The notes under the pieces were generated by a model. It worked only from the letters and a program-made list of their open reading frames with translations, searched no databases and had not been told where the DNA came from. A stretch of DNA of 64,000 nucleotides, taken from contig JBBRWY010000006.1 in NCBI GenBank assembly GCA_038248875.1, positions 4,094-68,093 on the forward strand, written 5' to 3'. A program made the translations under genes and the position numbers. Positions within the stretch are counted from its first letter, which is position 1; the number at the start of each line of letters is the position of its first letter. The DNA comes from Treponematales bacterium. Lineage in GTDB: Bacteria > Spirochaetota > Spirochaetia > Treponematales > Treponemataceae. Positions 1 to 64,000 of the stretch are shown in pieces.

Positions 1-465
1 AATATCGTTAATGCCCACCACATCGGTGATGTTCGCGATCATCGCTTTTTGTTTGATATCGTTGTCGCGGATGAGGCGGTGCGCGTCAAAGAGTTTGAAG
101 GCCATTTTTATCGAGGCGTCAAGAATGGTGATTCCCGAGTTTTTGATGACATAGCCGTATGATGCGATTTTTTCTATTTTCTGTATGATTTCGGAATCGG
201 TCTGGTTGGAAAGAAAAATGACAGGTATTTCGCGTTCAGCCAGAATTTTTTTGGCTGCTTCCGTGCCGTCGCCTCCGTCCCCGAGATCGATGTCCATGAG
301 CACGAGATCGATGGAACGGTCTTTCCGGAACTGATCGAGCGCCTGATCGCTCGTATTTGCGATCTCGACTTCATAACCGTATTTATTGAGCGCCATTTTT
401 TCGCTCAACGCGATGATGATTTCATCCTCAACCAGGAGAATCTTTTTTTGTGCCCAGTCACTCAT
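1..465 (-). CDS. Response-regulator receiver + PAS sensor protein; N-terminal part only, since the gene runs off the left edge
   Basis: My own translation of the minus strand from the ATG at 463-465 gives MSDWAQKKILLVEDEIIIAL...DLVLMDIDLGDGGDGTEAAKKI...SYGYVIKNSGITILDASIKMAFKLF. It is absent from the ORF track because there is no stop in the window. By eye it is paralogous to the N-terminus of the 488..2902 product. Confidence 0.75.
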   Translation of the reverse strand, partial: MSDWAQKKILLVEDEIIIALSEKMALNKYGYEVEIANTSDQALDQFRKDRSIDLVLMDIDLGDGGDGTEAAKKILAEREIPVIFLSNQTDSEIIQKIEKIASYGYVIKNSGITILDASIKMAFKLFDAHRLIRDNDIKQKAMIANITDVVGINDI

Positions 466-487
466 GCAATCTGATCTCCTGTATATA

Positions 488-2902
488 TCATAAGCCGAAC
501 TCCAGAATAATTCTTGTATAGTCAGAGCGTTCGATGCGTATTTTTCCATCTATTTGTTTGGTTAGGCCAGCAACCAGCATCAGGCCGAAGCCGGTCGAGT
601 GCCCAAAATCTATATTTTCGGGGATACCATTGCCGTTATCCTCGATGATGACAGTAACCTGTTCGTTCTTTTCGGTAACAGACACGGATATCAGTCCACT
701 GTCCCGGCCGACAAAGGCGTATTTCATTATATTGGTCAAAAGTTCGTTGATGATGATTCCGAGCGGCTGGATTTTCTGCACGTCCATGATGAAATCGTCA
801 ATTCTCGGCGTGATACGGACGATGTTGCTGTTGGGGAAATTGGTCACGATTTCATGTATGAGTGTGGGCAGATATATAGCAACCGATATCTTGTTGAATT
901 CAGGCGACTGATACAGCTTGTTGTACAGCGTCATCATGCTCTTCACCCTGCTTCCCGCGTCATTCAGGGCTGATTTCGCGGCGGAATCCTTAAGGGTTTC
1001 CGCCTGCAGTGAAAGCAGGCCGTAGATTGTGTTCATGTTGTTCTTGATGCGATGGTGCACTTCCCTCAGGATGAGTTCTTTTTCTACCAAAAGGGCATTG
1101 ATGCGCTCTTCATCTTTTTTACGCTCGGTTATATCTTCCTTGAGTGCGAGAAAATGGGTGATTTTACCCGTCTCGTCTTTCACCGGCGAAATGACCGCCG
1201 ATTCCCAATAGTACTCGCCGTTTTTCTTTTTATTGTGGAACGTTCCGGACCAATTGCGTCCCGCCATTATTGTATCCCATAGTTCCTTGTAGTCCGAAGA
1301 AGGTTTCGATTCGTCCTTGAGGATGCGCGGATTCATCCCTTTCACTTCGGTTGCCGTGTATCCGGTTATTTCTTCGAATTTTGGATTGACGAATTCGATA
1401 TTTCCCTCGACATCGGTAATAACAGTGGTGACCGGACTCTGATCGATTGCGACGGAAAGAGTTCGCAGCAGTTGGTCTGATTTCCTGCTTTCGTCCTCTA
1501 TCCGTTTCAATTTATTCTGTATGTCGTGCAGGTTTTTTTCCGCATCCCGGCGTTCGCTTATGAAGCGGGCTTGCTGGATGTTCTGGTAGGCATTGGCTGA
1601 AAGTTGATTTGCCAGGGTAAACAGGTATTGGGCAACCTTTCGGAACTGCTCGTACGTCATCCGGGGAATTTCGTTGAAAGCTTCTATTACATCCGTTTCG
1701 TCCGCACCGATTTCACGCGCGTATTCGCGCATGTGCTCATCGCTCTGGCTTTCGTTGCGCACCTGTCCAATAAGCCAGTTTCCGATGTGTCGGCCCCCGA
1801 TAGATATGCTCGCCCCTGCGTCCCAAAGTCCGCCACTCAGGCAGGGCTGGATGCTCGGGCCGTCAGGGGCGTATCTGCCAAGTAGAGCGTCGGAACGGAA
1901 GCAGTTGATCCGGCCTTTTTCTGTGCAGCGGATGATATTTGCACACAACCTGCTGAAATTGCTTGGCCGCGTGATGGGAATTCCATTCAGATCGGTGATG
2001 ATCGATGCTACACCCATGGCGGCAGAAAATTCGTCCTGGATTCGTTGCAGCTCGGATGGATCAAACAGGTCGTCAAAGGTGATGTTTACGATCTCATTGA
2101 GGGGCTGTGTAAGCGCGATAATCCTCTTTTCCAGGGCCGATTCGAGCAACTTCCTTCCAGAAATATCATGATAATTGAGGAGAATACCACCGATAACCTG
2201 ATCGTTTGCTAGGTTGGTTGCGGTTAGCTCGATCATCTTGTAGGTGCCATTCGCGCACAGGTACCGAAATTCTATATCTTGCGATGCATTGTCCGTTTTG
2301 AGCAGCTGGTGGATGATTGCCTGCACGCGGTCAATATCTTCGCCATGAACCGACCGCCAGCTGCTTTTGCCTACTATGGTTTCCGATTTCCAGCCGAACA
2401 GTTTTTCGATGTTGGGACTTACGTAGGTTATGATGCCGTTGGCCTTCATGATGCTGATGACGTCCGAAATGTTCGAGATCATGTTTTTTTGTTTTGCTTC
2501 GGTTGCGGCGAGTCTCGTGTTGGCGGTAAAGAGTTTGAAGGCCATCTTGATAGAGGCAACGAGCACTGTTGTGTTTGAGTTCTTGACGACATAGCCATAG
2601 GAGGTGATCTGTTCCGTTTTTTCGACTATCGCCGGTTCGGAATGGCTCGACACGAACACGATCGGAATGTCTCGCACGCTGAGGATCACCTTGGCTGCAT
2701 CGATTCCGTCCATGCCGTCACCGAGGTCGATATCCATGAGAACGAGATCAATTGCGGGATGTATCTTGAACAGCTCGACGGCCTTCTCGCCCGAATTTGC
2801 AGTGAGAACGGAATATCCTGATTTTTCAAGATGAACCTTTCCCGCCATGGCTATGATGACTTCATCTTCCACGAGGAGCAGTGTTTTTTTTGAAGCCGGC
2901 AT
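488..2902 (-). CDS. Hybrid sensor kinase: REC - PAS - PocR-like sensory domain - PAS - HisKA_2/HWE-type kinase - HATPase
   Basis: Receiver motif LLLVEDE...DLVLMDIDLGDG. Cys-rich PocR-like block ITRPSNFSRLCANIIRCTEKGRINCFRSD...IQPCLSGGLWDAGASISIGGRHIGNWLIGQV. H-box HHRIKNNMNTIYGLLSLQ. ATPase block INELLTNIMKYAF...DNGNGIP...GFGL. Confidence 0.85.
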   Translation of the reverse strand: MPASKKTLLLVEDEVIIAMAGKVHLEKSGYSVLTANSGEKAVELFKIHPAIDLVLMDIDLGDGMDGIDAAKVILSVRDIPIVFVSSHSEPAIVEKTEQITSYGYVVKNSNTTVLVASIKMAFKLFTANTRLAATEAKQKNMISNISDVISIMKANGIITYVSPNIEKLFGWKSETIVGKSSWRSVHGEDIDRVQAIIHQLLKTDNASQDIEFRYLCANGTYKMIELTATNLANDQVIGGILLNYHDISGRKLLESALEKRIIALTQPLNEIVNITFDDLFDPSELQRIQDEFSAAMGVASIITDLNGIPITRPSNFSRLCANIIRCTEKGRINCFRSDALLGRYAPDGPSIQPCLSGGLWDAGASISIGGRHIGNWLIGQVRNESQSDEHMREYAREIGADETDVIEAFNEIPRMTYEQFRKVAQYLFTLANQLSANAYQNIQQARFISERRDAEKNLHDIQNKLKRIEDESRKSDQLLRTLSVAIDQSPVTTVITDVEGNIEFVNPKFEEITGYTATEVKGMNPRILKDESKPSSDYKELWDTIMAGRNWSGTFHNKKKNGEYYWESAVISPVKDETGKITHFLALKEDITERKKDEERINALLVEKELILREVHHRIKNNMNTIYGLLSLQAETLKDSAAKSALNDAGSRVKSMMTLYNKLYQSPEFNKISVAIYLPTLIHEIVTNFPNSNIVRITPRIDDFIMDVQKIQPLGIIINELLTNIMKYAFVGRDSGLISVSVTEKNEQVTVIIEDNGNGIPENIDFGHSTGFGLMLVAGLTKQIDGKIRIERSDYTRIILEFGL

Positions 2903-3026
2903 ATCGGGTCCCCTTATTGCTGGATGCAGAATTCGAGCGTATATTTCGTGCCTGACCGTTTCGTCAATGCCTCACTTCCTGTTTGTTTATAATTATACGC
3001 TATACAGTACCAAGTATTCAAATTAA

Positions 3027-4415
3027 ATGAAAAATTTATCGTCAAAAATGGCAATACCCCGTTCGGTGTATTATAGTTGTCTTATGAAAGTTCAGGGCTT
3101 GCTTGTTTTGGCTGCATCGGTTTTTTCGTTAGCGACAACCAGTATACTGTTTTTTTTCGCACAAACCGGATTTGGCTTGGCATTGGTAACCACCCTTGCT
3201 GCCTTTTTTACCGCTTCAGCTTCGCTGGTGCTCTATCTTCGGAGTGCACGTCCTCCTGAACCGAAGATTGCGGCGATTCCTCCCGTCAGGAGCTATGAGC
3301 TGCGTTTTTCGGAACTGATGGATGAGCTGCATTCCATTCTCGAAAAAACGCCTGAAAATATCCGAAAAATCATCGACTATCCCCTGTTTAACCGGATTTT
3401 AGCCGTCCGGACGACTGGTGAACTGGGGACCTTGATAATAGAAGCACACCGAAATCTCTTGAAAGCAGAAAAGATCATCTCGATTCTATCTGACAAAATC
3501 CTGACCGATAGCCAGGTTCTGCTTCCGCTTGCCGAGTCCATTATAAAGGCTGTTCCCCCGAAAACCGAAGAAGCCGCCTTCAATCTGATGGAGAAGTTTC
3601 TGGTTGTGCGCGAGGCTTCCGGCCGTGCTGCTACTTCTGCTCACATTCTACGAACCGATCTCGAAGATAGCAGCAGTGCAAAATCAATCATCTTTACGGC
3701 CGAAAACTCACGGAAGGCGGTGCATTCCGAGCGGGCTTCTATACGCGAACTGTCTGCCTGCACCCGCGAAAACAGCGAACACTTACAGGCAATGGGCAAG
3801 GAAATCGAGTCGGGTCTCGAGCTTCTAAAAAACATCACCGAAATAACTGAACGCTCCAAGCTTATCGCCTTCAATATGTCGATCGAAGCGGCCCGGATGG
3901 GCGAGAAGGGGCGCGGCGTCAAGGTTATTACCGCGGAGCTGCACAAGCTTAACGAGCGTACCTTCGGTTTTTCCCGGCAGGTTGCGGAACTGCTTGGCCG
4001 TTTCAGGGACTACAATACTATTCTGGTCAAGAATATTGAAGAGAAGGCCGGTGTTGTCGTGTCCGAGGTAGAGAAGGGGATTGATGCTTCGGAAGCGGCT
4101 GTTGAGTCTCTCATTTTCGCCTCAACCCGCACCGAAAATTTTACGAAGGAAATTGCACGGATGTCGGATGACATCAATCGAGGACTAGACGGCGTGCTCG
4201 AATCCCTGCAGTTCCAGGACATTACCCGCCAGATGATCGAAGGTGCACAGGGCATACTGGGCGAACTAAAGGCAAGCCTTGATCTGTCGCTGGGAGAGGA
4301 TATCAGGATCGACCAAAAAATTAAGCTTGAGCGGTTCAACGAAGTACGACAACGTCTGGTTGCTCACGCCAAAACAAAAGATGAAAAGACAGCAATGATG
4401 GGGGTACGATTATGA
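3027..4415 (+). CDS. Membrane-anchored MCP-like protein (divergent signalling hairpin) with a C-terminal FQDITRQ motif
   Basis: Two N-terminal hydrophobic helices (LLVLAASVFSLATTSILFFF, LALVTTLAAFFTASASLVLYL). MCP core LIAFNMSIEAARMGEKGRGVKVITAELHKLNERT. LQFQDITRQMIEG is encoded at 4212-4232. The stop overlaps the next ATG. Confidence 0.8.
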   Translation: MKNLSSKMAIPRSVYYSCLMKVQGLLVLAASVFSLATTSILFFFAQTGFGLALVTTLAAFFTASASLVLYLRSARPPEPKIAAIPPVRSYELRFSELMDELHSILEKTPENIRKIIDYPLFNRILAVRTTGELGTLIIEAHRNLLKAEKIISILSDKILTDSQVLLPLAESIIKAVPPKTEEAAFNLMEKFLVVREASGRAATSAHILRTDLEDSSSAKSIIFTAENSRKAVHSERASIRELSACTRENSEHLQAMGKEIESGLELLKNITEITERSKLIAFNMSIEAARMGEKGRGVKVITAELHKLNERTFGFSRQVAELLGRFRDYNTILVKNIEEKAGVVVSEVEKGIDASEAAVESLIFASTRTENFTKEIARMSDDINRGLDGVLESLQFQDITRQMIEGAQGILGELKASLDLSLGEDIRIDQKIKLERFNEVRQRLVAHAKTKDEKTAMMGVRL

Positions 4416-4765
4416 AAATTCTTTCCGTAGACGATTCTTCAACCATGAGGAAAATTATTTCTCTTGCATTGACCGGGGCCGGTCATACCGTAGAAGAGGC
4501 CGAAAACGGCCGTTTGGCTCTGGACAAACTGAAGAGCGGGTCGGTCGACTGCATCCTGCTCGACATAAATATGCCCGAAATGAACGGCATCGAATTTCTA
4601 AAAGCCCGAAAAACCGATCCGTCGATTTCCGGTATTCCCGTTTTTGTCTTGACCACACAGGACGAGGAATCCCTCAAAAAAGAGGCGCTGTCTCTCGGCG
4701 CGAAGGGATTCATCATCAAGCCATTCCAGAAAGAGGCGCTACTCGCGGCCCTCAAGAGCTTGTAG
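4412..4765 (+). CDS. CheY-like single-domain response regulator
   Basis: 117 aa with MKILSVDDSSTMRKI...ILLDINMPEMNG...FIIKPF. ATGA overlap with the upstream gene. Confidence 0.85.
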   Translation: MKILSVDDSSTMRKIISLALTGAGHTVEEAENGRLALDKLKSGSVDCILLDINMPEMNGIEFLKARKTDPSISGIPVFVLTTQDEESLKKEALSLGAKGFIIKPFQKEALLAALKSL

Positions 4766-4766
4766 A

Positions 4767-5111
4767 TTATACAAGGTTTTTATCGTTCCGGTGCCAGGCA
4801 AACAGGGTTTCGCTCTCCTCGAGGAAGCCCTGCTTGAACCAGAACTCGCGCGCAGTAAAACGCACGCGGTCGGCATACACAAGCGGGTACTGTGACTTGA
4901 AAAAGTCGATTACCGCGCTTGCGAAGCCGTTGTGTTCATATTCGGGGTATATCATTATGGAAAAAATAGTGATCTTGTCTGCTTCGATCCTGCATCGTGA
5001 TTTTCCCACCTGAACCGTATCGTTTTCGATATCAAACCAGTCATAGTCCCCAAGCTCTGCGCGCCGTTCCTGACGTATTAAATCGAGTTCCCTTCCAATA
5101 TGTTTTTTCAT
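4767..5111 (-). CDS. Small GNAT-like acetyltransferase (putative)
   Basis: Start trimmed to MKKHIGREL (ATG at 5109-5111), which forms an ATGA overlap with the upstream stop. IMIYPEYEHNGFASAVIDFF resembles GNAT motif A. The longer ORF-track start would overlap the deacetylase gene. Confidence 0.5.
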   Translation of the reverse strand: MKKHIGRELDLIRQERRAELGDYDWFDIENDTVQVGKSRCRIEADKITIFSIMIYPEYEHNGFASAVIDFFKSQYPLVYADRVRFTAREFWFKQGFLEESETLFAWHRNDKNLV

Positions 5112-5887
5112 CCGGCAAAACCCCGGCAAAATGCTGCCGTATTGGAGCCAAGGTCCTGTAAAAAGTAGCCTCCCTCGAGTACGGTAAACCGGCGGCCGTT
5201 GCAAACGCGGCGCGATGCCGCCCGTATCAGTTGGCCGAGTTTTTCGAAGTCCTCTGTTTCGAGGCGATGGCCAACATCCTGTATATAGAGGTCAAAACCC
5301 GCGGATACGGCGATAATATCGGTCTCTCCAATATCTGAAAGCCGCTGTTCTACCAGTTCGAGATAGCCTGATGCGCTGTCCGCGTATGGATTAAATATGG
5401 TCGCTTCTTTCCAGCTTCTCAGGATGTTTCGGGTGCCGTCACCCGTATGAGCGTCAATATCGATAACAAAGGCACGTGCGATTTTTTTTTCCTGTTTCAG
5501 GGTAAGAAGGGCAACGGCAAGATTATTGAAGGTGCAGTGGCCCCAAGCACTGTCGCGCGAGGCGTGATGTCCCGGCGGGCGAATGCAAGCGAAGGCCGGT
5601 TTTCCCTTTAGGGCGAGTTCCGCTGCGAGAATGGCTCCGCCTGCTGCAAGGCGTGCCATTGCAAACAATGCCGCGTTTTCCTGTATTGCTTCGATGTAGG
5701 TCTTATCATGCGCGAGGGAAATTTCCTCGATTGTCGCATTGCGTGCAGGAATTCTGTCGATGGTGCTTTCGCTCAGCTCCGATGTAGCGGCCTCCATTCT
5801 TCCGGGAAGGGAAGCATTGTTGTCGGCATACAATGAATTGGTAAAACGATCATCGTAAACAAGGATCAAGCCGTCAATTCTGCTCAT
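5108..5887 (-). CDS. Zn-dependent deacetylase of the histone deacetylase/AcuC/acetylpolyamine amidohydrolase family
   Basis: IRPPGHHASRD (His-His pair), IDIDAHTGDGT (Asp-His-Asp metal ligands) and VLEGGYF (catalytic Tyr) are all present. Confidence 0.8.
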   Translation of the reverse strand: MSRIDGLILVYDDRFTNSLYADNNASLPGRMEAATSELSESTIDRIPARNATIEEISLAHDKTYIEAIQENAALFAMARLAAGGAILAAELALKGKPAFACIRPPGHHASRDSAWGHCTFNNLAVALLTLKQEKKIARAFVIDIDAHTGDGTRNILRSWKEATIFNPYADSASGYLELVEQRLSDIGETDIIAVSAGFDLYIQDVGHRLETEDFEKLGQLIRAASRRVCNGRRFTVLEGGYFLQDLGSNTAAFCRGFAG

Positions 5888-6491
5888 GGGATCGGCTTAC
5901 ATGTTCGAGGCTGGTTTTGATGAAACCGGCCGCGTCGGTGGTGATGGGCGCACCGTGCCCGGGATAAATGGCACGGATGTTCAGGGAATCCAGACGTTCG
6001 AGGGATTGGCGGTATGCCTTTGTATAACTTCCCGAGTCATCCGAAATTCTGAACACGGTGTCTCCGGAGAAAAGAGTGCCTGAAATCGGGAGATAAATAC
6101 ACAGTGAATCGTCGGAATGACCGGGAGTATGCATAATAATTGCGTCTTCGTCTCCTACCATTATGTGCATGTTGTCAGTTGTGTTTTCGTATCTGCCGGG
6201 AATGCCTATCCATGAATAGAGAAGGGGATTGAATTGGTGCACGATTCCCTTGAGCCCGCCTGCGTGGTCGTAGTGTCCGTGGGTAAGGATTACCTGTTCG
6301 ATGGCCATCTTGCCGATTCCCTTTGACTGGCTTGCCATCTCCCGCATGAAATAACCGAGATTGGAAAGGTTTGTGGAGCCGGTGTCTATGAGTGTGTTTC
6401 GGTCTTTCGGTTCGTTTCGGTTGCCGAGAATCCAGTACACGGTGCAGGAGTAATCCGATTCGCTGTTCTGGTGCAGCGGGATGATGCGCAC
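5874..6491 (-). CDS. MBL-fold metallo-hydrolase
   Basis: LTHGHYDHAGG (HxHxDH) and a later HTPGHSDDS. GTG start. 14-nt overlap with the downstream gene. Confidence 0.8.
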   Translation of the reverse strand: MRIIPLHQNSESDYSCTVYWILGNRNEPKDRNTLIDTGSTNLSNLGYFMREMASQSKGIGKMAIEQVILTHGHYDHAGGLKGIVHQFNPLLYSWIGIPGRYENTTDNMHIMVGDEDAIIMHTPGHSDDSLCIYLPISGTLFSGDTVFRISDDSGSYTKAYRQSLERLDSLNIRAIYPGHGAPITTDAAGFIKTSLEHVSRSHEQN

Positions 6492-6493
6492 TT

Positions 6494-7108
6494 TCAGCCT
6501 TCTTCTTTCCGGAACAAAGGCTTGCCCGCCTCGGCGCGCACAAAACGACTGGCAAATTCGGCCGGCATAGCCTGGAATCCGTCAAGCACGAGAAAGCCGT
6601 TCGGCACAAGGGTATCGAAGAACATCTGGAGTACCTTCAGCTGATCTTCCGGAGTAAAATGCATCAGCACATTTTTACAGACGATCAGCGACTTATGATT
6701 TTCCGGCGCCTGAAAGGTCAAAAGGTCATGTTTCAGGTACCGCACTTTTTCTCGAATGTCCGGAGTGAGGCGAAAAGTATCCGGATCATCGGTGGCAATA
6801 AAATGCGTATTCCGAAATTTTTCGGGTACCCAGAATACGTCCTTCTTGCTGTACTTGGCTTTCTTTATGCGATTCTCGAACTGGGGGAAATTACTTTCCT
6901 CGAGATCTGTCGCGAGGATGTCCAGATTGCGGAAACTGAAGGGACCCAGGTGCTCGGCAAACACAATGGCCAGGGTAAACGGTTCTTCTCCCGAGGCACA
7001 TCCAGCATCCCATACACGAATTTCCTGCTGCTGGATCATCGCGGGCAGCGCTATCTTGACGATTGCTTCCAGAGCGTCGGGATCTCTGAAGAACGAGGTG
7101 TAGGCCAT
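6494..7108 (-). CDS. CheR-type SAM methyltransferase lacking the N-terminal helical domain
   Basis: Begins directly at the FFRD motif (MAYTSFFRDPDALEAI), followed by IRVWDAGCASGEEPFTLAIVF. The start overlaps the upstream stop by 1 nt. Confidence 0.75.
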   Translation of the reverse strand: MAYTSFFRDPDALEAIVKIALPAMIQQQEIRVWDAGCASGEEPFTLAIVFAEHLGPFSFRNLDILATDLEESNFPQFENRIKKAKYSKKDVFWVPEKFRNTHFIATDDPDTFRLTPDIREKVRYLKHDLLTFQAPENHKSLIVCKNVLMHFTPEDQLKVLQMFFDTLVPNGFLVLDGFQAMPAEFASRFVRAEAGKPLFRKEEG

Positions 7109-7569
7109 CAGTAACGGTAGCGGACGGAACTGAGCGTGATGTTCAGGGGTTCGTCTTCTGCGGTCATGAAGACCTTCGCCACGACGTTTCCTTGGGATTG
7201 TTTCTCAAAATATAGATACTGCGGAAGCTCCAGCTGAATTTCGGAACCCGTACCGAAATATGCCGACAGGAAGGCGCCGGCAATAATATTGAGCATTTCG
7301 AGAATCGAATCCTCGCCATTTTTTTTCTGGATGGAATCGGGTGAGTCTCCGTACAGATTTTCCACAATTTTGTTCCTGAGTCCCCCTGAAAGTCGCAGTT
7401 CGATACGGCAGGAAAAAGGAGCTAACACATCAATGGCCACACACCTTTCGTCTGTAACCGGAACACTTTCCGATTTCTGCACGTCGATGAATGCCATATC
7501 GGCGAAAACGGACGAGACACAGTCTGCAAGGAGTTCGGCAGCTTTTTCCGGATCAATATTATCGCTCAT
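7108..7569 (-). CDS. CheX-like CheY-P phosphatase (putative)
   Basis: 153 aa. DSILEMLNIIAGAFLS contains an ExxN (EMLN) in a context resembling the CheX/CheC active-site helix. Sits between cheY and cheR-like with overlapping stop/start codons. Confidence 0.6.
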   Translation of the reverse strand: MSDNIDPEKAAELLADCVSSVFADMAFIDVQKSESVPVTDERCVAIDVLAPFSCRIELRLSGGLRNKIVENLYGDSPDSIQKKNGEDSILEMLNIIAGAFLSAYFGTGSEIQLELPQYLYFEKQSQGNVVAKVFMTAEDEPLNITLSSVRYRY

Positions 7570-7943
7570 TGAGTACCTCCAAAAATGCGCATTATTTTTT
7601 CGGGAGAAACGGGTTTTTTTATGATGTCGGTAATCCCGAGTTTTTTCATTTCTATTTCTATTGAACCATCAGCAATGCTTGATGTGACGACAACCGGTAT
7701 GTGTGCGGTAACGCTTTTGTTTTTCAAAAGGCGGATGAAGGTTTGTCCATCCATCTTCGGCATATTGATATCGGTGAATATGAGGTCGATTGTGTTGTCG
7801 TCTATTATCGAAAGGCCATCGATCCCGTTCTCGGCATACAAGAATGCGTCAACCTCGATTCCGGTCATTTCGATGCACCGCTGGATAATCATACGGGAGG
7901 TTGGTGAATCATCGACGATCAAAACGTTTTTATAGTGTTGCAT
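7566..7943 (-). CDS. cheY: CheY response regulator
   Basis: 125 aa with VLIVDDSPTSRMI...DLIFTDINMPKMDG...IIKKPV. Confidence 0.85.
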   Translation of the reverse strand: MQHYKNVLIVDDSPTSRMIIQRCIEMTGIEVDAFLYAENGIDGLSIIDDNTIDLIFTDINMPKMDGQTFIRLLKNKSVTAHIPVVVTSSIADGSIEIEMKKLGITDIIKKPVSPEKIMRIFGGTQ

Positions 7944-7966
7944 TCTGTCTCTCCTTGGAACTGTGC

Positions 7967-8446
7967 CTAAATTTTCCAGTCTTTATTTCCGGAAGAAATG
8001 GTCGTTTCGCTTTCTCCGACCGTGATCGAAACCGTTCTACTTATTTCTCCACCGGTATCCTCGGCGACTGCACCGAGCGAGCTTTTCCAGAGGATACGCT
8101 TGGCGGCAAGAATATTCCGTTTTCCAATATCGAAGATCCCCTTGTCGTCCATAACCGAAGCGCCCCCAACCAGTTTAACCTGAATGTGTGCGCGTACAGA
8201 TCCTCGTCCTTTCATATCCTCAATCATTAAGGGCAACCCTCTATCTGCGAAATAGCCCGGGGTCTTTTTCCCTTTCTCGGGATCAATGGACGAGTCGGGG
8301 AGTGCGATATGGATCATGCCGGCAATACCAAGCTTGACATCAAAAATCATAACAGCGAGGCAAGATCCTAGAGCGTACGTTTTAATAACATCTCCCGGAT
8401 TTGAGGAAACAACCCATTCGCCGATTCCGACAACATGTACACTCAT
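7967..8446 (-). CDS. cheD: Chemoreceptor glutamine deamidase CheD
   Basis: YALGSCLAVMIFD...GMIHIALPDS. Size 159 aa. ATGA overlap with cheB. Confidence 0.85.
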   Translation of the reverse strand: MSVHVVGIGEWVVSSNPGDVIKTYALGSCLAVMIFDVKLGIAGMIHIALPDSSIDPEKGKKTPGYFADRGLPLMIEDMKGRGSVRAHIQVKLVGGASVMDDKGIFDIGKRNILAAKRILWKSSLGAVAEDTGGEISRTVSITVGESETTISSGNKDWKI

Positions 8447-9540
8447 GTTACTCTCCGTTTTTGTGGCGGGTCGCCAAGGCAGGACAGAATACTGCCGACT
8501 GCCATTTCAATAGGTATCAGTTTTTCCGCAGCACCATTTTGCCAGGCTTCTTTGGGCATACCGAAGACGACAGAACTTTCCTCATTCTGGGCAAAGCATC
8601 GTGCACCCGCGCGTCGCATTGCAAGAAGGCCGTCCGCCCCGTCCCGTCCCATTCCTGTCAGTATGAGTCCAATCCCTTTTTCCTTTGCAGCGGTCGCAAC
8701 GGATTGCAACAGGATGTCGACAGAAGGCCGATGTCCTGACACTTTGTCGCCTGGTTTGCATTCCACTCGCCACTCGAGTCCGTGCTTGTGTACCGTCATA
8801 TGAAAATCGCCGGGAGCGACGAGCACGAGGCCCTTGTGCACGAGGTCGCCGCTTTTTGCTTCCCGTACTTCAACATTTGAAACCTTGTTGAGCGCTTCCG
8901 CAAACAAGCGGGTAAACACCGGTGGCATGTGCTGCACGAGTACGACGCCAGGCATGTCGGCCGGGAATTGCGGGATGATGGTATTGAGTGCGGTGGTACC
9001 GCCGGTGGAGGCGCCGATCGCAATTATGCGGTTCTCGGTAGTGCTGGAAGTGTTTTCCTTTATGATGGTCTTTTTCTGGTCCGTAATCTTGCCCTGCAGT
9101 TCGCTTTGCGAGCGCCGCAGTTTGACGATGTCGGCTTTCGCGGCCCCTTTTATTTTTTCGGCTAGCTCGGCCAGCATTATACTTAATCCCGCGCGGTTGC
9201 TTGCTTCGGGCTTCGCAACGACTTCGACCGCGCCCGCATCAAGGGCGTCCATTGCACGTTTCGAGCCTTCGAGGGTAACCGCCGAAACAACCACGACGGG
9301 GACGGGATATTGGGGGAGGAGCCTCTTGAGAAATTCGATGCCGTCCATCCGGGGCATTTCGATATCGAGGGTGATGACGTCAGGTTTCAATAAGACGATT
9401 CGGTCGCGTGCCGAAAAAGCGTCGGATGCCTTTCCTACCACTTCAATTTCCGGATCCATGGACAGGCCTCGTTCCAGAAGGTCGCGCGCGATTGCGGAAT
9501 CATCAACGACCAACACCCGTATTTTTTGTTTTTGCGTCAT
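8443..9540 (-). CDS. cheB: Chemotaxis methylesterase/deamidase CheB (REC + esterase)
   Basis: Start trimmed to MTQKQKIRVLVVDDS (ATG at 9538-9540). Catalytic blocks IGASTGG, VQHMPPVFT, LTGMGRDG. Confidence 0.9.
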   Translation of the reverse strand: MTQKQKIRVLVVDDSAIARDLLERGLSMDPEIEVVGKASDAFSARDRIVLLKPDVITLDIEMPRMDGIEFLKRLLPQYPVPVVVVSAVTLEGSKRAMDALDAGAVEVVAKPEASNRAGLSIMLAELAEKIKGAAKADIVKLRRSQSELQGKITDQKKTIIKENTSSTTENRIIAIGASTGGTTALNTIIPQFPADMPGVVLVQHMPPVFTRLFAEALNKVSNVEVREAKSGDLVHKGLVLVAPGDFHMTVHKHGLEWRVECKPGDKVSGHRPSVDILLQSVATAAKEKGIGLILTGMGRDGADGLLAMRRAGARCFAQNEESSVVFGMPKEAWQNGAAEKLIPIEMAVGSILSCLGDPPQKRRVT

Positions 9541-10082
9541 TAATCGGCTCTCTGCAGTTTTTTGATGTCGCTGCCATCCTCGAGGAACATATACTCGTCT
9601 TCGAACCTGATTGATAGAGCGAGCCAACCGTTTGCCGGTGGCAGATCCTTGACCGCAGCGGGTTGCCCGTCAAGACTGGTGTACTGATATCCGAGCACCG
9701 GTAAAACGGCAAGGCCATCTCCCTTGAATTCCCAGGAAAGCGCGAGGTTCATCCGGTAATCATAGCTCGTCCGGCGATTTTCAAGAAGGAGGTCGCCGTA
9801 TATTATAACCCGCTTGACGCAGAGGTTTTGAGTAAATTCATAGGTCGCCTCGTAACATATATTTTCGGTTTCAATGCCCCGCAGGGTGGCGGCACAGAAT
9901 GCTTGTGCGTATGACTCACCATCAACGGTGTGCTCGACCACTTTCCATAATCCGGGTATGATCCGGGCTTTCGGCGCTAGAAAAGATGCAGAATATTCGT
10001 AGTTCCCGCTCTTGTTGGAGGACGCGAGAGACCCGGCAATGAGGTTCGTCATTTCTGTCAGTTTATTTTTTTTAATCGTCAT
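9540..10082 (-). CDS. Hypothetical protein, 180 aa, embedded in the che operon
   Basis: Uninterrupted ORF with an ATGA overlap to the parA-like gene upstream and a 1-nt overlap with cheB downstream. I recognised no motif. Confidence 0.6.
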   Translation of the reverse strand: MTIKKNKLTEMTNLIAGSLASSNKSGNYEYSASFLAPKARIIPGLWKVVEHTVDGESYAQAFCAATLRGIETENICYEATYEFTQNLCVKRVIIYGDLLLENRRTSYDYRMNLALSWEFKGDGLAVLPVLGYQYTSLDGQPAAVKDLPPANGWLALSIRFEDEYMFLEDGSDIKKLQRAD

Positions 10083-10864
10083 AGCGTTTCCAAAAATCCT
10101 TTTTCTATCACTCGTTTATAGTCGCGGGCGGCAAAGCTAGAAGGTCCGCATTCCCAAATCGTGCGGGACTTTTCGAGCGAACGGGTCATGTATTCCGATT
10201 TGCCGATTTCGAAAATGGGAATATGAAAGGACGAAAAAACCTCCCGGTATGTCTTGACCCGGTTCAGCCGATTTTCGGCCTTGGTAAATATAAGCGAGTG
10301 TATCTTGATCGGCTTGCCTGTTTCTTCCGAACAAATCCGAACTTCGTCCAGTATTGATTCCAGTCCCGAAACGGAAAAAAGCTGGAATTCCAGGGGAATA
10401 ATGACCGCATCGCTCGAGCGGATCAGAAGGCGTTCAAGCGGGCTATTGGAAGGGGAGGAGTCGATCAGGATCCAGTCGTACTTTTCGCGCACAGCTTCGA
10501 TGAAAGAGGGGAAGAGTGCGTATGTTTTGACGATGTCCGTATCATGCAGTTCGAGTTTTAGTTTTTTGTTATTCGCCGGAACGAGATCGAGATTCCTGCG
10601 CACATTGCGATGGATAAAATCGGCTGGTTTACATGGCTTTCCGGCAAGGAGCGCGTTCAGGAGATCCCCAAAATTCTGTGTATCTTTGGCCCCAAAAAAA
10701 AGTGAGAGGTTCCCTTGCGGATCTCCGTCGATGACTAAAACCTTTTCACCTTTTTTCGCGAGGCCCGACGCTATTTGAATGACCGATGAGGTTTTTCCTA
10801 CGCCGCCTTTCTGGTTGGCGACCGTCACGACCTTGAGTCCATTTTGGCGGAGACTTATCGACAT
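10079..10864 (-). CDS. ParA/MinD-family ATPase (chemotaxis-cluster associated)
   Basis: Deviant Walker A VANQKGGVGKTS, then VLVIDGDPQGN and ILIDSSPS. Confidence 0.85.
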   Translation of the reverse strand: MSISLRQNGLKVVTVANQKGGVGKTSSVIQIASGLAKKGEKVLVIDGDPQGNLSLFFGAKDTQNFGDLLNALLAGKPCKPADFIHRNVRRNLDLVPANNKKLKLELHDTDIVKTYALFPSFIEAVREKYDWILIDSSPSNSPLERLLIRSSDAVIIPLEFQLFSVSGLESILDEVRICSEETGKPIKIHSLIFTKAENRLNRVKTYREVFSSFHIPIFEIGKSEYMTRSLEKSRTIWECGPSSFAARDYKRVIEKGFLETL

Positions 10865-10870
10865 TTTGTA

Positions 10871-11725
10871 TTATTCTCCCTTTCGATATACTGCCGGTTT
10901 TACATACGAAAATGGACAGTCTTCCCTTCGCAAGGATTCTGAATGTCCGATAAAAAAATACCCGCCCGGCTTAACATACTGGAACAGCGTCTGGACAACT
11001 TTCCTGCGCGATTCCTGATCAAAGTATATCATTACATTGCGGCAAAAAATAGCATCAAATTGTCCTTTCATCGGAAACGTTTCGGCCATTAGGTTCAGTC
11101 TCTTAAAGAGAACCATTTTCTTGATCTCTTCACTTATGGTCATTGTATCATCCGTTTTTTTTCTGAAATACGCATTTTTATAGGCAGCGGGCAGTTCCCG
11201 CAACTTTGTTTCGCTGTAATCACCCCGTTCCGCCTCCTGGAGCGCGGAAAGGGAAATGTCCGAGGCAAGAAGGCCGTAATCGAGCATATCAAGCCGGTTC
11301 CCGTAGTATTCGCGCAACAGCATTCCAATCGAATAGACCTCTTCTCCGGTTGCGCAACCCGCGCTCCATATCCGCAAGGGGTATCGCGCCGACAATTTTA
11401 TTTTGTCCTCTATTCCCGGAAGGATTGTCTTGACGAGAAAATCGAAATGCTCGCGTTCGCGGAAAAAGAATGAATGGTTCGTCGTGATCCGGTTAATCAG
11501 TTCGCTCAGTTCAACGCCCGATTTGTCTGCGGCTAGATAGTCAAAATACGGGGTGAAAGCGCTGAACCCAAGCTGCCGGATGCGCTTCGAAAGGCGACCG
11601 GCAACCAGGATTCGTTTTTGCTCGCTCAAGTAAATACCGAACCGGTCATATAGCATTCCTGCTATGTACTTAAATTCGGTATCACTTAAGGGAACCAGAT
11701 CATTATTCAGTTCCATCATTCTCAA
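10871..11725 (-). CDS. cheR: Chemotaxis methyltransferase CheR (full length)
   Basis: FFREREHFDFL and IWSAGCATGEEVYSIGMLL, with the N-terminal CheR helical domain present. Confidence 0.9.
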   Translation of the reverse strand: MRMMELNNDLVPLSDTEFKYIAGMLYDRFGIYLSEQKRILVAGRLSKRIRQLGFSAFTPYFDYLAADKSGVELSELINRITTNHSFFFREREHFDFLVKTILPGIEDKIKLSARYPLRIWSAGCATGEEVYSIGMLLREYYGNRLDMLDYGLLASDISLSALQEAERGDYSETKLRELPAAYKNAYFRKKTDDTMTISEEIKKMVLFKRLNLMAETFPMKGQFDAIFCRNVMIYFDQESRRKVVQTLFQYVKPGGYFFIGHSESLRREDCPFSYVKPAVYRKGE

Positions 11726-12246
11726 ACCGCCAGGGAAACACCGGACAGATTTTCATCGCGCACGATTTTCTCTACATCGATCAGGATTTTGATGGCTTCT
11801 CCAACTTTACCCATACCGGAAATATACTGATCTTTGCCAGATATAGTCTTGAACTTGGGCGGAGGCTCGATGTTCTTTTCGAGTATCTCCATCACTTCTT
11901 CAACCGTGTCCACGAGGCAGCCGACCAGAATATGGTCGACTTCGGTTATTATGATACAGGTGCGGTTATCGTACGCTCGTTCGGCCATGTCGAAGCGAAG
12001 GCGTAAATCGACGATGGGGATGACCTTTCCACGGAGGTTGATCACCCCTTTTACGTAGTTTGGCAGATCAGGCACCATCGAGATGGTCTGCAGTTCGATA
12101 ATTTCGATCACATATCTGATGCCCACTCCGTAAGACTCTTTTCCTATTTTGAAGAAAAGGTATTTGTTCGCCTGAGTATCTTCGTTGTCATCGTCATCAG
12201 TCAGGAGTTCGTCCTGTGCTTCAGCTTTTCTGTTGTTCTCGGACAT
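11722..12246 (-). CDS. cheW: CheW coupling protein
   Basis: 174 aa with YLFFKIGKESYGVGIRYVIEII...VINLRGKVIPIVDLR. Confidence 0.9.
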   Translation of the reverse strand: MSENNRKAEAQDELLTDDDDNEDTQANKYLFFKIGKESYGVGIRYVIEIIELQTISMVPDLPNYVKGVINLRGKVIPIVDLRLRFDMAERAYDNRTCIIITEVDHILVGCLVDTVEEVMEILEKNIEPPPKFKTISGKDQYISGMGKVGEAIKILIDVEKIVRDENLSGVSLAV

Positions 12247-12260
12247 ACTTCCTCCTTTTT

Positions 12261-15128
12261 TTAGAACTTGCCGAAATTATTGTCGTCGAGCGAAATAATG
12301 TCGGCAGGATTGACCTTGGACGGTTTTGATCGAGTTACTGCTGCGTTTTGCATTTTAGCTGCAGATGCCATCGTTGGTGCTGATTGCCGGTGGGAATTGT
12401 CTCGATTGGCCAGTTCTGTACGGAGCATGGCCATGACGTCCGCATTGTTCATCTTTCCTTCCTGCGCCTTCAGTTTGAAACGGCCGAGCATAGACTTGAC
12501 CTGTTGTGCCTGAGATGACAGTTCTTCGGATGCCGAGGCGCTTTCTTCCGCGCTTGCCGTATTGCTCTGTGTTACCTGGTCGATCTGGTTGAGACCGAGG
12601 GAAATCTGTTCGAGGCCTTGCGTCTGTTCGCGTCCGGCCGTTGCCACTTCTTCGGCAAGGACTACTACCTGTGATGCGCCATCAACAATTTCGCTCAGTT
12701 GTTTTGCCGTACCATCCACGAGGACGTTACCGCGCTGGATGTTACTGATCGCTTCATCTACCATGATCGTCGTTTCTTTAACCGAACTTGCGCTGCGGAC
12801 AGCGAGGTTGCGAACTTCTTCGGCGACGACCGCGAAGCCTTTTCCGTACTTACCGGCTCGGGCTGCTTCGACGTTTGCATTGAGTGCAAGGAGGTTGATC
12901 TGGAAGGCGATGTCATCGATCGCGATGACGACTTTCTTGATTCCCTCTGCGCTGGCATTAATGTCCTTCATTGCGGAAACGAGTTCGTTCATCTGGATAT
13001 TACCCTTTTGAGCATTATCCTGTGCACCCTTGGCAAGGGTGTTCACCTTGAGAGCGTTTTCCGTATTGGTACGGGTCTGGCTCGAAATCTCGGTAGTGGA
13101 AGACGTAATTTCTTCGAGCGAAGCCGCCTGTTCGGTAGCTCCCTGCGAAAGAGCCTGGCTTGCTTGCGATACCTGCAGCGAACCTTCTGCTACCTGATCA
13201 ACCGCCGTGGTGATTTCGCCGAGGGTGTTGTTGATTGATTCGAGCGAATCGTTCATTGAGGTCTTGAGAATGTCGAAATCTCCCTTATACACACCATTCA
13301 TGCGCAGCGTCATGTCGCCTTCGGCAAGTCGGGTAAGGATAGCAATTGTTTCGTTAACCGGTGTGATGACGAGGTCGAGTGTCTTATTAACACCGTCGAC
13401 GATCTTCTTATAATCCCCCTGATGCTTCGTAGCATCGGCACGGGTCGAAAGCTTTCCGTCGATAGCTGCTTCGACAAGTATACTTGCATCGCTGACGAGT
13501 GCGTTGATCGCGACAATACAAGCGTTGAGGTTCGTTTTGATAATATTGTATTGCCCTTTGTACACCGAGGTAATCTGTTCGGGAATCGCTCCACGAGAAA
13601 TCTTGTCAACATAGTCGGCTGTTACCATCAACGGATTGACGATGTTGGTGATGGTTTCGTTGACGCCTTTGACCAGCTGATTCCATCCGCCGAGGAATAT
13701 GTCGGCGTTGGCACGTTTGTCCAGATCTCCGTCCGCTGCAGCCCTGATGATGACATCTGTTTCACGGAGGAGGTCACTCATCATTTTGACGACAGAATTG
13801 AGGTTGTTCTTGATGATGTTGAAGTCGCCATTGTAGGAATCGGTGATAACCGGCGGAATGACACCCTTACTGATATCATCAACATATTTCGCGGTGACGT
13901 TGAGTGGTCCGATGACTGCATCAAGTGTTTTGTTGACGCCATCCACGATCTTGCGGTAGTCGCCCTGGTGCTTGGTGGCGTCTGCGCGGGTCGAGAGTTT
14001 GCCGTCGACAGCTGCCTGCACGAGTAAGCCTGCGTCCACGACGAGCGCATTGATGTTGTCTATTGCCAGATTCAGGTTGTTCTTGATTTCGTTGAAGTCA
14101 CCGTTGTATGAATCCGTGATCTTCGGCGGGAGGTCGCCTTTCGAAATACGGTCAACATAGTTCGCTGCAACATTGAGCGGTCCGATAACGGCATCGAGTG
14201 TCTTGTTGACGCCTTCGACGATCGAATGGTAGCCGCCTTTGAACTTCGAAGCATCTCCGCGGGTGGACAGCCTTCCGTCCACGGCAGCCTTGGTGAGCAT
14301 CTCTGCTTCGCCGATCAGCGCTCCGACAGTCGCGATGACGCCATTGAGGGAGGTTGCAACCTGCATGAACTCATCTTTCGATTTGACTTCCATTTTTTCT
14401 GAAATATCGCCTGCGGCAAGTTTGTCAAGAATAGCGACAGATTTTTTGAGCGGATTAGCAATCGATGTGCCCAGAATAATTCCGAGGATGAGGGCAACAA
14501 TGAATGCAAGTATGGTCACAATGATAAGAATGACTTTACCCGTATTCGCGCTCTGTATTGCCTGTTTGGGCAGGTCGATTCCATAATATTGCTGGTCATA
14601 GGTAAGAACTTTTCTCACCGCGTTTTGAACGTTGTCGAAGACGAGTCGTTCATCGCCGGAAATAAGTGCATATATTTCCCGGAAATATGCTTCACGTTCC
14701 TCCGGTCCCGCGTTTTTCGCTTTTGTCGCGAGTTCCATTATTGTATTATTGTAGGCAGCCGCTGGCCCAATCAGGGCGGTAACTTCTTTCCAGAGTTTGG
14801 CCTCTTCGGGGACATTGGGAATAGCCTCGAATTTCTCGAGCGCTGCCTTGTAGGAGGTCCGCGCTTTTTCTATATTGGCCAACTGCCGCTTGTATGTTGC
14901 CTCGTCATCAATAGTCAGGGGATTAGAGAGCGTACGTATGGCTACTTTCAGATTGGTCAGTTCCAGATCGATAGAACTCAGGGCATTGAGAGAAGGGATG
15001 GTCTCTTCCGCTAAGGCAACTAGGTTTTTATCAAGGCTGCTTATCTGCATAATTCCCACTACACCAACGATGCCGCATAATACTGCTACGGCGATGAAAC
15101 CGGTAAGCAACTTGGCCAATATTTTCAT
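12261..15128 (-). CDS. Transmembrane methyl-accepting chemotaxis protein with a poly-HAMP array
   Basis: Two TM helices flank a ~170-aa extracytoplasmic domain. These are followed by four ~91-aa repeat units and then the signalling core [47 protein letters not shown] lies upstream of the ATG. Confidence 0.9.
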   Translation of the reverse strand: MKILAKLLTGFIAVAVLCGIVGVVGIMQISSLDKNLVALAEETIPSLNALSSIDLELTNLKVAIRTLSNPLTIDDEATYKRQLANIEKARTSYKAALEKFEAIPNVPEEAKLWKEVTALIGPAAAYNNTIMELATKAKNAGPEEREAYFREIYALISGDERLVFDNVQNAVRKVLTYDQQYYGIDLPKQAIQSANTGKVILIIVTILAFIVALILGIILGTSIANPLKKSVAILDKLAAGDISEKMEVKSKDEFMQVATSLNGVIATVGALIGEAEMLTKAAVDGRLSTRGDASKFKGGYHSIVEGVNKTLDAVIGPLNVAANYVDRISKGDLPPKITDSYNGDFNEIKNNLNLAIDNINALVVDAGLLVQAAVDGKLSTRADATKHQGDYRKIVDGVNKTLDAVIGPLNVTAKYVDDISKGVIPPVITDSYNGDFNIIKNNLNSVVKMMSDLLRETDVIIRAAADGDLDKRANADIFLGGWNQLVKGVNETITNIVNPLMVTADYVDKISRGAIPEQITSVYKGQYNIIKTNLNACIVAINALVSDASILVEAAIDGKLSTRADATKHQGDYKKIVDGVNKTLDLVITPVNETIAILTRLAEGDMTLRMNGVYKGDFDILKTSMNDSLESINNTLGEITTAVDQVAEGSLQVSQASQALSQGATEQAASLEEITSSTTEISSQTRTNTENALKVNTLAKGAQDNAQKGNIQMNELVSAMKDINASAEGIKKVVIAIDDIAFQINLLALNANVEAARAGKYGKGFAVVAEEVRNLAVRSASSVKETTIMVDEAISNIQRGNVLVDGTAKQLSEIVDGASQVVVLAEEVATAGREQTQGLEQISLGLNQIDQVTQSNTASAEESASASEELSSQAQQVKSMLGRFKLKAQEGKMNNADVMAMLRTELANRDNSHRQSAPTMASAAKMQNAAVTRSKPSKVNPADIISLDDNNFGKF
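13209..14288 (-). repeat. Intragenic tandem repeat, 4 x ~273 nt (91 aa), encoding the poly-HAMP units of the MCP
   Basis: Units start at residues 281 (AAVDGRLSTRGDASKFKGGY), 372 (AAVDGKLSTRADATKHQGDY), 463 (AAADGDLDKRANADIFLGGW) and 554 (AAIDGKLSTRADATKHQGDY). Each contains GVNKTLD...YNGDF..IK.NLN. Confidence 0.85.
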
Positions 15129-15204
15129 TTATATCCTCCTAAAAAGTGAGACAGTCCTTTGAACTATCTCGATAACCCGTAATTGATATAGTAACCTGTA
15201 CGGA

Positions 15205-17457
15205 TTACTCGAGACGCATTGATAATAATTTTCCCGTATCTATGATAAAACTGACGCCGCCGTCGCCGAGAATGCTGCAACCGGATATGCCTTCGACCTT
15301 GCCGAGATACTCGGAAAGGGATTTGACGACTATCTGCTGGTTGCCGATGACCTCGTCGATCAGGATGCAGGCCTTGCGGCCGTTGTTCTGTACCACAATG
15401 ACGATGCCCTTGCTGGGATCGGTCACTGCGCCGGGAATCTTGAAGACCTCGGCGAGCTTTATCAGAGGTAAAAACCCGGACCGGATGTTTATGGTTTGCT
15501 CGCCCTTTTCGGTCTGCGTGACTTGTGCCGGCGTTACCTTGAAGAATTCGAAAATGTCATTGAGCGGAATGGAGTAACGGTTTTTGCCTGCTCGCACGGT
15601 AATGCCGTCGATAATGGCCATCGTAAGCGGGATGGTAAGAATGAACTCGGTGCCCTGACCGACTTCGGTTTTTATTTCGACTTTCCCCCGGATTCGTTCG
15701 AGGTTTTTTTTAACAACGTCGAGACCGACCCCGCGACCAGAAACTTCTGATACTACGTCTGCAGTTGAAAAACCTGGCTCGAAAATGAAGGCATAGGCAT
15801 CCTTGTCCGAAATGGTCGCCGGATCCTGTTTCAGAATCCCGTTTTTAGCAGCTTTCGCGAGAATTTTATCTCGATTGAGCCCCGCGCCGTCATCCTTGAT
15901 ACTGATCCAGATCTCCGAGCCTTCATACCGCGCATCGAGGTGAACCGTACCTGTTTCCGGTTTACCTGTTGCTTTCCGTACTTCTCTCGACTCGATTCCG
16001 TGATCGATAGAATTGCGCAGAATATGGACCAGTGGATCTGATATTTGCTCGATAACATTCTTGTCCATTTCGGTGTCCTGGCCCGAAACGATGAAGTTGA
16101 TCGGTCGGTCGAATTTGCGGGAAAGATCGCGCACGAGGCGGGTCATCTTCTGGAACAGACCGTCGAGCGGAATCATGCGGATCATCATGGTCGTTTCCTG
16201 GATTTCGCGACTGATCTTGTTAAGACTTGCGAACGACTTTGCAAAGCTGTCCAGTTTGAGACCAGTCAGATCGGCGTTGTTGATGACCATAGATTCTGCG
16301 GTAATCAATTCGCCGACCAGTTCGAATAATTTGTCGAGCTTGGAGGTGTCCACGCGGATTTCCTTGCGGACAACTTCCTTGCTTGTTTCCTGCTCCGGAC
16401 TCGGTCCTTGCGCTTTCTGGATTTTAAGGGCTTCGTTCAGGTCCTCGCGGGCGACCGATCCTTTCTGGACGAGGATTTCGCCGAGCGGGCGCTCCTGTTC
16501 GTCGAGGGCGTCCTGGATCGTTTCGTCTTTGATGACGCCCATGTCCACCAGAATTTCTCCGAGCGGACGATAGGGTGTCGGAGGTTCGGTTGACGTAACA
16601 GCCGGAGGCACGAAGGGCAGGTCAAGCGGGTCGGTATCCGCTTGTGTGATCGAATCGTTTCCAGCTTCCTGGATAACAAGCGTATTGAGACTCATCCGTA
16701 TACGATCTATGGTATGAATTATTGTATTGATGAATGGCTCACCCACCGGCGTCGGGCTTTTGCGTGCAGTGTCCAGCACTGTTTCGAGGTTCATACACAG
16801 GGCTTCAAGGAAAGAATATCCGAAGAACCCCGAGTTGCCTTTTATAGTATGAATCGCCCGAAACATGTCGTGAACCGCATCTGTACTCACTGCCTTGGGA
16901 TTGATCTCGAGTGCTATTTTTTCGGTACGATCGACGAGGTCGGCACATTCGCCAATAAAGCGTTGTACCATATCGCGGGTAACGAGGTCACTGAGGAACA
17001 GTTCGTTGGGAATGGCGGGTACGGCTGATTCTTTCGGTTTGTTACCATCCCGTAATGATTTGATCATCGCGGTTACAATAGAAGTCTGTTTTGCAACTTC
17101 TTCAGCGCCGCTTTCATCGGTATATTCTTTTTCCACAATACCGATCAGCTTGCGCAGAATGTCAACGGTTGCATACACCACATCAAGGGCATCGGCAGTG
17201 ACCGGCACTTTTTCCTTGAGAAAGACGTCAAGCATCGTTTCGGCTTCATGGGTCAATTTTTTGATATTTTCAAATCCCAGATAGCCGGCCGATCCCTTTA
17301 CTGAATGAAAAAGGCGGAAAACCGAATTTAATTGTGCAGTGTTGTCGCCATCTCCCAGACGGGATAATTGTGTTTCCGAATCGTCAAGACGTTCATACCC
17401 TTCTGCAACGAAGGAAAGAAGAATCTCGCGAGTTTCATCATCGATGCTTTTGGGCAT
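15205..17457 (-). CDS. cheA: Chemotaxis histidine kinase CheA (two HPt domains, no recognisable P2)
   Basis: Start trimmed to MPKSIDDETREILL (ATG at 17455-17457). HPt boxes FHSVKGSAGYLGF and IHTIKGNSGFFGY. N-box DPLVHILRNSIDHGIE, G1 IKDDGAGL, G2 SGRGVGLDVV. C-terminal CheW-like domain. Confidence 0.9.
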   Translation of the reverse strand: MPKSIDDETREILLSFVAEGYERLDDSETQLSRLGDGDNTAQLNSVFRLFHSVKGSAGYLGFENIKKLTHEAETMLDVFLKEKVPVTADALDVVYATVDILRKLIGIVEKEYTDESGAEEVAKQTSIVTAMIKSLRDGNKPKESAVPAIPNELFLSDLVTRDMVQRFIGECADLVDRTEKIALEINPKAVSTDAVHDMFRAIHTIKGNSGFFGYSFLEALCMNLETVLDTARKSPTPVGEPFINTIIHTIDRIRMSLNTLVIQEAGNDSITQADTDPLDLPFVPPAVTSTEPPTPYRPLGEILVDMGVIKDETIQDALDEQERPLGEILVQKGSVAREDLNEALKIQKAQGPSPEQETSKEVVRKEIRVDTSKLDKLFELVGELITAESMVINNADLTGLKLDSFAKSFASLNKISREIQETTMMIRMIPLDGLFQKMTRLVRDLSRKFDRPINFIVSGQDTEMDKNVIEQISDPLVHILRNSIDHGIESREVRKATGKPETGTVHLDARYEGSEIWISIKDDGAGLNRDKILAKAAKNGILKQDPATISDKDAYAFIFEPGFSTADVVSEVSGRGVGLDVVKKNLERIRGKVEIKTEVGQGTEFILTIPLTMAIIDGITVRAGKNRYSIPLNDIFEFFKVTPAQVTQTEKGEQTINIRSGFLPLIKLAEVFKIPGAVTDPSKGIVIVVQNNGRKACILIDEVIGNQQIVVKSLSEYLGKVEGISGCSILGDGGVSFIIDTGKLLSMRLE

Positions 17458-17536
17458 ACCTTTTTTCGCTCCCGATAGTTTATTTAAGTGTAGTTGACAC
17501 TTAAAAAAAAACAAGGGGTAAAAAAATAATTTTTGT

Positions 17537-18580
17537 TTATGCTTTAATAGCCCAACGGAGGCGTGCTGAACGGGCGCGCGGATTCGCGTATTTTTCGGCA
17601 GCCGTCGGGAAAATCGCCGTTTCGGAAACGGAACTGTAGAGGCCTGCTTCGAATCCTGCCATGAAGGATCCGGTGACGCGGCGATCTTCACCCGAATGGA
17701 AAGTGAGGATAGCGATGCGCCCTCCTTTTTTCATGCACAGGGGAATTTGGGCGAGCAGGGTATCGAGCGCCGAAAATTCTCCATTTACTTCAATCCGGAT
17801 AGCCTGGAAGGTGCGCCTGATTGTTTTTGTAATATCATCTTCGCTTTGGTGCAGGGGAGCGATGGCCGCCGTGACGGCTTCGGCAAGATCCCGGGTGGTG
17901 AGAATTTTTCCGCGGCGCTGGCAACAGACACGGGCAATGGCGGGTGCCTCTTTTTCGTCGGAATTGTCCCGGAGCAGGGCGGCTAGTTTTTTTTCGGGGA
18001 TACGTTCAAGGAGGAGAGCAGCAGAAGCTCCCTTGGACGGATTCATCCTCATATCGAGTGGGCCGTTTCGTTTAAAGGTAAACCCTCGCTCGGGATTGTC
18101 AATCTGCATCGATGACACCCCGAGATCGGCGAGAGCGAGGTCGAAGCCGCCGGGAACGTCAATGGTGAGCAGTTTGGGAAGTCCCGCAAAATTGATATGG
18201 CGGGTGCTGAAATTGTCTTCGGTAAAGCCTTCAGCTCGAAGGCGGGATTCGGTTTTAACGATTTCTATCGGGTCTGCATCAAGGCCCCAGAGCTTACCCC
18301 CGGGCAGGATGGTCTTGAGTATTTCCCGCGAGTGGCCGCCGTAACCAAGGGTGCAGTCAACTGCGATTTCGCCGGGCTGTGGCGCAAGAAATTCGAGGAT
18401 TTCCTGTACACAGATGGGGCGGTGGCTGCCGGCCGGGGTGTCTCCGCGGGCAATCACTTTCTCGATATCCTCGCGGTAGGAATCGGGATTGTGTTCCTTG
18501 TATTTTTCCGAGAAGGTATGGGGATGGGTTCCTTTGTAACGTACGCGTCGTTTGTGTGGTTCGACCGGCTCTTCATTCAT
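17537..18580 (-). CDS. rsmH: 16S rRNA (cytosine1402-N4)-methyltransferase RsmH/MraW
   Basis: DCTLGYGGHS, DLGVSSMQID, ILTFHSGEDRRV. Confidence 0.85.
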   Translation of the reverse strand: MNEEPVEPHKRRVRYKGTHPHTFSEKYKEHNPDSYREDIEKVIARGDTPAGSHRPICVQEILEFLAPQPGEIAVDCTLGYGGHSREILKTILPGGKLWGLDADPIEIVKTESRLRAEGFTEDNFSTRHINFAGLPKLLTIDVPGGFDLALADLGVSSMQIDNPERGFTFKRNGPLDMRMNPSKGASAALLLERIPEKKLAALLRDNSDEKEAPAIARVCCQRRGKILTTRDLAEAVTAAIAPLHQSEDDITKTIRRTFQAIRIEVNGEFSALDTLLAQIPLCMKKGGRIAILTFHSGEDRRVTGSFMAGFEAGLYSSVSETAIFPTAAEKYANPRARSARLRWAIKA

Positions 18581-18650
18581 GAGGATGAGTATTGCATATT
18601 GGTGCGGAATGTGTAATCGCTTTTGGCGATGAATAGGTGTCTGTTTTCGC

Positions 18651-20633
18651 TTATATTGTCTTTACGAAACGGGCGGTGAAGTAGAAAATAGCACCATGGC
18701 CTTGTTCGCTTTTTACCCCGATAGCGCCGCCCATCAGGCCGACCAGTTGTTTCGCGAGCGAGAGCCCTAGGCCGGTTCCGCCGTATTTGCGGGTGAAGGA
18801 ACTGTCGAGCTGGGAAAACGGAAAAAAAAGTTTTTGCTGCTGTTCCGCGGATATACCGATACCGGTATCCTTTATCGAAAAACGAAGCGTTATCGAATCT
18901 GCATCTTCCTTAACTTTTTGTATCCTGAACGTAATACCGCCCATATCGGTAAATTTGACGGCATTGTCGCCGAGGTTTGTACATATTTGTGCAAGTCGAT
19001 CGGCATCGCCATGTAGAAACAGTGGAACATCCGGCTCGAACAGGGTGACAAACTCGAGCTTTTTTTCGGCTGCGCGTGGGGAGAGAGTCGAAGAAATATC
19101 CGCGACAAGTGCATCAAGTGCGAAATCGACCGGTTTGAGTTCGATTTGTTTCATTTCAAGCCGAGAAAAATCGAGCACGCCATTTATAAGCGAAAGGATT
19201 GTCTTTCCGCTTGTACGGAGTAGTTCTGCAAACTGAACCTGTTTGGGATCGAGGTTTCCTGCGAGAAGCAGGTCTGCCATTCCGATAACGCCGTTGAGCG
19301 GCGTACGCATTTCGTGACTCATAGTTGCAAGGAAGGCACTTTTGGCAGAATTTGCGGCTTCCGCTTTTTCCATAAGCGCTTTTGCCTGAATTCCAGCCGC
19401 TTCGAGATGTGTGTTGCTCCGGAGCAGTTCGAGTTCGGTTTCTTTCTGGACCGTGATATCCCAATTTGTTCCGGTCAAATGTTCCGGTGTTCCCCGCTTG
19501 TCATACAGGACCATGGCAAGCGCGCGTATGATGTGAATGCTGCCATCAGGCCAGATTATTCTAAATTCGCACTGGTATTCCTTGGTTCCGTTGATCGCCT
19601 CGTCAAGGGCTTTGATGTGCAGGGTACGATCTTCCTCGTGTATCCGTGCATCCCAGACATCGTTACCAGTGGGAAATTCTGCACGGGTGGCTGCATAGAG
19701 CCGGTACATCTGGTCGTCCCAGTTGACCATTTTGTGCTTGATGTTATAGTCCCAAATGCCGACTCCGCCCGCTCGTGTTGCAAGATTCAGTCGTTCCTTG
19801 GCTGTTTTCAAGTTCTGTTCCGCGGCTTTAAGGTCGGTGATATCGACAAATGATTCCAGCAGTTTTTCGTGGCTGTCTCCCTGAATACTGCTTACCGACT
19901 TGAGTATCGAAACAAGACTGCCGTCGGCGCGGATCAGTGTTTGTTCCTCGTTCTGGACAGTTTGTTTCTGGTCGCAGACGGGGCAAAAACCTTCCGGGGA
20001 CGCACAGAGAAAATGATGGCACCGCCTACCGGTTATTTGGTCCTCCCTGGCTCCAAACATACGAGCCGCATACGGATTGACCTGCTCGATCATTCTTGTT
20101 TCAGGGTCAAGTAGGATTAAGCCAACCGGTATGTTTTCCAGAATGCTTTTATGGATGCGGTTTTTCCGGAGCAGTTCGAGTTCGGTACTTTTTTTTATGG
20201 TGATGTCGGTGAGGATTCCGATAAAACGGGGCGGATTTGCCGGTGAACCACCGATGGCAGTGACTTCACCGGAAATAGAGAGCCATCGGCTCCCTTTTTC
20301 GGGATGCAGATATTCAAAATCCAGGGACGTGTAACCGGATTCGTTCCTGCATTGCATACTTTCTATAATTTTCTGCTGAGTATCGGCCTGGACCCGTGCC
20401 GTCAGTTTCTGCAGGCTTTCACCCCGATTTGAGCCGGTCAGGGCATACCAGACCGAATTAGCTTCAAAATGGTCGATATCTGCGTAATACTCAAAAATGC
20501 CCAGTTCTGCGGACAGGGAGGCTATACGAAGCCGCCTGTTTTCTGCCTCGACCGCCAGGAAATCGGGCGGAAAAAAGGGTTCCGTATCAATTTCTTCCAG
20601 CCGCAGCTCTCCGGTTTCGGGCATTGATTTCAT
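18651..20633 (-). CDS. Multi-PAS sensor histidine kinase (HisKA + HATPase)
   Basis: H-box [41 protein letters not shown]. Several PAS-like blocks upstream. Confidence 0.85.
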
Positions 20634-20644
20634 GGTTGTGCCGT

Positions 20645-21040
20645 TCAGGTTATCAGGTGGAGGGATTCAAGGCTTTCCCGCAGTTTTTCTTTTTCGATGG
20701 GTTTGACGAGGTATAAGTCGCATTGCTCCCTGAATGCGCTCATGATATTCACCTTGTCGTCGAGGGCTGTCGTCATGATGATTTTTACCCCATCGCTCGA
20801 TAAAATACCGGCTTTGTTTTCGATTTCGCGGATATGTTTTAAGGCTGTCTGGCCGTCCATTTCGGGCATCATGATATCGAGACATACCAGATTGTAGGGC
20901 TTACCCGAAGCGAGAGCGACGCTAAAAGCTTCTACTGCTTCTTTTCCGTTGACACTGATGTGGCATTCTCCATGGGGCTGTAACAGACTTTGCAACAGAA
21001 GCCTGCTGGTAAAATCATCCTCGACAATTAGAGCTTTCAT
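20645..21040 (-). CDS. Single-domain response regulator
   Basis: [16 protein letters not shown]...[13 protein letters not shown]...YLVKPI. Lies 11 nt upstream of the kinase gene. Confidence 0.85.
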
Positions 21041-21181
21041 AAAAACTGTCCCTCCTGACGAAATAAACTATAAATCATTTGCTTTTATTATGCCAATTAT
21101 CTCGTATTTATTGTTGTTTTTAACAAGATCAATGCACTATATTTCTAACAAGTATTTTATTGTAAAAAGGAGTGTTCTACT

Positions 21182-22669
21182 GTGATGGACCTGAATAATC
21201 TGAAAACCGGCAAAAAAATGCTTTTCGGCTTCGGTTTGATAATAGTGCTGTTAACCGGTATTTCCGCGGTTGCCTGGACACAATTGTCGCGGATAAATAC
21301 CCGCATGGATGAAACGCTTGCCGATTCAGCACAGATTGTCCTTATCAAAGATTTAGAAATCTACGTAAACCAGGTCTACCAGGAACTTTTCGGCCTAGTT
21401 TCCGTACGCCAGATGGTTGAAAAACAGACACATTTGTCTGCCCTCGGGGAAGCACGAAAAAAATATCGTGAAGTGATGAATACCCTCCAGACTTCCGATT
21501 CAGATCCTGATAGCATGGAGTTGCTCAAGATTCTGGACGGACATCTTGTTTCGGCCGTGGAACTTAACAATTCGTTAGTCGACCTGGCCCTTGCTGCGGA
21601 CTATGAGGATGAGTATGCCATCGACCTCTTCAATACAAAGGCAATTACGTATCGGATGCAAAATATCGAACCGGCACTCAACGCCATTATCGAGAATCGT
21701 CAAAAGAAAATTGATGACTCCGACCAGGAAGCAGAAAGAGGGTTCCTGTTTGGCCGATTGGTTCTTGCGGTAGGATTCCTTATATCACTTGCGATTTCGC
21801 TTTTGGTAGCCCTCGTAATTACTCGTAATATCGTTGAAATTCAGAATCATATCGAAAAGCTCAATACCCTTGTCGAAACTCAGTCTTCCTCGGTAGCCGA
21901 TTCCTCGTCTTCAACAGAAGAGATGGTTGCCAATATTAAGTCCGTCGTTCGCATTCTGCAGACGAACTTCGTGTCGATGGAATCCCTCGTACGCGCGTCC
22001 GAATCCGGTAAGGACGGCATACTCAACGTTTCCAATTCGATGATCAGTATCGAAAAAGATTCCGACGGGCTTTTAGACGCTGTCGAGGTTATACAGAACA
22101 TAGCGAGTCAGACGAACCTCTTAGCCATGAACGCTGCAATAGAAGCTGCACATGCCGGTGCGTCAGGGAAGGGCTTCGCTGTCGTAGCTGATGAAATCCG
22201 GAAACTGGCGGAAAATTCCGCTTCCGAGGGCAAAAAGATAGCCACGGTACTTACCACTCTCAAACAGCAGATAAATACGGTAACGATCAGTTCGGGAAAG
22301 ACCACAGAAGAATTCAACAATATTCTCAAACTCCTCGACGAGGTACGTAACCAGGAAACAGTTATCAAGAATGCAATGGAAGAACAGGATATCGGTAGTT
22401 CTCGGGTTCTTGACGCAATGAATCAAATAAATGATATAACCTTGCAGGTTAAGAACGGCTCTGCACAGATGCGGGCCGGAAGTAAGGAAGTGCTGGACGA
22501 AATGAACCGTCTTGCTGGAATTTCCGGTGAAATGGGAAGCGGTATGACCGAGATTGCCGCCGGTACGGACCAGATAAACGCCACGATACAGAATGTTAAC
22601 GAGATTACCCAAAGTACCAAGAGCAGTATCTCCCAATTGTCTCAAGAAGTTATAAAGTTCAAACTGTAA
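21182..22669 (+). CDS. Transmembrane methyl-accepting chemotaxis protein
   Basis: [42 protein letters not shown]-terminal TM, a four-helix-bundle-like sensor and a second TM. AAAGGAG lies 9 nt before the GTG at 21182 (an ATG at 21185 is the alternative start). Confidence 0.9.
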
Positions 22670-22686
22670 CTAATGGAGCTGAATGC

Positions 22687-23055
22687 ATGAAAAAGGTACT
22701 AGTTGTCGATGACTCTGCCATAGGCCGCGAGATTGTAACCCGGGTGCTTGGTGCGAAGTACGAAGTGATTAAAGCCGCTAGCGGTGAGGAAGCACTCCGT
22801 AAAATCGCCGAAACTTCGCCTGATTTGGTGATTCTCGATCTTCTCATGCCCGAGATGGATGGTTTTGCCGTGCTTTCACGTCTGAAAGAAACCGGAAATT
22901 GTGTGCCGGTGTTTGTTCTCTCTGCGGATATTCAGAAATCGACGCGAAGCAGGGTTATCGAATTGGGAGCCGTGGATCTGATCAACAAGCCGGTCGACCC
23001 CGAAACGCTCCGTTCCAGTGTGATGAACATTCTGGGTACCCAAAGGGAAGACTAG
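22687..23055 (+). CDS. CheY-like response regulator
   Basis: VLVVDDSAIGREI...LVILDLLMPEMDG...LINKPV. Confidence 0.85.
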   Translation: MKKVLVVDDSAIGREIVTRVLGAKYEVIKAASGEEALRKIAETSPDLVILDLLMPEMDGFAVLSRLKETGNCVPVFVLSADIQKSTRSRVIELGAVDLINKPVDPETLRSSVMNILGTQRED

Positions 23056-23057
23056 AT

Positions 23058-23663
23058 ATGAACGAAGATACACGAGTACTTGATGCCCTGGCCGAAATCA
23101 TGAATATCGGAGTTGGTAAGGCTGCCGCAATAATGAACACCATGCTCGATAGCCATGTTTCGCTCACTGTTCCCGTTGTCCGGCTTTTAACCGTCGAAAA
23201 ACTGCGGCAGGAAACAGTATTTCCATCCGAAGTTGCTTTTTCTGCCATAGAAATGAAATATGCGGGTGCCTTCAACGGTTTTGTAGAGCTCGTCTTCGAT
23301 ATGGTCTCTGCTGGGAAACTCGTCGATCGGCTTTCCGGGATCGACAGCATGCCTGTAGATGATTTTGACTCCTTGCGTTCGGGAACGCTGTGTGAAATTG
23401 GCAACATCGTGATCAATGCCGTGCTCGGTACGATGGCTAATATTCTCGACGTGTCACTTTCTTTTTCAGTTCCCTTTTATCATGAGGGCAAAGGAAGCGA
23501 TTTTGTGGAGGATTTCAGGGTGGATTCTGGTTCGATGGTTCTTTTGACAAAAACGACCTTTACCATTAGTGAACTATCGGTTACGGGTGATTTCGCGGTG
23601 TTCTTTTCCTTTTCAACCTACGAAAGTCTGCGTCGCGGTTTGCTGCATATTGGTCAGGTGTAG
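23058..23663 (+). CDS. cheC: CheC-family CheY-P phosphatase
   Basis: Start trimmed to MNEDTRVLDALAEIMNIGVGKAAAIM (ATG at 23058). Two ExxN motifs are present (EIMN and, in GTLCEIGNIVINAVLG, EIGN). Confidence 0.75.
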   Translation: MNEDTRVLDALAEIMNIGVGKAAAIMNTMLDSHVSLTVPVVRLLTVEKLRQETVFPSEVAFSAIEMKYAGAFNGFVELVFDMVSAGKLVDRLSGIDSMPVDDFDSLRSGTLCEIGNIVINAVLGTMANILDVSLSFSVPFYHEGKGSDFVEDFRVDSGSMVLLTKTTFTISELSVTGDFAVFFSFSTYESLRRGLLHIGQV

Positions 23664-23666
23664 CAC

Positions 23667-24725
23667 ATGCCTGCCTATACACTTATTGATAAAATCCCCA
23701 TCGGTCTGTTCCTGATTACTCCGAATTTCGAAGTGAAGATGTGGAATTCCTGCTTCGAAGATTGGACCGGCATCACCCGACAGGAAGTGCTCGGTAAGGA
23801 TATTAGAGATATTTTTCCACGCTTGCGAGAAATGCGTTACCATACACGCCTGATAAAGCTGTTTGAGGATGGCTTGCCGATTGTGTTATCCTACCAACTG
23901 AACGGTGATATTTTTTCGTCCAATTCGAAGGATCATCCTGATCGGATTCATCATACCACTATAACTGCTGTTCCCGGAGAAAACGGTCCGCTCGCCCTTT
24001 TTGCAATCGAGGACCGTACCGAGGTTGCCATGCGCACCAGGGTCGCACGCGTTGAACTTTTGATGCGCTACGAGGTCGAAAAAGAGCTGCGTGCCGCCCT
24101 CGACGAAAAGAACACGTTGATGAACGAGCTGAACCATCGGGTTAAAAATAACCTGAATATGGTTCGAAGCCTTATTTCTCTCGAAATCGACAGTGTAGAG
24201 GACGCTCATTCACGCGACGTGTTTCAGGATTTGGAAGTGCGGATTTCGTCGATTGCGCTGCTGCACGAAATGCTCTACAAGACCGATATCGGCTTGGGAA
24301 TCAGCCTCGACGGCTACCTTGAATCCCTGTGCCGCACCATTTTTACCACCTTTTTATCGGGAGAGCGGGGAATCGTCCTAGACCTGAACTTATCGCCGGT
24401 ACGGGTTTCGACTGATATTACCCTGCATGTTGGCCTGATCGTGTCAGAGCTGATGACTAATTCTATAAAGTACGGCATGAAGGACCGCACTGAAGGCACC
24501 TTGTCGGTTATCCTCGGCACTGCGAACGAAATTCTTTCTCTCGAGGTTGCCGATGACGGTCCCGGATTTCCCGCAGATTTTGACATAAGCCGCACTGTTT
24601 CGCTTGGTATGAAGCTTGTGTACATGATAACCCGACAAATGAAAGGTACCTTCGAATTATGCGCCGGTCCGGGTTCCCGCATCCGTATTTCAATCCCCTT
24701 AACTGGCTCACATATAAAACCCTGA
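23667..24725 (+). CDS. PAS sensor kinase with a HisKA_2-type phosphoacceptor
   Basis: PAS block (FEDWTGITRQEVLGKDI), H-box LNHRVKNNLNMVRSLISLE, SELMTNSIKYG, DDGPGFP. Confidence 0.8.
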   Translation: MPAYTLIDKIPIGLFLITPNFEVKMWNSCFEDWTGITRQEVLGKDIRDIFPRLREMRYHTRLIKLFEDGLPIVLSYQLNGDIFSSNSKDHPDRIHHTTITAVPGENGPLALFAIEDRTEVAMRTRVARVELLMRYEVEKELRAALDEKNTLMNELNHRVKNNLNMVRSLISLEIDSVEDAHSRDVFQDLEVRISSIALLHEMLYKTDIGLGISLDGYLESLCRTIFTTFLSGERGIVLDLNLSPVRVSTDITLHVGLIVSELMTNSIKYGMKDRTEGTLSVILGTANEILSLEVADDGPGFPADFDISRTVSLGMKLVYMITRQMKGTFELCAGPGSRIRISIPLTGSHIKP

Positions 24726-24777
24726 GAAGTGTTTTTATGGTGCAGTCAAGCTGATTTTCGCGTATACTAGGTGGACT

Positions 24778-27700
24778 ATGCGTCGTATTCTTTGTTTGCT
24801 CATCACAACTGTATCCCTTTTCCTGTTTGCCCCGACAACGTTGCATGCTGAATATGCACAGTTTTCGGTGCCTTCGACGGAATGGGAAGCTGGTGGTACT
24901 GTTGAACTGAAAACTGCCTGGGACTTTTACTGGGATCGATTGATCGAGCCTGAGGAATTCGTGGGCGATCCGGTGTTGGATGGACTGAAATCAGACCGAA
25001 AATTGGTTCCCGGTTTCTGGACGTACGACTCGTATCCTGTATATGGCAAAGCAACTCTCCGGCTTCTCTGCCGCAGCGATGTTCCTTTTCCCGATGCTAT
25101 GTCCTTGGGTTTTTATTCGATTTATTCGGCATACCGACTCTATGTGAACGGCCAGCTGGTCGCAGAAATGGGTACCCTTGGTGATTCTGCTGCAACCGAG
25201 ACCGGACGCGCTCCGAGAACTACCGTGTATTTTACGACGCAAAGTGCAAAAACACTCGATATTGTGCTCCAAATAAGCAATCATTCGTATTCAAATATCG
25301 GTGGTATCGGCGGTCCACCTGTTCTTGGCAGCCAAAAGGTGCTCGAGCAGAAACAATACCGCGAAAACCTTGTAGATCTGCTCGTGGCAGGTTCGCTCGG
25401 CTTCATGGGAATATATTTAATTACATTGTTTTTATTCAGGCGTAAAGACCGTTCTCCGCTCTACCTGGGTCTTTTTGCTCTCTCGCTCGTCATGCGGCAA
25501 CTCATGATATCCGGTGGCAAGAGCATTTTTCTGATTGTCCCCTTCATGGATGTAGTTCTCTGGGACCACCTGCAGCCACTGGCTATTTACCCCCTCCTGC
25601 CGCTTTTGATTTTATATGTGGTTACCCTTTTCCCTCATCCGAGGCAGCGAATCCCGGTGTTTTTTTTCTGCACCGAGTCGGTGGTGCTGATGTTCCTGTA
25701 CTACATGCCTGTTTCGATTGCGGTGCAGGACGTTTTTGTCTTGATACGCGATGTCTGCATGTTGTTCGGGCTCCTGTACGTCTTTTGGGTTTGTCTTATT
25801 GCCTGGCGAAAAAAACACAGCGAGTCGGGTCTCGTCGCCTTAGGCATGGTTTTGGTGATCATATTGGGTGTCAATGATGTACTAAACTCGATGAAAATTA
25901 TCAACACCAACTACTACATTACTTTCGGTGTGTGGTTTTTTCTGTTGTTCCAGTCGATCATCCTTGCACGCAGGTTTTCTCGCGCCTTCCAGTCGGTAGA
26001 GGATCTATCCCGGTCCCTCGCAGAAAAAACACAGACACTGCTTGAACTGGACGTGTTGAAAGACGAATTTCTTGCCAACACCACTCACGAACTCAAGACC
26101 CCCCTCAACGGTATCATCGGGATTACCGAGAGCCTTTCATCCGGTGATCTCGGTGATCTTTCGTCGGAACAGAAACGACAACTAAATCTGGTGGCTACCA
26201 GTGGTCGTAGACTTTTTACGATGGTAAACGACATCCTCGATTTTTCGAAAATCCGAAAAAACAAGATGCGTTTTTATCCGGTTGATCTCGATTTTCTGGA
26301 AGTCGCAAAACCGATCTGCGAAGTGTTTTCGGGCGAAACCCAGAAACGGGGCCTCTTTCTCGAAAATAATGTCGCTTCCGATCTGCCGCATCTGTTGGCC
26401 GATCCAGCCCGGCTCGAACAAATTTTGTACAATCTGCTGGGGAACGCGCTGAAATTTACCCCCAAGGGCGGCATTACATTGAGCGCGGGAACCGACGGCA
26501 GCTTTTTCTGGTTCTGCGTTGAGGATACCGGTATTGGCATCCCGCAAGAAAAACAGGAACTGATCTTCGAGTCCTTTCAGCAAGCGGATGGCAGCATTTC
26601 GCGCAAATTCGGCGGAACTGGTCTCGGACTGACCATAACTAAAAATCTTGTGGAAATCCAGCAGGGCATCATTACGGTCGCATCGAAGGAAGGGGAGGGC
26701 TCCCGTTTTACCGTGTACCTGCCTCTTGCTGACACCGCCTCTGGCTCTGATACTCCGCTGTACGAAGATGCGCGCGGGGACGAAGGCCTCGAGATGCTTC
26801 CCGAAATTGGTTCGCCTACCGAAATGATCACGGCTTTTCCTTCCCTCCCGAAAGGTGATGAGAGCATTCCGCTTGTGTTCATTGTTGATGACGAGCCGAT
26901 CAACCTGCAGGTGCTGCAGAACTTCCTTGCCGGTAGCCAGTATCGGGTAACGGTGGCCGGTGATGGCAAGACTGCAATCCGGCTTATCCGGGAAGGACTC
27001 AACCCGGACATTCTGCTCCTTGATATTATGATGCCCGGTATTTCCGGCTATGAGGTGCTCGAAGATTTGCGCAAAACCTATCTGCCGGTCGAACTACCAG
27101 TTCTGCTTTTGACCGCTAAAAATCAGACCCATGACATCGTCGCCGGATTTGCCCTGGGTGCCAACGACTACCTGACAAAGCCTTTTTCGCGGGAAGAATT
27201 GCTGGCGCGCATCCGGGCTCATATCGGGCTTAAGAAGATAAACAATGCATACAATTGTTTTGTTCCGCGCGAGTTTATCAACCTGTTGGGCAAGGAAAGC
27301 TTGCTGGACCTGCGTCTGGGTACCCAGATTCAGCGAGACATGACGGTGTTGTTTTCGGATATCCGCTCTTTTGCCGCCTTTTCCGAACACATGACACCGG
27401 GAGAAAGCTTCAGTTTTATCAATTCGTATCTCAGCCGCTTTGGACCGATCATCCGGCAGCACGGCGGTTTTGTCGACAAGTATATCGGGGACGGCATTAT
27501 GGCTCTGTTTCCGGGCAAGCCTGCCGATGCTTTGCTGGCAACCGCCGAGATGCGAAATCAGCTAGGCGTGTATAACGAACATCTGGTTAATACCGGGTAT
27601 GTGCCCATCGAGTTCGGCATCGGTATCCATACGGGTTCGGTGGTTATGGGCACTGTCGGTGAGGCTCAACGTATGGACACAACCGTCATGTCGGATGTGG

Positions 27701-28080
27701 TTAACTTGTCCTCGCGGCTCGAAACCCTCACGAAGCTCCTAAAAACGAAGGTGCTTGTCACGAACAACTGCCTCGAAAATTTCTCGGGTTTGCCATCGCG
27801 GTATGTGGGAAAAGTGAAAGTGAAGGGAAAAACTGTTCTGGTTGATGTGTCCGAATTGCTGTTTGAAGATGAAAAAATCGCTTCGCTCTCGCTGTTCGTG
27901 CAGGGCATGCAGGCGTACGAATCGCGGGATTTTGCAACAGCTGCAGCCTTGTTCCGCTCTGTCATCCAGCTCCATCCCCAGGATTTTATTGCCGATCTCT
28001 ACCGAAAGAAATCGGAGGACAGCCTCGTCAATCCGCCGCTTACCGACGCCCTGCAGTTCATCGACATGGAGCATATCTAG
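24778..28080 (+). CDS. 7TMR-DISM-type receptor - HisKA/HATPase - REC - class III nucleotidyl cyclase (1100 aa)
   Basis: Signal peptide, a ~190-aa extracellular domain and about 7 TM helices. H-box THELKTPLNGIIG; DTGIGIP, GGTGLGL. Receiver VFIVDDEPINL...LLLDIMMPGISG...YLTKPF. Cyclase blocks MTVLFSDIRSFAAFSE, FVDKYIGDGIMALFPG, IGIHTGSVVMGTVGE, MSDVVNLSSRLE. Confidence 0.85.
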   Translation: MRRILCLLITTVSLFLFAPTTLHAEYAQFSVPSTEWEAGGTVELKTAWDFYWDRLIEPEEFVGDPVLDGLKSDRKLVPGFWTYDSYPVYGKATLRLLCRSDVPFPDAMSLGFYSIYSAYRLYVNGQLVAEMGTLGDSAATETGRAPRTTVYFTTQSAKTLDIVLQISNHSYSNIGGIGGPPVLGSQKVLEQKQYRENLVDLLVAGSLGFMGIYLITLFLFRRKDRSPLYLGLFALSLVMRQLMISGGKSIFLIVPFMDVVLWDHLQPLAIYPLLPLLILYVVTLFPHPRQRIPVFFFCTESVVLMFLYYMPVSIAVQDVFVLIRDVCMLFGLLYVFWVCLIAWRKKHSESGLVALGMVLVIILGVNDVLNSMKIINTNYYITFGVWFFLLFQSIILARRFSRAFQSVEDLSRSLAEKTQTLLELDVLKDEFLANTTHELKTPLNGIIGITESLSSGDLGDLSSEQKRQLNLVATSGRRLFTMVNDILDFSKIRKNKMRFYPVDLDFLEVAKPICEVFSGETQKRGLFLENNVASDLPHLLADPARLEQILYNLLGNALKFTPKGGITLSAGTDGSFFWFCVEDTGIGIPQEKQELIFESFQQADGSISRKFGGTGLGLTITKNLVEIQQGIITVASKEGEGSRFTVYLPLADTASGSDTPLYEDARGDEGLEMLPEIGSPTEMITAFPSLPKGDESIPLVFIVDDEPINLQVLQNFLAGSQYRVTVAGDGKTAIRLIREGLNPDILLLDIMMPGISGYEVLEDLRKTYLPVELPVLLLTAKNQTHDIVAGFALGANDYLTKPFSREELLARIRAHIGLKKINNAYNCFVPREFINLLGKESLLDLRLGTQIQRDMTVLFSDIRSFAAFSEHMTPGESFSFINSYLSRFGPIIRQHGGFVDKYIGDGIMALFPGKPADALLATAEMRNQLGVYNEHLVNTGYVPIEFGIGIHTGSVVMGTVGEAQRMDTTVMSDVVNLSSRLETLTKLLKTKVLVTNNCLENFSGLPSRYVGKVKVKGKTVLVDVSELLFEDEKIASLSLFVQGMQAYESRDFATAAALFRSVIQLHPQDFIADLYRKKSEDSLVNPPLTDALQFIDMEHI

Positions 28081-28166
28081 CACAGAACGTGATTCTATTG
28101 TCCAAGCACACAAAAGGGCATATACTGGTTTTTCCCGGGCTATCTGCCCGTTTCAAGGAGATTCAA

Positions 28167-29687
28167 GTGGATGTTCGTGTACGTTATGCTCCGTCCCCGA
28201 CGGGAATGCAGCACATCGGTGGGGTAAGAACCGCCCTTTTTAATTATTTGTATGCCCGTTCGTCCGGCGGAAAATTCATTTTGCGCCTCGAAGATACCGA
28301 CCAGATTCGCTCCGGCAAAGAGTTTGTCCAGAACCTCTATGATACTCTTTCCTGGCTCGGTATCGACTGGGACGAGGGCGGCGACAAGGGTGGCCCGTAC
28401 GCACCCTACATCCAGTCCGAGCGGTTCGAACTGTACAAAAAACACGCCCTCGAACTTGTCGAAAAGGGACAGGCCTACTACTGCTTCTGCGATAGCGAGC
28501 GACTCGAAAATCTCCGTAAAACGCAGACAATGAATAAAGGCATGCTCGGCTACGACCGGCACTGCCGTTCACTTTCTCCGGAAGAAGTACAAGCCGGGCT
28601 TGCCACAGGTAAGCCGTACGTCATTCGCCTCGCCGTTCCGCTCGAAGGTTCTACCAAATTTCACGACGAGCTTCTCGGTGACATTGAATGGAAAAACGAA
28701 GACGTAAATCCTGATCCCGTACTGCTCAAGAGCGACGGATTCCCCACGTACCATCTGGCGAATATTGTGGATGACCATTTTATGGAAATTACCCATGTTA
28801 TGCGTGCGCAGGAGTGGATTCCGTCTACCCCGCTTCATGTAGTGCTATACAAGGCCTTTGGCTGGAAGCATCCCGATTACTGTCATCTTCCGATGGTGAT
28901 GGGGCAGGACGGCCATAAACTGTCCAAGCGGCATGGAGCGACGAGTTGCAACGAATTCCGCAACAATGGCTACCTCCGCGAGGCGCTCATTAACTATATC
29001 GCGATGCTCGGCTGTTCTTTCGAGGATGGTCGCGACCTCTATACCCTCGATGAACTGGGAAAACTTTTCAAGATGGAACACATCAATAAGGCTCCGGCAG
29101 TATTCGACTACAAAAAACTCGAGTGGTTTAACGGTCAGTACATGCGCCTGAAAAGCGACGAAGAGTTATTTGAATTAACCTGGCCATTCATCGCAAACGC
29201 GGGTCTTTACGGTCCGGTGGACCAAGGTGCGCGTGAAAAAGCAGGCTTTCTTTTTGCCGATCAGACCCTGATAGTACCGACACCGGAACAGAAGGCCTTC
29301 CTCATCAAAGTCATGCCTCTCGTGAAGGAGCGCCTCCATTTCCTGACCGACGCCCCTTTGATGGTCGCTTTCCTCGTCAATGAGCCCGCTGTTCCCCCGA
29401 TCGAGGAAATCGTGCCGAAAAAGCTCGATGCCGCGAAAACCCGGGAAGTATTGCTTGCCGCCAAGGAAGTAACCAGCAAAATCGAAGACATGAGCGAGGA
29501 AGAAGCTAACGTGCTGTTCCACGCAAAAGCCGAAGAACTGGGCGTCAAGCTCGGTGATTTTATGATGCCCATACGCATGGCGATTTGCGGCAGCAAGGTA
29601 AGCCCGCCGCTTGTCGGTTCGATCCAGATTCTCGGAACTGCGAAAGCAATTGAGCGAATCGAACGAACACTAGCAGAGCGTTTTTAG
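28167..29687 (+). CDS. gltX: Glutamyl-tRNA synthetase
   Basis: GTG at 28167, 6 nt after AAGGAG. HIGH-type PSPTGMQHIGGVRTALFNY and KMSKS-type HKLSKRHG. Confidence 0.9.
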   Translation: MDVRVRYAPSPTGMQHIGGVRTALFNYLYARSSGGKFILRLEDTDQIRSGKEFVQNLYDTLSWLGIDWDEGGDKGGPYAPYIQSERFELYKKHALELVEKGQAYYCFCDSERLENLRKTQTMNKGMLGYDRHCRSLSPEEVQAGLATGKPYVIRLAVPLEGSTKFHDELLGDIEWKNEDVNPDPVLLKSDGFPTYHLANIVDDHFMEITHVMRAQEWIPSTPLHVVLYKAFGWKHPDYCHLPMVMGQDGHKLSKRHGATSCNEFRNNGYLREALINYIAMLGCSFEDGRDLYTLDELGKLFKMEHINKAPAVFDYKKLEWFNGQYMRLKSDEELFELTWPFIANAGLYGPVDQGAREKAGFLFADQTLIVPTPEQKAFLIKVMPLVKERLHFLTDAPLMVAFLVNEPAVPPIEEIVPKKLDAAKTREVLLAAKEVTSKIEDMSEEEANVLFHAKAEELGVKLGDFMMPIRMAICGSKVSPPLVGSIQILGTAKAIERIERTLAERF

Positions 29688-29692
29688 AATCA

Positions 29693-29718
29693 ACGGCGGT
29701 TAAACGACCGCCGTTTTT
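29693..29718 (+). terminator. Rho-independent terminator after gltX
   Basis: ACGGCGGT (29693-29700), a 6-nt loop, ACCGCCGT (29707-29714), then a T-run to 29718. Confidence 0.7.
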
Positions 29719-29785
29719 ATTTACACCCGAGGTAATTGCAAAAGTCGATTACTTTTGCCGAAATTCTCCACCTACATTATTGGTA

Positions 29786-29818
29786 GATCTTGCAAAACTT
29801 CCTGAGTTTTGCAAGATC
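29786..29818. promoter_or_regulatory. Perfect inverted repeat with 14-bp arms (GATCTTGCAAAACT-tcctg-AGTTTTGCAAGATC)
   Basis: Verified base by base. It lies 35 bp upstream of the putative -35 of the hydrogenase-like MCP gene. Confidence 0.5.
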
Positions 29819-29852
29819 CTCGCCTTTTTTATATATAATTTTATTTATAAAT

Positions 29853-29881
29853 TTGACTCCTGAACTATTTCGAACCATAAT
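29853..29881 (+). promoter_or_regulatory. Putative sigma70-type promoter (TTGACT-N17-CATAAT) 5 nt upstream of the ATG
   Basis: Hexamers at 29853-29858 and 29876-29881. No Shine-Dalgarno sequence between the -10 and the ATG at 29887. Confidence 0.4.
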
Positions 29882-29886
29882 TAATT

Positions 29887-32175
29887 ATGAATTCCAAAAA
29901 TCATTCAAATTGGAATTTCAGAGCAGGCTTGAAAATGGGTGTTCAGGAAATGACTCGCGAGATCATATACACTGTTGAGGAAAAATGTGTTGGCTGCAAC
30001 AAATGTATTCGGAAATGTCCGGTTGTCGGGGCAAATAGTTCCTGGATGTCCACGGATGGAAACAAGGTCCGTGTCGATCAGGAAAAATGCATACGCTGCG
30101 GGGCCTGCCTAGATGCTTGTTCCCATGAAGCCCGACAATATCGGGACGATACCGCTTCTTTTTTCGAGGATCTTTCTCGTGGTACGGTAATATCGGTAGT
30201 CGCTGCACCGGCAGCACGTGTCAACTTTGAAAATCATCGTCGTTTGATTGGCTACCTCAAGACCTGCGGAATACATTTGGTGTATGACGTGTCATTTGGT
30301 GCTGACATTACTACATGGGCGTACCTCAAAGCAATTAAGGAAAACGGTCTTTCATCAGTCGTTGCGCAGCCCTGTCCCGCTATCGTGAACTATATAGAAA
30401 AATATCAAAGCAGCCTGATTCCAAATTTAGCTCCAGTTCATAGCCCAACATTGTGCACGGCAATCTACCTTAAAAAATATGAACATCTTACGGAGAAGAT
30501 TGCCTTTTTGTCACCGTGCATAGGCAAAATCGATGAATTCCGCGATCCGAATACCTCTGCAAACGTATCCTACAATGTTACGTATCGAAAATTGTATGAG
30601 TACCTTCGAGAAAAAAGTGTTGATCTATCCCGGTACAATGAAGTGGAATTTGATGATATTGGCTGCTGGCTCGGCTGTTTGTACGGTCGTCCAGGCGGGT
30701 TGCGGGAGAATGTCGAATCGTTGGTCCCGGGCGCCTGGGTACGACAAATCGAGGGCAAGGAACATGCATACCCATACCTTACGCAGTATGGAAAACGAAT
30801 TTCCCAGGGAAAAAAGGTACCGCTTCTCGTTGACATTCTCAATTGCTCGAACGGCTGTAACCGGGGAACGGCAACCGTGGGGACATTGTCCATAGATGAT
30901 TCTGATGCACAATTGAATGAACTCAAGAATCAAAAAAAGGCTGGCAATAAGAAAGCCGAGCTCTTTGCCATGTTTGATGAAAAATTGAAACTCTCCGATT
31001 TTATGCGGGTGTATTCAGATCGTTCCGTTTTGATGAAAGAACCAAACTCCGTCGAGTTGGATACTATTTATGCTAGCCTGTACAAGACCACCCCGGAATC
31101 ACGTAAAGTAGACTGTTCAGCCTGCGGTTATGACACTTGCGCCTTGATGGCGATGGCTATTCATAACGGAATAAACAATAAGATGAACTGTATCAGGTTC
31201 AATCAGTGTGAAATCGAACTTGAATCTCGAAGCATCAACGAAAAAACCCAATTTATCGATGAGATTACCCGCTATACAAATATGATCGTGTCTGTTCTTG
31301 ACAAGGCAGCAAGCCTTGATCTCGATGTCGAGCTTACAGGGGAGTTTAAAGGTGAATTCGGAAAAATAAAGGATTCGATCAATCACATTCTGGAAATTCT
31401 CGACAGTACGCTTAGTGTGATTCGCGATGCCGCTACCGAATTCAGCGCGGGTGCGGATCAGGTGTCGATGGACGGCTCCCGAGTCGCCGAGGGTTCCTCC
31501 GGACAAGCAGTGGCAGTGGATAAGCTTTTATCGCTGATTACTATGCTTTCCGAGAAAACCTCACTGAATACAAGCAATGCTAAAAAGGCACAGATTTTGA
31601 CTGTTTCGGCTAGGGATGCCGCAGATGAAGGGAACCGCCGAATGCGAGATCTTCAGAAGGCAATGGGTGAGATTAATACCTCGTCAGCCAATATTGGCAA
31701 AGTCCTTGCAACAATCGAATCAATCGCTTTTCAGACGAATCTGTTGGCCCTCAATGCTGCTATAGAGGCCGCCCGGGCGGGAAAATACGGGAAAGGTTTT
31801 GCTGTTGTCGCCGAAGAGGTGCGGATGCTGTCGAGAAAATGTTCCGATTCGGTGCGTGAAAGCGCTGACTTGATACAGGAATCAGTATCAAAAGTGAAGG
31901 CGGGGACAGGAATCGCGAACGATACCGCTGTCGTCCTTGATAGGATTGTTAGCAAATCCACCGATATTGCCGGAATTGTCGCGGCGATCGCCCTAGCATC
32001 TGGGGAACAATCAGAAGGGATCGAGAACATCAAGGGCAACGTTCAGCAGGTTTCACGTGCGGTTCAGTCCAATACCACTGTCTCGCATGCAAGCGCTGCA
32101 ACCAGTCGAGAATTGTCCGATTTAGCCACGTTACTCAAAGATAGCGTATATCAGTTCAATTTGCGGCAGAGATAA
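29887..32175 (+). CDS. Soluble chemoreceptor: 2x[4Fe-4S] ferredoxin + [FeFe]-hydrogenase H-domain-like + Cx2Cx4Cx16C + MCP signalling domain
   Basis: [12 protein letters not shown] and [13 protein letters not shown]-cluster-type motifs [54 protein letters not shown] core [36 protein letters not shown]. No TM segment. The exact start is uncertain (alternatives at 29935 and 29950). Confidence 0.85.
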
Positions 32176-32281
32176 CTGCGGCACAGCAAATAACTCATAA
32201 TTTCCCGTGTGTATATCCTACAGTATGGCGGACTTTGCAGGATTCAGGGACTTAGGGCTCCATCTGCAATAGATATCTGAC

Positions 32282-32316
32282 GAGGGGCTCGAGAGAGGGA
32301 CGTTCGCCCCTCTTTT
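32282..32316 (+). terminator. Rho-independent terminator after the hydrogenase-like MCP gene
   Basis: GAGGGGC (32282-32288), a 17-nt loop, GCCCCTC (32306-32312), then TTTT. Confidence 0.55.
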
Positions 32317-32497
32317 AAACTTGTGCCTCGATTTTTGTTCTGATTACTCTTCTGTACATCTACTGAAAAAATATGGTATCATCACCCAATTTCAGTCCCC
32401 CGAGAAACCGGGCCAGGAACGTTCCGTTTCTCTTTGAGTTCGAGCCCGAAAGATCGAACATCACTGCATCCAGCGGGGGCACAAGGAGCATTTTTAA

Positions 32498-33853
32498 ATG
32501 GATAATCACGCGGTATCAATGGAAAAAATCGTCAGTCTGTGCAAACGGCGCGGTTTTGTATTTCAGTCCTCCGAAATTTACGGCGGACAGAACGGCGCCT
32601 GGGATTACGGTCCCCTCGGCATTGAACTCAAGAACAATATCCAGAAAGCCTGGTGGAAAGAAATGACCCAGCTGCATGACAACATCGTTGGTCTCGACGC
32701 CGCGATCCTCATGCACCCCCGCGTATGGGAAGCCTCGGGCCATGTCGCCAACTTCTCCGACCCGCTCGTCGACTGCAAGGACTGCAAGTCCCGCTTCCGC
32801 GCCGATGATGACACTCAGATTTCCCTTGATAATGTCGAAAAGCGTATTTGTCCGAAATGCGGTGGACCGTTGACCGAACCGCGCTCGTTCAATCTGATGT
32901 TCAAGACGTCAATCGGACCGGCCGAAGATACTTCCTCGGTTATCTATCTCCGCCCCGAAACAGCTCAGGGTATTTATGTAAACTATAAGAACATCGCCCA
33001 GTCCAACCGACTCAAGATTCCTTTTGGAATTGCACAGGTGGGAAAGGCGTTCCGTAACGAAATCGTGACCAAAAACTTTATTTTCCGCACCTGCGAGTTC
33101 GAGCAGATGGAAATGCAGTTCTTTGTGAAGCCCGGCGAGGATGAAAAATTCTTCGAGTACTGGCGCGCACGGCGCATGGCGTACTACCCGAAATACGGTA
33201 TCCGCGCCGAAAAACTCCGCTTTCACCACCATGATAAGCTCGCGCATTACGCGAAGGACGCTTACGACATCGAATTTGAATTTCCGATGGGCTTCCAGGA
33301 GCTCGAAGGCATCCACAACCGCACCGATTTCGACTTGACCCAACACATCAAGTTTTCCGGAAAAGACCTGCAGTACATCGATCAGGATAATGGCAACGAG
33401 CACTATACCCCGTACATTATCGAGACGTCGGCTGGTCTGACCCGTAACGTTCTTATGTTCCTGTGCGACTCATACGAAGAAGAAAAGGTTGCCGACAAAG
33501 GCAATGACGATGACTGGAGAACCGTTCTCCATTTCCATCCGGCCATCGCACCGGTAACCGTTGCAGTGCTTCCCCTCATGAAGAAGGACGGACTGGCGGA
33601 GCTTGCCAAAGATATCCAGAATGAACTGAAAGAAGACTTTAGCACGGACTACGACCAGTCAGGCGCCATCGGTAAACGTTACCGCCGCCAGGACGAAGTT
33701 GGAACCCCGTTCTGCATCACCATCGACTACGATTCGAAGGAAGACAATACCGTCACTCTCCGTTTCCGCGACTCGATGGAACAAGTCCGCGTAAACCGTG
33801 CCGATCTTGCTTCTCGCATCCGGGCAGAAATAAAAAACTATAAACGCGTGTAA
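32498..33853 (+). CDS. glyQS: Glycyl-tRNA synthetase (single-chain class II type)
   Basis: [72 protein letters not shown] lies before the ATG. Confidence 0.95.
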
Positions 33854-33885
33854 GCGGCTCACGGATTCTATACGGGAGGTGACGG

Positions 33886-35052
33886 ATGGCGGACAGTAAC
33901 AGACTCCACAGCATCAACACCTCCCGCATCCTGCGAACCATCCGCCTCAATCCCGGCATCAGCCGCATCAAGGTTGCCGAGATGCTTGACCTTGACCGTT
34001 CGACGGTAACCAAAATCATGCAGGGTATCCTCGAGAATGGTCTGGTCGAAACCGCCGGTAAAAACACCGAGCAAAGCGGTGTCGGCAGACGGCAGATAAA
34101 CCTTCGCATCAATGAAGAGCTTGGTGTCGTACTCGGCATCGAGATTCAGGATACCCGGTACAGTGCGGTAGTGACGACCTTTTCCGGAACAATACTGCAC
34201 TCATTCTCTGGCAGTGTACGGGTTTCGCTTTCTAATCTGACGGAAGAGATTCTTTCGATCATTACCCGGGCTAAAGATTTTACTGCGCAGGAACACTTAT
34301 TCCTTCTCGGCATCGGCATCGGACTACCCGGCATTCTTGATCCGTATACCGGTCATATAATCCGTAGCCATTCTCTACATATTACCGAGACGTACGATAT
34401 TCGGTCTAAGCTCGAAGCGCAGTGTTCCGAACCGGTATTCATCGAGAACGATGCGAACTGCTGCTGTTGGGGTGAGCTTGCCTTTAATTCGGAAAACAGG
34501 GACCGGAATTTTATCGCCGTACTGGGTGAGTTCAGAGACGCGGTGCCGGGTACGACCGATTATCATGGCTTTTCTATTGGTCTCGGACTTGTAGTCAGGG
34601 AACGAGTTTTGCATGGCGACCATTTTACCGTCGGGGAATACCGGAGCGTGACTGCCTCTCCCGAGACCGGACAATTCAGCATACCGTATAGTGATTTTCA
34701 TACCCTTCCGGGAAATTGCACACTGCTTCGCGAAGTGTACCGCGAACTTTCCGGGAACCTTGCCTTTCTGGTTAATTGTGTGGATCTGACCAAAATTGTG
34801 TTTACCGGCGATATTCCGGCGCATCGCGAAAACCTTACGGAATTGATGCAAGAGGCGATTGCCCGAAACTGGCAATATTCGCTTGAACGAAATCTTGATA
34901 TTGAATTTTCTGAAAATGGACATCAATCGGTGTGCCTTGGGGCTGCAGGGCTTTTTGTTGAAAAGCTTTTTTCGGTTCCCGATATCGCTGGCCGCTTTGA
35001 TGAGCTGGTCGGGTATGACTTGTACGAAAATATACTGAAACGCAAAGGATAA
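33886..35052 (+). CDS. ROK-family transcriptional regulator (wHTH + sugar-kinase-like fold)
   Basis: N-terminal ILRTIRLNPGISRIKVAEMLDLDRSTVTKIM, then GIGIGLPGILD and ENDANCCCWGE. Confidence 0.8.
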   Translation: MADSNRLHSINTSRILRTIRLNPGISRIKVAEMLDLDRSTVTKIMQGILENGLVETAGKNTEQSGVGRRQINLRINEELGVVLGIEIQDTRYSAVVTTFSGTILHSFSGSVRVSLSNLTEEILSIITRAKDFTAQEHLFLLGIGIGLPGILDPYTGHIIRSHSLHITETYDIRSKLEAQCSEPVFIENDANCCCWGELAFNSENRDRNFIAVLGEFRDAVPGTTDYHGFSIGLGLVVRERVLHGDHFTVGEYRSVTASPETGQFSIPYSDFHTLPGNCTLLREVYRELSGNLAFLVNCVDLTKIVFTGDIPAHRENLTELMQEAIARNWQYSLERNLDIEFSENGHQSVCLGAAGLFVEKLFSVPDIAGRFDELVGYDLYENILKRKG

Positions 35053-35058
35053 TCCTGC

Positions 35059-36078
35059 ATGGAATACATAACAGTAGGAAAGACGGGACTGATGGTCTCG
35101 CGAACCGCATTTGGGGCTCTTCCGCTCCAACGTGTAACCGAAACAGGCGAGGCTGTCTCGCTCATCCGCGCAGCATACGAAGGCGGTATCAACTTTTTCG
35201 ACACAGCCCGATCATATTCAGATAGCGAGGAAAAACTCGGGCTTGCAATGGACGAAATCCGCAAGGACGTGATAATTGCCACAAAGTCTGCAGCTCGAAC
35301 CGGCGAGGACATGAAAAAAGATCTTGAAACAAGCCTGCAAACCCTGGATACGGATTATATCGACTTGTATCAGCTACACAATCCCTCATTTGTGCCGCTT
35401 CCTGATGGAGAGGACGGCCTTTATGACGCTCTTCTCGAAGCCAAGAAGGCGGGTAAAATCCGGTTTTTTGGCATTACCAATCATTCACTCCAGTTGGCCA
35501 CCACAGCAGTCGAAAGCGCTCTCTACGATACGCTGCAGTATCCGCTTTCTTATCTAGCAGATGTGAACGACCTTGCACTCGTACAATTTTGCGGCGACAG
35601 GGATATGGGCTTCATCGCGATGAAGGCGCTTGCCGGTGGGCTTATTACCCGCATACCTGCTGCTTTTGCCTGGATGCGCCAATTCGAGGGTGTCGTTCCT
35701 ATTTGGGGAATACAGAAAAAAACGGAACTTGCCGATTTTCTTGCTCTCGAGATGAATCCGGTTCAGCTTGATGACGAGATGAAGCTGCTTATTGAAGCGG
35801 ACCGCAAAGCTCTCTGCGGTAACTTTTGCCGTGGCTGCGGCTACTGTCTTCCTTGCCCGGTAAGTATTCCTATCAATAACGCGAACCGGATGAGCCAGTT
35901 GCTTCGCCGCTCCCCGACCGATCAGTGGTTAACACCCGAATGGCAGGAGCTGATGGGCCGCATCGAAAACTGCACCCGGTGCGGCATCTGCGAGCAGCGT
36001 TGTCCTTACGGGCTCAAGCCGTACGAGACAATGCCCGCCCACCTCGCTGATTACCGGACTTTCCTCAAAAAAGATTAA
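35059..36078 (+). CDS. Aldo/keto reductase with a C-terminal Fe-S (Cys-rich) extension
   Basis: GINFFDTARSYSDSEEKLG, DLYQLHNP. C-terminal CGNFCRGCGYCLPCP and CTRCGICEQRCP. Confidence 0.85.
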   Translation: MEYITVGKTGLMVSRTAFGALPLQRVTETGEAVSLIRAAYEGGINFFDTARSYSDSEEKLGLAMDEIRKDVIIATKSAARTGEDMKKDLETSLQTLDTDYIDLYQLHNPSFVPLPDGEDGLYDALLEAKKAGKIRFFGITNHSLQLATTAVESALYDTLQYPLSYLADVNDLALVQFCGDRDMGFIAMKALAGGLITRIPAAFAWMRQFEGVVPIWGIQKKTELADFLALEMNPVQLDDEMKLLIEADRKALCGNFCRGCGYCLPCPVSIPINNANRMSQLLRRSPTDQWLTPEWQELMGRIENCTRCGICEQRCPYGLKPYETMPAHLADYRTFLKKD

Positions 36079-38144
36079 TCCTCGAGACTTTCCAGTTCCT
36101 TGAGCCAAACAGCGGCCGAGGCGTCGCTCGGCATGCGCCAGTCGCTTCGGGGCGACAGGGTAACGCTACCCACCTTCGGTCCGTCCGGCATGCACGAACG
36201 CTTGAATTGCTGGCTGAAAAATCGTTTGTAGAAAATTTGCATCCACTTGAGAATTTCCACCCGGGCATACCATTCGCCAAAAGCCTGTTCGGCCATGAAA
36301 AGGATCTTGGCCGGAGAAAAACCCCAGCGCGCAAGATAATACAGAAAAAAGTCGTGAAGCTCGTATGGACCGACAATATGTTCGGTTATTTGCGAAATTT
36401 CACCATTTTCCGGAGGAAGTAATTCGGGGCTGACCGGAGTGTCCAAAATCGAAGCGAGTACGGCGGAAAACTGTTTGTGGTCCGTTTCGGCAAAGGATTC
36501 CGGATTGTCGGCGCAGTAGCGGACGAGGTGCGTAACGAGGGTTTTGGGTATCGACGAGTTGACTGCGTACATGGACATGTGGTCGCCATTGTACGTTGCC
36601 CAGCCGAGTGCGAGTTCCGACAAGTCTCCCGTGCCGATTACGAGGCCGTTTGTTTGGTTTGCCTTATCCATTAGGATTTGGGTGCGTTCGCGGGCTTGCG
36701 AGTTTTCGTAGGTGATATCGAAGGTTTCGGGATTCTGGCCAATATCGAAGAAATGCTGTTTTACTGCCTTGTGTATTTTGATTTCTTCTGTGGCCGTGCC
36801 AAGATGGGTAGCCAGCTTGAGCGCGTTGCTCTTTGTGCGTTTGGTAGTCCCGAAGCCGGGCATGGTGATGGCGAGAATGCCGCTTCGAGGCAGAGCCAGC
36901 TGGTCGAAAGCCCTGACGGTCACGAGGAGTGCCAGTGTCGAGTCGAGACCACCCGAGAGCCCTAATACGGCGTATTTGATACCCGTGTGGGTGAGCCGCT
37001 TGACGAGACCCGCAGTCTGGATGGCAAACACTTCTTCGCAACGGTGGACCAGGTTGTTCGTATCGGCGGGTACGAAGGGGTGTGGGTCAATTTTGCGGAG
37101 GAGAAGTGGTATCTGAGGTGGGGGATTTTGTGTCCCCTGTAGGCTTTGGGTAGCTTGCATAATTGACATAGCTTGGGTATTTTGTATACCTACCGGTAGG
37201 TATACTGACCCCGAACCTTGATCCAGCGGAATTGAAACGCGAACATACGGTGCTGTGCCTGTAATGCCGCCGGTCATATTGCAGCTATTGTCGAACGTGT
37301 TCATCCTGCGGCGTTCCTGCAGCAGGCGGCCGGTGTCGATGTCAGCACACAGGAGTCCTGTAGAAAAGAGGCTGCTTTCAGCGAGAATAGTCCCGTTTTC
37401 GGCGATGAGGTTGTGTCCGGAAAACACCATATCCGTCGTCGATTCTCCCTGTCCTGCATCGGCATACACATATGCGCACACCCCGTGACCGGACTGTCCA
37501 GAAACCAGCGTACGGCGGTAAGCAGCCTTGCCGATTACCTCGTTGCTCGCAGACAAGTTCGCGATAATAAGGGCTCCAGCTTGTACATGGGTTGACGAAG
37601 GCGGCGAGGGAACCCAGAGGTCTTCGCAGATTTCAGCAGAAAAACTGATGTCCGCGTTTTTTTCGTCGCAAAAGACCAGAGCGGTACCAAAAGGAACCGG
37701 GTCGGGACCGAAGACGCCGGCCGGTATGGTTTGGTTTGACTCGGGTGCCGGTGTGAAATGACGAAGTTCATAGAATTCCCCGTAGTTGGGAATTCGGGTT
37801 TTGGGCACGATACCGGCGATCTTCCCGCGACAAATGACGGCGGCGCAATTATAACGCGAGTTGCCCCAGTTGAACGGAAAGCCTACGATGCTTGTTATTG
37901 GAACGTCGCGGGTTTTCTCTGCGATCAGTCTGATGGCGGCAAGAGAGACCCGACCAAGAAGTTCCTGCGAGAAAAGGTCGCCACAGGTATAACCTGTTAC
38001 GCAAAGCTCGGGAAACACGACAAGAGCTGCACCTTTCGAGGCAGCTTCCCTAATCAGTGCGAGAATGCCCGCGGTGTTTTCGCCGCAGTCACCGACAGTG
38101 CATTCCGGCGTAGCTGCCGCAACCCTTAAAAAACCGTGCATCAT
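36075..38144 (-). CDS. nadE: Glutamine-dependent NAD+ synthetase (CN-hydrolase + PP-loop synthetase)
   Basis: Start trimmed to the ATGATG at 38139-38144, 7 nt after AAGGAG. FPELCVTGY, EICEDLW, GLSGGLDS. A Q-rich linker joins the two domains. Confidence 0.9.
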   Translation of the reverse strand: MMHGFLRVAAATPECTVGDCGENTAGILALIREAASKGAALVVFPELCVTGYTCGDLFSQELLGRVSLAAIRLIAEKTRDVPITSIVGFPFNWGNSRYNCAAVICRGKIAGIVPKTRIPNYGEFYELRHFTPAPESNQTIPAGVFGPDPVPFGTALVFCDEKNADISFSAEICEDLWVPSPPSSTHVQAGALIIANLSASNEVIGKAAYRRTLVSGQSGHGVCAYVYADAGQGESTTDMVFSGHNLIAENGTILAESSLFSTGLLCADIDTGRLLQERRRMNTFDNSCNMTGGITGTAPYVRVSIPLDQGSGSVYLPVGIQNTQAMSIMQATQSLQGTQNPPPQIPLLLRKIDPHPFVPADTNNLVHRCEEVFAIQTAGLVKRLTHTGIKYAVLGLSGGLDSTLALLVTVRAFDQLALPRSGILAITMPGFGTTKRTKSNALKLATHLGTATEEIKIHKAVKQHFFDIGQNPETFDITYENSQARERTQILMDKANQTNGLVIGTGDLSELALGWATYNGDHMSMYAVNSSIPKTLVTHLVRYCADNPESFAETDHKQFSAVLASILDTPVSPELLPPENGEISQITEHIVGPYELHDFFLYYLARWGFSPAKILFMAEQAFGEWYARVEILKWMQIFYKRFFSQQFKRSCMPDGPKVGSVTLSPRSDWRMPSDASAAVWLKELESLED

Positions 38145-38184
38145 ATCGGTTCTCCTTTCAACAACTCTAGTATACCCCCTCAGC

Positions 38185-38262
38185 GTATACAAAAACAGAC
38201 AAAAATTATATACTTTTCCGCATGAACAAGGCACTTGAAACACTCAAAGAACGCGGATTTTT
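38185..38262 (+). repeat. Direct repeat copy 1 (78 nt): duplicate of the tyrS promoter region plus the first 13 codons
   Basis: Identical to 38325-38402 except for one base (A at 38208 versus G at 38348). Verified by alignment of the printed sequence. Confidence 0.9.
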
Positions 38263-38324
38263 AAAGGAAAAATCCGCGAACCTTGCAAGTGACTTGTGCA
38301 TGCCAGCGTAGAATCACGCTATCG

Positions 38325-38402
38325 GTATACAAAAACAGACAAAAATTGTATACTTTTCCGCATGAACAAGGCACTTGAAACACTCAAAGAACGCGGATTT
38401 TT
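38325..38402 (+). repeat. Direct repeat copy 2 (78 nt), containing the authentic tyrS start
   Basis: See copy 1. The period is 140 nt. Confidence 0.9.
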
Positions 38403-39582
38403 CCAGCAATGCACGGATGTCGAAGGACTGTCTCGACTCATGGACGCCGGTTCCGTGACATTTTACGTGGGATTTGATCCGACAGGTTCAAGCTTGCATA
38501 TCGGGCATATGCTCCCGGCTTTTGCGCTTCGACATCTGCGAAATGCAGGTCACTGTGGTATCGCCCTCATCGGCGGCGGTACTGCCCGTATCGGTGATCC
38601 GTCGGGCAAGACAGAAATGCGGAAGATGATCACGTACGAGCAGATCGACGCAAACGCAGCGGCCATCGGCGCTCAGCTTGACCGCTTTATCGGTTTTGAC
38701 GGCAAGACCGCTTATTCGGAAAACAACAAGAATTGGCTCGCCGACCTCAATTATATCGATTTTCTACGCGACATCGGTTCGCACTTTTCGGTAAACCGCA
38801 TGCTCACGTTTGAAGCCTACCGGAAACGCATGGAAACGGGCCTCAGCTTCGTCGAGTTCAATTATCAATTACTTCAAAGCTATGACTTCCTCAAGTTGAA
38901 CGAACGTCACGGAGTAACGCTTCAGATCGGCGGTGATGACCAATGGGGCAATATCGTCGCAGGCATCGAACTGGTCCGCCGAATCAATGGCAACCAGGTG
39001 TACGGCTTGACTTTTCCGCTCGTCACCACTTCTGACGGCAAGAAAATGGGCAAGACCGAAAAAGGCGCCCTTTTTCTTGATCCGGCGATCACCACGGCCT
39101 ACGACTTTTTTCAGTACTGGCGAAATGTCACCGATGCGGATACCCGCAAATTCCTTTTGCTCTTTACCTTCCTGCCGGTTACCGATATCGACACCCTGCT
39201 TGCAGGCAACATCAATTCCGCAAAAGAACGGCTTGCCTACGAGGTTACTCTTCTCATCCATGGAAAGGACGAAGCCGATAAGGCCCTTGCGGGAGCCAAG
39301 GCTGCATTCGGCGGCGGCGGGGACAAGGCTTCCATGCCTACTGTCGAACTGGAAAAAGCGCGTTTTACAACGGGTATCAGTGTAATAGATCTCTTTTTCG
39401 AAGCAGGACTCGCTGCAACCAAAAGCGACGCACGCCGGCTTGTGGAGCAGGGTGGGGCCTCGGTAGCGGACAAGGCGATCACCGATATCAAAGCCGTTAT
39501 CAGCGCCGATGTTCTCGACACAGATGACGAGGTTGTGCTTCGCGCGGGAAAGAAAAAATTCGTGCGGGTAATAACAAAGTAG
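38362..39582 (+). CDS. tyrS: Tyrosyl-tRNA synthetase
   Basis: Start trimmed to MNKALETLKERGFFQQCTD. HIGH motif SLHIGHML and KMSKS-type KKMGKTEKG. C-terminal S4-like domain. Confidence 0.95.
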   Translation: MNKALETLKERGFFQQCTDVEGLSRLMDAGSVTFYVGFDPTGSSLHIGHMLPAFALRHLRNAGHCGIALIGGGTARIGDPSGKTEMRKMITYEQIDANAAAIGAQLDRFIGFDGKTAYSENNKNWLADLNYIDFLRDIGSHFSVNRMLTFEAYRKRMETGLSFVEFNYQLLQSYDFLKLNERHGVTLQIGGDDQWGNIVAGIELVRRINGNQVYGLTFPLVTTSDGKKMGKTEKGALFLDPAITTAYDFFQYWRNVTDADTRKFLLLFTFLPVTDIDTLLAGNINSAKERLAYEVTLLIHGKDEADKALAGAKAAFGGGGDKASMPTVELEKARFTTGISVIDLFFEAGLAATKSDARRLVEQGGASVADKAITDIKAVISADVLDTDDEVVLRAGKKKFVRVITK

Positions 39583-39607
39583 CGTATCTGTACTCAGGGT
39601 TGGAAAA

Positions 39608-40000
39608 TCAAAAGGCCGGTGTAAAAAGTCTCTTGAAAAAAGCGACAATAGCTCGCCAAATGCGGACGAAAATGTTCGGATTTCGGAGTTTTTCGAGCCG
39701 GGCGTAACCTGCCATGAGTTCGGCGTCAGTAAAATTGGAGCGTTGGGTATTTTCCTCGATTTCAATTTCGAGTTCGCTGATACGGTCGGTGCTTTCCAGG
39801 ATAACTGCATTGATCGTATGCCAACCGAGCTTTTTTGCCGCTTCGAACCGGCGCTGACCTGCAATAAGGACGTACTTGGAATTAACCGTGATAGGGTTAA
39901 GGAGACCGTACCGTCGCATGCTGTCCATGAGCGGTTCGAGTTCTTCCGGTTTTTGCCGGACGCGGCGTTTTACCTTGATGTCTTCAAGAGCAATCTGCAT
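39608..40000 (-). CDS. Small ParB/sulfiredoxin-like (ParB N-terminal nuclease-like) domain protein
   Basis: 130 aa. LNPITVNSKYVLIAGQRRFEAAKKLGWHTINAVI is typical of the ParB N-terminal domain. AAGGAGAGGG lies before the ATG. The gene sits 17 nt downstream of the PBP1A gene. Confidence 0.75.
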   Translation of the reverse strand: MQIALEDIKVKRRVRQKPEELEPLMDSMRRYGLLNPITVNSKYVLIAGQRRFEAAKKLGWHTINAVILESTDRISELEIEIEENTQRSNFTDAELMAGYARLEKLRNPNIFVRIWRAIVAFFKRLFTPAF

Positions 40001-40017
40001 ATTACCCTCTCCTTTTG

Positions 40018-42603
40018 TTATTCAAGCAGCGGATTGAATGTCGGCGCCGCTTGGGGTGCCGGTTCAACTTGCGGTACAGTATCAGTACGTGGTTTGATGC
40101 TGGGTTCGGGATCGGTGAAGAGCAGCGGATCAAGCATCAGGGCCGAGGTATCTACGGTGATCGGTTTTTGGCCAACGGATAAGCTTTCTTTTTGTAACCG
40201 CTCCATCGAGATACGTTTCAGATTTTCGCCTTTCTCGTGATAATCACAATAGCTCGTCGGTTGGGTTCCTTCAAGGAAATACAGCTGGATAGTGCCGTCA
40301 TCGCAGTTGTCCGTCGGGAGAAGTCCCGATTTTTTGCAGACGGTTGCACTGACAAGCCCGGTTTGCGGTTTTACGAAATCGCGGTAGGGCATATCTTGAT
40401 GTATGAGGTTCATGTAGTCACCCCAAGCAGGACCGGCAAGGGTAGCTCCGGTATTGTCGAGGCCGAGAGAAAGGCCACGGCGGTCGAAGCCGAACCAGAT
40501 TGCCGTCGTCACATAGGGAGTGAAGCCGACAGTCCAGGCATCTGCCCAGTTTTGTGTGGTACCGGTTTTTCCGGCGGCGGGCATGACAAAGGATTTGCCG
40601 TTCTTGTCCTTGAAAGTGAACTTGCTCGCGTAACCTGATGCCCAGCCGAGGGTTCCGACCCGGAGTGTGTTTTTGAGAAGATCCGTCATGATATACGCAT
40701 TCTGCGGACTGATAAGCTGGATGGCATTGCCCTTACGCTTCTGCTCGAGGCGTAGATCCTTTTCGGTATCAATGATGGTTTTTCCGTTCCGGTCTTCGAT
40801 TGATCTGATGGCCATGGGCGTCACTTCTCGGCCCTGGTTTGCAAATGTAGCGAAGGCCTGGGCCATCTGGATTGGTGCGACGCTTATGACTCCGAGTCCG
40901 ATTGAGTGAACGCGGGGAAAAATTTTGTCAATTTCGGCTTTGTTCCGGTAGCCGAGAAGGGTCGATGCGCGGCTGATCGCAGCATCGAAGCCGATTCCAT
41001 CGAGGATGCGTATTGACGGCACATTCATTGAATTGGCGAGAGCTTCCCACAGGAGCACGGTCCCTTTCCATTCTCCCTTAAAATTGAGCGGAGTGTAGGC
41101 ACGTCCATCTTCGTTGTAGAAGACGACCGGCGTGTCGCTGATCATAGAACCGGCGGTATACTTACGGGTGTCGATAGCTGCCGAATAATACAGCGGTTTG
41201 AAGGTGCTGCCTGGTTGGACCTGCGCCTGGGTTGCGCGAATGATCTGGTTCGACTGGTCGAACTTGCTACCACCGACAAGCGCGGTGATGTAGCCGGTAT
41301 CATTTTCGATGCTTACAAGCGTTCCCTCGACAGTAGTTTTTGCGGCTGCGGCCTGCACGTTTGCATTGGATTTATTCGTTTCGACTTTGAGGTTGTCCAG
41401 CCCGAATATGAGGGACATGACATCGACCACGGGATTTATTTTATTGCGGTAATACGAAAGGGTCTTGATGTGAGTACGTTCTGCGGATACAGCAAGCGGA
41501 GGCAGGTCGAACGCGAGAGCCAGAAGTTCGGTGATCTGGGCATACTCGTTGCCCTGCGCGAAACGGGTAGAACTCGAGCTCTTGAACCGCTTGTTTGCAA
41601 TTTCGATATAGGTCTGCATCACCTTTTCGGCGGCAGCTTGATGTTTCAGGTCGAGAGTCGTATGGACGGTATAGCCGCCTGAATAGATGTCCATAGTTCC
41701 ATAAATCATTGTTTCAAGTTGGCGGCGTACATATTCGGAGAACCAGCGTGCCTTGTCGTCGCGAGTAAGCCAGGCGGAGGTGCCCGTTCGGGTGAAGTCA
41801 AAGCTGGCCCAGTAATCGTTGAACGAGGTATCGGCAGTTTTTTGATCGAGCAGCTTTTTCTGAACCATCTGTCGGAGTACTTCCTGCTGCCGTTCCATCG
41901 CCCGGTTTGGGTGTTCAAATGGATTGTAGAAAGCAGGGTTTGAAAGCTGGATGACGAGAATAGCAGCTTCGGCTGGGGTAATTTCTGTTGCCGGATGACC
42001 AAAGTAGAATTTGGATGCTGCATTGACGCCGTATGTGCCACCGCCAAAATACATCTTGTTAAGGTACAGTTCAAGGATTTCGTTTTTGGAATACCGGCGT
42101 TCAAGCTGAAGTGCCCACCACAGTTCCTTGACCTTGCGCGTGATGGACATTTCGCTACGGTCGAGGTAGAGAGTTCCGGCTAATTGCTGGGTAATCGTGC
42201 TTCCACCGCCGAGCGAGCGGCCGGTAAGCTTTCCGATCACGGCGCGGGCAAGCGATTTGATGCTAAATCCACTGTGTTGGTAAAAAACTTGATCTTCGCG
42301 GGTTAAAAGCGCGTTGATCATATGAGGCGGAAGCTCGCTCAATGTGATAATTTCGCGTTTTTCCTCGGAGGCAAACTCGGTGATGACGTCGCCCCGAATA
42401 TCCAAAATCCGGGTTGGCAGGGCAGGATTAAATTCGGTAAAGTTTTCCAGGTTGCGCAGGTTTTGTGTACCGGCAAGAGCAAAACCGAGCAGGATGCCGC
42501 TGATTATGGCGGTTGATATGATTAGTAAGATTGATATCGTTATTTTACGTGTTTCTTTGGCAAACATACTTACTATAGAAGCATAAAGACTGCATTGTTT
42601 CAA
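40018..42603 (-). CDS. Bifunctional class A penicillin-binding protein (PBP1A-type transglycosylase/transpeptidase)
   Basis: EDQVFYQHSGF, GGSTITQQL, RKVKELWWALQLER; STFKP, SMN, KTGT. The start is either the TTG at 42603 or the ATG at 42567 (MFAKETRK). Confidence 0.9.
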   Translation of the reverse strand: MKQCSLYASIVSMFAKETRKITISILLIISTAIISGILLGFALAGTQNLRNLENFTEFNPALPTRILDIRGDVITEFASEEKREIITLSELPPHMINALLTREDQVFYQHSGFSIKSLARAVIGKLTGRSLGGGSTITQQLAGTLYLDRSEMSITRKVKELWWALQLERRYSKNEILELYLNKMYFGGGTYGVNAASKFYFGHPATEITPAEAAILVIQLSNPAFYNPFEHPNRAMERQQEVLRQMVQKKLLDQKTADTSFNDYWASFDFTRTGTSAWLTRDDKARWFSEYVRRQLETMIYGTMDIYSGGYTVHTTLDLKHQAAAEKVMQTYIEIANKRFKSSSSTRFAQGNEYAQITELLALAFDLPPLAVSAERTHIKTLSYYRNKINPVVDVMSLIFGLDNLKVETNKSNANVQAAAAKTTVEGTLVSIENDTGYITALVGGSKFDQSNQIIRATQAQVQPGSTFKPLYYSAAIDTRKYTAGSMISDTPVVFYNEDGRAYTPLNFKGEWKGTVLLWEALANSMNVPSIRILDGIGFDAAISRASTLLGYRNKAEIDKIFPRVHSIGLGVISVAPIQMAQAFATFANQGREVTPMAIRSIEDRNGKTIIDTEKDLRLEQKRKGNAIQLISPQNAYIMTDLLKNTLRVGTLGWASGYASKFTFKDKNGKSFVMPAAGKTGTTQNWADAWTVGFTPYVTTAIWFGFDRRGLSLGLDNTGATLAGPAWGDYMNLIHQDMPYRDFVKPQTGLVSATVCKKSGLLPTDNCDDGTIQLYFLEGTQPTSYCDYHEKGENLKRISMERLQKESLSVGQKPITVDTSALMLDPLLFTDPEPSIKPRTDTVPQVEPAPQAAPTFNPLLE

Positions 42604-42750
42604 TTGGCTTTGCTGACTGTTTAAAATATAAAGAGCCGGTATATTGCAACCGGCCCGCCAATCAGGCTATCGGACAGTCAGTGGGTGGGAGGGAAACCGA
42701 TCTGCCCGATATTTTACTATCGGAGCAGATTTCCTGATTCTTGAACAAAA

Positions 42751-43734
42751 TCAGGGCGATTCAGTCACGCTGATATCAATTATCATCGAAACGGTATAAT
42801 CCCGTCCTTTTTCCACGGTAATCTGTTTGGTTAGTTCGTAGTCGCCTATCATAAACCGGATTGTGTGTTCTCCGGGCAGAATTTCGCGACTTTCGCGGTT
42901 GTTTTCGACCAGTTCTGCATCGACATAGATGCGCGAGTTTTCGGGGGCTGCAAGGAAGAGCTTCGGGGTGGTATCCTGCATAGGGACAACGAGCTCGGTC
43001 ACCCGAGCAGATTCGATGGTAAACATGCGGACTTCGTTCCGGTAGTCATCCGAGACGATAGACAAGTGGTGTACCCCGGGGGACAGAATTGTCGTTTTTT
43101 CGTGATTGGGTACCAGCATTTCGTCAATCCGTATGCTGACGGGCTTTATTTCATCGGACGGATAGGCAAGTTTGAGCTGAAACCCACCTTCATCTGTCAG
43201 AATGGGGCGTATTTTGACCGAAAACTGGATGGTCTCAATATTCTCGGGCAGGCCTTTCATGACCGGCAGCAAGCGGAAGAGGAGGGGGCCCTTCGATGCA
43301 TCGTACACATAAGGGAGTACCGTAGAATACGGCCCGGTTTTAAGTCCGTGCGTCTTCTGAAACGGGATTTGGAGGACGAACGACAGGCGTGACGGTAGGC
43401 TCTGGAGTGTCACCTGTTCTCCCTGGTAGTCGATAATTTTTTCCGACGGAACGGGTTGGATCTGCCGGTACACACCATAGGCCATGCTGTTCCGGAATGC
43501 CAGGATATCTTGTGGAATTTTTATTTCAATCTCGACGCCTTTAAGAAAGGTGATGTTTTTAGGAAAAGTGATGGCGACTGCATCGTTATATCCGAGTTCC
43601 ACGGTTTGGACTTCTGTTTTCTGGCTGTCGATAGATGCAAGGGAAAGAGACCGAACCCGAAAGGTATCGGCAGGAAGAGTAGACATGCTATAAAAAAGAA
43701 GTATTCCGGTCAAAATGACGCGTGCTTTTTTCAT
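42751..43734 (-). CDS. Secreted hypothetical protein (possible PEGA-like repeats)
   Basis: Signal peptide MKKARVILTGILLFYSMSTLPA. LSPGVHHLSIVSDDY and ILPGEHTIRFMIGDY resemble PEGA strands. Confidence 0.6.
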   Translation of the reverse strand: MKKARVILTGILLFYSMSTLPADTFRVRSLSLASIDSQKTEVQTVELGYNDAVAITFPKNITFLKGVEIEIKIPQDILAFRNSMAYGVYRQIQPVPSEKIIDYQGEQVTLQSLPSRLSFVLQIPFQKTHGLKTGPYSTVLPYVYDASKGPLLFRLLPVMKGLPENIETIQFSVKIRPILTDEGGFQLKLAYPSDEIKPVSIRIDEMLVPNHEKTTILSPGVHHLSIVSDDYRNEVRMFTIESARVTELVVPMQDTTPKLFLAAPENSRIYVDAELVENNRESREILPGEHTIRFMIGDYELTKQITVEKGRDYTVSMIIDISVTESP

Positions 43735-43739
43735 TTCCC

Positions 43740-44702
43740 TTACTTCCCTTTGATAAACCCGGTCGGATTTTTCGGTATTCCATTCTCATGCAGCTCAAAA
43801 TGAAGATGCGGACCGGTCGATTGGCCTGTCGATCCTACCGTACCTATAATACTACCGGATTTGATCTTTTCGTGCAACTCGATTTTTATTGATTGTAGAT
43901 GGCCGTAGAGGCTTTCCCGGCTGCCATCATGGCGGAGGATCAGATAATTTCCGTACACAACATCGCTTCCGATCTCCGTGACTTCTCCGTCTGCGCAGGC
44001 CAGCACCGGCGTTCCCCAGGGTGCTGCAATATCAACGCCTTTGTGAAAGACCAGATTGCCGGTAACCGGGTTTTTGCGCATACCGAAGGAGGAGGTGAGA
44101 ATTCCTGCAGGCAAGGGGAATCTGAAGGTTGGAGTGAGAAAGAACGTGCGGACTGTACCTTCGAACAAGGTGTCGGGAATGCAGTGAACAGTGCGTCTTC
44201 TGTCATCGCCAGCTACCGGGGAACTTTCCCTGAGCTGGAAGCTGATGATGGCAGGATTATCAGGATCGAATGACGATAAAAGCAGGTTTTCGAAGGTGTT
44301 TGAGGCCGTTTCTGCGAGGTAGAGACCCGGAAGAGTGGGGAGCACGAGTGTCCTCCCGGTTAGGGATTCCTGTATCGATGCGATACGGTTGAGGCTCGCG
44401 ATGGCATCGTAGGGAATACTGCAGCGGGCAGCGATTCCGATAAGGGTCTCCCCTTTCCTGACCGTGTAGGAATACAGATGCAGGGGAAGCGGTTTGTCCT
44501 TTTTTCCAGCGGCGAGGGCCATCCGAGCATCAAGGACGTCATCGGAAAATTGTTTAAAAACGGGATCTGTCGAGATGAGCGCGGGTATGCGTGGATAATT
44601 TCCGGCTCCCGTCACGGCATGGGCCTGGGCCATGACCAGAGCGAGCATGAACGACAAGGCCGCTTTCCGGAGCGCGCGAGGCGGCCGGCAGTGGCCATTC
44701 AT
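43740..44702 (-). CDS. LysM-domain M23 family metallo-endopeptidase
   Basis: Start trimmed to MNGHCRPPRALRKAALSFMLALVMAQAHA (signal peptide; ATGA overlap with the upstream gene). LysM block YTVRKGETLIGIAARCSIPYDAIASLN. M23 motifs FHKGVDIAAP, GPHLHFELH. Confidence 0.85.
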   Translation of the reverse strand: MNGHCRPPRALRKAALSFMLALVMAQAHAVTGAGNYPRIPALISTDPVFKQFSDDVLDARMALAAGKKDKPLPLHLYSYTVRKGETLIGIAARCSIPYDAIASLNRIASIQESLTGRTLVLPTLPGLYLAETASNTFENLLLSSFDPDNPAIISFQLRESSPVAGDDRRRTVHCIPDTLFEGTVRTFFLTPTFRFPLPAGILTSSFGMRKNPVTGNLVFHKGVDIAAPWGTPVLACADGEVTEIGSDVVYGNYLILRHDGSRESLYGHLQSIKIELHEKIKSGSIIGTVGSTGQSTGPHLHFELHENGIPKNPTGFIKGK

Positions 44703-45106
44703 TTTCGCTTGATCCGGGAATCCGGAGGAAGGACAAAGGCCAAAAAGCCGTACACCGCGAGCGTGAGGAGGAGAGCGGCTCCGGCGAGAATTCGCTGCCA
44801 GGCAAAGACCAGGGCGACACAGGTGCATATTCCTGCGAGGAGGGTCAGTTTTCGCGCAAGAGAGCGGAGAAACCGGTGCGAATCTCTGCGAATGGCGGCG
44901 CGGGTCCTGATCGCCACGAAAAAAACGGCTGCAGAACCGGCAAGTACCGAAAATACGAGGGTGTACAGAGATGGATTGGTGTCGGCGAGCAGCCATAGGG
45001 GCCACACAATCAGGATGCCGGTCCCGATGCACACTGCCATGAGAGCGGTAAAACGGAGCACCGCAACGAGTACCGCCGCGTAACCTGCAATGATCTTTTT
45101 GAACAT
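44699..45106 (-). CDS. Small integral membrane protein (4 predicted helices)
   Basis: 135 aa and strongly hydrophobic (AAVLVAVLRFTALMAVCIGTGILIVWPLWLL and others). Translationally coupled to the M23 peptidase gene. Confidence 0.6.
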   Translation of the reverse strand: MFKKIIAGYAAVLVAVLRFTALMAVCIGTGILIVWPLWLLADTNPSLYTLVFSVLAGSAAVFFVAIRTRAAIRRDSHRFLRSLARKLTLLAGICTCVALVFAWQRILAGAALLLTLAVYGFLAFVLPPDSRIKRK

Positions 45107-45121
45107 TTACTCTCCTGCGGA

Positions 45122-45156
45122 GAAAAAAATAACCGTAACAGGGAATTGTTACGGTT
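45122..45156 (-). terminator. Rho-independent terminator after the ferredoxin gene
   Basis: 10-bp stem AACCGTAACA (45131-45140) / TGTTACGGTT (45147-45156) with a 6-nt loop. On the minus strand it is followed by a T-run (plus-strand A-run 45123-45129). Confidence 0.65.
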
Positions 45157-45175
45157 TATAAAGCAGAGGTACCGC

Positions 45176-45346
45176 TTATTCCTCGGTGATTGCTTCGACG
45201 GGACACACGGCAGCGCAGGCACCGCAGCTGACACAGGTATCGGCGTCGATGACGCGCTTGTCGCCTTTTTCGCTGATAGCGTTTACCGGACATTCGCTTT
45301 CGCAAGCGGCACAATTGATGCAGGCATCTGAAATTTTGTAAGCCAT
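45176..45346 (-). CDS. 2x[4Fe-4S] ferredoxin (56 aa)
   Basis: Start trimmed to MAYKISDACINCAACESECP...CVSCGACAAVCP. AAGGAG lies upstream. Confidence 0.85.
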   Translation of the reverse strand: MAYKISDACINCAACESECPVNAISEKGDKRVIDADTCVSCGACAAVCPVEAITEE

Positions 45347-45439
45347 AATAAGACTCCTTATCGGTTGATATATGCTTAAAATACCCGATCGGTATATAAA
45401 AAACAAGCTGACTGTCCATCTGTGTGCCATTCTTTCCGG

Positions 45440-45468
45440 TTGTTTTTTTGATCTTTCTGGTGTTTAAT
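45440..45468 (+). promoter_or_regulatory. Putative promoter TTGTTT-N17-TTTAAT, 7 nt before the ATG of the AAA+ gene
   Basis: Hexamers at 45440-45445 and 45463-45468. No SD sequence before the ATG at 45476. Confidence 0.35.
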
Positions 45469-45475
45469 ACTTGAT

Positions 45476-47230
45476 ATGAATGAAAGCCAGCAGCTTATCA
45501 AGAAAAATCTGGACTATATCAATGTTTTGCCCGTCTGGGCACAGGAACTTTCGGTTAAATATTGTTCCAAAACCGCTAACCTATATTTCATACACGGCAA
45601 TATACGCGATTTTCTGCCTCATAAAATGAACGAGGGCGAATTCCTGTTCGTCAAGATCCAGGATTACATTTCCGAGGTGCTGTTCGGAAACCGCGACATC
45701 ATCGTGTTTTACGATAAATCGAGCGGAATTTCATTCTGTATGTCCCAGATGGAAAAAGACTACCTCAAAACAATGGCCATCCGCTATCCCGAGGTGCCGA
45801 TCGAAGACTTCCTTTCCCGGGACCCGCTGAAGGCCTTTGACTATCTCGAGCGATATTTTGTACTCAACATTACCCGTGATCTCCGGATTGTCCTCATCAT
45901 CGATTACGCTGAAACGATCATTCCTGCCGACGATATCGGCCATTTGGACGAAATCGACCGCTACTGCCTCGTGACACTCAATCGCTGGGCTCATGAGCCA
46001 CAGTTTACCCGCGGCGACATTTCGATCATCCTGATGACCGAAAATCTGACCGACTCGAATCCCCGGCTCACGGCATCTCCGTCGATGGTAAAAGTGACCA
46101 TTCCTCTGCCCGACGAGACGGTACGCACCCAGTTCCTTGAGTTTCTCGAAACGAAGGGGATGCTTCTTCTCGAACGCGGTCTTACCCCCGCCCGTATGGG
46201 AGCCCTCACCTCGGGGCTTAACCTGCTCAATCTCAACCAGCTGGTAGCGGAATCCTATCAGGAGGATAAGCCGGTCACTCTCGACTATCTCCGCGACCGA
46301 AAACGGGGCATCATCGAAAATGAAGCAGCAGGGCTTCTGGAATTTCTGGAAACTGAACATGACCTTTCCTTTGTTGCCGGCCATGATTTTGTCAAAAAAC
46401 GCTTCAAGAGCGCGGCTAAGGCGATCAAGCAGGGCCGAACCGATGTGCTACCGATGGGATACCTCATCGCGGGTCCTATTGGTACCGGAAAAACATTTAT
46501 GGTGTCTGCTTTTGCGGGCGAAATTGGCGTTCCCATGGTCAAGCTCCGCAATTTTCGCTCTAAATGGCAGGGTGCTACCGAGTCCAATCTCGAAAAAGTG
46601 TTGAATATACTCAAGGCCATGGCCCCGGTTGCGGTTATGATAGACGAAGCCGACGCCTTTCTCGGCGACCGGAACTCCGACGGAGACTCGGGCACTTCCA
46701 ACCGGGTGTTCGCACAGATTGCCAATTTTATGGGAAATACCGAATACCGTGGAAAGATCATCTGGTTCCTTATCACCTCCCGGCCAGATCTTTTGCCCAT
46801 TGACCTCAAGCGACAAGGTCGTGCCGAAGAGCATCTCGCTCTATTTTATCCCGATACTGTCGAAGCAAAAGTGGAATTGTTCCAGACATTGCAGCGCAAG
46901 CTCGATATAAAAGTGAAGGATTTTCCACTGACCGATATTTTCAAAAATTTCAAATTCGAACTTTCGGGAGCTGACATCGAAGCGATGCTGGTGCGGGCTA
47001 AGATGAACGCGACAATGGACAACCGCGCAATAGTAACGAAAGACGATATGGATGAAACGATCCGCGACTTCATTCCGCCGGCCTATCCGTACGAAATTGA
47101 ACTGCAAAACCTCGTCGCCGTGCTTGAGTGTACGAGCCGCGAAATGGTGCCACTGAAATACCAGAAGCTCGATCGCTCCAAGCTCGCTGCCGAAATCCGC
47201 GAACTGAAGCAGCTGCTCGGTGAAAAATAA
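45476..47230 (+). CDS. AAA+ family ATPase with a large uncharacterised N-terminal region
   Basis: Walker A GPIGTGKTF, Walker B AVMIDEADAF. AAA lid-like C-terminal part. Confidence 0.8.
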   Translation: MNESQQLIKKNLDYINVLPVWAQELSVKYCSKTANLYFIHGNIRDFLPHKMNEGEFLFVKIQDYISEVLFGNRDIIVFYDKSSGISFCMSQMEKDYLKTMAIRYPEVPIEDFLSRDPLKAFDYLERYFVLNITRDLRIVLIIDYAETIIPADDIGHLDEIDRYCLVTLNRWAHEPQFTRGDISIILMTENLTDSNPRLTASPSMVKVTIPLPDETVRTQFLEFLETKGMLLLERGLTPARMGALTSGLNLLNLNQLVAESYQEDKPVTLDYLRDRKRGIIENEAAGLLEFLETEHDLSFVAGHDFVKKRFKSAAKAIKQGRTDVLPMGYLIAGPIGTGKTFMVSAFAGEIGVPMVKLRNFRSKWQGATESNLEKVLNILKAMAPVAVMIDEADAFLGDRNSDGDSGTSNRVFAQIANFMGNTEYRGKIIWFLITSRPDLLPIDLKRQGRAEEHLALFYPDTVEAKVELFQTLQRKLDIKVKDFPLTDIFKNFKFELSGADIEAMLVRAKMNATMDNRAIVTKDDMDETIRDFIPPAYPYEIELQNLVAVLECTSREMVPLKYQKLDRSKLAAEIRELKQLLGEK

Positions 47231-48139
47231 CTATACTGCACCGAGATAGTCAGTAAGCCGATCGATGAGCGGACCGGCAATATCGAGGGCACAGTCTGTC
47301 TCGAGTGCCTCGAAACCGGGCGATCCGTTAATCTCGCACACCGTCAGCTCGAGAGCAGGACCTCGTGATTGTCCGCAGAGAATCGATGTGTGTGCATCTT
47401 CCTGTTTTCCACAGTACAGATAATCTACTGAACCGTACCATAACCCCGCTTTCTGTGCGATTTCGAGCGTCATCGTGCTCCATGGAGCAAGTTCGGCTGC
47501 GGTGTGCGGTTCTTTTTGCATGATTCCCCCCGCATTCGCGTTTGATACAAAGCTGTCGCCTGTGGCATGTCGGCTTGCTATCGCGAGGATGGTGTCTCCG
47601 GCGAAGAAAAACCGGAGATCGCGTCCGCGGGAAGTTTTTATATATTCTTGCACAATGGTGTCCGGTTCGAGACCCGTCAGGGCGCTTTCGTTTTCAATAA
47701 AATGCACCCCTTCGCCCCGGTTGCCGAAACGCGGTTTTGCGACGAGTGGATACCGGATGAAGCCGGGCTTCAGATATAGGGCATCGCAGGCAAGCATTGT
47801 TTTGGGCGTGGGCCAGCTGTTTTCTGACAGAAAACGAGCAGATGCGAGTTTGTCGTTTGCAAGCGAAAGTGCGTCCGCGGAATTAACCGTACGAAAGCCC
47901 GCCATTTCCAGTAGACTTACGGTTTTTGGATCAACTTTCCCCCGGATCAGGCAAATAGTGTCTCTTTTGAGGCCTATGTCGATTTGTTCTGCAATAAACG
48001 AAAGAATATCCCGGGGAAACAAAAACCGGAGCGGGATGCTCCGGTTTGCGCATTCTTCGGCCAAGCGACGCGAAGGATAAAAAAGCTTGAAATAGCCGTA
48101 GTCGAGGGTTTTAAGGCCATACACGACTACGAGGTGCAT
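47231..48139 (-). CDS. ATP-grasp enzyme (RimK-like ligase family)
   Basis: YPLVAKPRFGNRGEGVHFI, IVQEYI, VCEINGSPGF. Confidence 0.7.
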   Translation of the reverse strand: MHLVVVYGLKTLDYGYFKLFYPSRRLAEECANRSIPLRFLFPRDILSFIAEQIDIGLKRDTICLIRGKVDPKTVSLLEMAGFRTVNSADALSLANDKLASARFLSENSWPTPKTMLACDALYLKPGFIRYPLVAKPRFGNRGEGVHFIENESALTGLEPDTIVQEYIKTSRGRDLRFFFAGDTILAIASRHATGDSFVSNANAGGIMQKEPHTAAELAPWSTMTLEIAQKAGLWYGSVDYLYCGKQEDAHTSILCGQSRGPALELTVCEINGSPGFEALETDCALDIAGPLIDRLTDYLGAV

Positions 48140-48140
48140 A

Positions 48141-48698
48141 TTATTGGTCTTTCGGCCAGGTCAGGGTTCTTGAGCAGAGTGCAGCGATTTCCTTGGCGAC
48201 CTTCGCTGCGTCGGCCTGCGCAATACCTGCTTCCTTACTGAGTGTTTTCGAGAAAAACAGTTCCATGGACGCGAAGACGTCGGGAAGTGAATAGAAGAGG
48301 AATGCAAAGTTCATGCCTTCGGGACGAAGTACGGTAAAGGCCGAAATTGCTTGCTGCGGTTCCTTATTATATATGATTCGGGCTTGGCTTTTAGTGGTTA
48401 TGATGTTTGCTTCGCTGAATCGGAGCTGAATCTGGTCTTCCTTCGAGCGGCAGTACGGTTCGGTCGTGCGGTGCGGATACGTGGCCGGTTCTACCAGAAC
48501 ATACAGTTTTTTACCGTTTGTCTGAAGTGTTATGCTGTCACCCGATGCATAAAAATCCTTGACAGCGGAATACGACATAACTTCGTATATGGAATAAGCG
48601 CTTTCCTGTTTGAAAAAAGAGGACACGATATAGCCCTCATCCATTGGAAGTTTGTTTTGCGCGTATGCTTCAAATAAATCTATTGCCTTAAGTGCCAT
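48141..48698 (-). CDS. Hypothetical protein, 185 aa
   Basis: AAGGAG lies before the ATG. The stop is 1 nt from the ATP-grasp start. No motif recognised. Confidence 0.55.
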   Translation of the reverse strand: MALKAIDLFEAYAQNKLPMDEGYIVSSFFKQESAYSIYEVMSYSAVKDFYASGDSITLQTNGKKLYVLVEPATYPHRTTEPYCRSKEDQIQLRFSEANIITTKSQARIIYNKEPQQAISAFTVLRPEGMNFAFLFYSLPDVFASMELFFSKTLSKEAGIAQADAAKVAKEIAALCSRTLTWPKDQ

Positions 48699-48803
48699 GC
48701 ATCACTCCTTTTGATTTCGTATTGATTATAGGTGATTTTTTTGTCAAAAGCAACATGAAAATGTTTACCGAAACGAAGCTCCGGGTGCCTACCCTGTATC
48801 AAT

Positions 48804-48832
48804 TTGACAAGTTGCAGTTCTCTTCGTATCTT
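48804..48832 (+). promoter_or_regulatory. Putative promoter TTGACA-N17-TATCTT, 6 nt before the ATG of the aldo/keto reductase gene
   Basis: Hexamers at 48804-48809 and 48827-48832. ATG at 48839. No SD sequence. Confidence 0.4.
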
Positions 48833-48838
48833 TTGTAT

Positions 48839-49696
48839 ATGATACAAACACTTCCTTTCGGCCGAACAGGCCATAATTCAACGCGGCTTCTTTTCGGGGC
48901 AGCAGCCCTCGGTGGCGTCACTCAGGCCGAAGCCGAGCACACCATGAACCTCGTTCTGGATGCAGGCCTAAACCATTTTGACACAGCTGCTAGTTATGGC
49001 AAGGCGGAAGAACGGATGGGCCCCTGGCTTGCGACCCACCGGAACGAAGTATTTCTCGCAACAAAAACAGAAAAACGCACCCGTAAGGACGCACTGGCCG
49101 AACTAGAGAATTCGCTACGCCTCATGCATACCGACCACGTGGACCTGTGGCAGATGCATGTGCTGGTCGGCGAGGATGACTGGGCGACTGCAATGGGTCC
49201 TGATGGTGCACTCGAAGCATTTGCCGAGGCCAAAAAGCGTGGACTTGTTCGGTTTCTTGGAGTGACCGGGCATGGAAAGGCAGCTCCGGCAATGCATCTG
49301 CGCAGCCTCGAGCAGTTTGATTTCGATTCGGTGCTCTTACCCTGGAACTGGCAGTTGTCGGCAGATCCTGCCTATACGTCGGCCTTCCGTACCCTCTTGT
49401 ATACCTGTAAAAAACGAAATATTGCAGTGCAGCTCATTAAGGCCTTTATGCGCCGTCCCTGGGGCGACCGGCCCCATACCCGCGCAACCTGGTACGAGCC
49501 ATTTGAGGATCCTGCGGATATTTCTGCCGTTCTCGGGTGGGCTATGGGAGTCGAGGGTACTTTCATCAATAGTGCAGGTGACATACACCTCTTACCGACG
49601 ATTCTCGAAGCTGCGAAGAAAAATCCGTCCCGACCGGACGATGCGGCAATGGCGGCTCTCTCTGAACGGCTCGGGATGGAAGATCTGTTCGCCTAA
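48839..49696 (+). CDS. Aldo/keto reductase
   Basis: Start trimmed to MIQTLPFGRTGHNSTRLLFGAAALGG. GLNHFDTAASYGKAEERMG, DLWQMH. Confidence 0.8.
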   Translation: MIQTLPFGRTGHNSTRLLFGAAALGGVTQAEAEHTMNLVLDAGLNHFDTAASYGKAEERMGPWLATHRNEVFLATKTEKRTRKDALAELENSLRLMHTDHVDLWQMHVLVGEDDWATAMGPDGALEAFAEAKKRGLVRFLGVTGHGKAAPAMHLRSLEQFDFDSVLLPWNWQLSADPAYTSAFRTLLYTCKKRNIAVQLIKAFMRRPWGDRPHTRATWYEPFEDPADISAVLGWAMGVEGTFINSAGDIHLLPTILEAAKKNPSRPDDAAMAALSERLGMEDLFA

Positions 49697-49697
49697 C

Positions 49698-50666
49698 TTA
49701 GTTTCCGAGGTATCGGGATCCCGCGCCAAAAATGCGCTTGACCGTATCAGTGTACTCCTCGAGCGTTTTGCATCGGCTGATGTCTTTGAGCGGACGATCT
49801 GCACCACTTATAGCCAGGCCTAGATATGTCCAGATTTCTTTCATTTTGTCGAGAGCGTGCTTGGGGCCGAAAAGCACCTCGCGGTATGAATGGTACAAGT
49901 CATCGTGAAATTCACGCAGTTGGTTCAGCGGATCGGAAGGAAGGGCGGTGCCCTTGAGCAGGGAAGGCAAAAAAGGATCACGGATGGCTCCCCGTCCGAT
50001 CATCCATTCGGTGACGGATGGAAAACGTTCCTGCAAGCGCAAAAAACTTACTGCGTCTGTGATATCTCCGTTATACATGATTGGATGCTTCAATAGACTT
50101 GCCGCCCGGGCAAAGCCGTCAAGATCGACAGTCCCGGTATACATTTGAATCCCGATTCGCGGGTGAATGATTATTTTTTCCAACGGATACGCGTTGAATA
50201 TCGGTACAAGAGCCAGAATTTCTTCCGGATTGTTCAGGCCGAGCCGTATTTTCAGCGTCAGGCCGATAGTAATTTCCGAACAGACCTTGTCGAGAAAGGC
50301 CGCGATCAGGTCCGGATGGGGGAGGAGTCCCGAGCCTCGTTTTTTTCCTGTCACCATTGGGAAGGGGCAGCCAAGATTCCAGTTGACTTCCGTATAGCCG
50401 TAACCGGCAATTGTTGCAGTTGTTTCGATAAAGCTGTGCGGTTCGTTGCTCAGGATCTGTGGAATGATCCGGATTCCGTGATTGTTGGCGGGTTCTACAT
50501 CTTTGAAATGATTTCCTCTTCCTTTCGCATACGCTGTTTCGGAATTGATTGAATTGATGAACGGTGCCATTGCAGCGTCGAATCCCGTAAAATGCCGGCA
50601 ATAGGCGTTTCGGAAGATGTAATTGGTGACGCCATGAAGCGGCGCAAGATATAAAATGGTGGGCAC
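49698..50666 (-). CDS. dus: tRNA-dihydrouridine synthase
   Basis: LAPLHGVTNYIFR, EVNWNLGCP, IHPRIG. GTG start preceded by AAGAGGTAAG. Confidence 0.85.
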   Translation of the reverse strand: MPTILYLAPLHGVTNYIFRNAYCRHFTGFDAAMAPFINSINSETAYAKGRGNHFKDVEPANNHGIRIIPQILSNEPHSFIETTATIAGYGYTEVNWNLGCPFPMVTGKKRGSGLLPHPDLIAAFLDKVCSEITIGLTLKIRLGLNNPEEILALVPIFNAYPLEKIIIHPRIGIQMYTGTVDLDGFARAASLLKHPIMYNGDITDAVSFLRLQERFPSVTEWMIGRGAIRDPFLPSLLKGTALPSDPLNQLREFHDDLYHSYREVLFGPKHALDKMKEIWTYLGLAISGADRPLKDISRCKTLEEYTDTVKRIFGAGSRYLGN

Positions 50667-50827
50667 AACTTACCTCTTATGTCGGACGAGTGCAGAATAC
50701 CTGTGTTACCGCAAATAATCCAGCTTTTTCTACCGAAATGTGCATAATCCGCCATTCACCTACTGTTTAAGATTTCATTATGAGATATACTATACGGATA
50801 TAGAGCCTTCCAGTTGAGTTAAAAAAA

Positions 50828-50856
50828 TTGACACTCGCCTGTTTTGGGTCTATAAT
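50828..50856 (+). promoter_or_regulatory. Perfect-consensus sigma70 promoter TTGACA-N17-TATAAT
   Basis: TTGACA at 50828-50833, a 17-nt spacer and TATAAT at 50851-50856, preceded by an A-tract. Lies ~270 nt upstream of the RRM gene. Confidence 0.65.
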
Positions 50857-51123
50857 GGATAAAAATACGGCGTTGCCGTGAACGAAAAGGGAACTTGACA
50901 TCGAGGATGAATGGCTGCATAGCGGCTGCGGGGCGGTAACGACTCCGGCCAAAAAGTACGGTAGCTGGTCCTGGTGACAGTTCCTGACAGTTTACATCTC
51001 CGTTTGTCCAGCGCTACCTTGATCCTGTTTTTCCGACCAGTCGGTAAAGATGGGATTATCGCTTATACTTAATAAGCGAATTTTAATGACCCGGGGCAAA
51101 GCTACCGGGTGAAGGATGCCAAT

Positions 51124-51393
51124 ATGGGCAAGAAAATTTACGTAGGAAACCTCAGCTACAACACGAACGAAGCTGGTCTCAATGACCTTTTTCAGGCACA
51201 TGGACAGGTCGTTTCGGTAAAAGTTATTACTGACCGCGATTCAGGACGCTCGAAAGGTTTTGCTTTCGTAGAAATGGGAACCGAAGACGAAGCACGCGCT
51301 GCAATTTCCAGCCTCAATGGCTACGAATTTGACGGTCGCCAGCTCAAGGTTAATGAATCCATTGACAAGCCCCGCACCAACGATCGCTATTAG
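51124..51393 (+). CDS. RRM-type RNA-binding protein (89 aa)
   Basis: RNP2 IYVGNL and RNP1 KGFAFVEM. GAAGGA lies before the ATG at 51124. Confidence 0.85.
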   Translation: MGKKIYVGNLSYNTNEAGLNDLFQAHGQVVSVKVITDRDSGRSKGFAFVEMGTEDEARAAISSLNGYEFDGRQLKVNESIDKPRTNDRY

Positions 51394-51416
51394 TCGATAG
51401 GGTCCGAAAGGATCTA

Positions 51417-51450
51417 CAAAAACCTTCCCTAATCGGGAAGGTTTTTTTTT
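51417..51450. terminator. Bidirectional rho-independent terminator between the RRM gene and the convergent OMP gene
   Basis: AAAAACCTTCCC-taatc-GGGAAGGTTTTTTTTT. The A-run and T-run flank the stem, so it reads as a terminator on both strands. Confidence 0.75.
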
Positions 51451-51471
51451 GCCCTGAAAAGATTTTGAATG

Positions 51472-52566
51472 CTAGAATTTCATCCGTGCACCGAGCGATA
51501 CCGATCCGCGTTCCTGGAGACATGACGGGCCGAACTCGCCCGAACCGTTGCCGCCGAAGGAGCTGCTGTCGAGCGGCATCCGGCCGGCAAGGGTGACGGT
51601 GAATCCTTGGAACGGCTCGTGGGTGAGTGTGACCGACGGGAGAAACGAGCCGTCCTCGGGTGATGCTGTGCATGAAGCGGTGAAATTGGTGTAGTCGCTG
51701 TACTGCCAGGCAACCGTTCCCAGCATATAGTGCCTTTGCTGCAGGCCCGGTGTGCCCGGTGCGCCGGGTGTGCTGGATGAGGCACCGTTGAAAAAATACT
51801 GTGCGAGGAGATATATTTTTCCATCGGCAAGCGAGTAATCGATGCCGGCGGCGATTTCGGGCAATTTTGTTCCCGATGTGTACAGTGCGTCAACGGTGAA
51901 GCCGACGACAAGGTCGAACTTTACCGAGACCCCGGTCCGGTGCACGATGTCGGTTCCATCTGAGGTCGGCACTGTCAGGATATACAACGTTTGCAGACTG
52001 CCGACTCGGGTATGGAAGTCTGTCGAAAGCCCTGCTTCCGGTACTGTTTGATCGGTCCGGTTGACGGCGAAACCTTGCAGTTTGGCATCCCCGAGAGGAT
52101 ACCAGGCGAGGAGGGCTCCGAGCATTCCTTTTGGTCGTGCGTTTGGATACAGCGGATTCGGGAGGGCAAATACGTCGGTCGGCCTGAATCCTTGTCCGTA
52201 ACCGAAGGCGATTCGCATGAGACCTGCATCGACATCGACTTTTTCGCCCCTGATTTCCATATACAAACGCTCGAGCTCGCCGCCGAGTGTCAGTTCCTGC
52301 GTCGAGCCGGCATTGGCTATCGTGTTGACCGCTCCGTAGAAAGTTCCTTTTTCCCCGACAGCTACTTTGAAACGGAGATTGGCAAACTGCTCGAAGGCAT
52401 AACTGCCAGTATCCCCGTCGTCGATTTTGAACGTCGCTTTCGCTTCACCTGCGCCCGAAAATACAGGTTCAGCGGCGAAGAGGAGCATTTCCCGGTTTGG
52501 GCCATCCGGCGGGAAAGAAGTGAGTGCGAGAATGGCGAGGCTGGTAAAAAAAACGCGCAGCTTCAT
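51472..52566 (-). CDS. Putative outer-membrane beta-barrel protein
   Basis: Signal peptide MKLRVFFTSLAILALTS, alternating hydrophobic pattern and a C-terminal ...GARMKF. ATGA-type overlap with the LolA-like gene. Confidence 0.55.
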   Translation of the reverse strand: MKLRVFFTSLAILALTSFPPDGPNREMLLFAAEPVFSGAGEAKATFKIDDGDTGSYAFEQFANLRFKVAVGEKGTFYGAVNTIANAGSTQELTLGGELERLYMEIRGEKVDVDAGLMRIAFGYGQGFRPTDVFALPNPLYPNARPKGMLGALLAWYPLGDAKLQGFAVNRTDQTVPEAGLSTDFHTRVGSLQTLYILTVPTSDGTDIVHRTGVSVKFDLVVGFTVDALYTSGTKLPEIAAGIDYSLADGKIYLLAQYFFNGASSSTPGAPGTPGLQQRHYMLGTVAWQYSDYTNFTASCTASPEDGSFLPSVTLTHEPFQGFTVTLAGRMPLDSSSFGGNGSGEFGPSCLQERGSVSLGARMKF

Positions 52567-53321
52567 CTTTCAAGATTCCTCAGGCTGAAGGTTGATGCAG
52601 GAATTGCTGCATCCAGGGTTACCTCGTTGAACTTGAAAACGGTACGGCTTCCCTTGCGCAATAAATCGCGCATTTCGCTTTCCATCGGGAAGCTGCGTGC
52701 TCCGATTTTTTCGGAGCGAAGCAGTGTGTAATCCTTGAGTTTCGCACCGGAGAGGGCAAACAGTTCGTAGCGTAAAAGATCGGCGTTATCCTTCGCGACC
52801 CAGATTTTTTGCTTTGGGTAGCTTTCTGTTTTTTGTATAGCCGTAAGGTCGAGTATCCATGCGTCGCGGCCACCGATAGTCTCGCTACCCGAAAGCATGG
52901 CCGTGTAGCGTTTTGAAAGTTTTTCATTTTCGATTGTATCTTCGTAACTCAAGTCCGAGCCCATCATTGATTCCTTGAGGAGGTGACCTGAAATCGGCAT
53001 CACCTGTTCGGTATCAGGCGAGTACACATACAGCCTTCCATCAGTCTTTAGATACTTTGTTCCCCGGTCTTCGCTGTTGGTAAACTCGATGAAGCTGTCC
53101 GTGTTACCCCGAGCTACGGCGGAGAATTGCTTCACGAACCGTTTTCCCTGGTACTCGATGATCATCTCGCCTTTATACGAAATGGAACTGTATATCTCGT
53201 TCGCGTCTACCCGTTCAAGGATGTCCGAAGCGGAAACACTCTGTGCCGTCACACCGGCGTTCGAAAGAACGAAAATGGTTGCCGTGATCATGAATGATTT
53301 GAGTGGCCTTTTGAATTTCAT
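52563..53321 (-). CDS. LolA-like outer-membrane lipoprotein-sorting family protein
   Basis: Signal peptide followed by ILERVDANEIYSSISYKGEMIIEY...TKYLKTDGRLYVYSPD, which I recall as characteristic of the LolA-like family found next to FtsX-type permeases. Confidence 0.65.
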   Translation of the reverse strand: MKFKRPLKSFMITATIFVLSNAGVTAQSVSASDILERVDANEIYSSISYKGEMIIEYQGKRFVKQFSAVARGNTDSFIEFTNSEDRGTKYLKTDGRLYVYSPDTEQVMPISGHLLKESMMGSDLSYEDTIENEKLSKRYTAMLSGSETIGGRDAWILDLTAIQKTESYPKQKIWVAKDNADLLRYELFALSGAKLKDYTLLRSEKIGARSFPMESEMRDLLRKGSRTVFKFNEVTLDAAIPASTFSLRNLER

Positions 53322-53346
53322 TGTATCCCCTTATACTGAATTACTG

Positions 53347-54645
53347 TTATCCTCGGAGCGCTTCGACCGGTTCGATGAATGCACTTTTCATCGAAGGCAA
53401 GAGCGTGCAGGCAGAAGAAACTATTACCCCGAATAAAAAACCTTCGACAAGATTACGGACGGAAAATACCAAAAAGAGCGTGCCAGAGATCGGCAGATCT
53501 TTCATACCACCGCCAGTAAAGGCGTTCATGTCTATCGGGAAGAGCGAGCCGCCCCAGGTGGCAAGGCCGGCCACGAGACAGCCGAACAGAGAGCCGAGCA
53601 CGCTGAGGAGTACTGCTTCCAGAAAAAATACCGACACAATTTCGCGCCTCGTCATGCCGAGTGCACCCATCATGCCGATTTCTTTAGTACGTTCGTGGAT
53701 GACCATCAGCATAGTATTGATGATGAGAAAACTGGCGACAATCTGGAACACTCCGAACATCACAATGTAGAGCCCGGTCATGGACTTGAACAGGGCGATC
53801 CAGTAATTTTCCGTCCATTCGTGTACTTTGTTGCCTTCGCCGACTATCGCAACCAATCCCTGTTGGATTTTGGCTGTGTGTCCGGGATCTTCCGCATACA
53901 CGACCAGTTGTTGAATACCCTCGCCGAGGCCGAGTACACGCTGTAGGCGGTCGAACGGAACGATGATGGTTTTTTCGTCATAGGTTCCGTAATCAAACTC
54001 GAAAATGCCGGTTATCACCGGACTCCAGTACTTGTCGGAGAACTGGGCGGAAACTGTTTTGAGCGGAATATTGTCGCCGATACGTAGCCCTGCTTTTTTC
54101 GCGAAGGTTGTTCCTATTGCACATTCGTTCGTTCCTTTCGCCGGGAAACGCCCTTCGACAAGACCATTGTTACGGTCGGTCAGGTTGAAATTATGGAGAG
54201 CAGTTTCGGTTTCGATGTCGATGCCCCACAGAACGGCGTGTTTGACGAAACTGTCGAAAAGACTTGCATACGCGGTGATGCGCGGAAGGGCAGCCTTCAC
54301 GCCGGGTAGCGCTTCAGCTTCCCGGATGAGTTCAACACCACTTTTGCCGTCGGAGAGCGGAAACTGAACGGGACGATATTCGCGGTCGGCGTCGAACTGC
54401 ACGGATACCGCGTTAACGTGACCGGTCTCGAAAGTGGTCACGATTTTTTCGATGCCGTCGAACATGCCGTCAACCCAGGACTGCATGAAGACGTTGAAAA
54501 AAACAGCAGTGCCTACAGCCACGACGCAGAGAATTGTCCGTCTCCTGTTTCTCCAGATATTGCGCTGGGATATTGTCAGTAGAGCCCGGAAACCGCCCGA
54601 GGTGCGGCTTGTATTTTTCATGTGTAGCTCCTTGGCAGCTTTCAT
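53347..54645 (-). CDS. ABC transporter permease, FtsX/MacB/LolCE type
   Basis: N-terminal TM, a large periplasmic loop and a C-terminal FtsX 3-TM bundle (TKEIGMMGALGMTRREI). Confidence 0.85.
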   Translation of the reverse strand: MKAAKELHMKNTSRTSGGFRALLTISQRNIWRNRRRTILCVVAVGTAVFFNVFMQSWVDGMFDGIEKIVTTFETGHVNAVSVQFDADREYRPVQFPLSDGKSGVELIREAEALPGVKAALPRITAYASLFDSFVKHAVLWGIDIETETALHNFNLTDRNNGLVEGRFPAKGTNECAIGTTFAKKAGLRIGDNIPLKTVSAQFSDKYWSPVITGIFEFDYGTYDEKTIIVPFDRLQRVLGLGEGIQQLVVYAEDPGHTAKIQQGLVAIVGEGNKVHEWTENYWIALFKSMTGLYIVMFGVFQIVASFLIINTMLMVIHERTKEIGMMGALGMTRREIVSVFFLEAVLLSVLGSLFGCLVAGLATWGGSLFPIDMNAFTGGGMKDLPISGTLFLVFSVRNLVEGFLFGVIVSSACTLLPSMKSAFIEPVEALRG

Positions 54646-56381
54646 TCGAACCTCAGGCTTTCGGTTACCGGCATTTTAAGGGAGCGCAGGGTAGGAAAGA
54701 TTGCCATACAACCCGAAAGCACTGTCGCGACGATGAACGAGCCGACAATGGCCGGAATGTTCCAGGCTGAACGAAAATACGTGGCGATACGGTAACCTAT
54801 GTCGCCATTCAATGAGTTCGTGATCGCTGAATAGTCGATACCGTATGTCACCATCGGAATGTTTATCAGGCAGCCGATGAGGACTCCTGCAGCACTTCCC
54901 AATAGTCCGACAAGCGATGCTTCCGTGAAGTATGCGAGAAGCAACTGGCCGTCAGTCATACCGAGTGCGCGGAGCATCCCAATTTCTTTTGTGCGCTCGA
55001 GGATTGCCATCAGCATGGTGTTAGCGATTCCGATAAGCGAAAGGAAAAAAAGGAAGGAAATCATGACGCGTGTGCTGATGTTGTCGCTCGCCGCCGCAAC
55101 CAGATAATCAGCTGAATAGGCTTCCCATCCCCGCACCGAAAGACCCTGTGATGTAAGAATTCCCGGCGACACCGATTCGAGGGCAGCTGCGATCACTTCT
55201 GGAGACTCATTTTTTCCGGGTAACGCCGATTCGTTCGCGTCGGCTATCCGGATCAGTACCTCGGTGACCTGTCCTGCGAACATCATGCCGGCCTCATCCT
55301 GCAGGGCATCCAGCGGAAGGAAGGCGATGTTGCCGTTAATTTTCGGATTGGGCGAATTGACAACCCCTACTACGACAGCATCGATGAGCTGGTTGACATG
55401 CCGTACGGCGCCTGTGTATCCGGCGTCGAGGAGAACTCGGAGCGCATTTTGTTTTGATACGTCATCGATGTCCGGCACCGGTACGAAATTGCCGTTTTTG
55501 GGATCCGCGGTAAATACGCTATCCAGAATAACCCGCTCTTCCGGAGTGATTTGCTGGAGAATATCGCGGTTGTATTTTTCTGCAGGCATCGAAGCGGGCA
55601 GTTCCTTGATATCGATGGTCGTTGCGATGCGAACGTCCATGCGGCCCGATCCGGATAGCAATTTCCAGGCCCGTGCGAGTTCCCCTTTCGTCACGTCGTC
55701 ACGAAGCACCAGTCGGCGCTCGAGTGTCTGTTCATCTACGACCGGGGCGAACAGTTTTTTCTTCTGCTTTTTTTCGCTTCGCCAGGGCACATAGAGTAAC
55801 CGTATAAAAGCGGCGTCTGTTGTTTCCATGGTCGATAGGGCGAGATCACTCTCGAATTCTTCTGCGGTAATGTGGGATGGTATGCCGACCTGAAGCTTTT
55901 CTGCCGCCATCGAGCCGATCGCAATTTCTTTTTTTCCGCTTTGCGGGAAACGGCCCGCGTCAATGAACTCGTGATACCGCAGAAGGACTGTCTCTTGTTC
56001 GATGTCTATCGCATTGAATACGATCGGGGCGGCAGCCGAGCGGGAATACACGGTTCCCGTAAAGACTGTGCGCGGAGCGCTCCGGTAGCCGGCCTTTGCT
56101 AGAGCGCCGGTAATTTCCTGCCATCCGGAAAAACTTTCATACATCGGCAGGTCGTCTTTTTTCGCATAATATGCTTCGGTCTGGATTTTTGCTGCGCCCA
56201 TTTCGTACGAGACAATATTTCGTTTCGAGTCTATGTTCATACCGACAATCCAGCCGTCCATAAAAATGTACATACTCACGCTTACTGCAACTGCTATGCA
56301 CGTGATAATGGTTTTAGCCCGATGCCGCGAAAGGTTGCGGAGTGACATCCCGGCAACCATCTTGAATTCATCCATCTTCAT
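54642..56381 (-). CDS. ABC transporter permease, FtsX/MacB/LolCE type with an enlarged periplasmic domain
   Basis: Same topology; TKEIGMLRALGMTDGQL. 579 aa. Confidence 0.85.
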   Translation of the reverse strand: MKMDEFKMVAGMSLRNLSRHRAKTIITCIAVAVSVSMYIFMDGWIVGMNIDSKRNIVSYEMGAAKIQTEAYYAKKDDLPMYESFSGWQEITGALAKAGYRSAPRTVFTGTVYSRSAAAPIVFNAIDIEQETVLLRYHEFIDAGRFPQSGKKEIAIGSMAAEKLQVGIPSHITAEEFESDLALSTMETTDAAFIRLLYVPWRSEKKQKKKLFAPVVDEQTLERRLVLRDDVTKGELARAWKLLSGSGRMDVRIATTIDIKELPASMPAEKYNRDILQQITPEERVILDSVFTADPKNGNFVPVPDIDDVSKQNALRVLLDAGYTGAVRHVNQLIDAVVVGVVNSPNPKINGNIAFLPLDALQDEAGMMFAGQVTEVLIRIADANESALPGKNESPEVIAAALESVSPGILTSQGLSVRGWEAYSADYLVAAASDNISTRVMISFLFFLSLIGIANTMLMAILERTKEIGMLRALGMTDGQLLLAYFTEASLVGLLGSAAGVLIGCLINIPMVTYGIDYSAITNSLNGDIGYRIATYFRSAWNIPAIVGSFIVATVLSGCMAIFPTLRSLKMPVTESLRFE

Positions 56382-57061
56382 CGCCGTATCTCGCTTTCAA
56401 CTTTGCCGTCGCGGAGCATGATAAGCCGTCTGGCATAATCCATGACGAGGGAATCATGGGTGGAAAAAACGAAGGTGGTTCCCTCTCGTTCATTGAGCTG
56501 TAACATCAGATCGAGAATTTCCCGGCCGGTTTTCGAGTCGAGATTCGCGGTAGGTTCATCCGCGAGTATGAGCGACGGTTTTTTGACGAGTGCACGGGCT
56601 ATAGCGACTCGCTGCTGTTGGCCGCCCGACATTTCCTTCGGGCGGCGATTTTCGAGCCCGGTAAGACCCACGTCCGCGAGTGCCTTCCTGGACACATCGC
56701 GGGCTTCTTCCCGCGTGGCCCCGAGAAGTACGAGCGGCAGAGACACGTTTTCTATCGCGGACAGCACCGGTATCAGGTTGTAAGCCTGAAAGATGAAACC
56801 GACGGTCCTCCGCCGAAGGAGGGCCAGCTCGTTTCGTTTCATAGAAGCTGTTTCCAAACCATTGAGAAGGATGGACCCGGACGTCGGCGTGTCGAGGCAG
56901 CCGACCAGATGGAGAAAAGTTGACTTGCCGCTGCCCGACGGACCTGCAACTGCCGCGAACTCCCCGTTGTCAAAGGCAAGCGAAATCCCCTGAAGGGCAT
57001 TAACCGTTATATCGTTCAATTTATAATCCTTGACCAGATTCCGGGTTTCGATAACGTTCAT
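56378..57061 (-). CDS. ABC transporter ATP-binding protein (MacB/LolD-like)
   Basis: GPSGSGKST, LSGGQQQRVAIARAL, ILADEPT. Confidence 0.9.
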   Translation of the reverse strand: MNVIETRNLVKDYKLNDITVNALQGISLAFDNGEFAAVAGPSGSGKSTFLHLVGCLDTPTSGSILLNGLETASMKRNELALLRRRTVGFIFQAYNLIPVLSAIENVSLPLVLLGATREEARDVSRKALADVGLTGLENRRPKEMSGGQQQRVAIARALVKKPSLILADEPTANLDSKTGREILDLMLQLNEREGTTFVFSTHDSLVMDYARRLIMLRDGKVESEIRR

Positions 57062-58002
57062 GATTTTTTTCCTTTATGTAGTTCGCCGAGTGCCTGAAGG
57101 CCGAACACATCGGTTCCGTTCAGCTCTCCTGCGATGGAATCGGGAACGAGCGTCATTGAATTGCCCGCTTTGAAACCCTCGTTGAGAATTGAAAGCTGTT
57201 TGAGCCGGAGTGCGACGCCATCCGCAGGATAGAGTTTTGCCGCTTCGGTGAGTTTTCGGGCTATTTCGATTTCGGCCTCGGCAAGCAGGATTCGTCCTTT
57301 TTTTTCCCGCTCGGCCTGAGCCACACGGCATAAGGATTCCTGCAGGTTTTCCGGAATCTGGATATCGGTGATTTCGATGTGCTGGACCGTTACCCCCCAT
57401 TCGGTTGTCTTTCGGTCGACCGTTTTCTGGATGACGTCCTCGATGACGCCATTCTGTTCCAGAAATACTGACAGGTCATGCTGGCTTATTGCGCTCCGCA
57501 GTGCGGTCTTTGCGGAAAGAATTACTGCTGCTTCGTAATCCTGGACCTCACACACGGCTTTTTCTGCATCCCACACGAGCCAGAAACACAGAGCATCGAC
57601 CGTTACTGTCACGGAATCTTTAGACAGTGTCGTTTCTGCGGTGAAATCACTCACACGTATACGAAGATCGACGACTTCTGCGATCTTGTCGATGAAAGGC
57701 AGTTTGAGAAAAAGGCCGGGGCCTTTTACGTGGTGGAATCTTCCAAGCCGGAGTACGACCGCGCGGTCCCATTCTTCCATTTTACGAACACTGGTAACGA
57801 ATAAGAACGCGAGGAAGGGTGGCGCAAGAAGCCAAGCTATTCCCTCGACCGAAGAAGGTCGGCTACCGGAAGCGTACTGCAGACCATAGCCGAGGCCGAA
57901 AAGAGCGATGAATAGTGCGTACCTGAGTGCGAACTGACCCCACTGTGATTTGGTCTTGCGGTGATTTTTTACCAGACTTTCGTGTATCGATTTTTCGCTC
58001 AT
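57058..58002 (-). CDS. SPFH/band-7 (stomatin-like) membrane protein
   Basis: Two TM helices, then WDRAVVLRLGRFHHVKGPGLFLKLPFID and a C-terminal coiled-coil AQAEREKKGRILLAEAE. Confidence 0.85.
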   Translation of the reverse strand: MSEKSIHESLVKNHRKTKSQWGQFALRYALFIALFGLGYGLQYASGSRPSSVEGIAWLLAPPFLAFLFVTSVRKMEEWDRAVVLRLGRFHHVKGPGLFLKLPFIDKIAEVVDLRIRVSDFTAETTLSKDSVTVTVDALCFWLVWDAEKAVCEVQDYEAAVILSAKTALRSAISQHDLSVFLEQNGVIEDVIQKTVDRKTTEWGVTVQHIEITDIQIPENLQESLCRVAQAEREKKGRILLAEAEIEIARKLTEAAKLYPADGVALRLKQLSILNEGFKAGNSMTLVPDSIAGELNGTDVFGLQALGELHKGKKS

Positions 58003-58406
58003 ATCCTGTTGTCCTCCTTGAATGAAAGCAGTAAATTGGAAATTTCGGAGTGCTCGATTCCGAGCGCCTCCAGTTCTTTGAAGTAGCGGGCGATAATGAG
58101 TGCTACCTTAATTTCCCGTTCGTCGTTGTTTGCGGCCGGTTTCCGGCTGGCCACATACGTACCGCTACCGACCTGGGTTACCACAAATTTTTTCAGTTCG
58201 AGCTCCGCGTAGGCCTTCGCTATGGTGTTGGGGTTTATTTTCAGCTCGATCGCAAGGGCGCGGATCGTGGGCAGGCGTTCCCCGGTGACCAGTTTCCCCG
58301 AGAGGATCGCCCATTCGATGTGGTGGATGATCTGCCGGTAAAAGGGAACATCGCTTGACCCGTCGAGGGTGAAAAGCAGGCCTTTGTCCACTATTGTACT
58401 ACTCAT
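57999..58406 (-). CDS. GntR-family transcriptional regulator (short, YtrA-like)
   Basis: PFYRQIIHHIEWAILSGKLVTGERLPTIRALAIELKINPNTIAKAYAEL. Start set to the ATG at 58404-58406 because the ORF-track start at 58442 falls inside the promoter -35. Confidence 0.85.
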   Translation of the reverse strand: MSSTIVDKGLLFTLDGSSDVPFYRQIIHHIEWAILSGKLVTGERLPTIRALAIELKINPNTIAKAYAELELKKFVVTQVGSGTYVASRKPAANNDEREIKVALIIARYFKELEALGIEHSEISNLLLSFKEDNRI

Positions 58407-58413
58407 ATAATAC

Positions 58414-58442
58414 AATATAGTTGTACTAGTACAATCTGTCAA
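58414..58442 (-). promoter_or_regulatory. Promoter TTGACA-N17-TATATT with the 14-bp palindrome TTGTACTAGTACAA inside the spacer
   Basis: On the minus strand the -35 is at 58437-58442 and the -10 at 58414-58419. The perfect palindrome is at 58421-58434. The ATG begins 7 nt after the -10. Confidence 0.55.
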
Positions 58443-58530
58443 GGATTTCCGAGATTGAATTTAGATCAAAGTTGACAAATCGCTCAACTGACTCCAAAAT
58501 AGCAGTTGAGTAATTATTTGGAGGTATATA

Positions 58531-59778
58531 TTGCAAGAGGTTGAAAAGCCCCTGTATTGGTACATGGTTTTTATTTTGACTACATTGGTGGTTGCCGGCC
58601 TGCTTCATAGAGGACCGGAGGCCGCTATACGCGGATTTCTGCTGCTCCAAAGGTCGCCAACACGGCTGGTTACCGATTTTACCGTAACCGCAGGCATTGG
58701 AGGAACGCTGCTCAATGCCGCTGTGGTCGGAGCGATCGGATTATTCATTGTCCATTTCGTTCATGTACGCCTTTCCGGCCCAACACTGGCGGCAATTTTT
58801 ACCATGATAGGCTTCAGTTTTTTCGGCAGTACACCGTTAAACATGATTCCTCTCTTTTTGGGCGTTTTTCTTGCGAGCCGTATTTCCGGAAATCCGTTCA
58901 GTCATTACATTCTGATCGCCTTTTTCGGCACTTCGCTCGATCCCCTGACTGATTATCTCTCTTTCGAGGCAGGACTTCCCGCTTTGTATGGTATTCCTCT
59001 CGGCATTTTTGCGGGCGTCATTGTCGGCCTGATTCTTCCTGCGGTTGCCATGGTTATGCTACGTTTGCATCAGGGTTTTTCGCTGTACAACATTGGCTTC
59101 ACCGCCGGCTTCATTGCCCTTTTTGCATCATCCCTGTTGATTGCCGCCGGCGCCGACCTTACCCTGCCGATGATATGGAACCGCACTTCTGATCCTCTTT
59201 TATACCTTTTAATACCGGTATATTCCGTAATGACCTTGATTTGGGCTATTGTGCTCGGAAAGAAAAAAACGTTTACGGGTTTTTTTAAAATCATGAAACT
59301 GAGCGGCCGGCTTCCGTCGGATTTCGTGGATATAACTTCTACGGGCGCAGCTCTCTTCAATATGGGCATTCTGGGACTATTCGGGAGCGCATATATCTTC
59401 GTCGTCGGAGGAGATTTCAATGGGCCCACTATTGGCGCGCTCATGACAGTAATGGGTTTTGGAGCCTTCGGGAAACACCTGCGTAATTGCATTCCAGTCA
59501 TGCTGGGAATATTTCTGGCAACCTTTCTTTTCGGGAAATCGCCTGCTGATTCAGGGCCGCTGCTGGCTATCCTCTTCGGTACTACCCTCGCACCCATCGC
59601 GGGCGAATTTGGCCCCCTCGTCGGCATGCTTGCGGGTTTTCTGCATCTAGGCATCGTCGACCGGACAACTTCCTGGCACGGCGGCCTCAATCTCTATAAC
59701 AATGGTTTTGCCGCGGGACTCACCGCCACCCTGATTCTTGCCTGCATCGAGTGGTATCGCTCGAACCGGTCTAATTGA
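58531..59778 (+). CDS. Multi-pass integral membrane protein (possibly DUF1576 family, from memory)
   Basis: About 10 hydrophobic helices. TTG start 6 nt after GGAGG. Confidence 0.65.
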   Translation: MQEVEKPLYWYMVFILTTLVVAGLLHRGPEAAIRGFLLLQRSPTRLVTDFTVTAGIGGTLLNAAVVGAIGLFIVHFVHVRLSGPTLAAIFTMIGFSFFGSTPLNMIPLFLGVFLASRISGNPFSHYILIAFFGTSLDPLTDYLSFEAGLPALYGIPLGIFAGVIVGLILPAVAMVMLRLHQGFSLYNIGFTAGFIALFASSLLIAAGADLTLPMIWNRTSDPLLYLLIPVYSVMTLIWAIVLGKKKTFTGFFKIMKLSGRLPSDFVDITSTGAALFNMGILGLFGSAYIFVVGGDFNGPTIGALMTVMGFGAFGKHLRNCIPVMLGIFLATFLFGKSPADSGPLLAILFGTTLAPIAGEFGPLVGMLAGFLHLGIVDRTTSWHGGLNLYNNGFAAGLTATLILACIEWYRSNRSN

Positions 59779-59794
59779 TTTTTCTGGAGGATTT

Positions 59795-60181
59795 ATGAAA
59801 ACAAAAGACTATATCATGCATCTGGTTGCCGAAATATCAAATTTTATCCTTGAAAGCCGTCCATCTCGGATGGTCATTTCACTGCATCAGGAAAAGGACG
59901 GTCTGCATCTGAGCATCCTTGACGATACAATCAGAACAGATGATTCGATGGCGACCATCCATCAGTCGTTGAATATGCCTCTGCGGCCGGAGCTTGCAGA
60001 GTATTACGGATCGATGGCCGGAAGCGATCTTATCGGCGCTGCCCGTCTCAACCTTATAGGTTGGCAGGTCAAGCGTGCAGATGTAACCCGGATTCCCAAA
60101 GGGACGAAGATCGACCTCTGGCTCGGCAGCGACCGTTTCGATTCCGAAAAGTTTTCCATGCCTTCCACAGTCAAAAAATAA
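59795..60181 (+). CDS. Hypothetical protein, 128 aa
   Basis: ATG at 59795 preceded by GGAGG. No family recognised. Confidence 0.5.
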   Translation: MKTKDYIMHLVAEISNFILESRPSRMVISLHQEKDGLHLSILDDTIRTDDSMATIHQSLNMPLRPELAEYYGSMAGSDLIGAARLNLIGWQVKRADVTRIPKGTKIDLWLGSDRFDSEKFSMPSTVKK

Positions 60182-60359
60182 TCCGGTCAGTTGCCGGCAT
60201 CGTCAGGATACGGGTGAAGGATGAAGCCCATATACAGCCTTGGAGGGGTATGTGTGCTACCGAACAGTCAATCTTCTCCATTGTTAGTAAGCTAATGTCT
60301 GGATGTGCCGCGTTGGCACCAACCGGATAGAGGTTTTAAACAAAGAGGAGAATTGAATT

Positions 60360-60632
60360 ATGGGTTTATTAGATTATGTATCAAAGGTAGTGCATCCCAA
60401 GAGAAGTACACAAGTTGCTGATATTCTTTGGGCGACCACTGTCGGTTTAGCTGCCGGCTTTCTCGCCGGAATTTTATTCGCACCGGAAACGGGAAAAGAC
60501 ACTCGGACAGCCATCGCAAAAACCGGACGACTTGTCTCCAATAAGGTTAAAACATCGCTGAGCCACGCAAAAGGAACGCTTGAGGAAGTTGCGTCCAAAG
60601 TAGCTAACGAGTTTCCGACCGAAGGAGAATAA
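60360..60632 (+). CDS. YtxH-domain protein
   Basis: GLAAGFLAGILFAPETGKDTRTAIAKTG is the typical YtxH N-terminal helix plus motif. AGAGGAG lies upstream. Confidence 0.7.
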   Translation: MGLLDYVSKVVHPKRSTQVADILWATTVGLAAGFLAGILFAPETGKDTRTAIAKTGRLVSNKVKTSLSHAKGTLEEVASKVANEFPTEGE

Positions 60633-60633
60633 T

Positions 60634-61020
60634 ATGGAGTTCAATATCAACATCGGACAGGCCGGTCTTTTCGTCGGTTTCTGTGTGCTGTTAGTGATTT
60701 CGGTGTATTTGATAATCACATTGTCAAACATCAATAAATTAATGGTTAAGCTGAATCGAATCATTGGGATGAATACCGAAAACATCAATATGACCTGCGC
60801 TTTACTGCCTTTGATAGCGACAAATGTAAACGGCGCAGCCATCGGGATCAAAGATGGTTTTGCCACCGTCGGATCGGCGGTCGGGACGCTTGATGAGTCT
60901 CGTGTCGAGACTGTAGCCGCAGTCACCGCCGGTGCGGAGAATATTCTCAAACTTATTTCCGTGGCCGGCACTCTGGTACAGAGTGTTATTCACTCGTTTA
61001 CGCATAGGAAACGCAGATAA
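60634..61020 (+). CDS. Small membrane-anchored protein (DUF948-like)
   Basis: N-terminal TM GLFVGFCVLLVISVYLIITL followed by a helical region. Starts 1 nt after the ytxH-like stop. Confidence 0.55.
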   Translation: MEFNINIGQAGLFVGFCVLLVISVYLIITLSNINKLMVKLNRIIGMNTENINMTCALLPLIATNVNGAAIGIKDGFATVGSAVGTLDESRVETVAAVTAGAENILKLISVAGTLVQSVIHSFTHRKRR

Positions 61021-61082
61021 TAGTTGCCCGGGTCAATCTTCATAGCGCGAACCTGGGTTAAAAAAAATAATTGAGGTAATCA

Positions 61083-64000
61083 ATGCCAAACGCATTTCGC
61101 GCGCTTCTTGACTCGGGGACTCTCAGTTTCGTAAGAAAAAATCCTGCAATCGAACAGCCGCTTCGGTCCGAAATCTTCAATCCCGAACAGATGCAGACCT
61201 ACGGAAGAACGCTGTCAGAATCTCATACACTGAGCCCTTCCCGGGCCTGCTTCGATAGTCTGCTTGGAAGGCTTGAAGAAAACGAAACAATTCTTGAAGA
61301 AATTCGTGTCCTGCTCACGGACGCAGTCGCAGCAAAAGAACGGATTGTTCCCGCCGCCGATTGGATTTTGGACAATTTCTATCTTGTGCAAGATCATATC
61401 AGGACGAGTAAGAGGGACTTGCCGAAGGGTTTCAGCAAAGAACTACCACGCCTTGAGGGCAGTTCCCCTCCCGGGCTTCCGCGAGTGTATGACATCGCAC
61501 TGGAACGAATTTCTCACGGAGACGGTCTCGTTGATCCTGAAACGCTTCAGGGTTTTTTTGATGCATATCAGTCCGTGAATATCCTGACGCTTGGGGAATT
61601 ATGGGCTTTTCCAATTATGCTGCGTCTTGCACTCATCGAAAATCTTCGACGCATATCGATTCGTATTGCCAACGAGATGAACATCCAGCATAACGCTGCT
61701 CTCTGGGCAAATCGGTTGCTCGCGCGGGTAGCGTCCGATCCCAAAAGTGTGATACTGCTTGTCGCTGATTTAGCGCGATCGGACCCGCCTTTGGTAAGTT
61801 CTTTCGTCGCCGAATTTTCTTATAGACTGCAGGGCAAAGGTTCTGCGCTCGCGCTGCCTATTGCTTGGCTGGAACAGCAACTTGCCGAAAAGAATGAGTC
61901 GATTGATTCCCTCGTGCAGACTGAAATGCAACAACAAGCTTCCGATCAAGTCTCTGTCAGCAACACAATTCGTAGTCTCCGTTTCCTGACTGCAAAGGAC
62001 TGGAAACAGTTCGTAGAAAATTGTAGTGATGTCGAAAAAACATTGGCGAAGGATCCATCCGGCTGCTATAGAGGTATGGAGTTTTCCACCAGAGACCGAT
62101 ACCGTCATGTGGTCGAAAAGACTGCGAAGCTGAACGGCACAAGCGAGGCAGTCATAGCTGCGTGTGCAATTGCTCTTGCCCAGGAAGCCTGTGATACAGC
62201 TGGTAAACAAAATCGTGTTTCACATGTTGGTTACTATCTGGTCGACAAAGGATTTGCACAACTTGAAAAAAAGATATCGATTAAGCGGACTTTTAGCGCG
62301 AAAATCCATGCTTTTGCACAACGAAAAACATTTCGTCTGTACATCGGAGCGATATTTTTTCTGACTCTTTTGACGACTGCCTTTTTAACTACCGAGGCAT
62401 TCCATGAAGGAATCGGACTCGGGGTATTGTCATTCCTTACTGTCCTTATTTTCGTGTGCGCAACGGGTTTATCGGTCGCGTTGGTAAATTGGGCAATCAT
62501 GCTGTTCGCAAAACCCGCGGAACTTCCCCGAATGGACTATGCCGAAGGAATCCCTACTTCGGCGCGGACCCTGGTTGTAATTCCATCAATGTTTTCCTGC
62601 CAAGGGCATATCGACTCGCTCATCGAGGCGCTGGAAGTCCGGTTTCTCGCAAACCGAGATAACAATCTTTTTTTTGGACTTCTCACCGATTATCCTGATG
62701 CCAAAAAACAATTCAATCCGGGCGATACCGAGCTGCTTGCTTATGCGCAGAAAAAAATGGAAGAGCTCAACAATACGTATCGAACAGACAAAATGGAACC
62801 TTTCTTTCTGTTTCACCGGGAAAGACTTTGGAATGAACGAGAAAAAACATGGATGGGCTACGAGCGCAAACGGGGGAAACTCATGGCGCTGAACGCGCTC
62901 ATACTTGAAGGCATAACAGAAAACTTCTCTCTGATAACGGGAAAGATTTCGCAATTGTCGAGCGTTGTATATGTGTGTACCCTGGATACCGATACCTTTT
63001 TGCCGCGCGATACCGCCCGAATGATGGTCGGTGCACTGTCTCACCCGCTCAATAGACCCCGCTTCGACGAAGCAAAAGATCGTATCGTCGAAGGATATGG
63101 TATTTTACAACCGCGCGTAGCTTCCAGCTTGCTGGGCTCGTCGCGATCCTGTTATGCGCGTCTTAACGGCAGCGACCCGGGACTCGATCCCTACACACGC
63201 GCCGTCTCGGATGTATATCAGGACCTCTTCGGAGAAGGATCATTCATCGGTAAAGGAATTTATGACGTCGCTTCTTTCGAACGCGTCCTTAAAGACCGTC
63301 TTCCGGAAAACAGAATACTCAGCCATGACCTTCTTGAAGGTTGTTACGCCCGTTCGGGGTTGCTCAGCGATATACAACTCATAGAGGCCGCGCCATTTTC
63401 GTATCATGCGGACGTGCAGCGGCGCAAGCGGTGGATGCGGGGTGACTGGCAGTTGTTTCCCTGGCTTTTTACGTCCGTTCCTTCGAAAACCGGACCGCGT
63501 ATAAAAAATCCAATTTCGGCACTTGGAAAATGGAAAATACTCGACAATCTCAGACGGAGTATTACGTCGACCGCCCTGACTATTTTACTGCTCTTATCAT
63601 GGACAGTCCTTCCTGATTCACTTCTGTGGACTTTCGCTGTTGCACTCATCATGCTGTTGCCGGCATTCCTTGCTTCTATTACCGGATTTTTTGGTAAGCC
63701 GAAAGACATGCCGGTGGTGCCCTATATTATTTCTGCACTGCACTCTTCGGTACTTCATCTTGCTCCCGCTTTTTTCACTCTCGCTTGTCTGTCCTACGAT
63801 GCATATTTCAGCTTGCGGACAATAGCTGTTGTCCAGTGGCGTATATTGATTTCCCGGAGAAAGCTGCTCGAGTGGCATGCCTCGGATACGGATAACGGAA
63901 AAGACAATGGTACTTTTGGCTCTTCTCTGAAGATCATGTGGTTTAGCCCGCTCCTCTCTTTCTCGCTGTCGGTGTTTTTTTTGATGACAAATCCATCGAC
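61083..64000 (+). CDS. Cyclic beta-1,2-glucan synthase (NdvB/ChvB/Cgs)-like giant glycosyltransferase; N-terminal 972 codons (runs off the right edge)
   Basis: My own translation from the ATG at 61083 (GAGGT upstream) gives MPNAFRALLDSG...LGELWAFPIMLRLALIENLRRIS...LVVIPSMFSCQGHIDSLIEALEVRFLANRDNNLFFGLLTDYPDA...WMGYERKRGKLMALN. The frame is open to 64000 and no ORF-track entry uses this frame. Confidence 0.8.
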   Translation, partial: MPNAFRALLDSGTLSFVRKNPAIEQPLRSEIFNPEQMQTYGRTLSESHTLSPSRACFDSLLGRLEENETILEEIRVLLTDAVAAKERIVPAADWILDNFYLVQDHIRTSKRDLPKGFSKELPRLEGSSPPGLPRVYDIALERISHGDGLVDPETLQGFFDAYQSVNILTLGELWAFPIMLRLALIENLRRISIRIANEMNIQHNAALWANRLLARVASDPKSVILLVADLARSDPPLVSSFVAEFSYRLQGKGSALALPIAWLEQQLAEKNESIDSLVQTEMQQQASDQVSVSNTIRSLRFLTAKDWKQFVENCSDVEKTLAKDPSGCYRGMEFSTRDRYRHVVEKTAKLNGTSEAVIAACAIALAQEACDTAGKQNRVSHVGYYLVDKGFAQLEKKISIKRTFSAKIHAFAQRKTFRLYIGAIFFLTLLTTAFLTTEAFHEGIGLGVLSFLTVLIFVCATGLSVALVNWAIMLFAKPAELPRMDYAEGIPTSARTLVVIPSMFSCQGHIDSLIEALEVRFLANRDNNLFFGLLTDYPDAKKQFNPGDTELLAYAQKKMEELNNTYRTDKMEPFFLFHRERLWNEREKTWMGYERKRGKLMALNALILEGITENFSLITGKISQLSSVVYVCTLDTDTFLPRDTARMMVGALSHPLNRPRFDEAKDRIVEGYGILQPRVASSLLGSSRSCYARLNGSDPGLDPYTRAVSDVYQDLFGEGSFIGKGIYDVASFERVLKDRLPENRILSHDLLEGCYARSGLLSDIQLIEAAPFSYHADVQRRKRWMRGDWQLFPWLFTSVPSKTGPRIKNPISALGKWKILDNLRRSITSTALTILLLLSWTVLPDSLLWTFAVALIMLLPAFLASITGFFGKPKDMPVVPYIISALHSSVLHLAPAFFTLACLSYDAYFSLRTIAVVQWRILISRRKLLEWHASDTDNGKDNGTFGSSLKIMWFSPLLSFSLSVFFLMTNPS

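Follow-up and report, generated by a model that had tools for sequence, protein, structure and literature searches.

The window analyzed here, a stretch of 64,000 nucleotides from a Treponematales bacterium, carries on its minus strand a chemotaxis (che) operon with four small genes at its end, which we designate CheRc, MBL, HDACl, and GNATl. In positions of the whole window, the genes are as follows.

4767..5111, minus strand: GNATl, a mini-GNAT of 114 amino acids (ORF; ATGA overlap with HDACl)
5108..5887, minus strand: HDACl, a compact Zn-dependent HDAC-fold deacetylase-like protein of 259 amino acids (PF00850, E = 1.8e-40)
5874..6491, minus strand: MBL, a small metallo-beta-lactamase-fold hydrolase of 205 amino acids, glyoxalase-II/LACTB2-like (PF00753, E = 4.4e-26)
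6494..7108, minus strand: CheRc, the catalytic (SAM-binding) domain of CheR only, 204 amino acids (PF01739, E = 2.2e-33)
7108..7569, minus strand: CheX-like phosphatase (PF13690, 28.3 bits versus a cut-off of 27)
7566..7943, minus strand: CheY-type single-domain response regulator (PF00072, E = 3.1e-23)
7967..8446, minus strand: CheD receptor deamidase (PF03975, E = 3.4e-25; NCBIfam CheD models below their cut-offs)
8443..9627, minus strand: CheB methylesterase, REC + CheB_methylest (Pfam and ORF translation; likely start ATG 9540)
9540-10082, minus strand: protein of 180 amino acids within the che operon, no Pfam match
10079-10864, minus strand: ParA/MinD-like ATPase within the che operon (Pfam)
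10871..11725, minus strand: canonical full-length CheR, CheR_N + CheR (Pfam)
11722..12246, minus strand: CheW (Pfam)
12261..15128, minus strand: chemoreceptor with 4HB sensor, HAMP, five HAMP_2, and MCP signalling domain (Pfam, repeat period)
15205..17691, minus strand: CheA with Hpt, dimerisation, HATPase, and CheW-like domains (Pfam)

Both the 180-residue protein and the ParA/MinD-like ATPase are conserved in the Spirochaetota locus L017. The ORF called from the GTG at 17691 overlaps rsmH, so the true start of CheA is probably further downstream.

The four genes had originally been described as the tail of an unbroken minus-strand run that continues from cheY and cheX, and the ORF calls, overlaps, and tight junctions match that description. 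cheY (7566–7943) and cheX (7108–7569) overlap by ATGA; cheX and CheRc, an order that is also found in locus L001, are translationally coupled through one common base (TGATG at 7108); and 2 nt separate CheRc from MBL, which starts with GTG. MBL and HDACl overlap by 14 nt when HDACl is read from the ATG at 5887, and an alternative start at TTG 5869, which matches the N-terminus of most homologues, would leave a 4-nt gap. HDACl and GNATl again overlap by ATGA. Tight spacing is common to the module in all lineages, typically 3 nt for CheRc–MBL and −4 to +18 nt for both MBL–HDACl and HDACl–GNATl, and these junctions are too tight for promoter or terminator sites. An internal promoter or terminator between cheX and the four-gene tail was considered and rejected: between 4300 and 18800, there were 13 promoter-like and 20 terminator-like sites versus 13.6 and 18.8 expected from shuffled sequence, with no excess of either, in a scan that covered sigma-70-type promoters and intrinsic terminators only and is therefore a weak test. 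Judged by this layout, the four genes are co-transcribed and translationally coupled.

In CheRc, the CheR SAM domain covers profile positions 3–180 of 195. As first claimed, the protein starts at the FFRD motif without an N-terminal receptor-binding domain: Pfam finds no CheR_N (PF03705), the ORF cannot be extended upstream, and the N-terminus is conserved as MAxTxFFRD in 34 aligned sequences from GTDB loci. The label “truncated CheR” had to be given up, as the protein instead represents a conserved family of ~204 amino acids with a conserved start, features that also rule out a decayed CheR pseudogene. The family counts 278 homologues, and among the best 120 of these, most are 204 amino acids long, all contain PF01739, and none contains CheR_N. 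The motifs WDAGCAxGxEP, ATD, and CKNVLxH reach at least 95% conservation among homologues, and the protein aligns to residues 69–232 of B. subtilis CheR as well as to the structures 5ftw, 5xly, and 1af7. It scores 52 bits against the NCBIfam CheR equivalog (cut-off 435), and its plasmid-borne matches are at the level of canonical CheR only, with at most 37% identity. Since a canonical full-length CheR is encoded at 10871..11725, CheRc is predicted to be an additional methyltransferase beside it rather than a replacement.

The assignment of MBL as an MBL-fold hydrolase holds, with a PF00753 match and intact metal motifs. All five motifs, comprising HxHxDH and the downstream His, Asp, and His ligands, are at least 95% conserved among 38 sequences (residues H71, H73, D75, H76, H125, D144, and H179). 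The nearest solved relatives are LACTB2, TTHA1623, and glyoxalase II, and the protein scores below all NCBIfam equivalog cut-offs, including that of the glyoxalase II model TIGR03413 (52 bits versus 200.8). Its nearest relatives are thioesterases, glyoxalase II, and one RNase, with no known protein methylesterase among them.

HDACl matches PF00850 with 139.6 bits (cut-off 27.9). Its assignment to the HDAC/AcuC family stands as regards fold and active site: the His-His dyad, the Asp-His-Asp zinc ligands, and the catalytic Tyr are all present, at positions that correspond in HDAC6 to the motifs GHHA, DxDxH, GFD, and EGGY. H107, H108, D145, H147, D199, and Y241 show no variation among 22 sequences, and D143 is one of the motif residues whose conservation in homologues is either complete or no lower than 95%. 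In Foldseek searches, the AF2 model (pLDDT 93.6) reaches query-normalized TM-scores (TMq) of 0.81–0.86 to HDAC6, HDAC10, HDAC4, and HDAH, but target-normalized scores (TMt) of only ~0.6. What requires correction is the size, as this is a compact form of ~253–259 amino acids. Most of the 3500 homologues are 252–253 amino acids long; HDACl is ~45–100 residues shorter than the solved HDAC-fold chains matched best, below the length of every such chain matched in this analysis, and misses ~70 residues in a pairwise alignment with HDAC6. At 259 residues, it is not a full-size (>300 amino acids) HDAC catalytic domain with substrate-tunnel loops. Among the closest relatives with a solved structure are two polyamine deacetylases, HDAC10 and APAH. 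Module-type HDACl sequences form coherent clades in which bacteria and Methanosarcinales are mixed. A long HDAC ORF in locus L009, considered as a fusion, is merely a high-GC ORF extension.

For GNATl, Pfam reports a weak match to Acetyltransf_7 (17 bits versus a cut-off of 27), and many of its homologues pass PF13508. The best PDB matches of its AlphaFold model (pLDDT 93) are all GNATs (probability 1.00, TMq 0.5–0.69), in agreement with the GNAT-like protein of 114 residues proposed from the sequence. The top Foldseek matches are the acetyltransferases YlbP, RimI, NatD, and HP0935; the highest TMt values (0.58–0.61) belong to PanZ (4crz/4cry) and the acetyl-CoA-binding GNAT domain of ICL2; and the toxin AtaT is found among the weaker matches (rank 35). 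The model has no N-terminal α1-α2 arm, and the β1-α1-α2 substrate arm was not found. The region of acetyl-CoA motif A (Q/R-x-x-G-x-G/A) is probably kept in PEYEHNGFA, with E-H-N-G-F-A in GNATl and Q-R-R-G-F-A or E-G-x-G-Y-A in relatives, among which G62 and A64 are invariant. An invariant Trp in FWxKxGF presumably sits where many GNATs have the general-acid Tyr; many GNATs are active without this Tyr. The 61 homologues are ~108–116 amino acids long, and the family is small, with 72 clusters (50% identity) at E <= 1e-10 among 1.84e9 representative proteins; a plasmid search with GNATl gave no match. Acetyl-CoA binding by GNATl may not be accompanied by acetyl transfer.

In other organisms, GNATl is fused to CheRc (P0354, P0355, and P0341), to MBL (P0369, whose gene is flanked by CheRc and a poly-HAMP MCP), and to HDAC (P0399 and P0448). 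Weaker matches to the GNATl profile in proteins of >1000 amino acids and in tandem GNATs were left out as generic or repeat matches. These fusions tie the four activities together, and that GNATl is repeatedly joined to different enzymes hints at a role as partner or regulator.

We surveyed 80 species-level GTDB genomes with HDACl and scored che linkage at loci with at least 3 kb of flank. The order CheRc-MBL-HDACl, with or without GNATl, occurs in 32 of the 80 loci. Of the 25 loci with the four-gene order and sufficient flank, 21 lie within or beside core che genes, compared with 2 of the 24 flanked loci that hold the HDACl-GNATl pair only, the other 22 having none (Fisher p = 7e-8). The co-occurrence with che clusters elsewhere that the original prediction called for is thus borne out. 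Carriers include Spirochaetota, Holophagaceae, Desulfobacterales, Latescibacterota, Planctomycetota, Leptospirales, and Methanosarcinales, and che linkage extends over 7 or more phylum-level lineages, among which the gene order is rearranged. The position within the che cluster varies: at the 3′ end after cheX (the window and L001), divergent between cheW and cheR (L017 and L031), between MCP and cheB (L018/L084), between MCP and cheR (L060), or after cheA-cheW (L050). The CheRc-MBL pair was seen in che clusters only, where distant CheRc homologues sit with MBL even if HDACl and GNATl are missing; the HDACl-GNATl pair is also free-standing, often near kinases and response regulators. The module is thus, by its distribution, made up of two separable pairs. 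In some lineages, an extra small class-I methyltransferase-like gene lies alongside.

The recurrent order, the che linkage, the variable positions, and the lack of internal signals together make a dedicated modification layer tied to the chemosensory pathway well supported as a functional association in genomic terms. The interpretation originally proposed is partly supported in this form, with lysine acetylation and deacetylation of CheY, CheA, or the receptors, a catalytic writer role for GNATl, and a place for MBL on the methylation side as putative elements. The HDACl-GNATl pair by itself is not che-specific. The four genes form a conserved accessory module, to all appearances undescribed so far, that accompanies che clusters in numerous bacterial phyla and in some archaea; this suggests an additional layer of chemical modification on chemosensory signalling. 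The full-text literature that we searched, including a 2024 survey of bacterial classical deacylases, holds no description of a che-cluster HDAC/GNAT/MBL association.

The most constant neighbour of the module is a chemoreceptor with a poly-HAMP array. In the window, this receptor contains five HAMP_2 units at a period of 91 residues, and its C-terminal tail is NFGKF. At least 17 further loci have a poly-HAMP MCP next to the module, to which L066 and the locus of P0369 can be added, and some module-adjacent receptors have pentapeptide-like C-terminal tails. By gene neighbourhood, the partner that varies least appears to be the poly-HAMP receptor and not CheY, and the poly-HAMP chemoreceptor of the window is a candidate target of the module.

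Several known systems resemble parts of this arrangement. AcuA and AcuC are presumably much larger than GNATl (114 amino acids) and HDACl (259 amino acids). The AcuA (GNAT)/AcuC (HDAC) operon acts on AcsA, and Bacillus AcuA/AcuB/AcuC, like the present module, combines a GNAT and an HDAC-fold protein in one operon beside the genes of presumed targets (PMC13121692). By analogy, reversible writer/eraser logic may be shared; unlike AcuABC, however, the module has che neighbours and attached CheRc and MBL, and both AcuB and acsA are absent from the window and the annotated related loci L081, L082, and L084. CheR-TPR fusions are a variant CheR architecture that marks a particular class of chemosensory pathway, with alternative cellular functions (PMC3447774), and CheRc would be comparable as a variant; CheR-TPR proteins gain a TPR domain, whereas CheRc lacks the N-terminal domain and is sometimes fused to a mini-GNAT. 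With CheR/CheB(/CheD), CheRc shares the SAM-binding catalytic domain and a place in che operons beside receptors, but it is without PF03705, its constant partner is MBL instead of CheB, and the operon has separate genes for canonical CheR, CheB, and CheD. GNATl resembles PanZ of the PanZ-PanD system in its small GNAT fold of similar size (structural match 4crz/4cry), but the relation is by fold only, PanD is absent, and the partners are different.

The acetyl donors for CheY in E. coli are Acs or acetyl-CoA, and CobB is a sirtuin. E. coli CheY is acetylated, and CobB deacetylates it (PMC2883070). In Azorhizobium caulinodans, CheA, CheB, CheR, CheY1, and an MCP are acetylated, and deletion of the Zn-deacetylase AZC_0414 alters chemotaxis (PMC9927263). 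As in these cases, lysine acetylation is here proposed to be tied to chemotaxis proteins; CobB and AZC_0414 are not described as che-operon genes in the available text of the two reports (PMC2883070 and PMC9927263), whereas the present module is operon-encoded, dedicated, and receptor-associated.

Our preferred reading, with a probability of about 0.5, is that the four genes would form a conserved, horizontally mobile accessory module of pathways around poly-HAMP receptors, through which the signalling complex would receive further reversible covalent marks beyond those of canonical CheR/CheB/CheD. GNATl would bind acetyl-CoA and acetylate lysines of the receptor or an associated Che protein, and HDACl would strip these acetyl groups, the two acting as an AcuA/AcuC-like writer/eraser pair. 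CheRc, without the receptor-helix-recognition N-domain but with the SAM site, would methylate a noncanonical site, and MBL would reverse this mark or hydrolyze a related ester or thioester. Overall, acetyl-CoA and SAM status would in this way tune receptor or kinase output.

Several observations run against this explanation. The HDACl-GNATl pair is mostly found away from che genes, and the nearest solved relatives of HDACl include polyamine deacetylases; GNATl lacks the α1-α2 arm and has Trp for Tyr; a writer fused to its own eraser, as in P0399 and P0448, is unusual; and the relatives of MBL include no known protein methylesterase. Moreover, canonical CheR, CheB, and CheD are present in the operon, which leaves no obvious reason for a second system. 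A more specific proposal, which we hold only tentatively, is that poly-HAMP arrays of many uncultured bacteria and some archaea possess a second adaptation or input system, in which a mini-GNAT and a minimal HDAC would acetylate and deacetylate lysines of the receptor complex, a CheR without its N-domain and an MBL esterase would methylate and demethylate noncanonical sites, and the mini-GNAT would serve as a hub that responds to the acetyl-CoA level. If true, with the hub recruiting or gating the three enzymes, chemosensory output would be wired directly to the central-metabolic state.

Alternatively, although we consider it rather doubtful, GNATl might be a noncatalytic, PanZ-like acetyl-CoA sensor or adaptor that docks on HDACl, CheRc, and MBL and regulates them; in that case, the module would pass acetyl-CoA status on to the chemosensory complex, and HDACl would remove acetyl groups added nonenzymatically or by other enzymes. 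The fusions of GNATl to each of the three other enzyme types, its very small size without a substrate-binding arm, the highest TMt values for PanZ and the ICL2 GNAT domain, the apparent retention of the CoA-binding motif A with Trp for the usual Tyr, and the tiny family of 72 clusters all fit such a role, but the top Foldseek matches are bona fide acetyltransferases, and loss of the Tyr leaves many GNATs active.

The enzymes could also act on a small molecule, such as an amine or amino-acid derivative (N-acetylated/deacetylated, O-methylated) or, as the substrate of MBL, an acyl-CoA or glutathione thioester; the module would then produce or break down a ligand or metabolite inside the cell that is connected with the receptor. 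The kinship of HDACl to HDAC10 and APAH, the glyoxalase-II/PqsE-like character of MBL, the varied non-che contexts of HDACl-GNATl, and the extra class-I methyltransferase-like gene of some lineages would agree with this. We nevertheless regard it as unlikely: transporter, biosynthetic, or catabolic genes do not recur beside the module or the pair in the loci examined, where the recurring neighbours are MCP, CheW, CheA, CheB, and CheR, or kinases and response regulators. Among the 76 neighbours of pair-only loci, response regulators (9), PAS domains (7), and kinases (6) are modestly enriched, and no metabolic genes recur. In addition, the CheR family is known for protein glutamate methyltransferases, and a metabolite that was both acetylated and deacetylated would be caught in a futile cycle.

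Incidental adjacency of an unrelated housekeeping, toxin-antitoxin, or defence cassette at the end of the che operon could draw on the many contexts of the HDACl-GNATl pair and the weak match to AtaT, but it is disfavoured as highly improbable by the che linkage with rearranged orders in at least 7 phylum-level lineages and by the che-embedded CheRc-MBL pair even where HDACl-GNATl is absent. A defence or toxin-antitoxin cassette was likewise rejected on the outcome of PADLOC (no match for GNATl or HDACl; weak generic-fold matches of ~16–25 bits for MBL and CheRc) and of the plasmid searches (none for GNATl; canonical-CheR level only for CheRc), and the gene upstream of GNATl is HDACl rather than an RHH/DUF1778 antitoxin.

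Textbook chemotaxis adaptation consists of receptor methylation by CheR/CheB together with CheD deamidation, and acetylation in chemotaxis is, to our knowledge, known only as a diffuse, nondedicated effect on CheY. A dedicated four-enzyme module, kept in che clusters of different phyla and of more than one domain, would demonstrate that chemosensory pathways can take on extra layers of covalent modification, and it offers a testable candidate route for acetyl-CoA or SAM status into signalling. MBL is a possible new eraser enzyme, and GNATl, a GNAT of 110 amino acids, may be a hub; the compact HDACl and CheRc, which lacks the receptor-recognition domain, may hold independent interest.

On the minus strand of the window, a single long chemosensory operon runs from CheA to a CheX-like protein and continues directly into a module of four genes, encoding a methyltransferase that consists of the CheR catalytic domain only (CheRc), a small metallo-β-lactamase-fold hydrolase (MBL), a compact HDAC-fold deacetylase-like enzyme (HDACl) and a 114-aa mini-GNAT (GNATl).

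Genes of the chemosensory operon and its tail, in operon order
15205-17691, minus strand, CheA, first gene of the operon
12261-15128, minus strand, chemoreceptor of 955 aa with 4HB sensor, HAMP, five HAMP_2 units and MCP signalling domain
11722-12246, minus strand, CheW
10871-11725, minus strand, full-length CheR
10079-10864, minus strand, ParA/MinD-like ATPase
9540-10082, minus strand, 180-aa protein without Pfam match
8443-9627, minus strand, CheB
7967-8446, minus strand, CheD
7566-7943, minus strand, CheY
7108-7569, minus strand, CheX-like protein
6494-7108, minus strand, CheRc
5874-6491, minus strand, MBL
5108-5887, minus strand, HDACl
4767-5111, minus strand, GNATl

The ORFs and junction positions bear out the original prediction that these four genes are a coupled continuation of the che operon: as it had described, cheX and CheRc meet in TGATG at 7108, CheRc and MBL are separated by 2 nt (6492-6493), MBL and HDACl overlap by 14 nt (5874-5887), and HDACl and GNATl share ATGA at 5108-5111. 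Were HDACl to start at TTG 5869 instead, the overlap with MBL would become a 4-nt gap. In a consensus scan, promoter-like and terminator-like sites were no more frequent across the operon than expected. Since the rsmH (mraW) methylase ORF (17537-18580, minus strand) overlaps the predicted 5' end of cheA by ~155 nt, the cheA GTG start at 17691 is probably too far upstream. The ParA/MinD-like ATPase and the 180-aa protein (9540-10864, minus strand), which sit between cheR and cheB and are kept at the same place in the Spirochaetota locus L017, may have a role in array positioning.

Other signalling genes surround the operon. On the minus strand GNATl stops at 4767, and on the plus strand a convergent response-regulator gene stops at 4765; with 1 nt between the two stop codons, neither strand can accommodate an intrinsic terminator. 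The Spirochaetales locus L001 has this convergent response regulator too. In the convergent unit (3027-4765, plus strand), the first of two genes encodes a membrane protein of 462 aa whose MCP signalling domain is weak (E = 1.8e-14), and the second, with its start codon overlapping the stop codon of the first, a receiver-domain protein of 117 aa. Just past it lies an 804-aa hybrid sensor (488-2902, minus strand; receiver, PAS, PocR, PAS, HisKA_2, HATPase). A second signalling block (21182-28080, plus strand) is made up of genes for a 4HB MCP, a CheC/CheX-like protein (254 aa), a PAS-HisKA_2 kinase and a protein of 1100 aa that unites 7TMR-DISM, histidine kinase and receiver domains with an adenylate/guanylate cyclase domain.

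In Pfam, CheRc matches nothing but the SAM-binding domain of CheR (E = 2.2e-33), over positions 3-180 of the 195-position profile, and it aligns with residues 69-232 of B. subtilis CheR. The earlier description of this protein as a truncated CheR does not stand, as CheRc belongs to a family with conserved length and start: most of the best 120 of 278 homologues are 204 aa long, which rules out a truncation, and all of these 120 have PF01739 without CheR_N. Across 34 CheRc sequences from many phyla, conservation of the SAM motifs and of the N-terminal MAxTxFFRD reaches 95% or more. Because the same operon encodes a canonical CheR, CheRc comes in addition to it. MBL is a glyoxalase-II/LACTB2-type hydrolase of 205 aa that retains all metal-ligand motifs and scores under every NCBIfam equivalog cut-off.

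HDACl has a complete HDAC active site, invariant among 22 relatives, and belongs to a compact family (252-259 aa; 3500 homologues). Its AF2 model (pLDDT 93.6) matches HDAC6, HDAC10, HDAC4 and HDAH with query-normalised TM-scores of 0.81-0.86, covering only ~60% of those structures. GNATl is barely detected by Pfam; its predicted fold (pLDDT 93) is a GNAT core without the N-terminal α1-α2 arm, and its top PDB matches are GNATs throughout, among them the regulatory PanZ and the acetyl-CoA-binding domain of ICL2. The family is small, with 72 clusters (50% identity) at E <= 1e-10 among 1.84 billion representative proteins. Its small size, its fusions (see below) and a Trp in place of Tyr, the usual GNAT general acid, would favor another role for GNATl, in which it does not catalyse but, in the manner of PanZ, senses acetyl-CoA or serves as an adaptor; we consider this possible, if unlikely.

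Using the HDACl alignment, we retrieved 80 loci from species-representative genomes and searched their ORFs with every protein of the window's operon. GNATl follows HDACl in nearly all of them, 32 of the 80 have the order CheRc-MBL-HDACl(-GNATl) as in the window, and a 33rd (L037) carries CheRc-MBL on the opposite strand, within the adjoining che operon. Core che genes accompany 21 of the 25 four-gene loci having at least 3 kb of upstream flank and 2 of the 24 loci with the HDACl-GNATl pair only (Fisher p = 7e-8, although many loci are from Holophagaceae and the counts are therefore not phylogenetically independent). Co-occurrence with che clusters, the check proposed with the original prediction, is thus common for the four-gene order and rare for the pair alone. 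The linkage extends over Spirochaetota, Holophagaceae, Leptospirales, Latescibacterota, Sedimentisphaerales, Desulfobacterales and Methanosarcinales. Spacing inside the module is tight in all loci, and its place in the che cluster varies by lineage: after cheX (window, L001), divergent between cheW and cheR (L017, L031), between MCP and cheB with all genes co-directional (L018/L084, a 5.7-Mb Holophagaceae contig), between MCP and cheR (L060), or after cheA-cheW (L050). In a neighbour-joining tree, module-type HDACl forms three coherent clades, one of which mixes bacteria and Methanosarcinales, so the module moved horizontally as a unit.

Loci of the Methanosarcinales/Desulfobacteraceae MAG (L043) clade have a fifth conserved gene of ~208 aa between CheRc and MBL (L039:2059-2685, L043:8707-9339, L045:7312-7938, L056:2157-2783, L061:817-1437), whose product contains EIGCGLA, a class-I methyltransferase motif, and matches PrmA and Methyltransf_25 weakly. 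Two archaeal loci (L045:10199-11026 and L039:4589-5398, both minus strand) encode, ~200-560 nt downstream of GNATl on the opposite strand, a protein in which an acylphosphatase domain is joined to a long repeat rich in Gly, Met, Glu and Arg (with units such as GGMREEM).

The module comprises two halves that also occur separately. CheRc homologues at 51-52% identity adjoin MBL inside che clusters without HDACl or GNATl; in one such case (P0297 contig/L085:1358-2928), CheRc-MBL ends a CheW-CheB-CheR operon and is followed by convergent genes for a receiver-SpoIIE phosphatase and an anti-sigma-kinase-like HATPase_c_2 protein, which suggests that this che pathway feeds a partner-switching output. 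The HDACl-GNATl pair is frequently free-standing, on one Methanomicrobiales contig between a PAS kinase and response regulators. The 76 nearest ORFs of 22 pair-only loci are modestly enriched in response regulators (9), PAS domains (7) and kinases (6), and no recurring metabolic theme was found among them. This absence of metabolic neighbours argues against small-molecule chemistry by the module enzymes, which the affinities of HDACl to polyamine deacetylases and of MBL to thioesterases would favor and which we regard as rather improbable. That the four genes adjoin the che operon by chance, or form a toxin-antitoxin or defence cassette, is hardly credible.

A GNATl profile search identified fusions to CheRc (P0354, P0355, P0341), to MBL (P0369) and to full-size HDAC (P0399, P0448), so that all three of its partner enzyme types are, in different organisms, physically joined to GNATl. 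We take these fusions as the strongest evidence that the four activities work together. The P0369 locus has the order CheW, CheRc, MBL::GNATl, poly-HAMP MCP.

A receptor with a HAMP_2 array is the module's most constant neighbor, adjoining it in at least 17 module loci. In L066 such a receptor immediately precedes the HDACl-GNATl pair, and in the P0369 locus one adjoins CheRc-MBL::GNATl. The receptor beside CheRc-MBL in L086 is truncated and shows a weak HAMP_2 trace only. In the window receptor, the array appears as a repeat with a period of 91 aa, the sequence being ~35% identical to itself when shifted by 91 or 182 residues. C-terminal receptor pentapeptides tether CheR and CheB; the window receptor ends in the pentapeptide-like NFGKF, several other module-linked receptors in GQWESF, GQWEAF, FFKDF and DFRDF. 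Together, the adjacency and these tails would make the receptor complex a better candidate target than CheY.

Full-text searches, with most subscription journals outside their scope, turned up no account in which genes for HDAC, GNAT, MBL or a CheR lacking the N-domain are parts of che clusters. A 2024 survey of bacterial classical deacylases does not mention chemotaxis, and we found no such genes described in a comparative study of Geobacter che clusters or in an A. caulinodans acetylome study (PMC9927263). The components belong to known superfamilies, and covalent modification of signaling proteins is a known concept. The Acu operon is a precedent for a GNAT and an HDAC encoded together (PMC13121692), and CheY with CobB (PMC2883070) and an A. 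caulinodans Zn-deacetylase (PMC9927263) are precedents for acetylation affecting chemotaxis.

With a probability of about 0.5, we propose that the module is a dedicated covalent-modification accessory layer of chemotaxis. GNATl and HDACl would be the writer and eraser of an acetyl mark, CheRc would write a non-canonical methyl mark, and MBL, as the hydrolase, would reverse that mark or have a related ester as its substrate. The poly-HAMP receptor or its partners would be the target of both pairs.

Follow-up and report, generated by a model that had tools for sequence, protein, structure and literature searches.

The question raised by this locus is whether the CheA kinase of a Treponematales bacterium carries a c-di-GMP-binding module in the position of the P2 domain. 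Within the 64-kb stretch of DNA that was analysed as a whole (the window), the peptide RPLGEILVDMGVIKDETIQDALDEQERPLGEILVQKGSVAREDLNEALKIQ is the exact translation of positions 16417-16569 on the minus strand, and translation of the plus strand over the same interval yielded nothing meaningful. The ORF bearing the peptide spans 15205-17691 (-). The sequence GGGAGCGAAAAAAGGT lies upstream of an ATG at 17457 (MPKSIDDE...), which is most likely the real start of cheA. With this start, the coding sequence occupies 15205..17457 (-, stop included) and encodes a CheA of 750 aa, identical to a database cluster representative (P0001), in which the tandem-motif peptide corresponds to residues 297-347.

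Using Pfam and an AF2 model of the full-length protein (pLDDT 84.4), we assigned the domain order HPt1-HPt2-MshEN_N-P3-P4-P5. The first HPt domain (P1, residues 7-138, 17044..17439, -; Pfam Hpt 11-98, five AF2 helices) contains the phospho-accepting His51 in FRLFHSVKG, invariant among 69 homologues. The second (residues 161-258, 16684..16977, -; a second Pfam Hpt stretch and an AF2 four-helix bundle) contains His203 in FRAIHTIKGN, with H203, K206, G207 and N208 invariant in the homologue alignment. A disordered, non-conserved linker (residues 267-292, 16582..16659, -; pLDDT <50, mean column conservation 0.22) leads to the segment of interest, which ends at residue 350 and is followed by a short disordered tether of ~15 residues (352-366, 16360..16404, -; pLDDT <50, conservation 0.37). 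The P3 dimerisation domain, which is short and T. maritima-like, begins at approximately residue 367 (367-427, 16177..16359, -; Pfam H-kinase_dim 367-426), and is followed by the P4 ATP-binding kinase domain (431-615, 15613..16167, -; Pfam HATPase_c 473-612 and AF2 model) and the P5 CheW-like domain (618-747, 15217..15606, -; Pfam CheW 618-747). All four Pfam domains (Hpt, H-kinase_dim, HATPase_c and CheW) scored above cutoff, identifying the protein as a CheA. The NCBIfam E. coli-type CheA equivalog was not reached (455 bits vs. a cutoff of 793), and we therefore regard it as a divergent CheA.

No P2 or CheY-binding domain was matched by Pfam in this CheA. In the AF2 model, residues 139-366 contained no α/β fold, the stretch being filled by the second HPt, and P2 was likewise absent from six non-spirochaete members of the clade described below. 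Pfam analysis thus confirmed the placement given in the original prediction, i.e., between a second HPt and the dimerisation domain. The full-length model shows the module folded, with disordered linkers on both sides, and is consistent with a folded bead sitting between HPt2 and the short P3, in the place of P2.

The segment comprises two tandem copies of the 24-residue MshEN motif. The first, with its preceding Arg, consists of R297 followed by P298-Q321 (PLGEILVDMGVIKDETIQDALDEQ; 16495..16569, -) and matched the relaxed motif of Wang et al. (2016). The second, P324-Q347 (PLGEILVQKGSVAREDLNEALKIQ; 16417..16488, -), was assigned by motif fit and ortholog conservation, and the two are joined by the linker E322-R323 (16489..16494, -). 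Both copies fit the motif over positions 2-24; position 17 is Ile in copy 1, and position 11 is Ser in copy 2. All details of the original prediction were borne out, namely that copy 1 fits at every position, that in copy 2 a Ser replaces the first hydrophobic residue following Gly10, that Arg and Leu-Gly are separated by a Pro (in both copies), and that the spacer is shorter than in canonical MshEN. Counting this Pro as motif position 1, the spacer is 2 rather than 5 residues and the domain 50 rather than 53, giving a 3-residue gap in alignments to MshE, PilF and NF053729. The tandem motif is far beyond chance; none of 20,000 shuffled CheA sequences produced it, and the CheA segment was its sole match in the six frames of the window. 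A recent internal DNA duplication as the origin of the motifs was ruled out, the copies sharing 41/75 nucleotides.

The curated NCBIfam model NF053729 (“c-di-GMP_motif, MshE-related”; cutoff 38) matched the whole CheA with 48.3 bits (E = 6e-13) and the segment with 55.1-55.8 bits (E = 5e-15). The segment covered profile positions 1-53 of 53, and 49/49 orthologous segments matched the model at E<=0.001. Profile matches of the segment included PilF (2e-26), PilF GSPII-C (7e-12), MshE 5HTL (1.6e-6) and PilF GSPII-B 8PDK (1.6e-6), and the NCBIfam NfrB model aligned locally to it within the MshEN region of NfrB. The search with Pfam T2SSE_N (PF05157), which had been proposed as a check, gave no match at E<=10 with the full CheA, the 80-aa segment or seven related CheAs. 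This model describes a larger domain and evidently misses the isolated N-terminal subdomain; it is for this reason non-discriminating here, and NF053729 is the fitting model. The sole Pfam signal in the segment was a sub-threshold match to DUF4388 (12-19 bits vs. a cutoff of 25).

An AF2 model of the segment yielded four helices (299-305, 311-319, 325-331 and 337-350) with a core pLDDT of ~89. By Foldseek, its best PDB matches were the c-di-GMP-bound GSPII-B structures 8PFA, 8PDK and 9GL5 (rmsd 1.1-1.2 Å over 56 columns, 43-45% identity). The top set, i.e., 8PFA, 5HTL (MshE with c-di-GMP), 9GL5 and 8PDK, had rmsd values of 1.1-2.0 Å, a probability of 1.00 and query-normalised TM-scores of ~0.7. 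Next were the ligand-free PilB-N and PilF GSPII-A (rmsd 2.2-3.1 Å), and then unrelated folds. Sequence comparison likewise put c-di-GMP-bound MshEN_N domains nearest among solved structures. Given that 5HTL predates AF2 training, the agreement in fold is not independent evidence. The data show that residues 297-350 are an MshEN_N-type domain, i.e., the N-terminal subdomain of the MshE/GSPII c-di-GMP receptor. Vibrio cholerae MshE (5HTL) and Thermus thermophilus PilF GSPII-B/-C (8PDK, 6EJF) have the same tandem 24-residue motifs and four-helix unit, and their contact residues (Leu2, Gly3, hydrophobic 17, Leu21 and Gln24), whose roles have been described (PMC5013675), are identical in the window CheA. 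The host protein, however, is a secretion ATPase in those cases and a histidine kinase here, which lacks the MshEN_C or GSPII C-terminal α/β subdomain; isolated MshEN_N subdomains bind without this C-terminal part (PMC5013675). The MshE and PilF domains further differ in their 5-residue linker and 53-residue length, whereas the window CheA has the shorter values given above and Pro at the stacking position of both motifs.

The ortholog survey suggested in the original prediction found the Arg, Leu-Gly, Gly and Gln positions retained, with both motifs kept in 115/120 orthologues at identities down to 54%. Across these 115 orthologues, Gly3 and Gly10 were invariant in each motif, as was Leu21 of motif 2; Leu21 of motif 1 was present in 114, and Gln24 was kept in 108/115 (motif 1) and 115/115 (motif 2). 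In motif 1, G300, I302, L303, G307 and A317 were invariant and L318 and Q321 nearly so; the invariant residues of motif 2 were G326, L329, A343, L344 and Q347. Ser334 of motif 2 is a local substitution, most orthologues having A, V or I there. Column conservation was 0.67 in the module vs. 0.22 and 0.37 in its flanks. All ligand-contact positions in both motifs were invariant or near-invariant, and the alignment shows strong purifying selection at the positions where the crystal structures of MshE and PilF place contacts with c-di-GMP. The alternative raised in the original prediction, that the segment is only a structural helical linker, is disfavoured because the Gln residues, which contact ligand yet are unneeded for the fold, are conserved.

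We consider it probable that the segment is a genuine MshEN_N four-helix domain that replaces P2 and has a putative c-di-GMP-binding function, with an effect on kinase output proposed at lower confidence. The candidate c-di-GMP-type site in CheA is favoured by NF053729, fold and conservation, and a direct c-di-GMP receptor role for this CheA is supported by homology. The coupling to chemotaxis output that had been attached to it goes beyond the evidence, P3 being of the short type seen in non-flagellar spirochaete CheAs. A degenerate, ligand-free MshEN_N, serving this P2-less CheA as a compact structural spacer that determines how far the two HPt domains extend, is distinctly unlikely, although its linker is 3 residues below that of every characterised binder, Pro replaces the stacking Arg, Lys or Leu at position 1, and c-di-GMP genes are absent nearby. 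Non-binding MshEN_N domains are also documented, i.e., Xanthomonas campestris XpsE/GspE (PMC5013675) and PilF GSPII-A (PMC11731258). The contact positions substituted in XpsE (G11V, L29R, G40L, L54H, L58C and Q61V; PMC5013675) are, however, canonical here and near-invariant in the 115 orthologues; both Gln24 are kept despite being dispensable for the fold, and the predicted structure fits holo forms at ~1.1 Å.

The linker and position 1 are the features in which this module departs most visibly from characterised domains. The linker reads [ED][RK] in nearly all 115 orthologues, and position 1 is Pro in 110/115 (motif 1) and 114/115 (motif 2), with Arg or Lys directly before it. The 2-residue linker, corresponding to a motif period of 26, was fixed in all CheA-embedded copies examined except the four-motif L063. 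Among ~300 adjacent motif pairs, periods of 28-42 were common and a period of 26 was rare (12 pairs). Exclusivity of period 26 to CheA was ruled out, as it also occurs in the non-CheA multi-repeat proteins P0131, P0142, P0188, P0238 and P0240. In the solved or tested MshEN_N examples that we found, the linker was always at least 5 residues, and our literature search found no binding measurement for an MshEN_N with a 2-residue linker and Pro at position 1. Pro at this position, without a long guanine-stacking side chain, argues against binding. Position 1 of the motif tolerates R, K or L, the stacking side chain being Arg in MshE and Lys or Leu in PilF, and Pro is permitted in the search motif as relaxed by Wang et al. 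(PMC5013675). The K/R-P-L-G start is common to the window CheA and PilF GSPII-C, where it reads K-P-L-G; the latter has a KD of ~500 nM (PMC11731258), measured on three motifs among which binding was not assigned. Because spacer length varies naturally and the long-spacer Aeromonas veronii CheA binds, we treat the short linker as a variant feature and not as grounds for exclusion from MshEN_N.

The same two features could instead reshape the pocket for 3'3'-cGAMP, pGpG or another cyclic dinucleotide, a reading that we regard as highly improbable. It draws on the weak cGAMP binding of V. cholerae MshEN, as given in a figure legend (PMC5013675), and on the fixation of period 26 in all but one of the CheA copies and its rarity elsewhere. 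In MshEN, however, specificity for guanine is provided by two backbone amides, that of Gly3 and that of the residue after it (PMC5013675), and this Gly is kept in both motifs. The half-sites are moreover equally conserved, as a symmetric di-guanine ligand predicts, and the predicted backbone superposes on c-di-GMP complexes.

With c-di-GMP as ligand, each module would bind one molecule, the guanines lying on Leu/Ile triads formed by L299 with L340 and L344 and by L325 with I314 and L318. Guanine O6 and N7 would accept hydrogen bonds from backbone amides at G300/E301 and G326/E327, Q321 and Q347 would hold the ribose-phosphate, and either Pro298/Pro324 or the Arg297/Arg323 in front of them may cap the outer face of each base. 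With lower confidence, we propose that the ligand alters the reach of the HPt domains to the P4 active site, given that the module is part of the chain joining them to the P3/P4 core. This might occur by stiffening or shortening of the tether, or by docking of the module on P3/P4. Kinase output would then be set jointly by receptors and cellular c-di-GMP, and either activation or inhibition may be proposed.

Fusion of MshEN_N to CheA has precedent. Wang et al. (2016; Nat Commun 7:12481, Suppl. Tables 4 and 6; PMC5013675) already listed CheAs of the type HPT-P2-MshEN_N-P3-P4-P5, and a CheA fragment from A. veronii, whose motif is more degenerate, bound c-di-GMP in vitro with a KD of 2.6 µM (PMC5013675). 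The receptor reading of CheA is therefore published as a class and is not new, and we share with Wang et al. the inference that c-di-GMP enters chemotaxis at CheA. As in the window CheA, the Aeromonas module lies inside CheA, ~12-20 residues ahead of P3, and in EKB11881, a fusion of this type, its offset to the ‘xRVD’ start of P3 equals that of the window CheA. The Aeromonas CheA, however, retains P2 and has one HPt, whereas the window CheA lacks P2 and has two HPt domains, each bearing its His. In the Aeromonas protein, motif 1 is degenerate (MLGQLLVNTGALTA...) and the spacer is ~9-10 residues long, as against two near-canonical motifs and a spacer of 2 here. What is distinct here is the absence of P2, the two HPt domains, the 2-residue linker, the Pro at position 1 after Arg or Lys, and the spread of the clade. 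While the taxa of Wang et al. were Actinobacteria and Proteobacteria, the present clade comprises Spirochaetota, Brevinematales, Desulfobacterota and a few other MAGs. A near-canonical MshEN_N is thus a fixed part of a CheA clade in several phyla, undetected here by Pfam. An exhaustive profile search returned ~12,900 superfamily representatives, mostly multi-repeat MshEN proteins, and is not a census of CheA fusions. A 2023 survey of CheA domain architectures did not mention the MshEN_N module.

Single-motif homologues were rare (P0111, P0117 and P0118). A more speculative and rather unlikely extension is that the period-26, Pro-capped MshEN_N defines a distinct receptor subclass used by a hitherto unrecognised multi-phylum clade of P2-less CheAs, in which c-di-GMP would directly gate HPt access to the kinase active site, the single-motif proteins forming the symmetric c-di-GMP site across the CheA dimer. 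If true, receptor state and second-messenger level would be integrated by the chemosensory kinase within one polypeptide.

Downstream of cheA, the remaining chemosensory operon occupies 7108..15128 (-). All on the minus strand, it comprises genes for an MCP (4HB+HAMP+4xHAMP_2; 12261-15128), cheW (11722-12246), cheR (10871-11725), a ParA-like ATPase (10079-10864), a 180-aa ORF of no family in the Pfam scan (9540-10082), cheB (8443-9627), cheD (7967-8446), cheY (7566-7943, assigned as an ORF) and cheX (7108-7569), the others being identified by Pfam. The gene order cheA-mcp-cheW is kept in related genomes. The unusual ParA-like gene and the uncharacterised 180-aa gene are among the points in favour of a protein-docking module in place of P2, with CheY/CheB, the ParA-like ATPase or the CheX phosphatase as partner recruited to the kinase, with or without nucleotide. 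The module lies in the exact position of P2 on flexible tethers, P2 is missing across the whole clade, and the same-fold N-terminal domains of X. citri PilB bind a PilZ protein and not c-di-GMP (7LKM series). We nevertheless consider docking as the primary function very unlikely. Surface conservation coincides with the set of c-di-GMP contacts and is not of the PilB-PilZ type, the X. citri domains fit worse (rmsd 3.1 Å, 19% identity), and the sequence points to no partner. Docking is also compatible with a c-di-GMP-binding MshEN_N, as it could be c-di-GMP-dependent.

No GGDEF, EAL, HD-GYP or PilZ genes were found in the window (~40 ORFs, Pfam and regex, with only spurious out-of-frame regex matches), nor upstream of cheA in relatives, and no diguanylate cyclase, phosphodiesterase or PilZ gene lay within ±4 kb of 52 related cheA loci. 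As there are no such genes nearby, genomic context lends no support to the c-di-GMP reading. The known routes from c-di-GMP to chemotaxis are PilZ adaptors acting on receptors, CheR, CheX or the motor, the sole evidence for direct action on the central kinase being the in-vitro binding constant of the Aeromonas CheA fragment. The Tlp1/Cbp1 PilZ-domain chemoreceptors, MapZ-CheR1, PlzC-CheX and YcgR-motor share the logic of a second messenger modulating chemotaxis signalling or output; these PilZ routes, however, use adaptors at the receptor, methyltransferase, phosphatase and motor, whereas the present CheA has a putative non-PilZ receptor within the kinase. Our literature search found no report of c-di-GMP acting functionally on any CheA and no follow-up to the 2016 Aeromonas binding constant. 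E. coli NfrB, a c-di-GMP-activated glycosyltransferase, also has an isolated MshEN_N-type module fused to an unrelated catalytic domain, where it is an allosteric c-di-GMP input; it differs in its output domain, in the C-terminal rather than internal position of the module and in its canonical spacer. The locus is well suited to testing directly whether c-di-GMP is integrated at the level of the kinase, and as a natural short-linker variant is a probe of the geometric freedom in the MshEN binding site. Should binding or regulation prove absent, it would be a clean case of an MshEN_N fold retained structurally.

Finally, P3 is ~60 residues long and aligned with the P3 of T. maritima CheA (4xiv, 1b3q), its match to the extended T. 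denticola P3 6Y1Y being marginal (E = 0.017 over 29 residues). The short P3 and disordered tether ruled out the segment as a piece of an extended 6Y1Y-type P3 helix. An extended P3 of ~110-120 residues and at least one P2 are features of the spirochaete F2 flagellar CheA (PMC10782961, PMC10703414), and the window CheA, with its short P3 and absent P2, falls outside this type. With so short a P3, the pathway is probably an accessory one and not the spirochaete F2 flagellar system. T. denticola CheA and Borrelia burgdorferi CheA2 (F2) belong to the same phylum and share the HPt/P3/P4/P5 core, but they carry P2 in one or two copies and an extended P3 of ~120 residues (6Y1Y); in the window CheA, P2 is missing, P3 spans 60 residues, and there are two HPt domains as well as the MshEN_N module. 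Its P3 is similar in length to that of B. burgdorferi CheA1, which is non-chemotactic.

Translation of the minus strand across positions 16417-16569 of the window gave the peptide RPLGEILVDMGVIKDETIQDALDEQERPLGEILVQKGSVAREDLNEALKIQ, with no sensible product from the plus strand over the same interval. The peptide lies inside an open reading frame at 15205-17691 (-). As called mechanically, this frame begins at a GTG 234 nt 5' of an ATG at 17457, and the region between them (17457-17691, -) overlaps an RsmH/MraW-like methyltransferase gene (17537-18580, -). The ATG has a purine-rich stretch 5' of it and yields a 750-aa product (MPKSIDDE...) identical to one database cluster representative; it is almost certainly the true cheA start. 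Numbered from this codon, the peptide corresponds to CheA residues 297-347.

The domain layout of the protein was established by Pfam scanning and from a full-length structure model (pLDDT 84.4). Pfam detected two HPt stretches, H-kinase_dim (residues 367-426), HATPase_c (residues 473-612) and a CheW domain (residues 618-747), with no match to P2. In the model, HPt1 (residues 7-138) and HPt2 (residues 161-258) are followed by a disordered linker (267-292), a four-helix module (299-350), a disordered tether of 15 residues (352-366), a short P3 (371-427), and then P4 and P5. No α/β P2 fold was present anywhere in the model, and the original prediction was therefore accurate in placing the motif pair where P2 normally sits. 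Assignment of the module to the extended P3 seen in spirochaetes (PDB 6Y1Y) was considered and excluded. The HPt pair (window 16684-17439 (-), residues 7-258) has an invariant phospho-acceptor His in each domain (H51, H203) and lacks a C-terminal receiver domain; a 2023 survey of CheA architectures found a receiver also present in >90% of multi-HPt CheAs (PMC10782961). Some non-spirochaete relatives (loci L030 and L049) have a second HPt without the His motif.

The Pfam T2SSE_N model, with which a search had been proposed, did not match CheA. The dedicated 53-position NCBIfam model NF053729 (cutoff 38 bits), by comparison, scored 48.3 bits against CheA and 55.1 bits against the isolated segment, and local NCBIfam matches extended to the MshEN region of NfrB, a c-di-GMP-activated glycosyltransferase. 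Searches of PDB sequences with the segment and its family profile recovered Thermus thermophilus PilF (2e-26), PilF GSPII-C (7e-12), Vibrio cholerae MshE (5HTL, 1.6e-6) and the c-di-GMP-binding domain of PilF (8PDK, 1.6e-6). From 49 orthologous segments, AlphaFold2 gave a confident four-helix model of the segment (core pLDDT ~89). In a Foldseek search of the PDB, this model matched best to c-di-GMP-bound PilF GSPII-B (43-45% identity; rmsd 1.1-1.2 Å over 56 columns) and c-di-GMP-bound MshE; ligand-free PilB-N and PilF GSPII-A came next and matched less well (rmsd 2.2-3.1 Å), followed by unrelated folds. Because 5HTL predates AlphaFold2 training, this agreement is consistent with the assignment, not independent of it. 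We regard the identity of the domain as MshEN_N-type as close to certain. A P2-like docking module is a less likely rival reading. Over the MshEN motif, at CheA residues ~297-331 and in related CheAs, Pfam DUF4388 (PF14332) repeatedly matched below threshold (12-19 bits, cutoff 25), a pattern suggesting that an MshEN-like helix-turn-helix element is part of that model.

Within the peptide, the fit of motif copy 1, the Ser following Gly10 of copy 2, the Pro between Arg and Leu-Gly, and the short inter-motif spacer all proved to be as originally described. The tandem motif was unique within the window by six-frame scan, and none of 20,000 shuffled CheA sequences reproduced it. Of the top 120 homologues, which range from 54 to 100% identity and whose named members are Spirochaetales or Treponema MAGs, 115 retained both motifs, with the consensus Y-[KR]-P-[LI]-G-E-I-L-V-D-M-G-..-A-L-..-Q-E-[RK]-P-[LIV]-G-E-[IL]-L-..-G-..-A-L-..-Q; loss of these positions in orthologues, which would have told against the original prediction, was not observed. 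In those 115 sequences both copies of Gly3, both copies of Gly10 and the second Leu21 were invariant, the first Leu21 was kept in 114, and Gln24 in 108 (motif 1) and 115 (motif 2). The copy 2 Ser is a peculiarity local to the closest relatives, most orthologues having A, V or I. All 49 orthologous segments passed NF053729. In MshEN, each guanine rests on a triad of Leu2, Leu17 and Leu21, its O6/N7 edge is read by the main-chain amides of Gly3 and of the residue after it, and the ribose-phosphate is held by Gln24 (Wang et al., 2016; PMC5013675). The positions conserved in the CheA orthologues are these c-di-GMP contacts, and known non-binders such as XpsE have substitutions at exactly the same positions (PMC5013675). 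The module is strung on tethers of ~30 residues to HPt2 and ~15 residues to P3, and its mean column conservation was 0.67, as against 0.22 and 0.37 for the flanking linkers. The data show that the bead is a folded MshEN_N-type domain and that purifying selection acts on its ligand-contact positions. A degenerate structural spacer is a less likely alternative.

The module departs from canonical MshEN_N in its inter-motif linker, which has 2 residues instead of 5 and leaves a 3-residue gap whenever the segment is aligned to MshE, PilF or the NCBIfam model. Using the segment profile, we searched species-representative genomes for motif pairs upstream of a CheA core. At all such loci but one, Gln and Leu-Gly were separated by 3 residues, which read [ED][RK]P almost throughout (QKP or HMK in two loci); these loci belong to Treponemataceae, Spirochaetales, Brevinematales, Salinispira and Desulfobacterales/Desulfobulbia, as well as to single Planctomycetota and Pseudomonadota MAGs. 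The non-CheA MshEN_N loci in the scan all had spacers of 5-8 residues. The sole CheA-embedded example without the 2-residue linker, in a Hydrogenedentota MAG (L063, CheA ORF ~3280-5560), has four consecutive MshEN motifs, i.e., (MshEN_N)x2, with spacers of 7-8 residues. The period of 26 given by the 2-residue linker also turns up outside CheA: it occurred in 12 of ~300 adjacent motif pairs from the top 148 superfamily representatives, and some of these pairs lie in non-CheA repeat proteins. A further departure is Pro at motif position 1, with Arg or Lys just before it. This position is tolerant, since PilF GSPII-B variants still bind c-di-GMP (K167L at 2 nM and K167R at 150 nM, wild type 6 nM; PMC11731258). 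PilF GSPII-C, which binds at ~500 nM (PMC11731258), has the K-P-L-G start in common with the CheA module, and the relaxed motif with which Wang et al. searched allows Pro (PMC5013675). The MshEN_C subdomain is absent from CheA; MshEN_N alone suffices for binding (PMC5013675). A shift in ligand specificity brought about by the short linker is a less likely alternative; we found no binding test of any protein with a 2-residue linker in the searchable literature. Three CheA homologues (P0111, P0117 and P0118) have a single 24-residue motif only (YKHIGEILVxxGxxKPEDLKKxLEIQ). As CheA is dimeric and c-di-GMP two-fold symmetric, two such motifs might form one composite site across the dimer, a candidate arrangement.

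The central proposal, that CheA is a c-di-GMP receptor, was already in print: in their 2016 study, Wang et al. named CheA as one of the partners of MshEN_N and reported a KD of 2.6 µM for residues 261-390 of Aeromonas veronii CheA (PMC5013675). We found no reference to MshEN in the survey of 2023 (PMC10782961) and, in the searchable literature, no functional study of c-di-GMP acting on any CheA and no description of the P2-less, double-HPt, 2-residue-linker form or of its occurrence in Spirochaetota. Binding of c-di-GMP by the present module is likely, and would involve one molecule held in the MshE/PilF mode. Ordering or docking of the bead upon ligand would alter autophosphorylation or phosphotransfer, because the HPt domains reach the P4 active site on the same string. 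In that case c-di-GMP would affect the output of the kinase, with a sign that is not inferable; for such a direct effect we consider the chances to be even.

The cheA gene is the first of a complete chemosensory operon encoded by the minus strand. It is followed by the gene for a 955-aa MCP (12261-15128, -), an unusually long poly-HAMP transducer with a 4HB sensor, HAMP and four HAMP_2 repeats (PF18947, 381 bits) before the signalling domain, and then by cheW, cheR, a ParA-like ATPase gene, a 180-aa ORF, cheB, cheD, cheY (7566-7943) and cheX. The ParA/MinD-like ATPase (AAA_31) and the adjacent ORF, which has no Pfam match, lie at 9540-10864 (-) between cheR and cheB and are reminiscent of ParC/PpfA-type systems that position chemosensory arrays. 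The operon ends, after cheX, with three genes at 5108-7108 (-) that are unusual company for chemotaxis genes: they encode a CheR-like methyltransferase without the N-terminal CheR_N, a protein with the metallo-β-lactamase fold and a member of the histone deacetylase family. The order (PAS-HK)-cheA-mcp-cheW is kept in relatives. We looked for GGDEF, EAL, HD-GYP and PilZ genes throughout the window, among the genes that precede cheA in relatives and in the 4 kb on either side of 52 related loci, and found none; the genomic context is neutral on the c-di-GMP reading, neither supporting nor contradicting it.

[quoted passage not shown] Unlike the flagellar proteins, the CheA described here combines a short P3 with two HPt domains that each carry a His, and it lacks P2; on these features it probably belongs to an accessory pathway, and the chemotaxis output of the original prediction is better read as the output of this particular chemosensory pathway. 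Clade members outside the spirochaetes also have a short P3 and no P2, with one or two HPt domains. Complete genomes with the clade include OW818665.1, OY762953.2 and CP053071.1.

Two further genes in the window were noted. A 1100-aa protein (24778-28080, +) combines 7TMR-DISM, histidine kinase, receiver and class III adenylate/guanylate cyclase domains; no other nucleotide cyclase was seen in the window, and this one is not of the diguanylate type. A 762-aa protein (29887-32175, +) joins 4Fe-4S clusters and a domain resembling the Fe-only-hydrogenase large subunit to the signalling domain of an MCP, which makes it a candidate for a soluble chemoreceptor that senses redox state or H2.

Follow-up and report, generated by a model that had tools for sequence, protein, structure and literature searches.

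A soluble chemoreceptor with a sensory-type [FeFe]-hydrogenase input in a Treponema-like spirochete, a candidate receptor for hydrogen gas

In anaerobic food webs, H2 serves as the central currency. Whether a chemotaxis protein can perceive it directly is the question raised by an open reading frame (ORF) of a Treponema-like spirochete from sediment, situated at 29887..32175 (+ strand) of the 64-kb stretch of DNA analysed here (the window). Its product joins a hydrogenase-like module to a methyl-accepting chemotaxis protein (MCP), for which a preceding sequence-only reading had proposed H2 or redox taxis from a cytoplasmic array. Taxis toward H2 has been demonstrated only in Methanococcus maripaludis (PMC3817446), and our literature search found no paper describing an H2-taxis receptor. 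We regard the protein as a good, albeit unproven, candidate receptor for a swimming response to hydrogen gas, and give a probability of roughly 55% to the reading that it is a soluble, dimeric, 36H-class MCP that senses H2 via a sensory-type [FeFe]-hydrogenase input and signals to CheA.

Counted from the first ATG, the ORF encodes 762 aa, and residue numbers refer to this full-length version unless stated otherwise. The real start is probably Met17 at 29935, yielding a receptor of 746 aa: this is the length reported by gene callers, the consensus of homologues sets in close to Met17, and a promoter-like -10 element has its last position at 29881. This element belongs to a sigma-70-like promoter candidate (29853..29881, +; TTGACT-17-CATAAT, 10/12, AT-rich leader), which would imply a monocistronic transcript starting near 29888, although it is a consensus match only and promoter-like sites in the leader region were not more numerous than in shuffled sequences. 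A terminator-like hairpin 3' of gltX (29692..29715, +; 10-bp stem and T-run) sets the receptor gene apart from the upstream gene. Scanning the window with Rfam and for tRNA gave no matches, and no conserved gene neighbourhood was found around receptor homologues, the gene usually being an orphan. The exact protein is present on a single Logan contig of 4.4 kb, and its sequence was found in only two metagenomes, both sediment DNA (one is SRR19962012), and in zero RNA runs; relatives in genome collections are at most 63% identical. Carriers of an orthologue that can be grown in culture include Teretinema (Treponema) zuelzerae, Oxobacter pfennigii and Sporomusa. Thus, the H2-rich gut setting in which treponemes with such proteins had been noted does not apply here, as the source is a sediment metagenome.

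The receptor is composed, in this order, of two [4Fe-4S] ferredoxin motifs, an H-domain, a Cx2Cx4Cx16C site, a HAMP-like linker and a 36H MCP domain. Pfam Fer4 families match aa 28-82 of the F-domain (29968..30132, +), whose two ferredoxin motifs (aa 34-45 and aa 68-79) had both been described as CxxCxxCxxxCP; both are present, but the second ends in CS rather than CP. All 8 F-domain cysteines are kept in 99-100% of 120 homologues. The [FeFe]-hydrogenase H-domain (aa 103-327; 30193..30867, +) was recognised by PF02906 (Fe_hyd_lg_C) with 92.9 bits at a cutoff of 22.1, matched CbA5H, HydABC and CpI in phmmer searches, and was modelled by AF2 with a pLDDT >90. Foldseek searches with the receptor model returned [FeFe]-hydrogenases as all top matches (probability 1.00; TM 0.67 vs DdH). 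The Pfam match stops exactly at the CxxGCxxG (L3) motif, beyond which AF2 secondary structure and conservation delimit a conserved, all-helical linker domain (aa 328-409; 30868..31113, +). The absence of beta-sheet from this linker implies that it is not a PAS fold, and the Pfam profile search for a PAS domain in the receptor gave zero matches. The linker leads to the C-terminal accessory [4Fe-4S] site (aa 410-435; 31114..31191, +), where the exact Cx2Cx4Cx16C motif proposed earlier was confirmed; PF04060 (FeS) over aa 407-436 scored 22.8 bits, 0.2 under its cutoff, and the four cysteines are 100% conserved among the 120 homologues. Overall, 16/16 cluster cysteines are retained in 99-100% of these homologues. 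Conservation of these and of the H-cluster cysteines in relatives places the receptor architecture far beyond chance.

Alignment to solved group A enzymes bore out the claim that the H-domain keeps its cluster ligands, and showed that not only the proton-relay Cys but the whole proton pathway is lost. The L1 motif AQPCP (aa 160-164; 30364..30378, +), which lies within VAQPCPAIV, aligns to TSCCP, with Cys163 corresponding to the C300 ligand of CpI and Pro162 standing in place of the relay residue C299. Pro occupies this position in 253/267 relatives, and the adjoining ligand Cys is found in all 267/267. The L2 motif SPCIGKIDE (aa 209-217; 30511..30537, +) aligns to MPCxxKxxE and supplies Cys211 (C355 in CpI) together with the retained K214 (K358) and E217 (E361), while M353 is replaced by Ser209. 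L3 (aa 316-327; 30832..30867, +), which contains NCSNGCNRG, forms the end of the Pfam profile and is invariant in relatives; it provides Cys320 (C499) and the bridging Cys324 (C503), and M497 is replaced by Leu318. The four H-cluster cysteines (Cys163, Cys211, Cys320 and Cys324) occur in 267/267 relatives if gaps in truncated sequences are disregarded, and the equivalents of A230, P231, K358 and E361 are essentially invariant across the same set. Among the proton-pathway positions, C299 is changed to Pro, E282 to Tyr, R286 to Ile and S319 to Ala, and E279 is deleted. The receptor is thus without the TSCCP motif, the pathway residues, M353 and M497 that characterise catalytic group A, and with the entire proton pathway missing we rule out a catalytic role for its H-domain. 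Ser at the M353 position is found in ~32% of sensory enzymes (PMC10055695), and position 299 in groups C and D is typically Ala (PMC10407848). The segment SPTLC (aa 186-190; 30442..30456, +) keeps S323 and P324, carries Thr for Q325, and ends in Cys190, an extra clade-conserved Cys at the I327 position of CpI that is Cys in 253/267 relatives. Pro299 and the extra Cys190 may affect whether this pocket accepts the cofactor.

An MCP-linked subgroup, described in the sequence-only reading as catalogued and biochemically uncharacterised, indeed exists: HydDB has listed [FeFe] Group C2 as 'chemotactic (putative)' since 2016, with H2 sensing proposed to regulate chemotaxis (PMC5037454), and the literature searched yielded no characterised Group C2 member. 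The receptor matches this group, as assigned by its architecture (a group-C-type H-domain fused to an MCP) and by the published class description. The nearest characterised sensory enzymes are TmHydS of Thermotoga maritima (group C, M2f) and TamHydS of Thermoanaerobacter mathranii (group D, M2e), both of which incorporate [2Fe]adt and show reactivity with H2 in vitro (PMC10055695; PMC8163306; PMC10407848), TmHydS turning H2 over slowly. Like TmHydS, the receptor has N-terminal [4Fe-4S] clusters and all ligating Cys of the H-domain, lacks C299 and the proton pathway, carries a small residue in place of M353, and possesses the C-terminal Cx2Cx4Cx16C, a motif reported in both enzymes (PMC8163306). 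However, positions 299/353/497 are Ala/Gly/Ser in TmHydS and Pro/Ser/Leu in the receptor, the conserved Cys at the I327 position is an additional difference, and TmHydS ends in a PAS domain whereas the receptor has none and carries a fused HAMP-like unit with MCP output. The HydS identity proposed earlier therefore stands as far as the C299 loss and the accessory cluster are concerned, but not for a TmHydS-type protein in detail. TamHydS resembles the receptor in lacking both PAS and the canonical proton pathway, in carrying Ser for M353 and Leu for M497, and in its C-terminal Cx2Cx4Cx16C cluster; it differs in standing alone, at a length of about 430-450 aa, and in its Ala at 299 and retained E282, whereas the receptor is fused to an MCP and has Tyr at E282. 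Membership of group D, considered because Ser and Leu occur together and a PAS domain is lacking, was rejected: the group-D proton pathway of TamHydS begins at E252 (the V423 position of CpI), which is Leu272 in the receptor and Leu in 259/267 relatives, and the receptor has a fused output domain. Judged from the aligned residues, the receptor pocket differs from those of both characterised sensors. Searches of the PDB by sequence and by fold identified no solved group C or D sensor structure, only group A enzymes matching.

The sensor module is not confined to chemoreceptors. Among the best 150 50%-identity representatives that carry this sensor module, 53 have an MCP domain; in 55 scanned non-MCP representatives, HisKA is present in 27, GGDEF in 18, EAL in 6, SpoIIE in 4 and HD-GYP in 1, and only about 14/55 have a PAS domain. 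The Pro/Ser/Leu signature and the extra conserved Cys are common to modules fused to these other outputs. Mean identity to the query across 120 homologues is 59% for the sensor vs 35% for the MCP half, which points to stronger constraint on the sensor than on the output. Occurring on varied outputs and conserved above the MCP, the module shows the pattern expected of a general input domain for signalling.

Genes for maturation and for catalysis were sought around it. We found hydE, hydF and hydG neither in the 64-kb window nor at 96 related loci, and no catalytic hydrogenase gene in the window. Local HMM and motif scans of the 96 loci detected a single nearby catalytic-type H-domain ORF (locus L068), one adjacent sensor paralogue (locus L085) and a single KamA-like radical-SAM gene. 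The receptor locus is in this respect unlike those of many M2e/M2f sensors, which have a catalytic hydrogenase gene nearby (PMC8163306). That these genes were not found at the searched loci is an observation against H2 sensing through an H-cluster.

The same absences favour the strongest competing explanation, an Fe-S-only receptor for redox or energy taxis, in which the H-domain would keep its [4Fe-4S] cluster and never acquire [2Fe], comparable to Nar1/CIAO3-type proteins, so that four cubanes report the ferredoxin/NAD(P)H redox state or oxidative cluster damage to the MCP. In addition to the missing hydEFG, this explanation draws on the flanks of 79/80 loci in one set, which held no catalytic-type hydrogenase ORF, and on the Pro at the C299 position, which might alter the cofactor pocket. 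One survey of acetogen genomes rejected C2 matches as hydrogenases after they failed its motif check (PMC9431212), and the sequence-only reading had likewise allowed for 'redox'. Nevertheless, residues of the second sphere that serve [2Fe] only, namely A230, P231, K358, E361 and the GG-L-E segment, do not vary between phyla, and the nearest characterised sensory enzymes share pocket features and do bind the cofactor. Moreover, maturase genes are commonly unlinked to hydrogenases, e.g. in Pelobacter, so that the absence of hydEFG from the flanks says little. We consider an Fe-S-only receptor a serious but clearly less probable alternative. The sensory-type reading, in turn, is supported by the features shared with TmHydS and TamHydS, which bind [2Fe]adt and react with H2.

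The C-terminal half of the receptor is a complete MCP signalling domain without a transmembrane (TM) helix, as previously described. It is joined to the sensor by a HAMP-like helix-connector-helix (aa 436-505; 31192..31401, +), indicated by a weak HAMP_2 match over aa 456-505 and by the AF2 model, which in the numbering of the 746-aa version predicts a helix at 420-458, a low-confidence connector at 459-473 and a helix from 474. According to this model, the first helix sets in immediately behind the final Cys of the Cx2Cx4Cx16C site. The signalling hairpin of the 36H class (31402..32172, +) matches PF00015 (MCPsignal) over aa 573-724 with 150 bits, includes the kinase-contact tip as a 20-residue motif (31765-31824, +), and the MCP half aligns without gaps to residues 230-519 of E. 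coli Tsr. No TM segment was detected in the receptor, whose maximum Kyte-Doolittle 19-residue mean is 1.49 compared to hydropathy peaks of 2.0-3.4 in the other three MCPs of the window. At the Tsr methylation positions the receptor has GQ, DK, TM, HA and RE, while the MCP encoded in the che operon of the window has EQ, EE and EE. With the canonical Glx-Glx pairs degenerate in sequence, adaptation of the receptor may be atypical, and other methylation sites are possible.

This che operon (7108..17691, - strand), annotated by Pfam, is complete: it encodes CheA (15205-17691), the MCP (12261-15128) and CheY (7566-7943), and further CheW, CheR, a ParA-like ATPase, CheB, CheD and CheX. Its MCP, a two-TM protein of the 36H class, shares 102/255 identities with the receptor at zero gaps and has an identical tip motif, suggesting the che-operon CheA as the putative partner of the receptor. 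Accordingly, the soluble topology implied by the cytoplasmic array of the earlier proposal holds, but the array would be an extrapolation, as the window's best-matched partner is membrane-bound, an MCP with two TM segments. The receptor might instead sense H2 or redox state and feed a c-di-GMP, biofilm formation or development pathway, an explanation favoured by the frequent direct fusion of the sensor to GGDEF/EAL and by a Desulfocucumis homologue that heads an operon encoding a CheA-receiver hybrid, CheW, an MCP, a receiver-GGDEF protein, CheB and CheR. However, single-domain CheY together with CheX, CheD, CheR and CheB in the operon of the window is typical of motility control, and the Oxobacter homologue gene adjoins flagellar genes, so that we regard a non-motility output as improbable. 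Least probable of all appears a repellent response to CO, O2 or NO binding to or damaging the H-cluster or Fe-S clusters: H-clusters do bind CO and react with O2, TamHydS gives a distinct, stable O2 product (PMC8163306), and the genera with family members include CO users or strict anaerobes (Oxobacter, Sporomusa, Desulfotomaculum), but among [FeFe] enzymes the characterised sensory ones show lower sensitivity to CO than the catalytic ones (PMC8163306), irreversible cluster damage poorly suits the reversible signalling needed in chemotaxis, and the sequence carries nothing specific to CO or O2.

In the preferred reading of the receptor as an H2 sensor, H2 would diffuse into the cytoplasm and react at an H-cluster held by the four ligating cysteines. 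We propose that turnover is slow and a reduced H-cluster state accumulates because the proton pathway is missing and the pocket methionines are replaced by Ser and Leu. This state could then track H2 pressure relative to the cellular ferredoxin pool, which would exchange electrons via the two N-terminal [4Fe-4S] clusters. A redox or conformational change may run through the helical linker and then the C-terminal [4Fe-4S] domain, whose last Cys abuts the HAMP-like helix, and so enter the four-helix bundle and reach the tip. [quoted passage not shown] The tip would control CheA/CheW encoded 12-22 kb upstream in the che operon and, through CheY, flagellar rotation. Within this scheme we infer that [2Fe] is in place and that H2 is the signal, as well as the direction of the response, its transmission route and the CheA partner.

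The class itself is not new; the receptor is a good representative of a group that HydDB has included from 2016 onwards and that is plentiful in metagenomes. Whether it is also the first molecularly defined receptor for hydrogenotaxis, with a pocket of a third sensory type (Pro299/Ser353/Leu497 plus Cys at I327), is in our estimate an evenly balanced matter. Hundreds of fusions to histidine kinases, diguanylate cyclases and MCPs, from at least four phyla, have this pocket. If the proposal is true, H2 would be a widespread direct input to motility, two-component and c-di-GMP pathways in anaerobes, and a direct receptor for H2 in the cytoplasm would account for the way in which fermenters, acetogens and sulfate reducers find their place in steep gradients of the gas, e.g. 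in sediments, granules and guts. The receptor is a compact and soluble candidate for H2 taxis in one polypeptide, and chimeric-receptor assays should be straightforward given the gap-free alignment of its signalling half with E. coli Tsr. The pocket is also relevant to hydrogenase chemists as a case of second-sphere tuning of the H-cluster; no spectroscopic study of this portable sensor module with its own pocket chemistry was found in the literature.

Among the closest known systems, HoxBC-HoxJ, the [NiFe] regulatory hydrogenase system of Ralstonia eutropha, likewise links H2 to a signalling protein through a slow, sensor-grade hydrogenase, but it belongs to an unrelated metalloenzyme family, works with a histidine kinase as a separate complex and regulates transcription, not motility. 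HemAT and Aer2 are, like the receptor, cytoplasmic MCPs in which an N-terminal sensor for gas or redox state bears a cofactor. Their inputs are haem globin or PAS domains, as opposed to the predicted Fe-S/H-cluster module, and the sensor folds are unrelated; the MCP half of the receptor matches the NCBIfam model of Vibrio Aer2 at 8e-46.

The ORF listing gave window 29887-32175 (+) as a single long ORF of 762 aa, and the sequence strings quoted in an earlier sequence-only reading were all located within it. Gene callers start the product on an identical public contig at Met17 (P0001, the 746-aa form), where the N-termini of homologues also coincide with the receptor. Since a promoter-like element (TTGACT-17-CATAAT) ends at 29881, only six bases 5' of the first ATG, 29935 (Met17) is the likelier start. 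Because a strong terminator-like hairpin (29692-29715) lies 3' of the upstream gltX and about 320 nt separate the receptor stop codon from glyS, the gene looks monocistronic.

Pfam matched ferredoxin-type 4Fe-4S families to residues 28-82, Fe_hyd_lg_C to 103-327 (92.9 bits vs a cutoff of 22.1), PF04060 "putative Fe-S cluster" to 407-436 (22.8 bits, just below the cutoff of 23), HAMP_2 weakly to 456-505 and MCPsignal to 573-724 (150 bits), in agreement with the proposed order of ferredoxin motifs, H-domain, Fe-S site and MCP part. Two CxxCxxCxxxCP motifs had been claimed; both CxxCxxCxxxC are present, the second ending with Ser instead of Pro. The predicted lack of a TM helix was borne out by a hydropathy maximum of 1.49 (19-residue window), compared with TM-like peaks of 2.0-3.4 in the other three MCPs of the window, which makes the receptor the only soluble one among them. 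In an AlphaFold2 model derived from 70 homologues, block pLDDT was about 86-97 over sensor residues 10-390 (whole-chain mean 82), and the model's top Foldseek matches in the PDB were all [FeFe]-hydrogenases (probability 1.00, about 380-465 aligned columns, TM-score 0.67 normalised to DdH). Sequence and model together indicate that the sensor is a complete F-domain plus H-domain with all cluster ligands kept and the catalytic proton pathway gone.

Residues of the H-domain pocket were mapped by phmmer alignments to the solved group A enzymes CbA5H, T. kivui HydA, T. maritima HydA and HDCR HydA2, and are compared here in CpI numbering. The H-cluster ligand contexts are kept as had been read from the sequence, Cys163, Cys211, Cys320 and Cys324 aligning with C300, C355, C499 and C503. 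In L1, TSCCP is changed to AQPCP, so that the proton-relay C299, likewise reported lost, is Pro162 (codon at window 30370-30372). MPCxxKxxE of L2 reads SPCIGKIDE, with K358 and E361 retained and Ser for M353, and in the L3 motif ExMxCxxGCxxG, at the extreme end of the Fe_hyd_lg_C match, M497 is Leu. APSVR became APAAR (A230 and P231 retained, S232 to Ala), E279 falls inside a 3-residue deletion, and E282, R286 and S319 are Tyr, Ile and Ala, respectively. SPQQ is replaced by SPTL followed by Cys190 (codon at 30454-30456), three residues past P324.

This pocket signature is clade-wide, irrespective of the output domain. Among 267 relatives, position 299 is Pro in 253, position 353 is Ser in 251, position 497 is Leu in 260, the V423 position is Leu in 259 and the I327 position, occupied by Cys190 in the receptor, is Cys in 253; K358, E361, A230 and P231 are essentially invariant. 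Cys190 could relay protons in an alternative way or act as a protective ligand. [quoted passage not shown] In the literature examined, neither Pro at 299 nor Cys at the I327 position is described for any characterised sensory hydrogenase.

Sensory [FeFe]-hydrogenases have been defined by retained ligands, N-terminal cubanes, a C-terminal Cx2Cx4Cx16C cluster and loss of C299, "mostly into alanine" (A131 in TmHydS, A137 in TamHydS), together with other proton-pathway residues; M353/M497 are variable (Gly/Ser in TmHydS, Ser/Leu in TamHydS), and a PAS domain is a further defining feature in group C (PMC8163306, PMC10055695, PMC10407848, PMC13104023). All of these features except PAS were found in the receptor. 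The Ser/Leu pair is shared with group D; however, the group-D-specific proton-pathway Glu (E252 in TamHydS) is Leu in the receptor, the E282 retained in group D is absent, and TamHydS is stand-alone whereas the receptor sensor is fused to an MCP. On these comparisons the receptor is best described as an MCP-fused branch of group C. This class is already catalogued, as HydDB [FeFe] Group C2, "chemotactic (putative)" (PMC5037454), yet uncharacterised: as the sequence-only reading had stated, no experimental study of any C2 protein was found in the literature searched. An acetogen survey dropped its C2 matches because they failed its H-cluster motif check (PMC9431212), which shows how easily such proteins are dismissed by filters tuned to group A.

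A word-indexed search with receptor residues 1-450 retrieved more than 100 MCP-fused proteins (53-78% identity) from Teretinema (Treponema) zuelzerae, Desulfocucumis, Desulfotomaculum, Oxobacter, Sporomusa, Ignavibacteriales and Deltaproteobacteria. Across 120 aligned homologues, the 16 cluster cysteines were 99-100% and Cys190 100% conserved, and mean identity to the receptor was 59% in the sensor vs 35% in the MCP part; these values newly point to a sensor under stronger constraint than the output half. Homologue lengths formed three or more classes (near 640, 727 and 750 aa), a sign that one sensor carries different MCP signalling classes. Searched exhaustively, 1.84 billion cluster representatives gave 3357 matches at E <1e-3 and 672 at <1e-30. 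The 150 best representatives all match through the C-terminal Fe-S motif, and only 53 have an MCP domain. Scanning of 55 non-MCP representatives detected HisKA (27), HATPase_c (26), receiver (20), GGDEF (18), EAL (6), SpoIIE (4) and HD-GYP (1) domains, PAS being present in only about 14. By domain content the sensor is thus a portable module that serves as N-terminal input to five or more types of signalling output. This breadth of fusions is new, and such reuse argues strongly, on architectural grounds, for a sensory role. The homologues P0121-P0268 also include very long multi-domain signalling proteins (e.g. P0205, 1693 aa) and stand-alone versions of about 430-490 aa sharing the QPCP motif; in at least one protein (P0196, residues 775-1206) the sensor is internal.

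Altogether, these comparisons make the assignment as a sensory-type, MCP-fused [FeFe]-hydrogenase-like chemoreceptor well supported, and the most likely reading of its function is a candidate H2-responsive taxis receptor (probability about 0.55). The sensory role of group C is still termed putative in reviews (PMC8924675), Methanococcus maripaludis is the only organism in which hydrogenotaxis has been demonstrated (PMC3817446), and no paper on a hydrogenotaxis receptor was found in the literature searched. The main rival, a redox or energy-taxis sensor carrying Fe-S clusters only, is rather unlikely and turns on cofactor assembly. No hydEFG or other hydrogenase gene is present in the 64-kb window, and no HydE/G-like gene at 80 further metagenome loci (1.06 Mb), 76 of them with MCP-fused sensors; since maturase genes are often unlinked, these absences neither support nor refute assembly. 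A catalytic-type hydrogenase ORF (434 aa) lies within 10 kb of the sensor at one of the 80 loci (L068, 9923-21347), CheA and CheW within 10 kb at four, and no conserved gene neighbourhood was found among the receptor-homologue loci compared. Signals such as another gas or stress, or outputs other than motility, are lesser possibilities still. At L016 (10001-21939; Desulfocucumis palustris, GCA_002933875.1) a homologue is first in a che-like operon with a CheA-receiver hybrid, CheW, HAMP-MCP, a receiver-GGDEF protein, CheB, CheR and a receiver, which suggests that in some organisms H2/redox input would feed c-di-GMP output, not motility. This operon is directly preceded by a type I-C CRISPR-Cas cas gene cluster. 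At another related locus (L085, 9953-16442), the MCP-fused sensor has a second, 1039-aa paralogous sensor encoded about 1.4 kb away on the other strand.

For the candidate H2-responsive taxis receptor, a putative signalling route is offered by the complete che operon on the minus strand, comprising CheA (15205-17691), MCP (12261-15128), CheW, CheR, ParA-like ATPase, CheB, CheD, CheY (7566-7943) and CheX. The receptor belongs to the 36H class, since its C-terminal 290 residues align gap-free with residues 230-519 of E. coli Tsr (1.8e-40). The che-operon MCP is also gap-free against Tsr and against the receptor (102/255 identities, 0 gaps), with an identical kinase-contact tip; the other two MCPs of the window need gaps. 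From this match between the receptor and a specific che operon, which is new, we infer that the receptor signals through the operon's CheA/CheW, and its Tsr-compatible output makes direct assays practical. The proposed cytoplasmic array is only one option: the che-operon MCP has two TM segments, so the receptor could also join a membrane array. Tsr methylation positions are Glx-Glx pairs in the che-operon MCP and degenerate in the receptor (GQ, DK, TM, HA, RE; within window 31402-32172), where adaptation may be methylation-independent or use other sites. Some orthologues, e.g. P0003 and P0028, retain an EQ pair. In the AlphaFold2 model the first helix of the HAMP-like unit begins immediately past the last Cys of Cx2Cx4Cx16C, suggesting the C-terminal cluster domain as a mechanical link to the signalling helices. 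[quoted passage not shown]

The receptor-locus sequence is present in two sediment metagenome runs, the adjacent GlyRS is 81-83% identical to those of Treponema spp. and Treponemataceae MAGs, and the closest genomic receptor homologues are from Treponemataceae MAGs (61-63%); the source is therefore a Treponema-like spirochete that lives freely rather than as a gut symbiont. With a best GlyRS match of 92%, no genome among the 185,579 species in the collection and the exact receptor protein on only one short public contig, it belongs to a so far undescribed Treponemataceae lineage, seen only in sediment metagenomes.

The che operon region spans 5108-17691 (-). Its ParA-like ATPase gene (AAA_31, 10079-10864), which recalls the array-positioning systems PpfA and ParC, is followed by a 180-aa ORF without Pfam match (9540-10082), and its end carries an N-terminally truncated second CheR (6494-7108), a metallo-beta-lactamase-fold gene (5874-6491) and a histone-deacetylase-family gene (5108-5887), all on the minus strand. 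An aldo/keto reductase with a C-terminal 4Fe-4S dicluster domain (35059-36078, +), the sole CxxxCxxC ORF among window ORFs of at least 280 aa, was rejected as a radical-SAM maturase. Directly before gltX and two genes ahead of the receptor gene, an 1100-aa hybrid (24778-28080, +) combines a 7TMR-DISM membrane sensor with HisKA/HATPase, receiver and class III adenylate/guanylate cyclase domains. Signalling genes are unusually dense in the window, as at 488-4765, with a receiver-PAS-PocR-PAS histidine kinase (488-2902) and a divergent MCP (3027-4415) adjoined by a single-domain receiver (4412-4765), and at 18651-24725, with a PAS histidine kinase (18651-20633) and a receiver (20645-21040), a two-TM MCP (21182-22669), a CheC/CheX phosphatase (22899-23663) and a PAS-HWE kinase (23667-24725).
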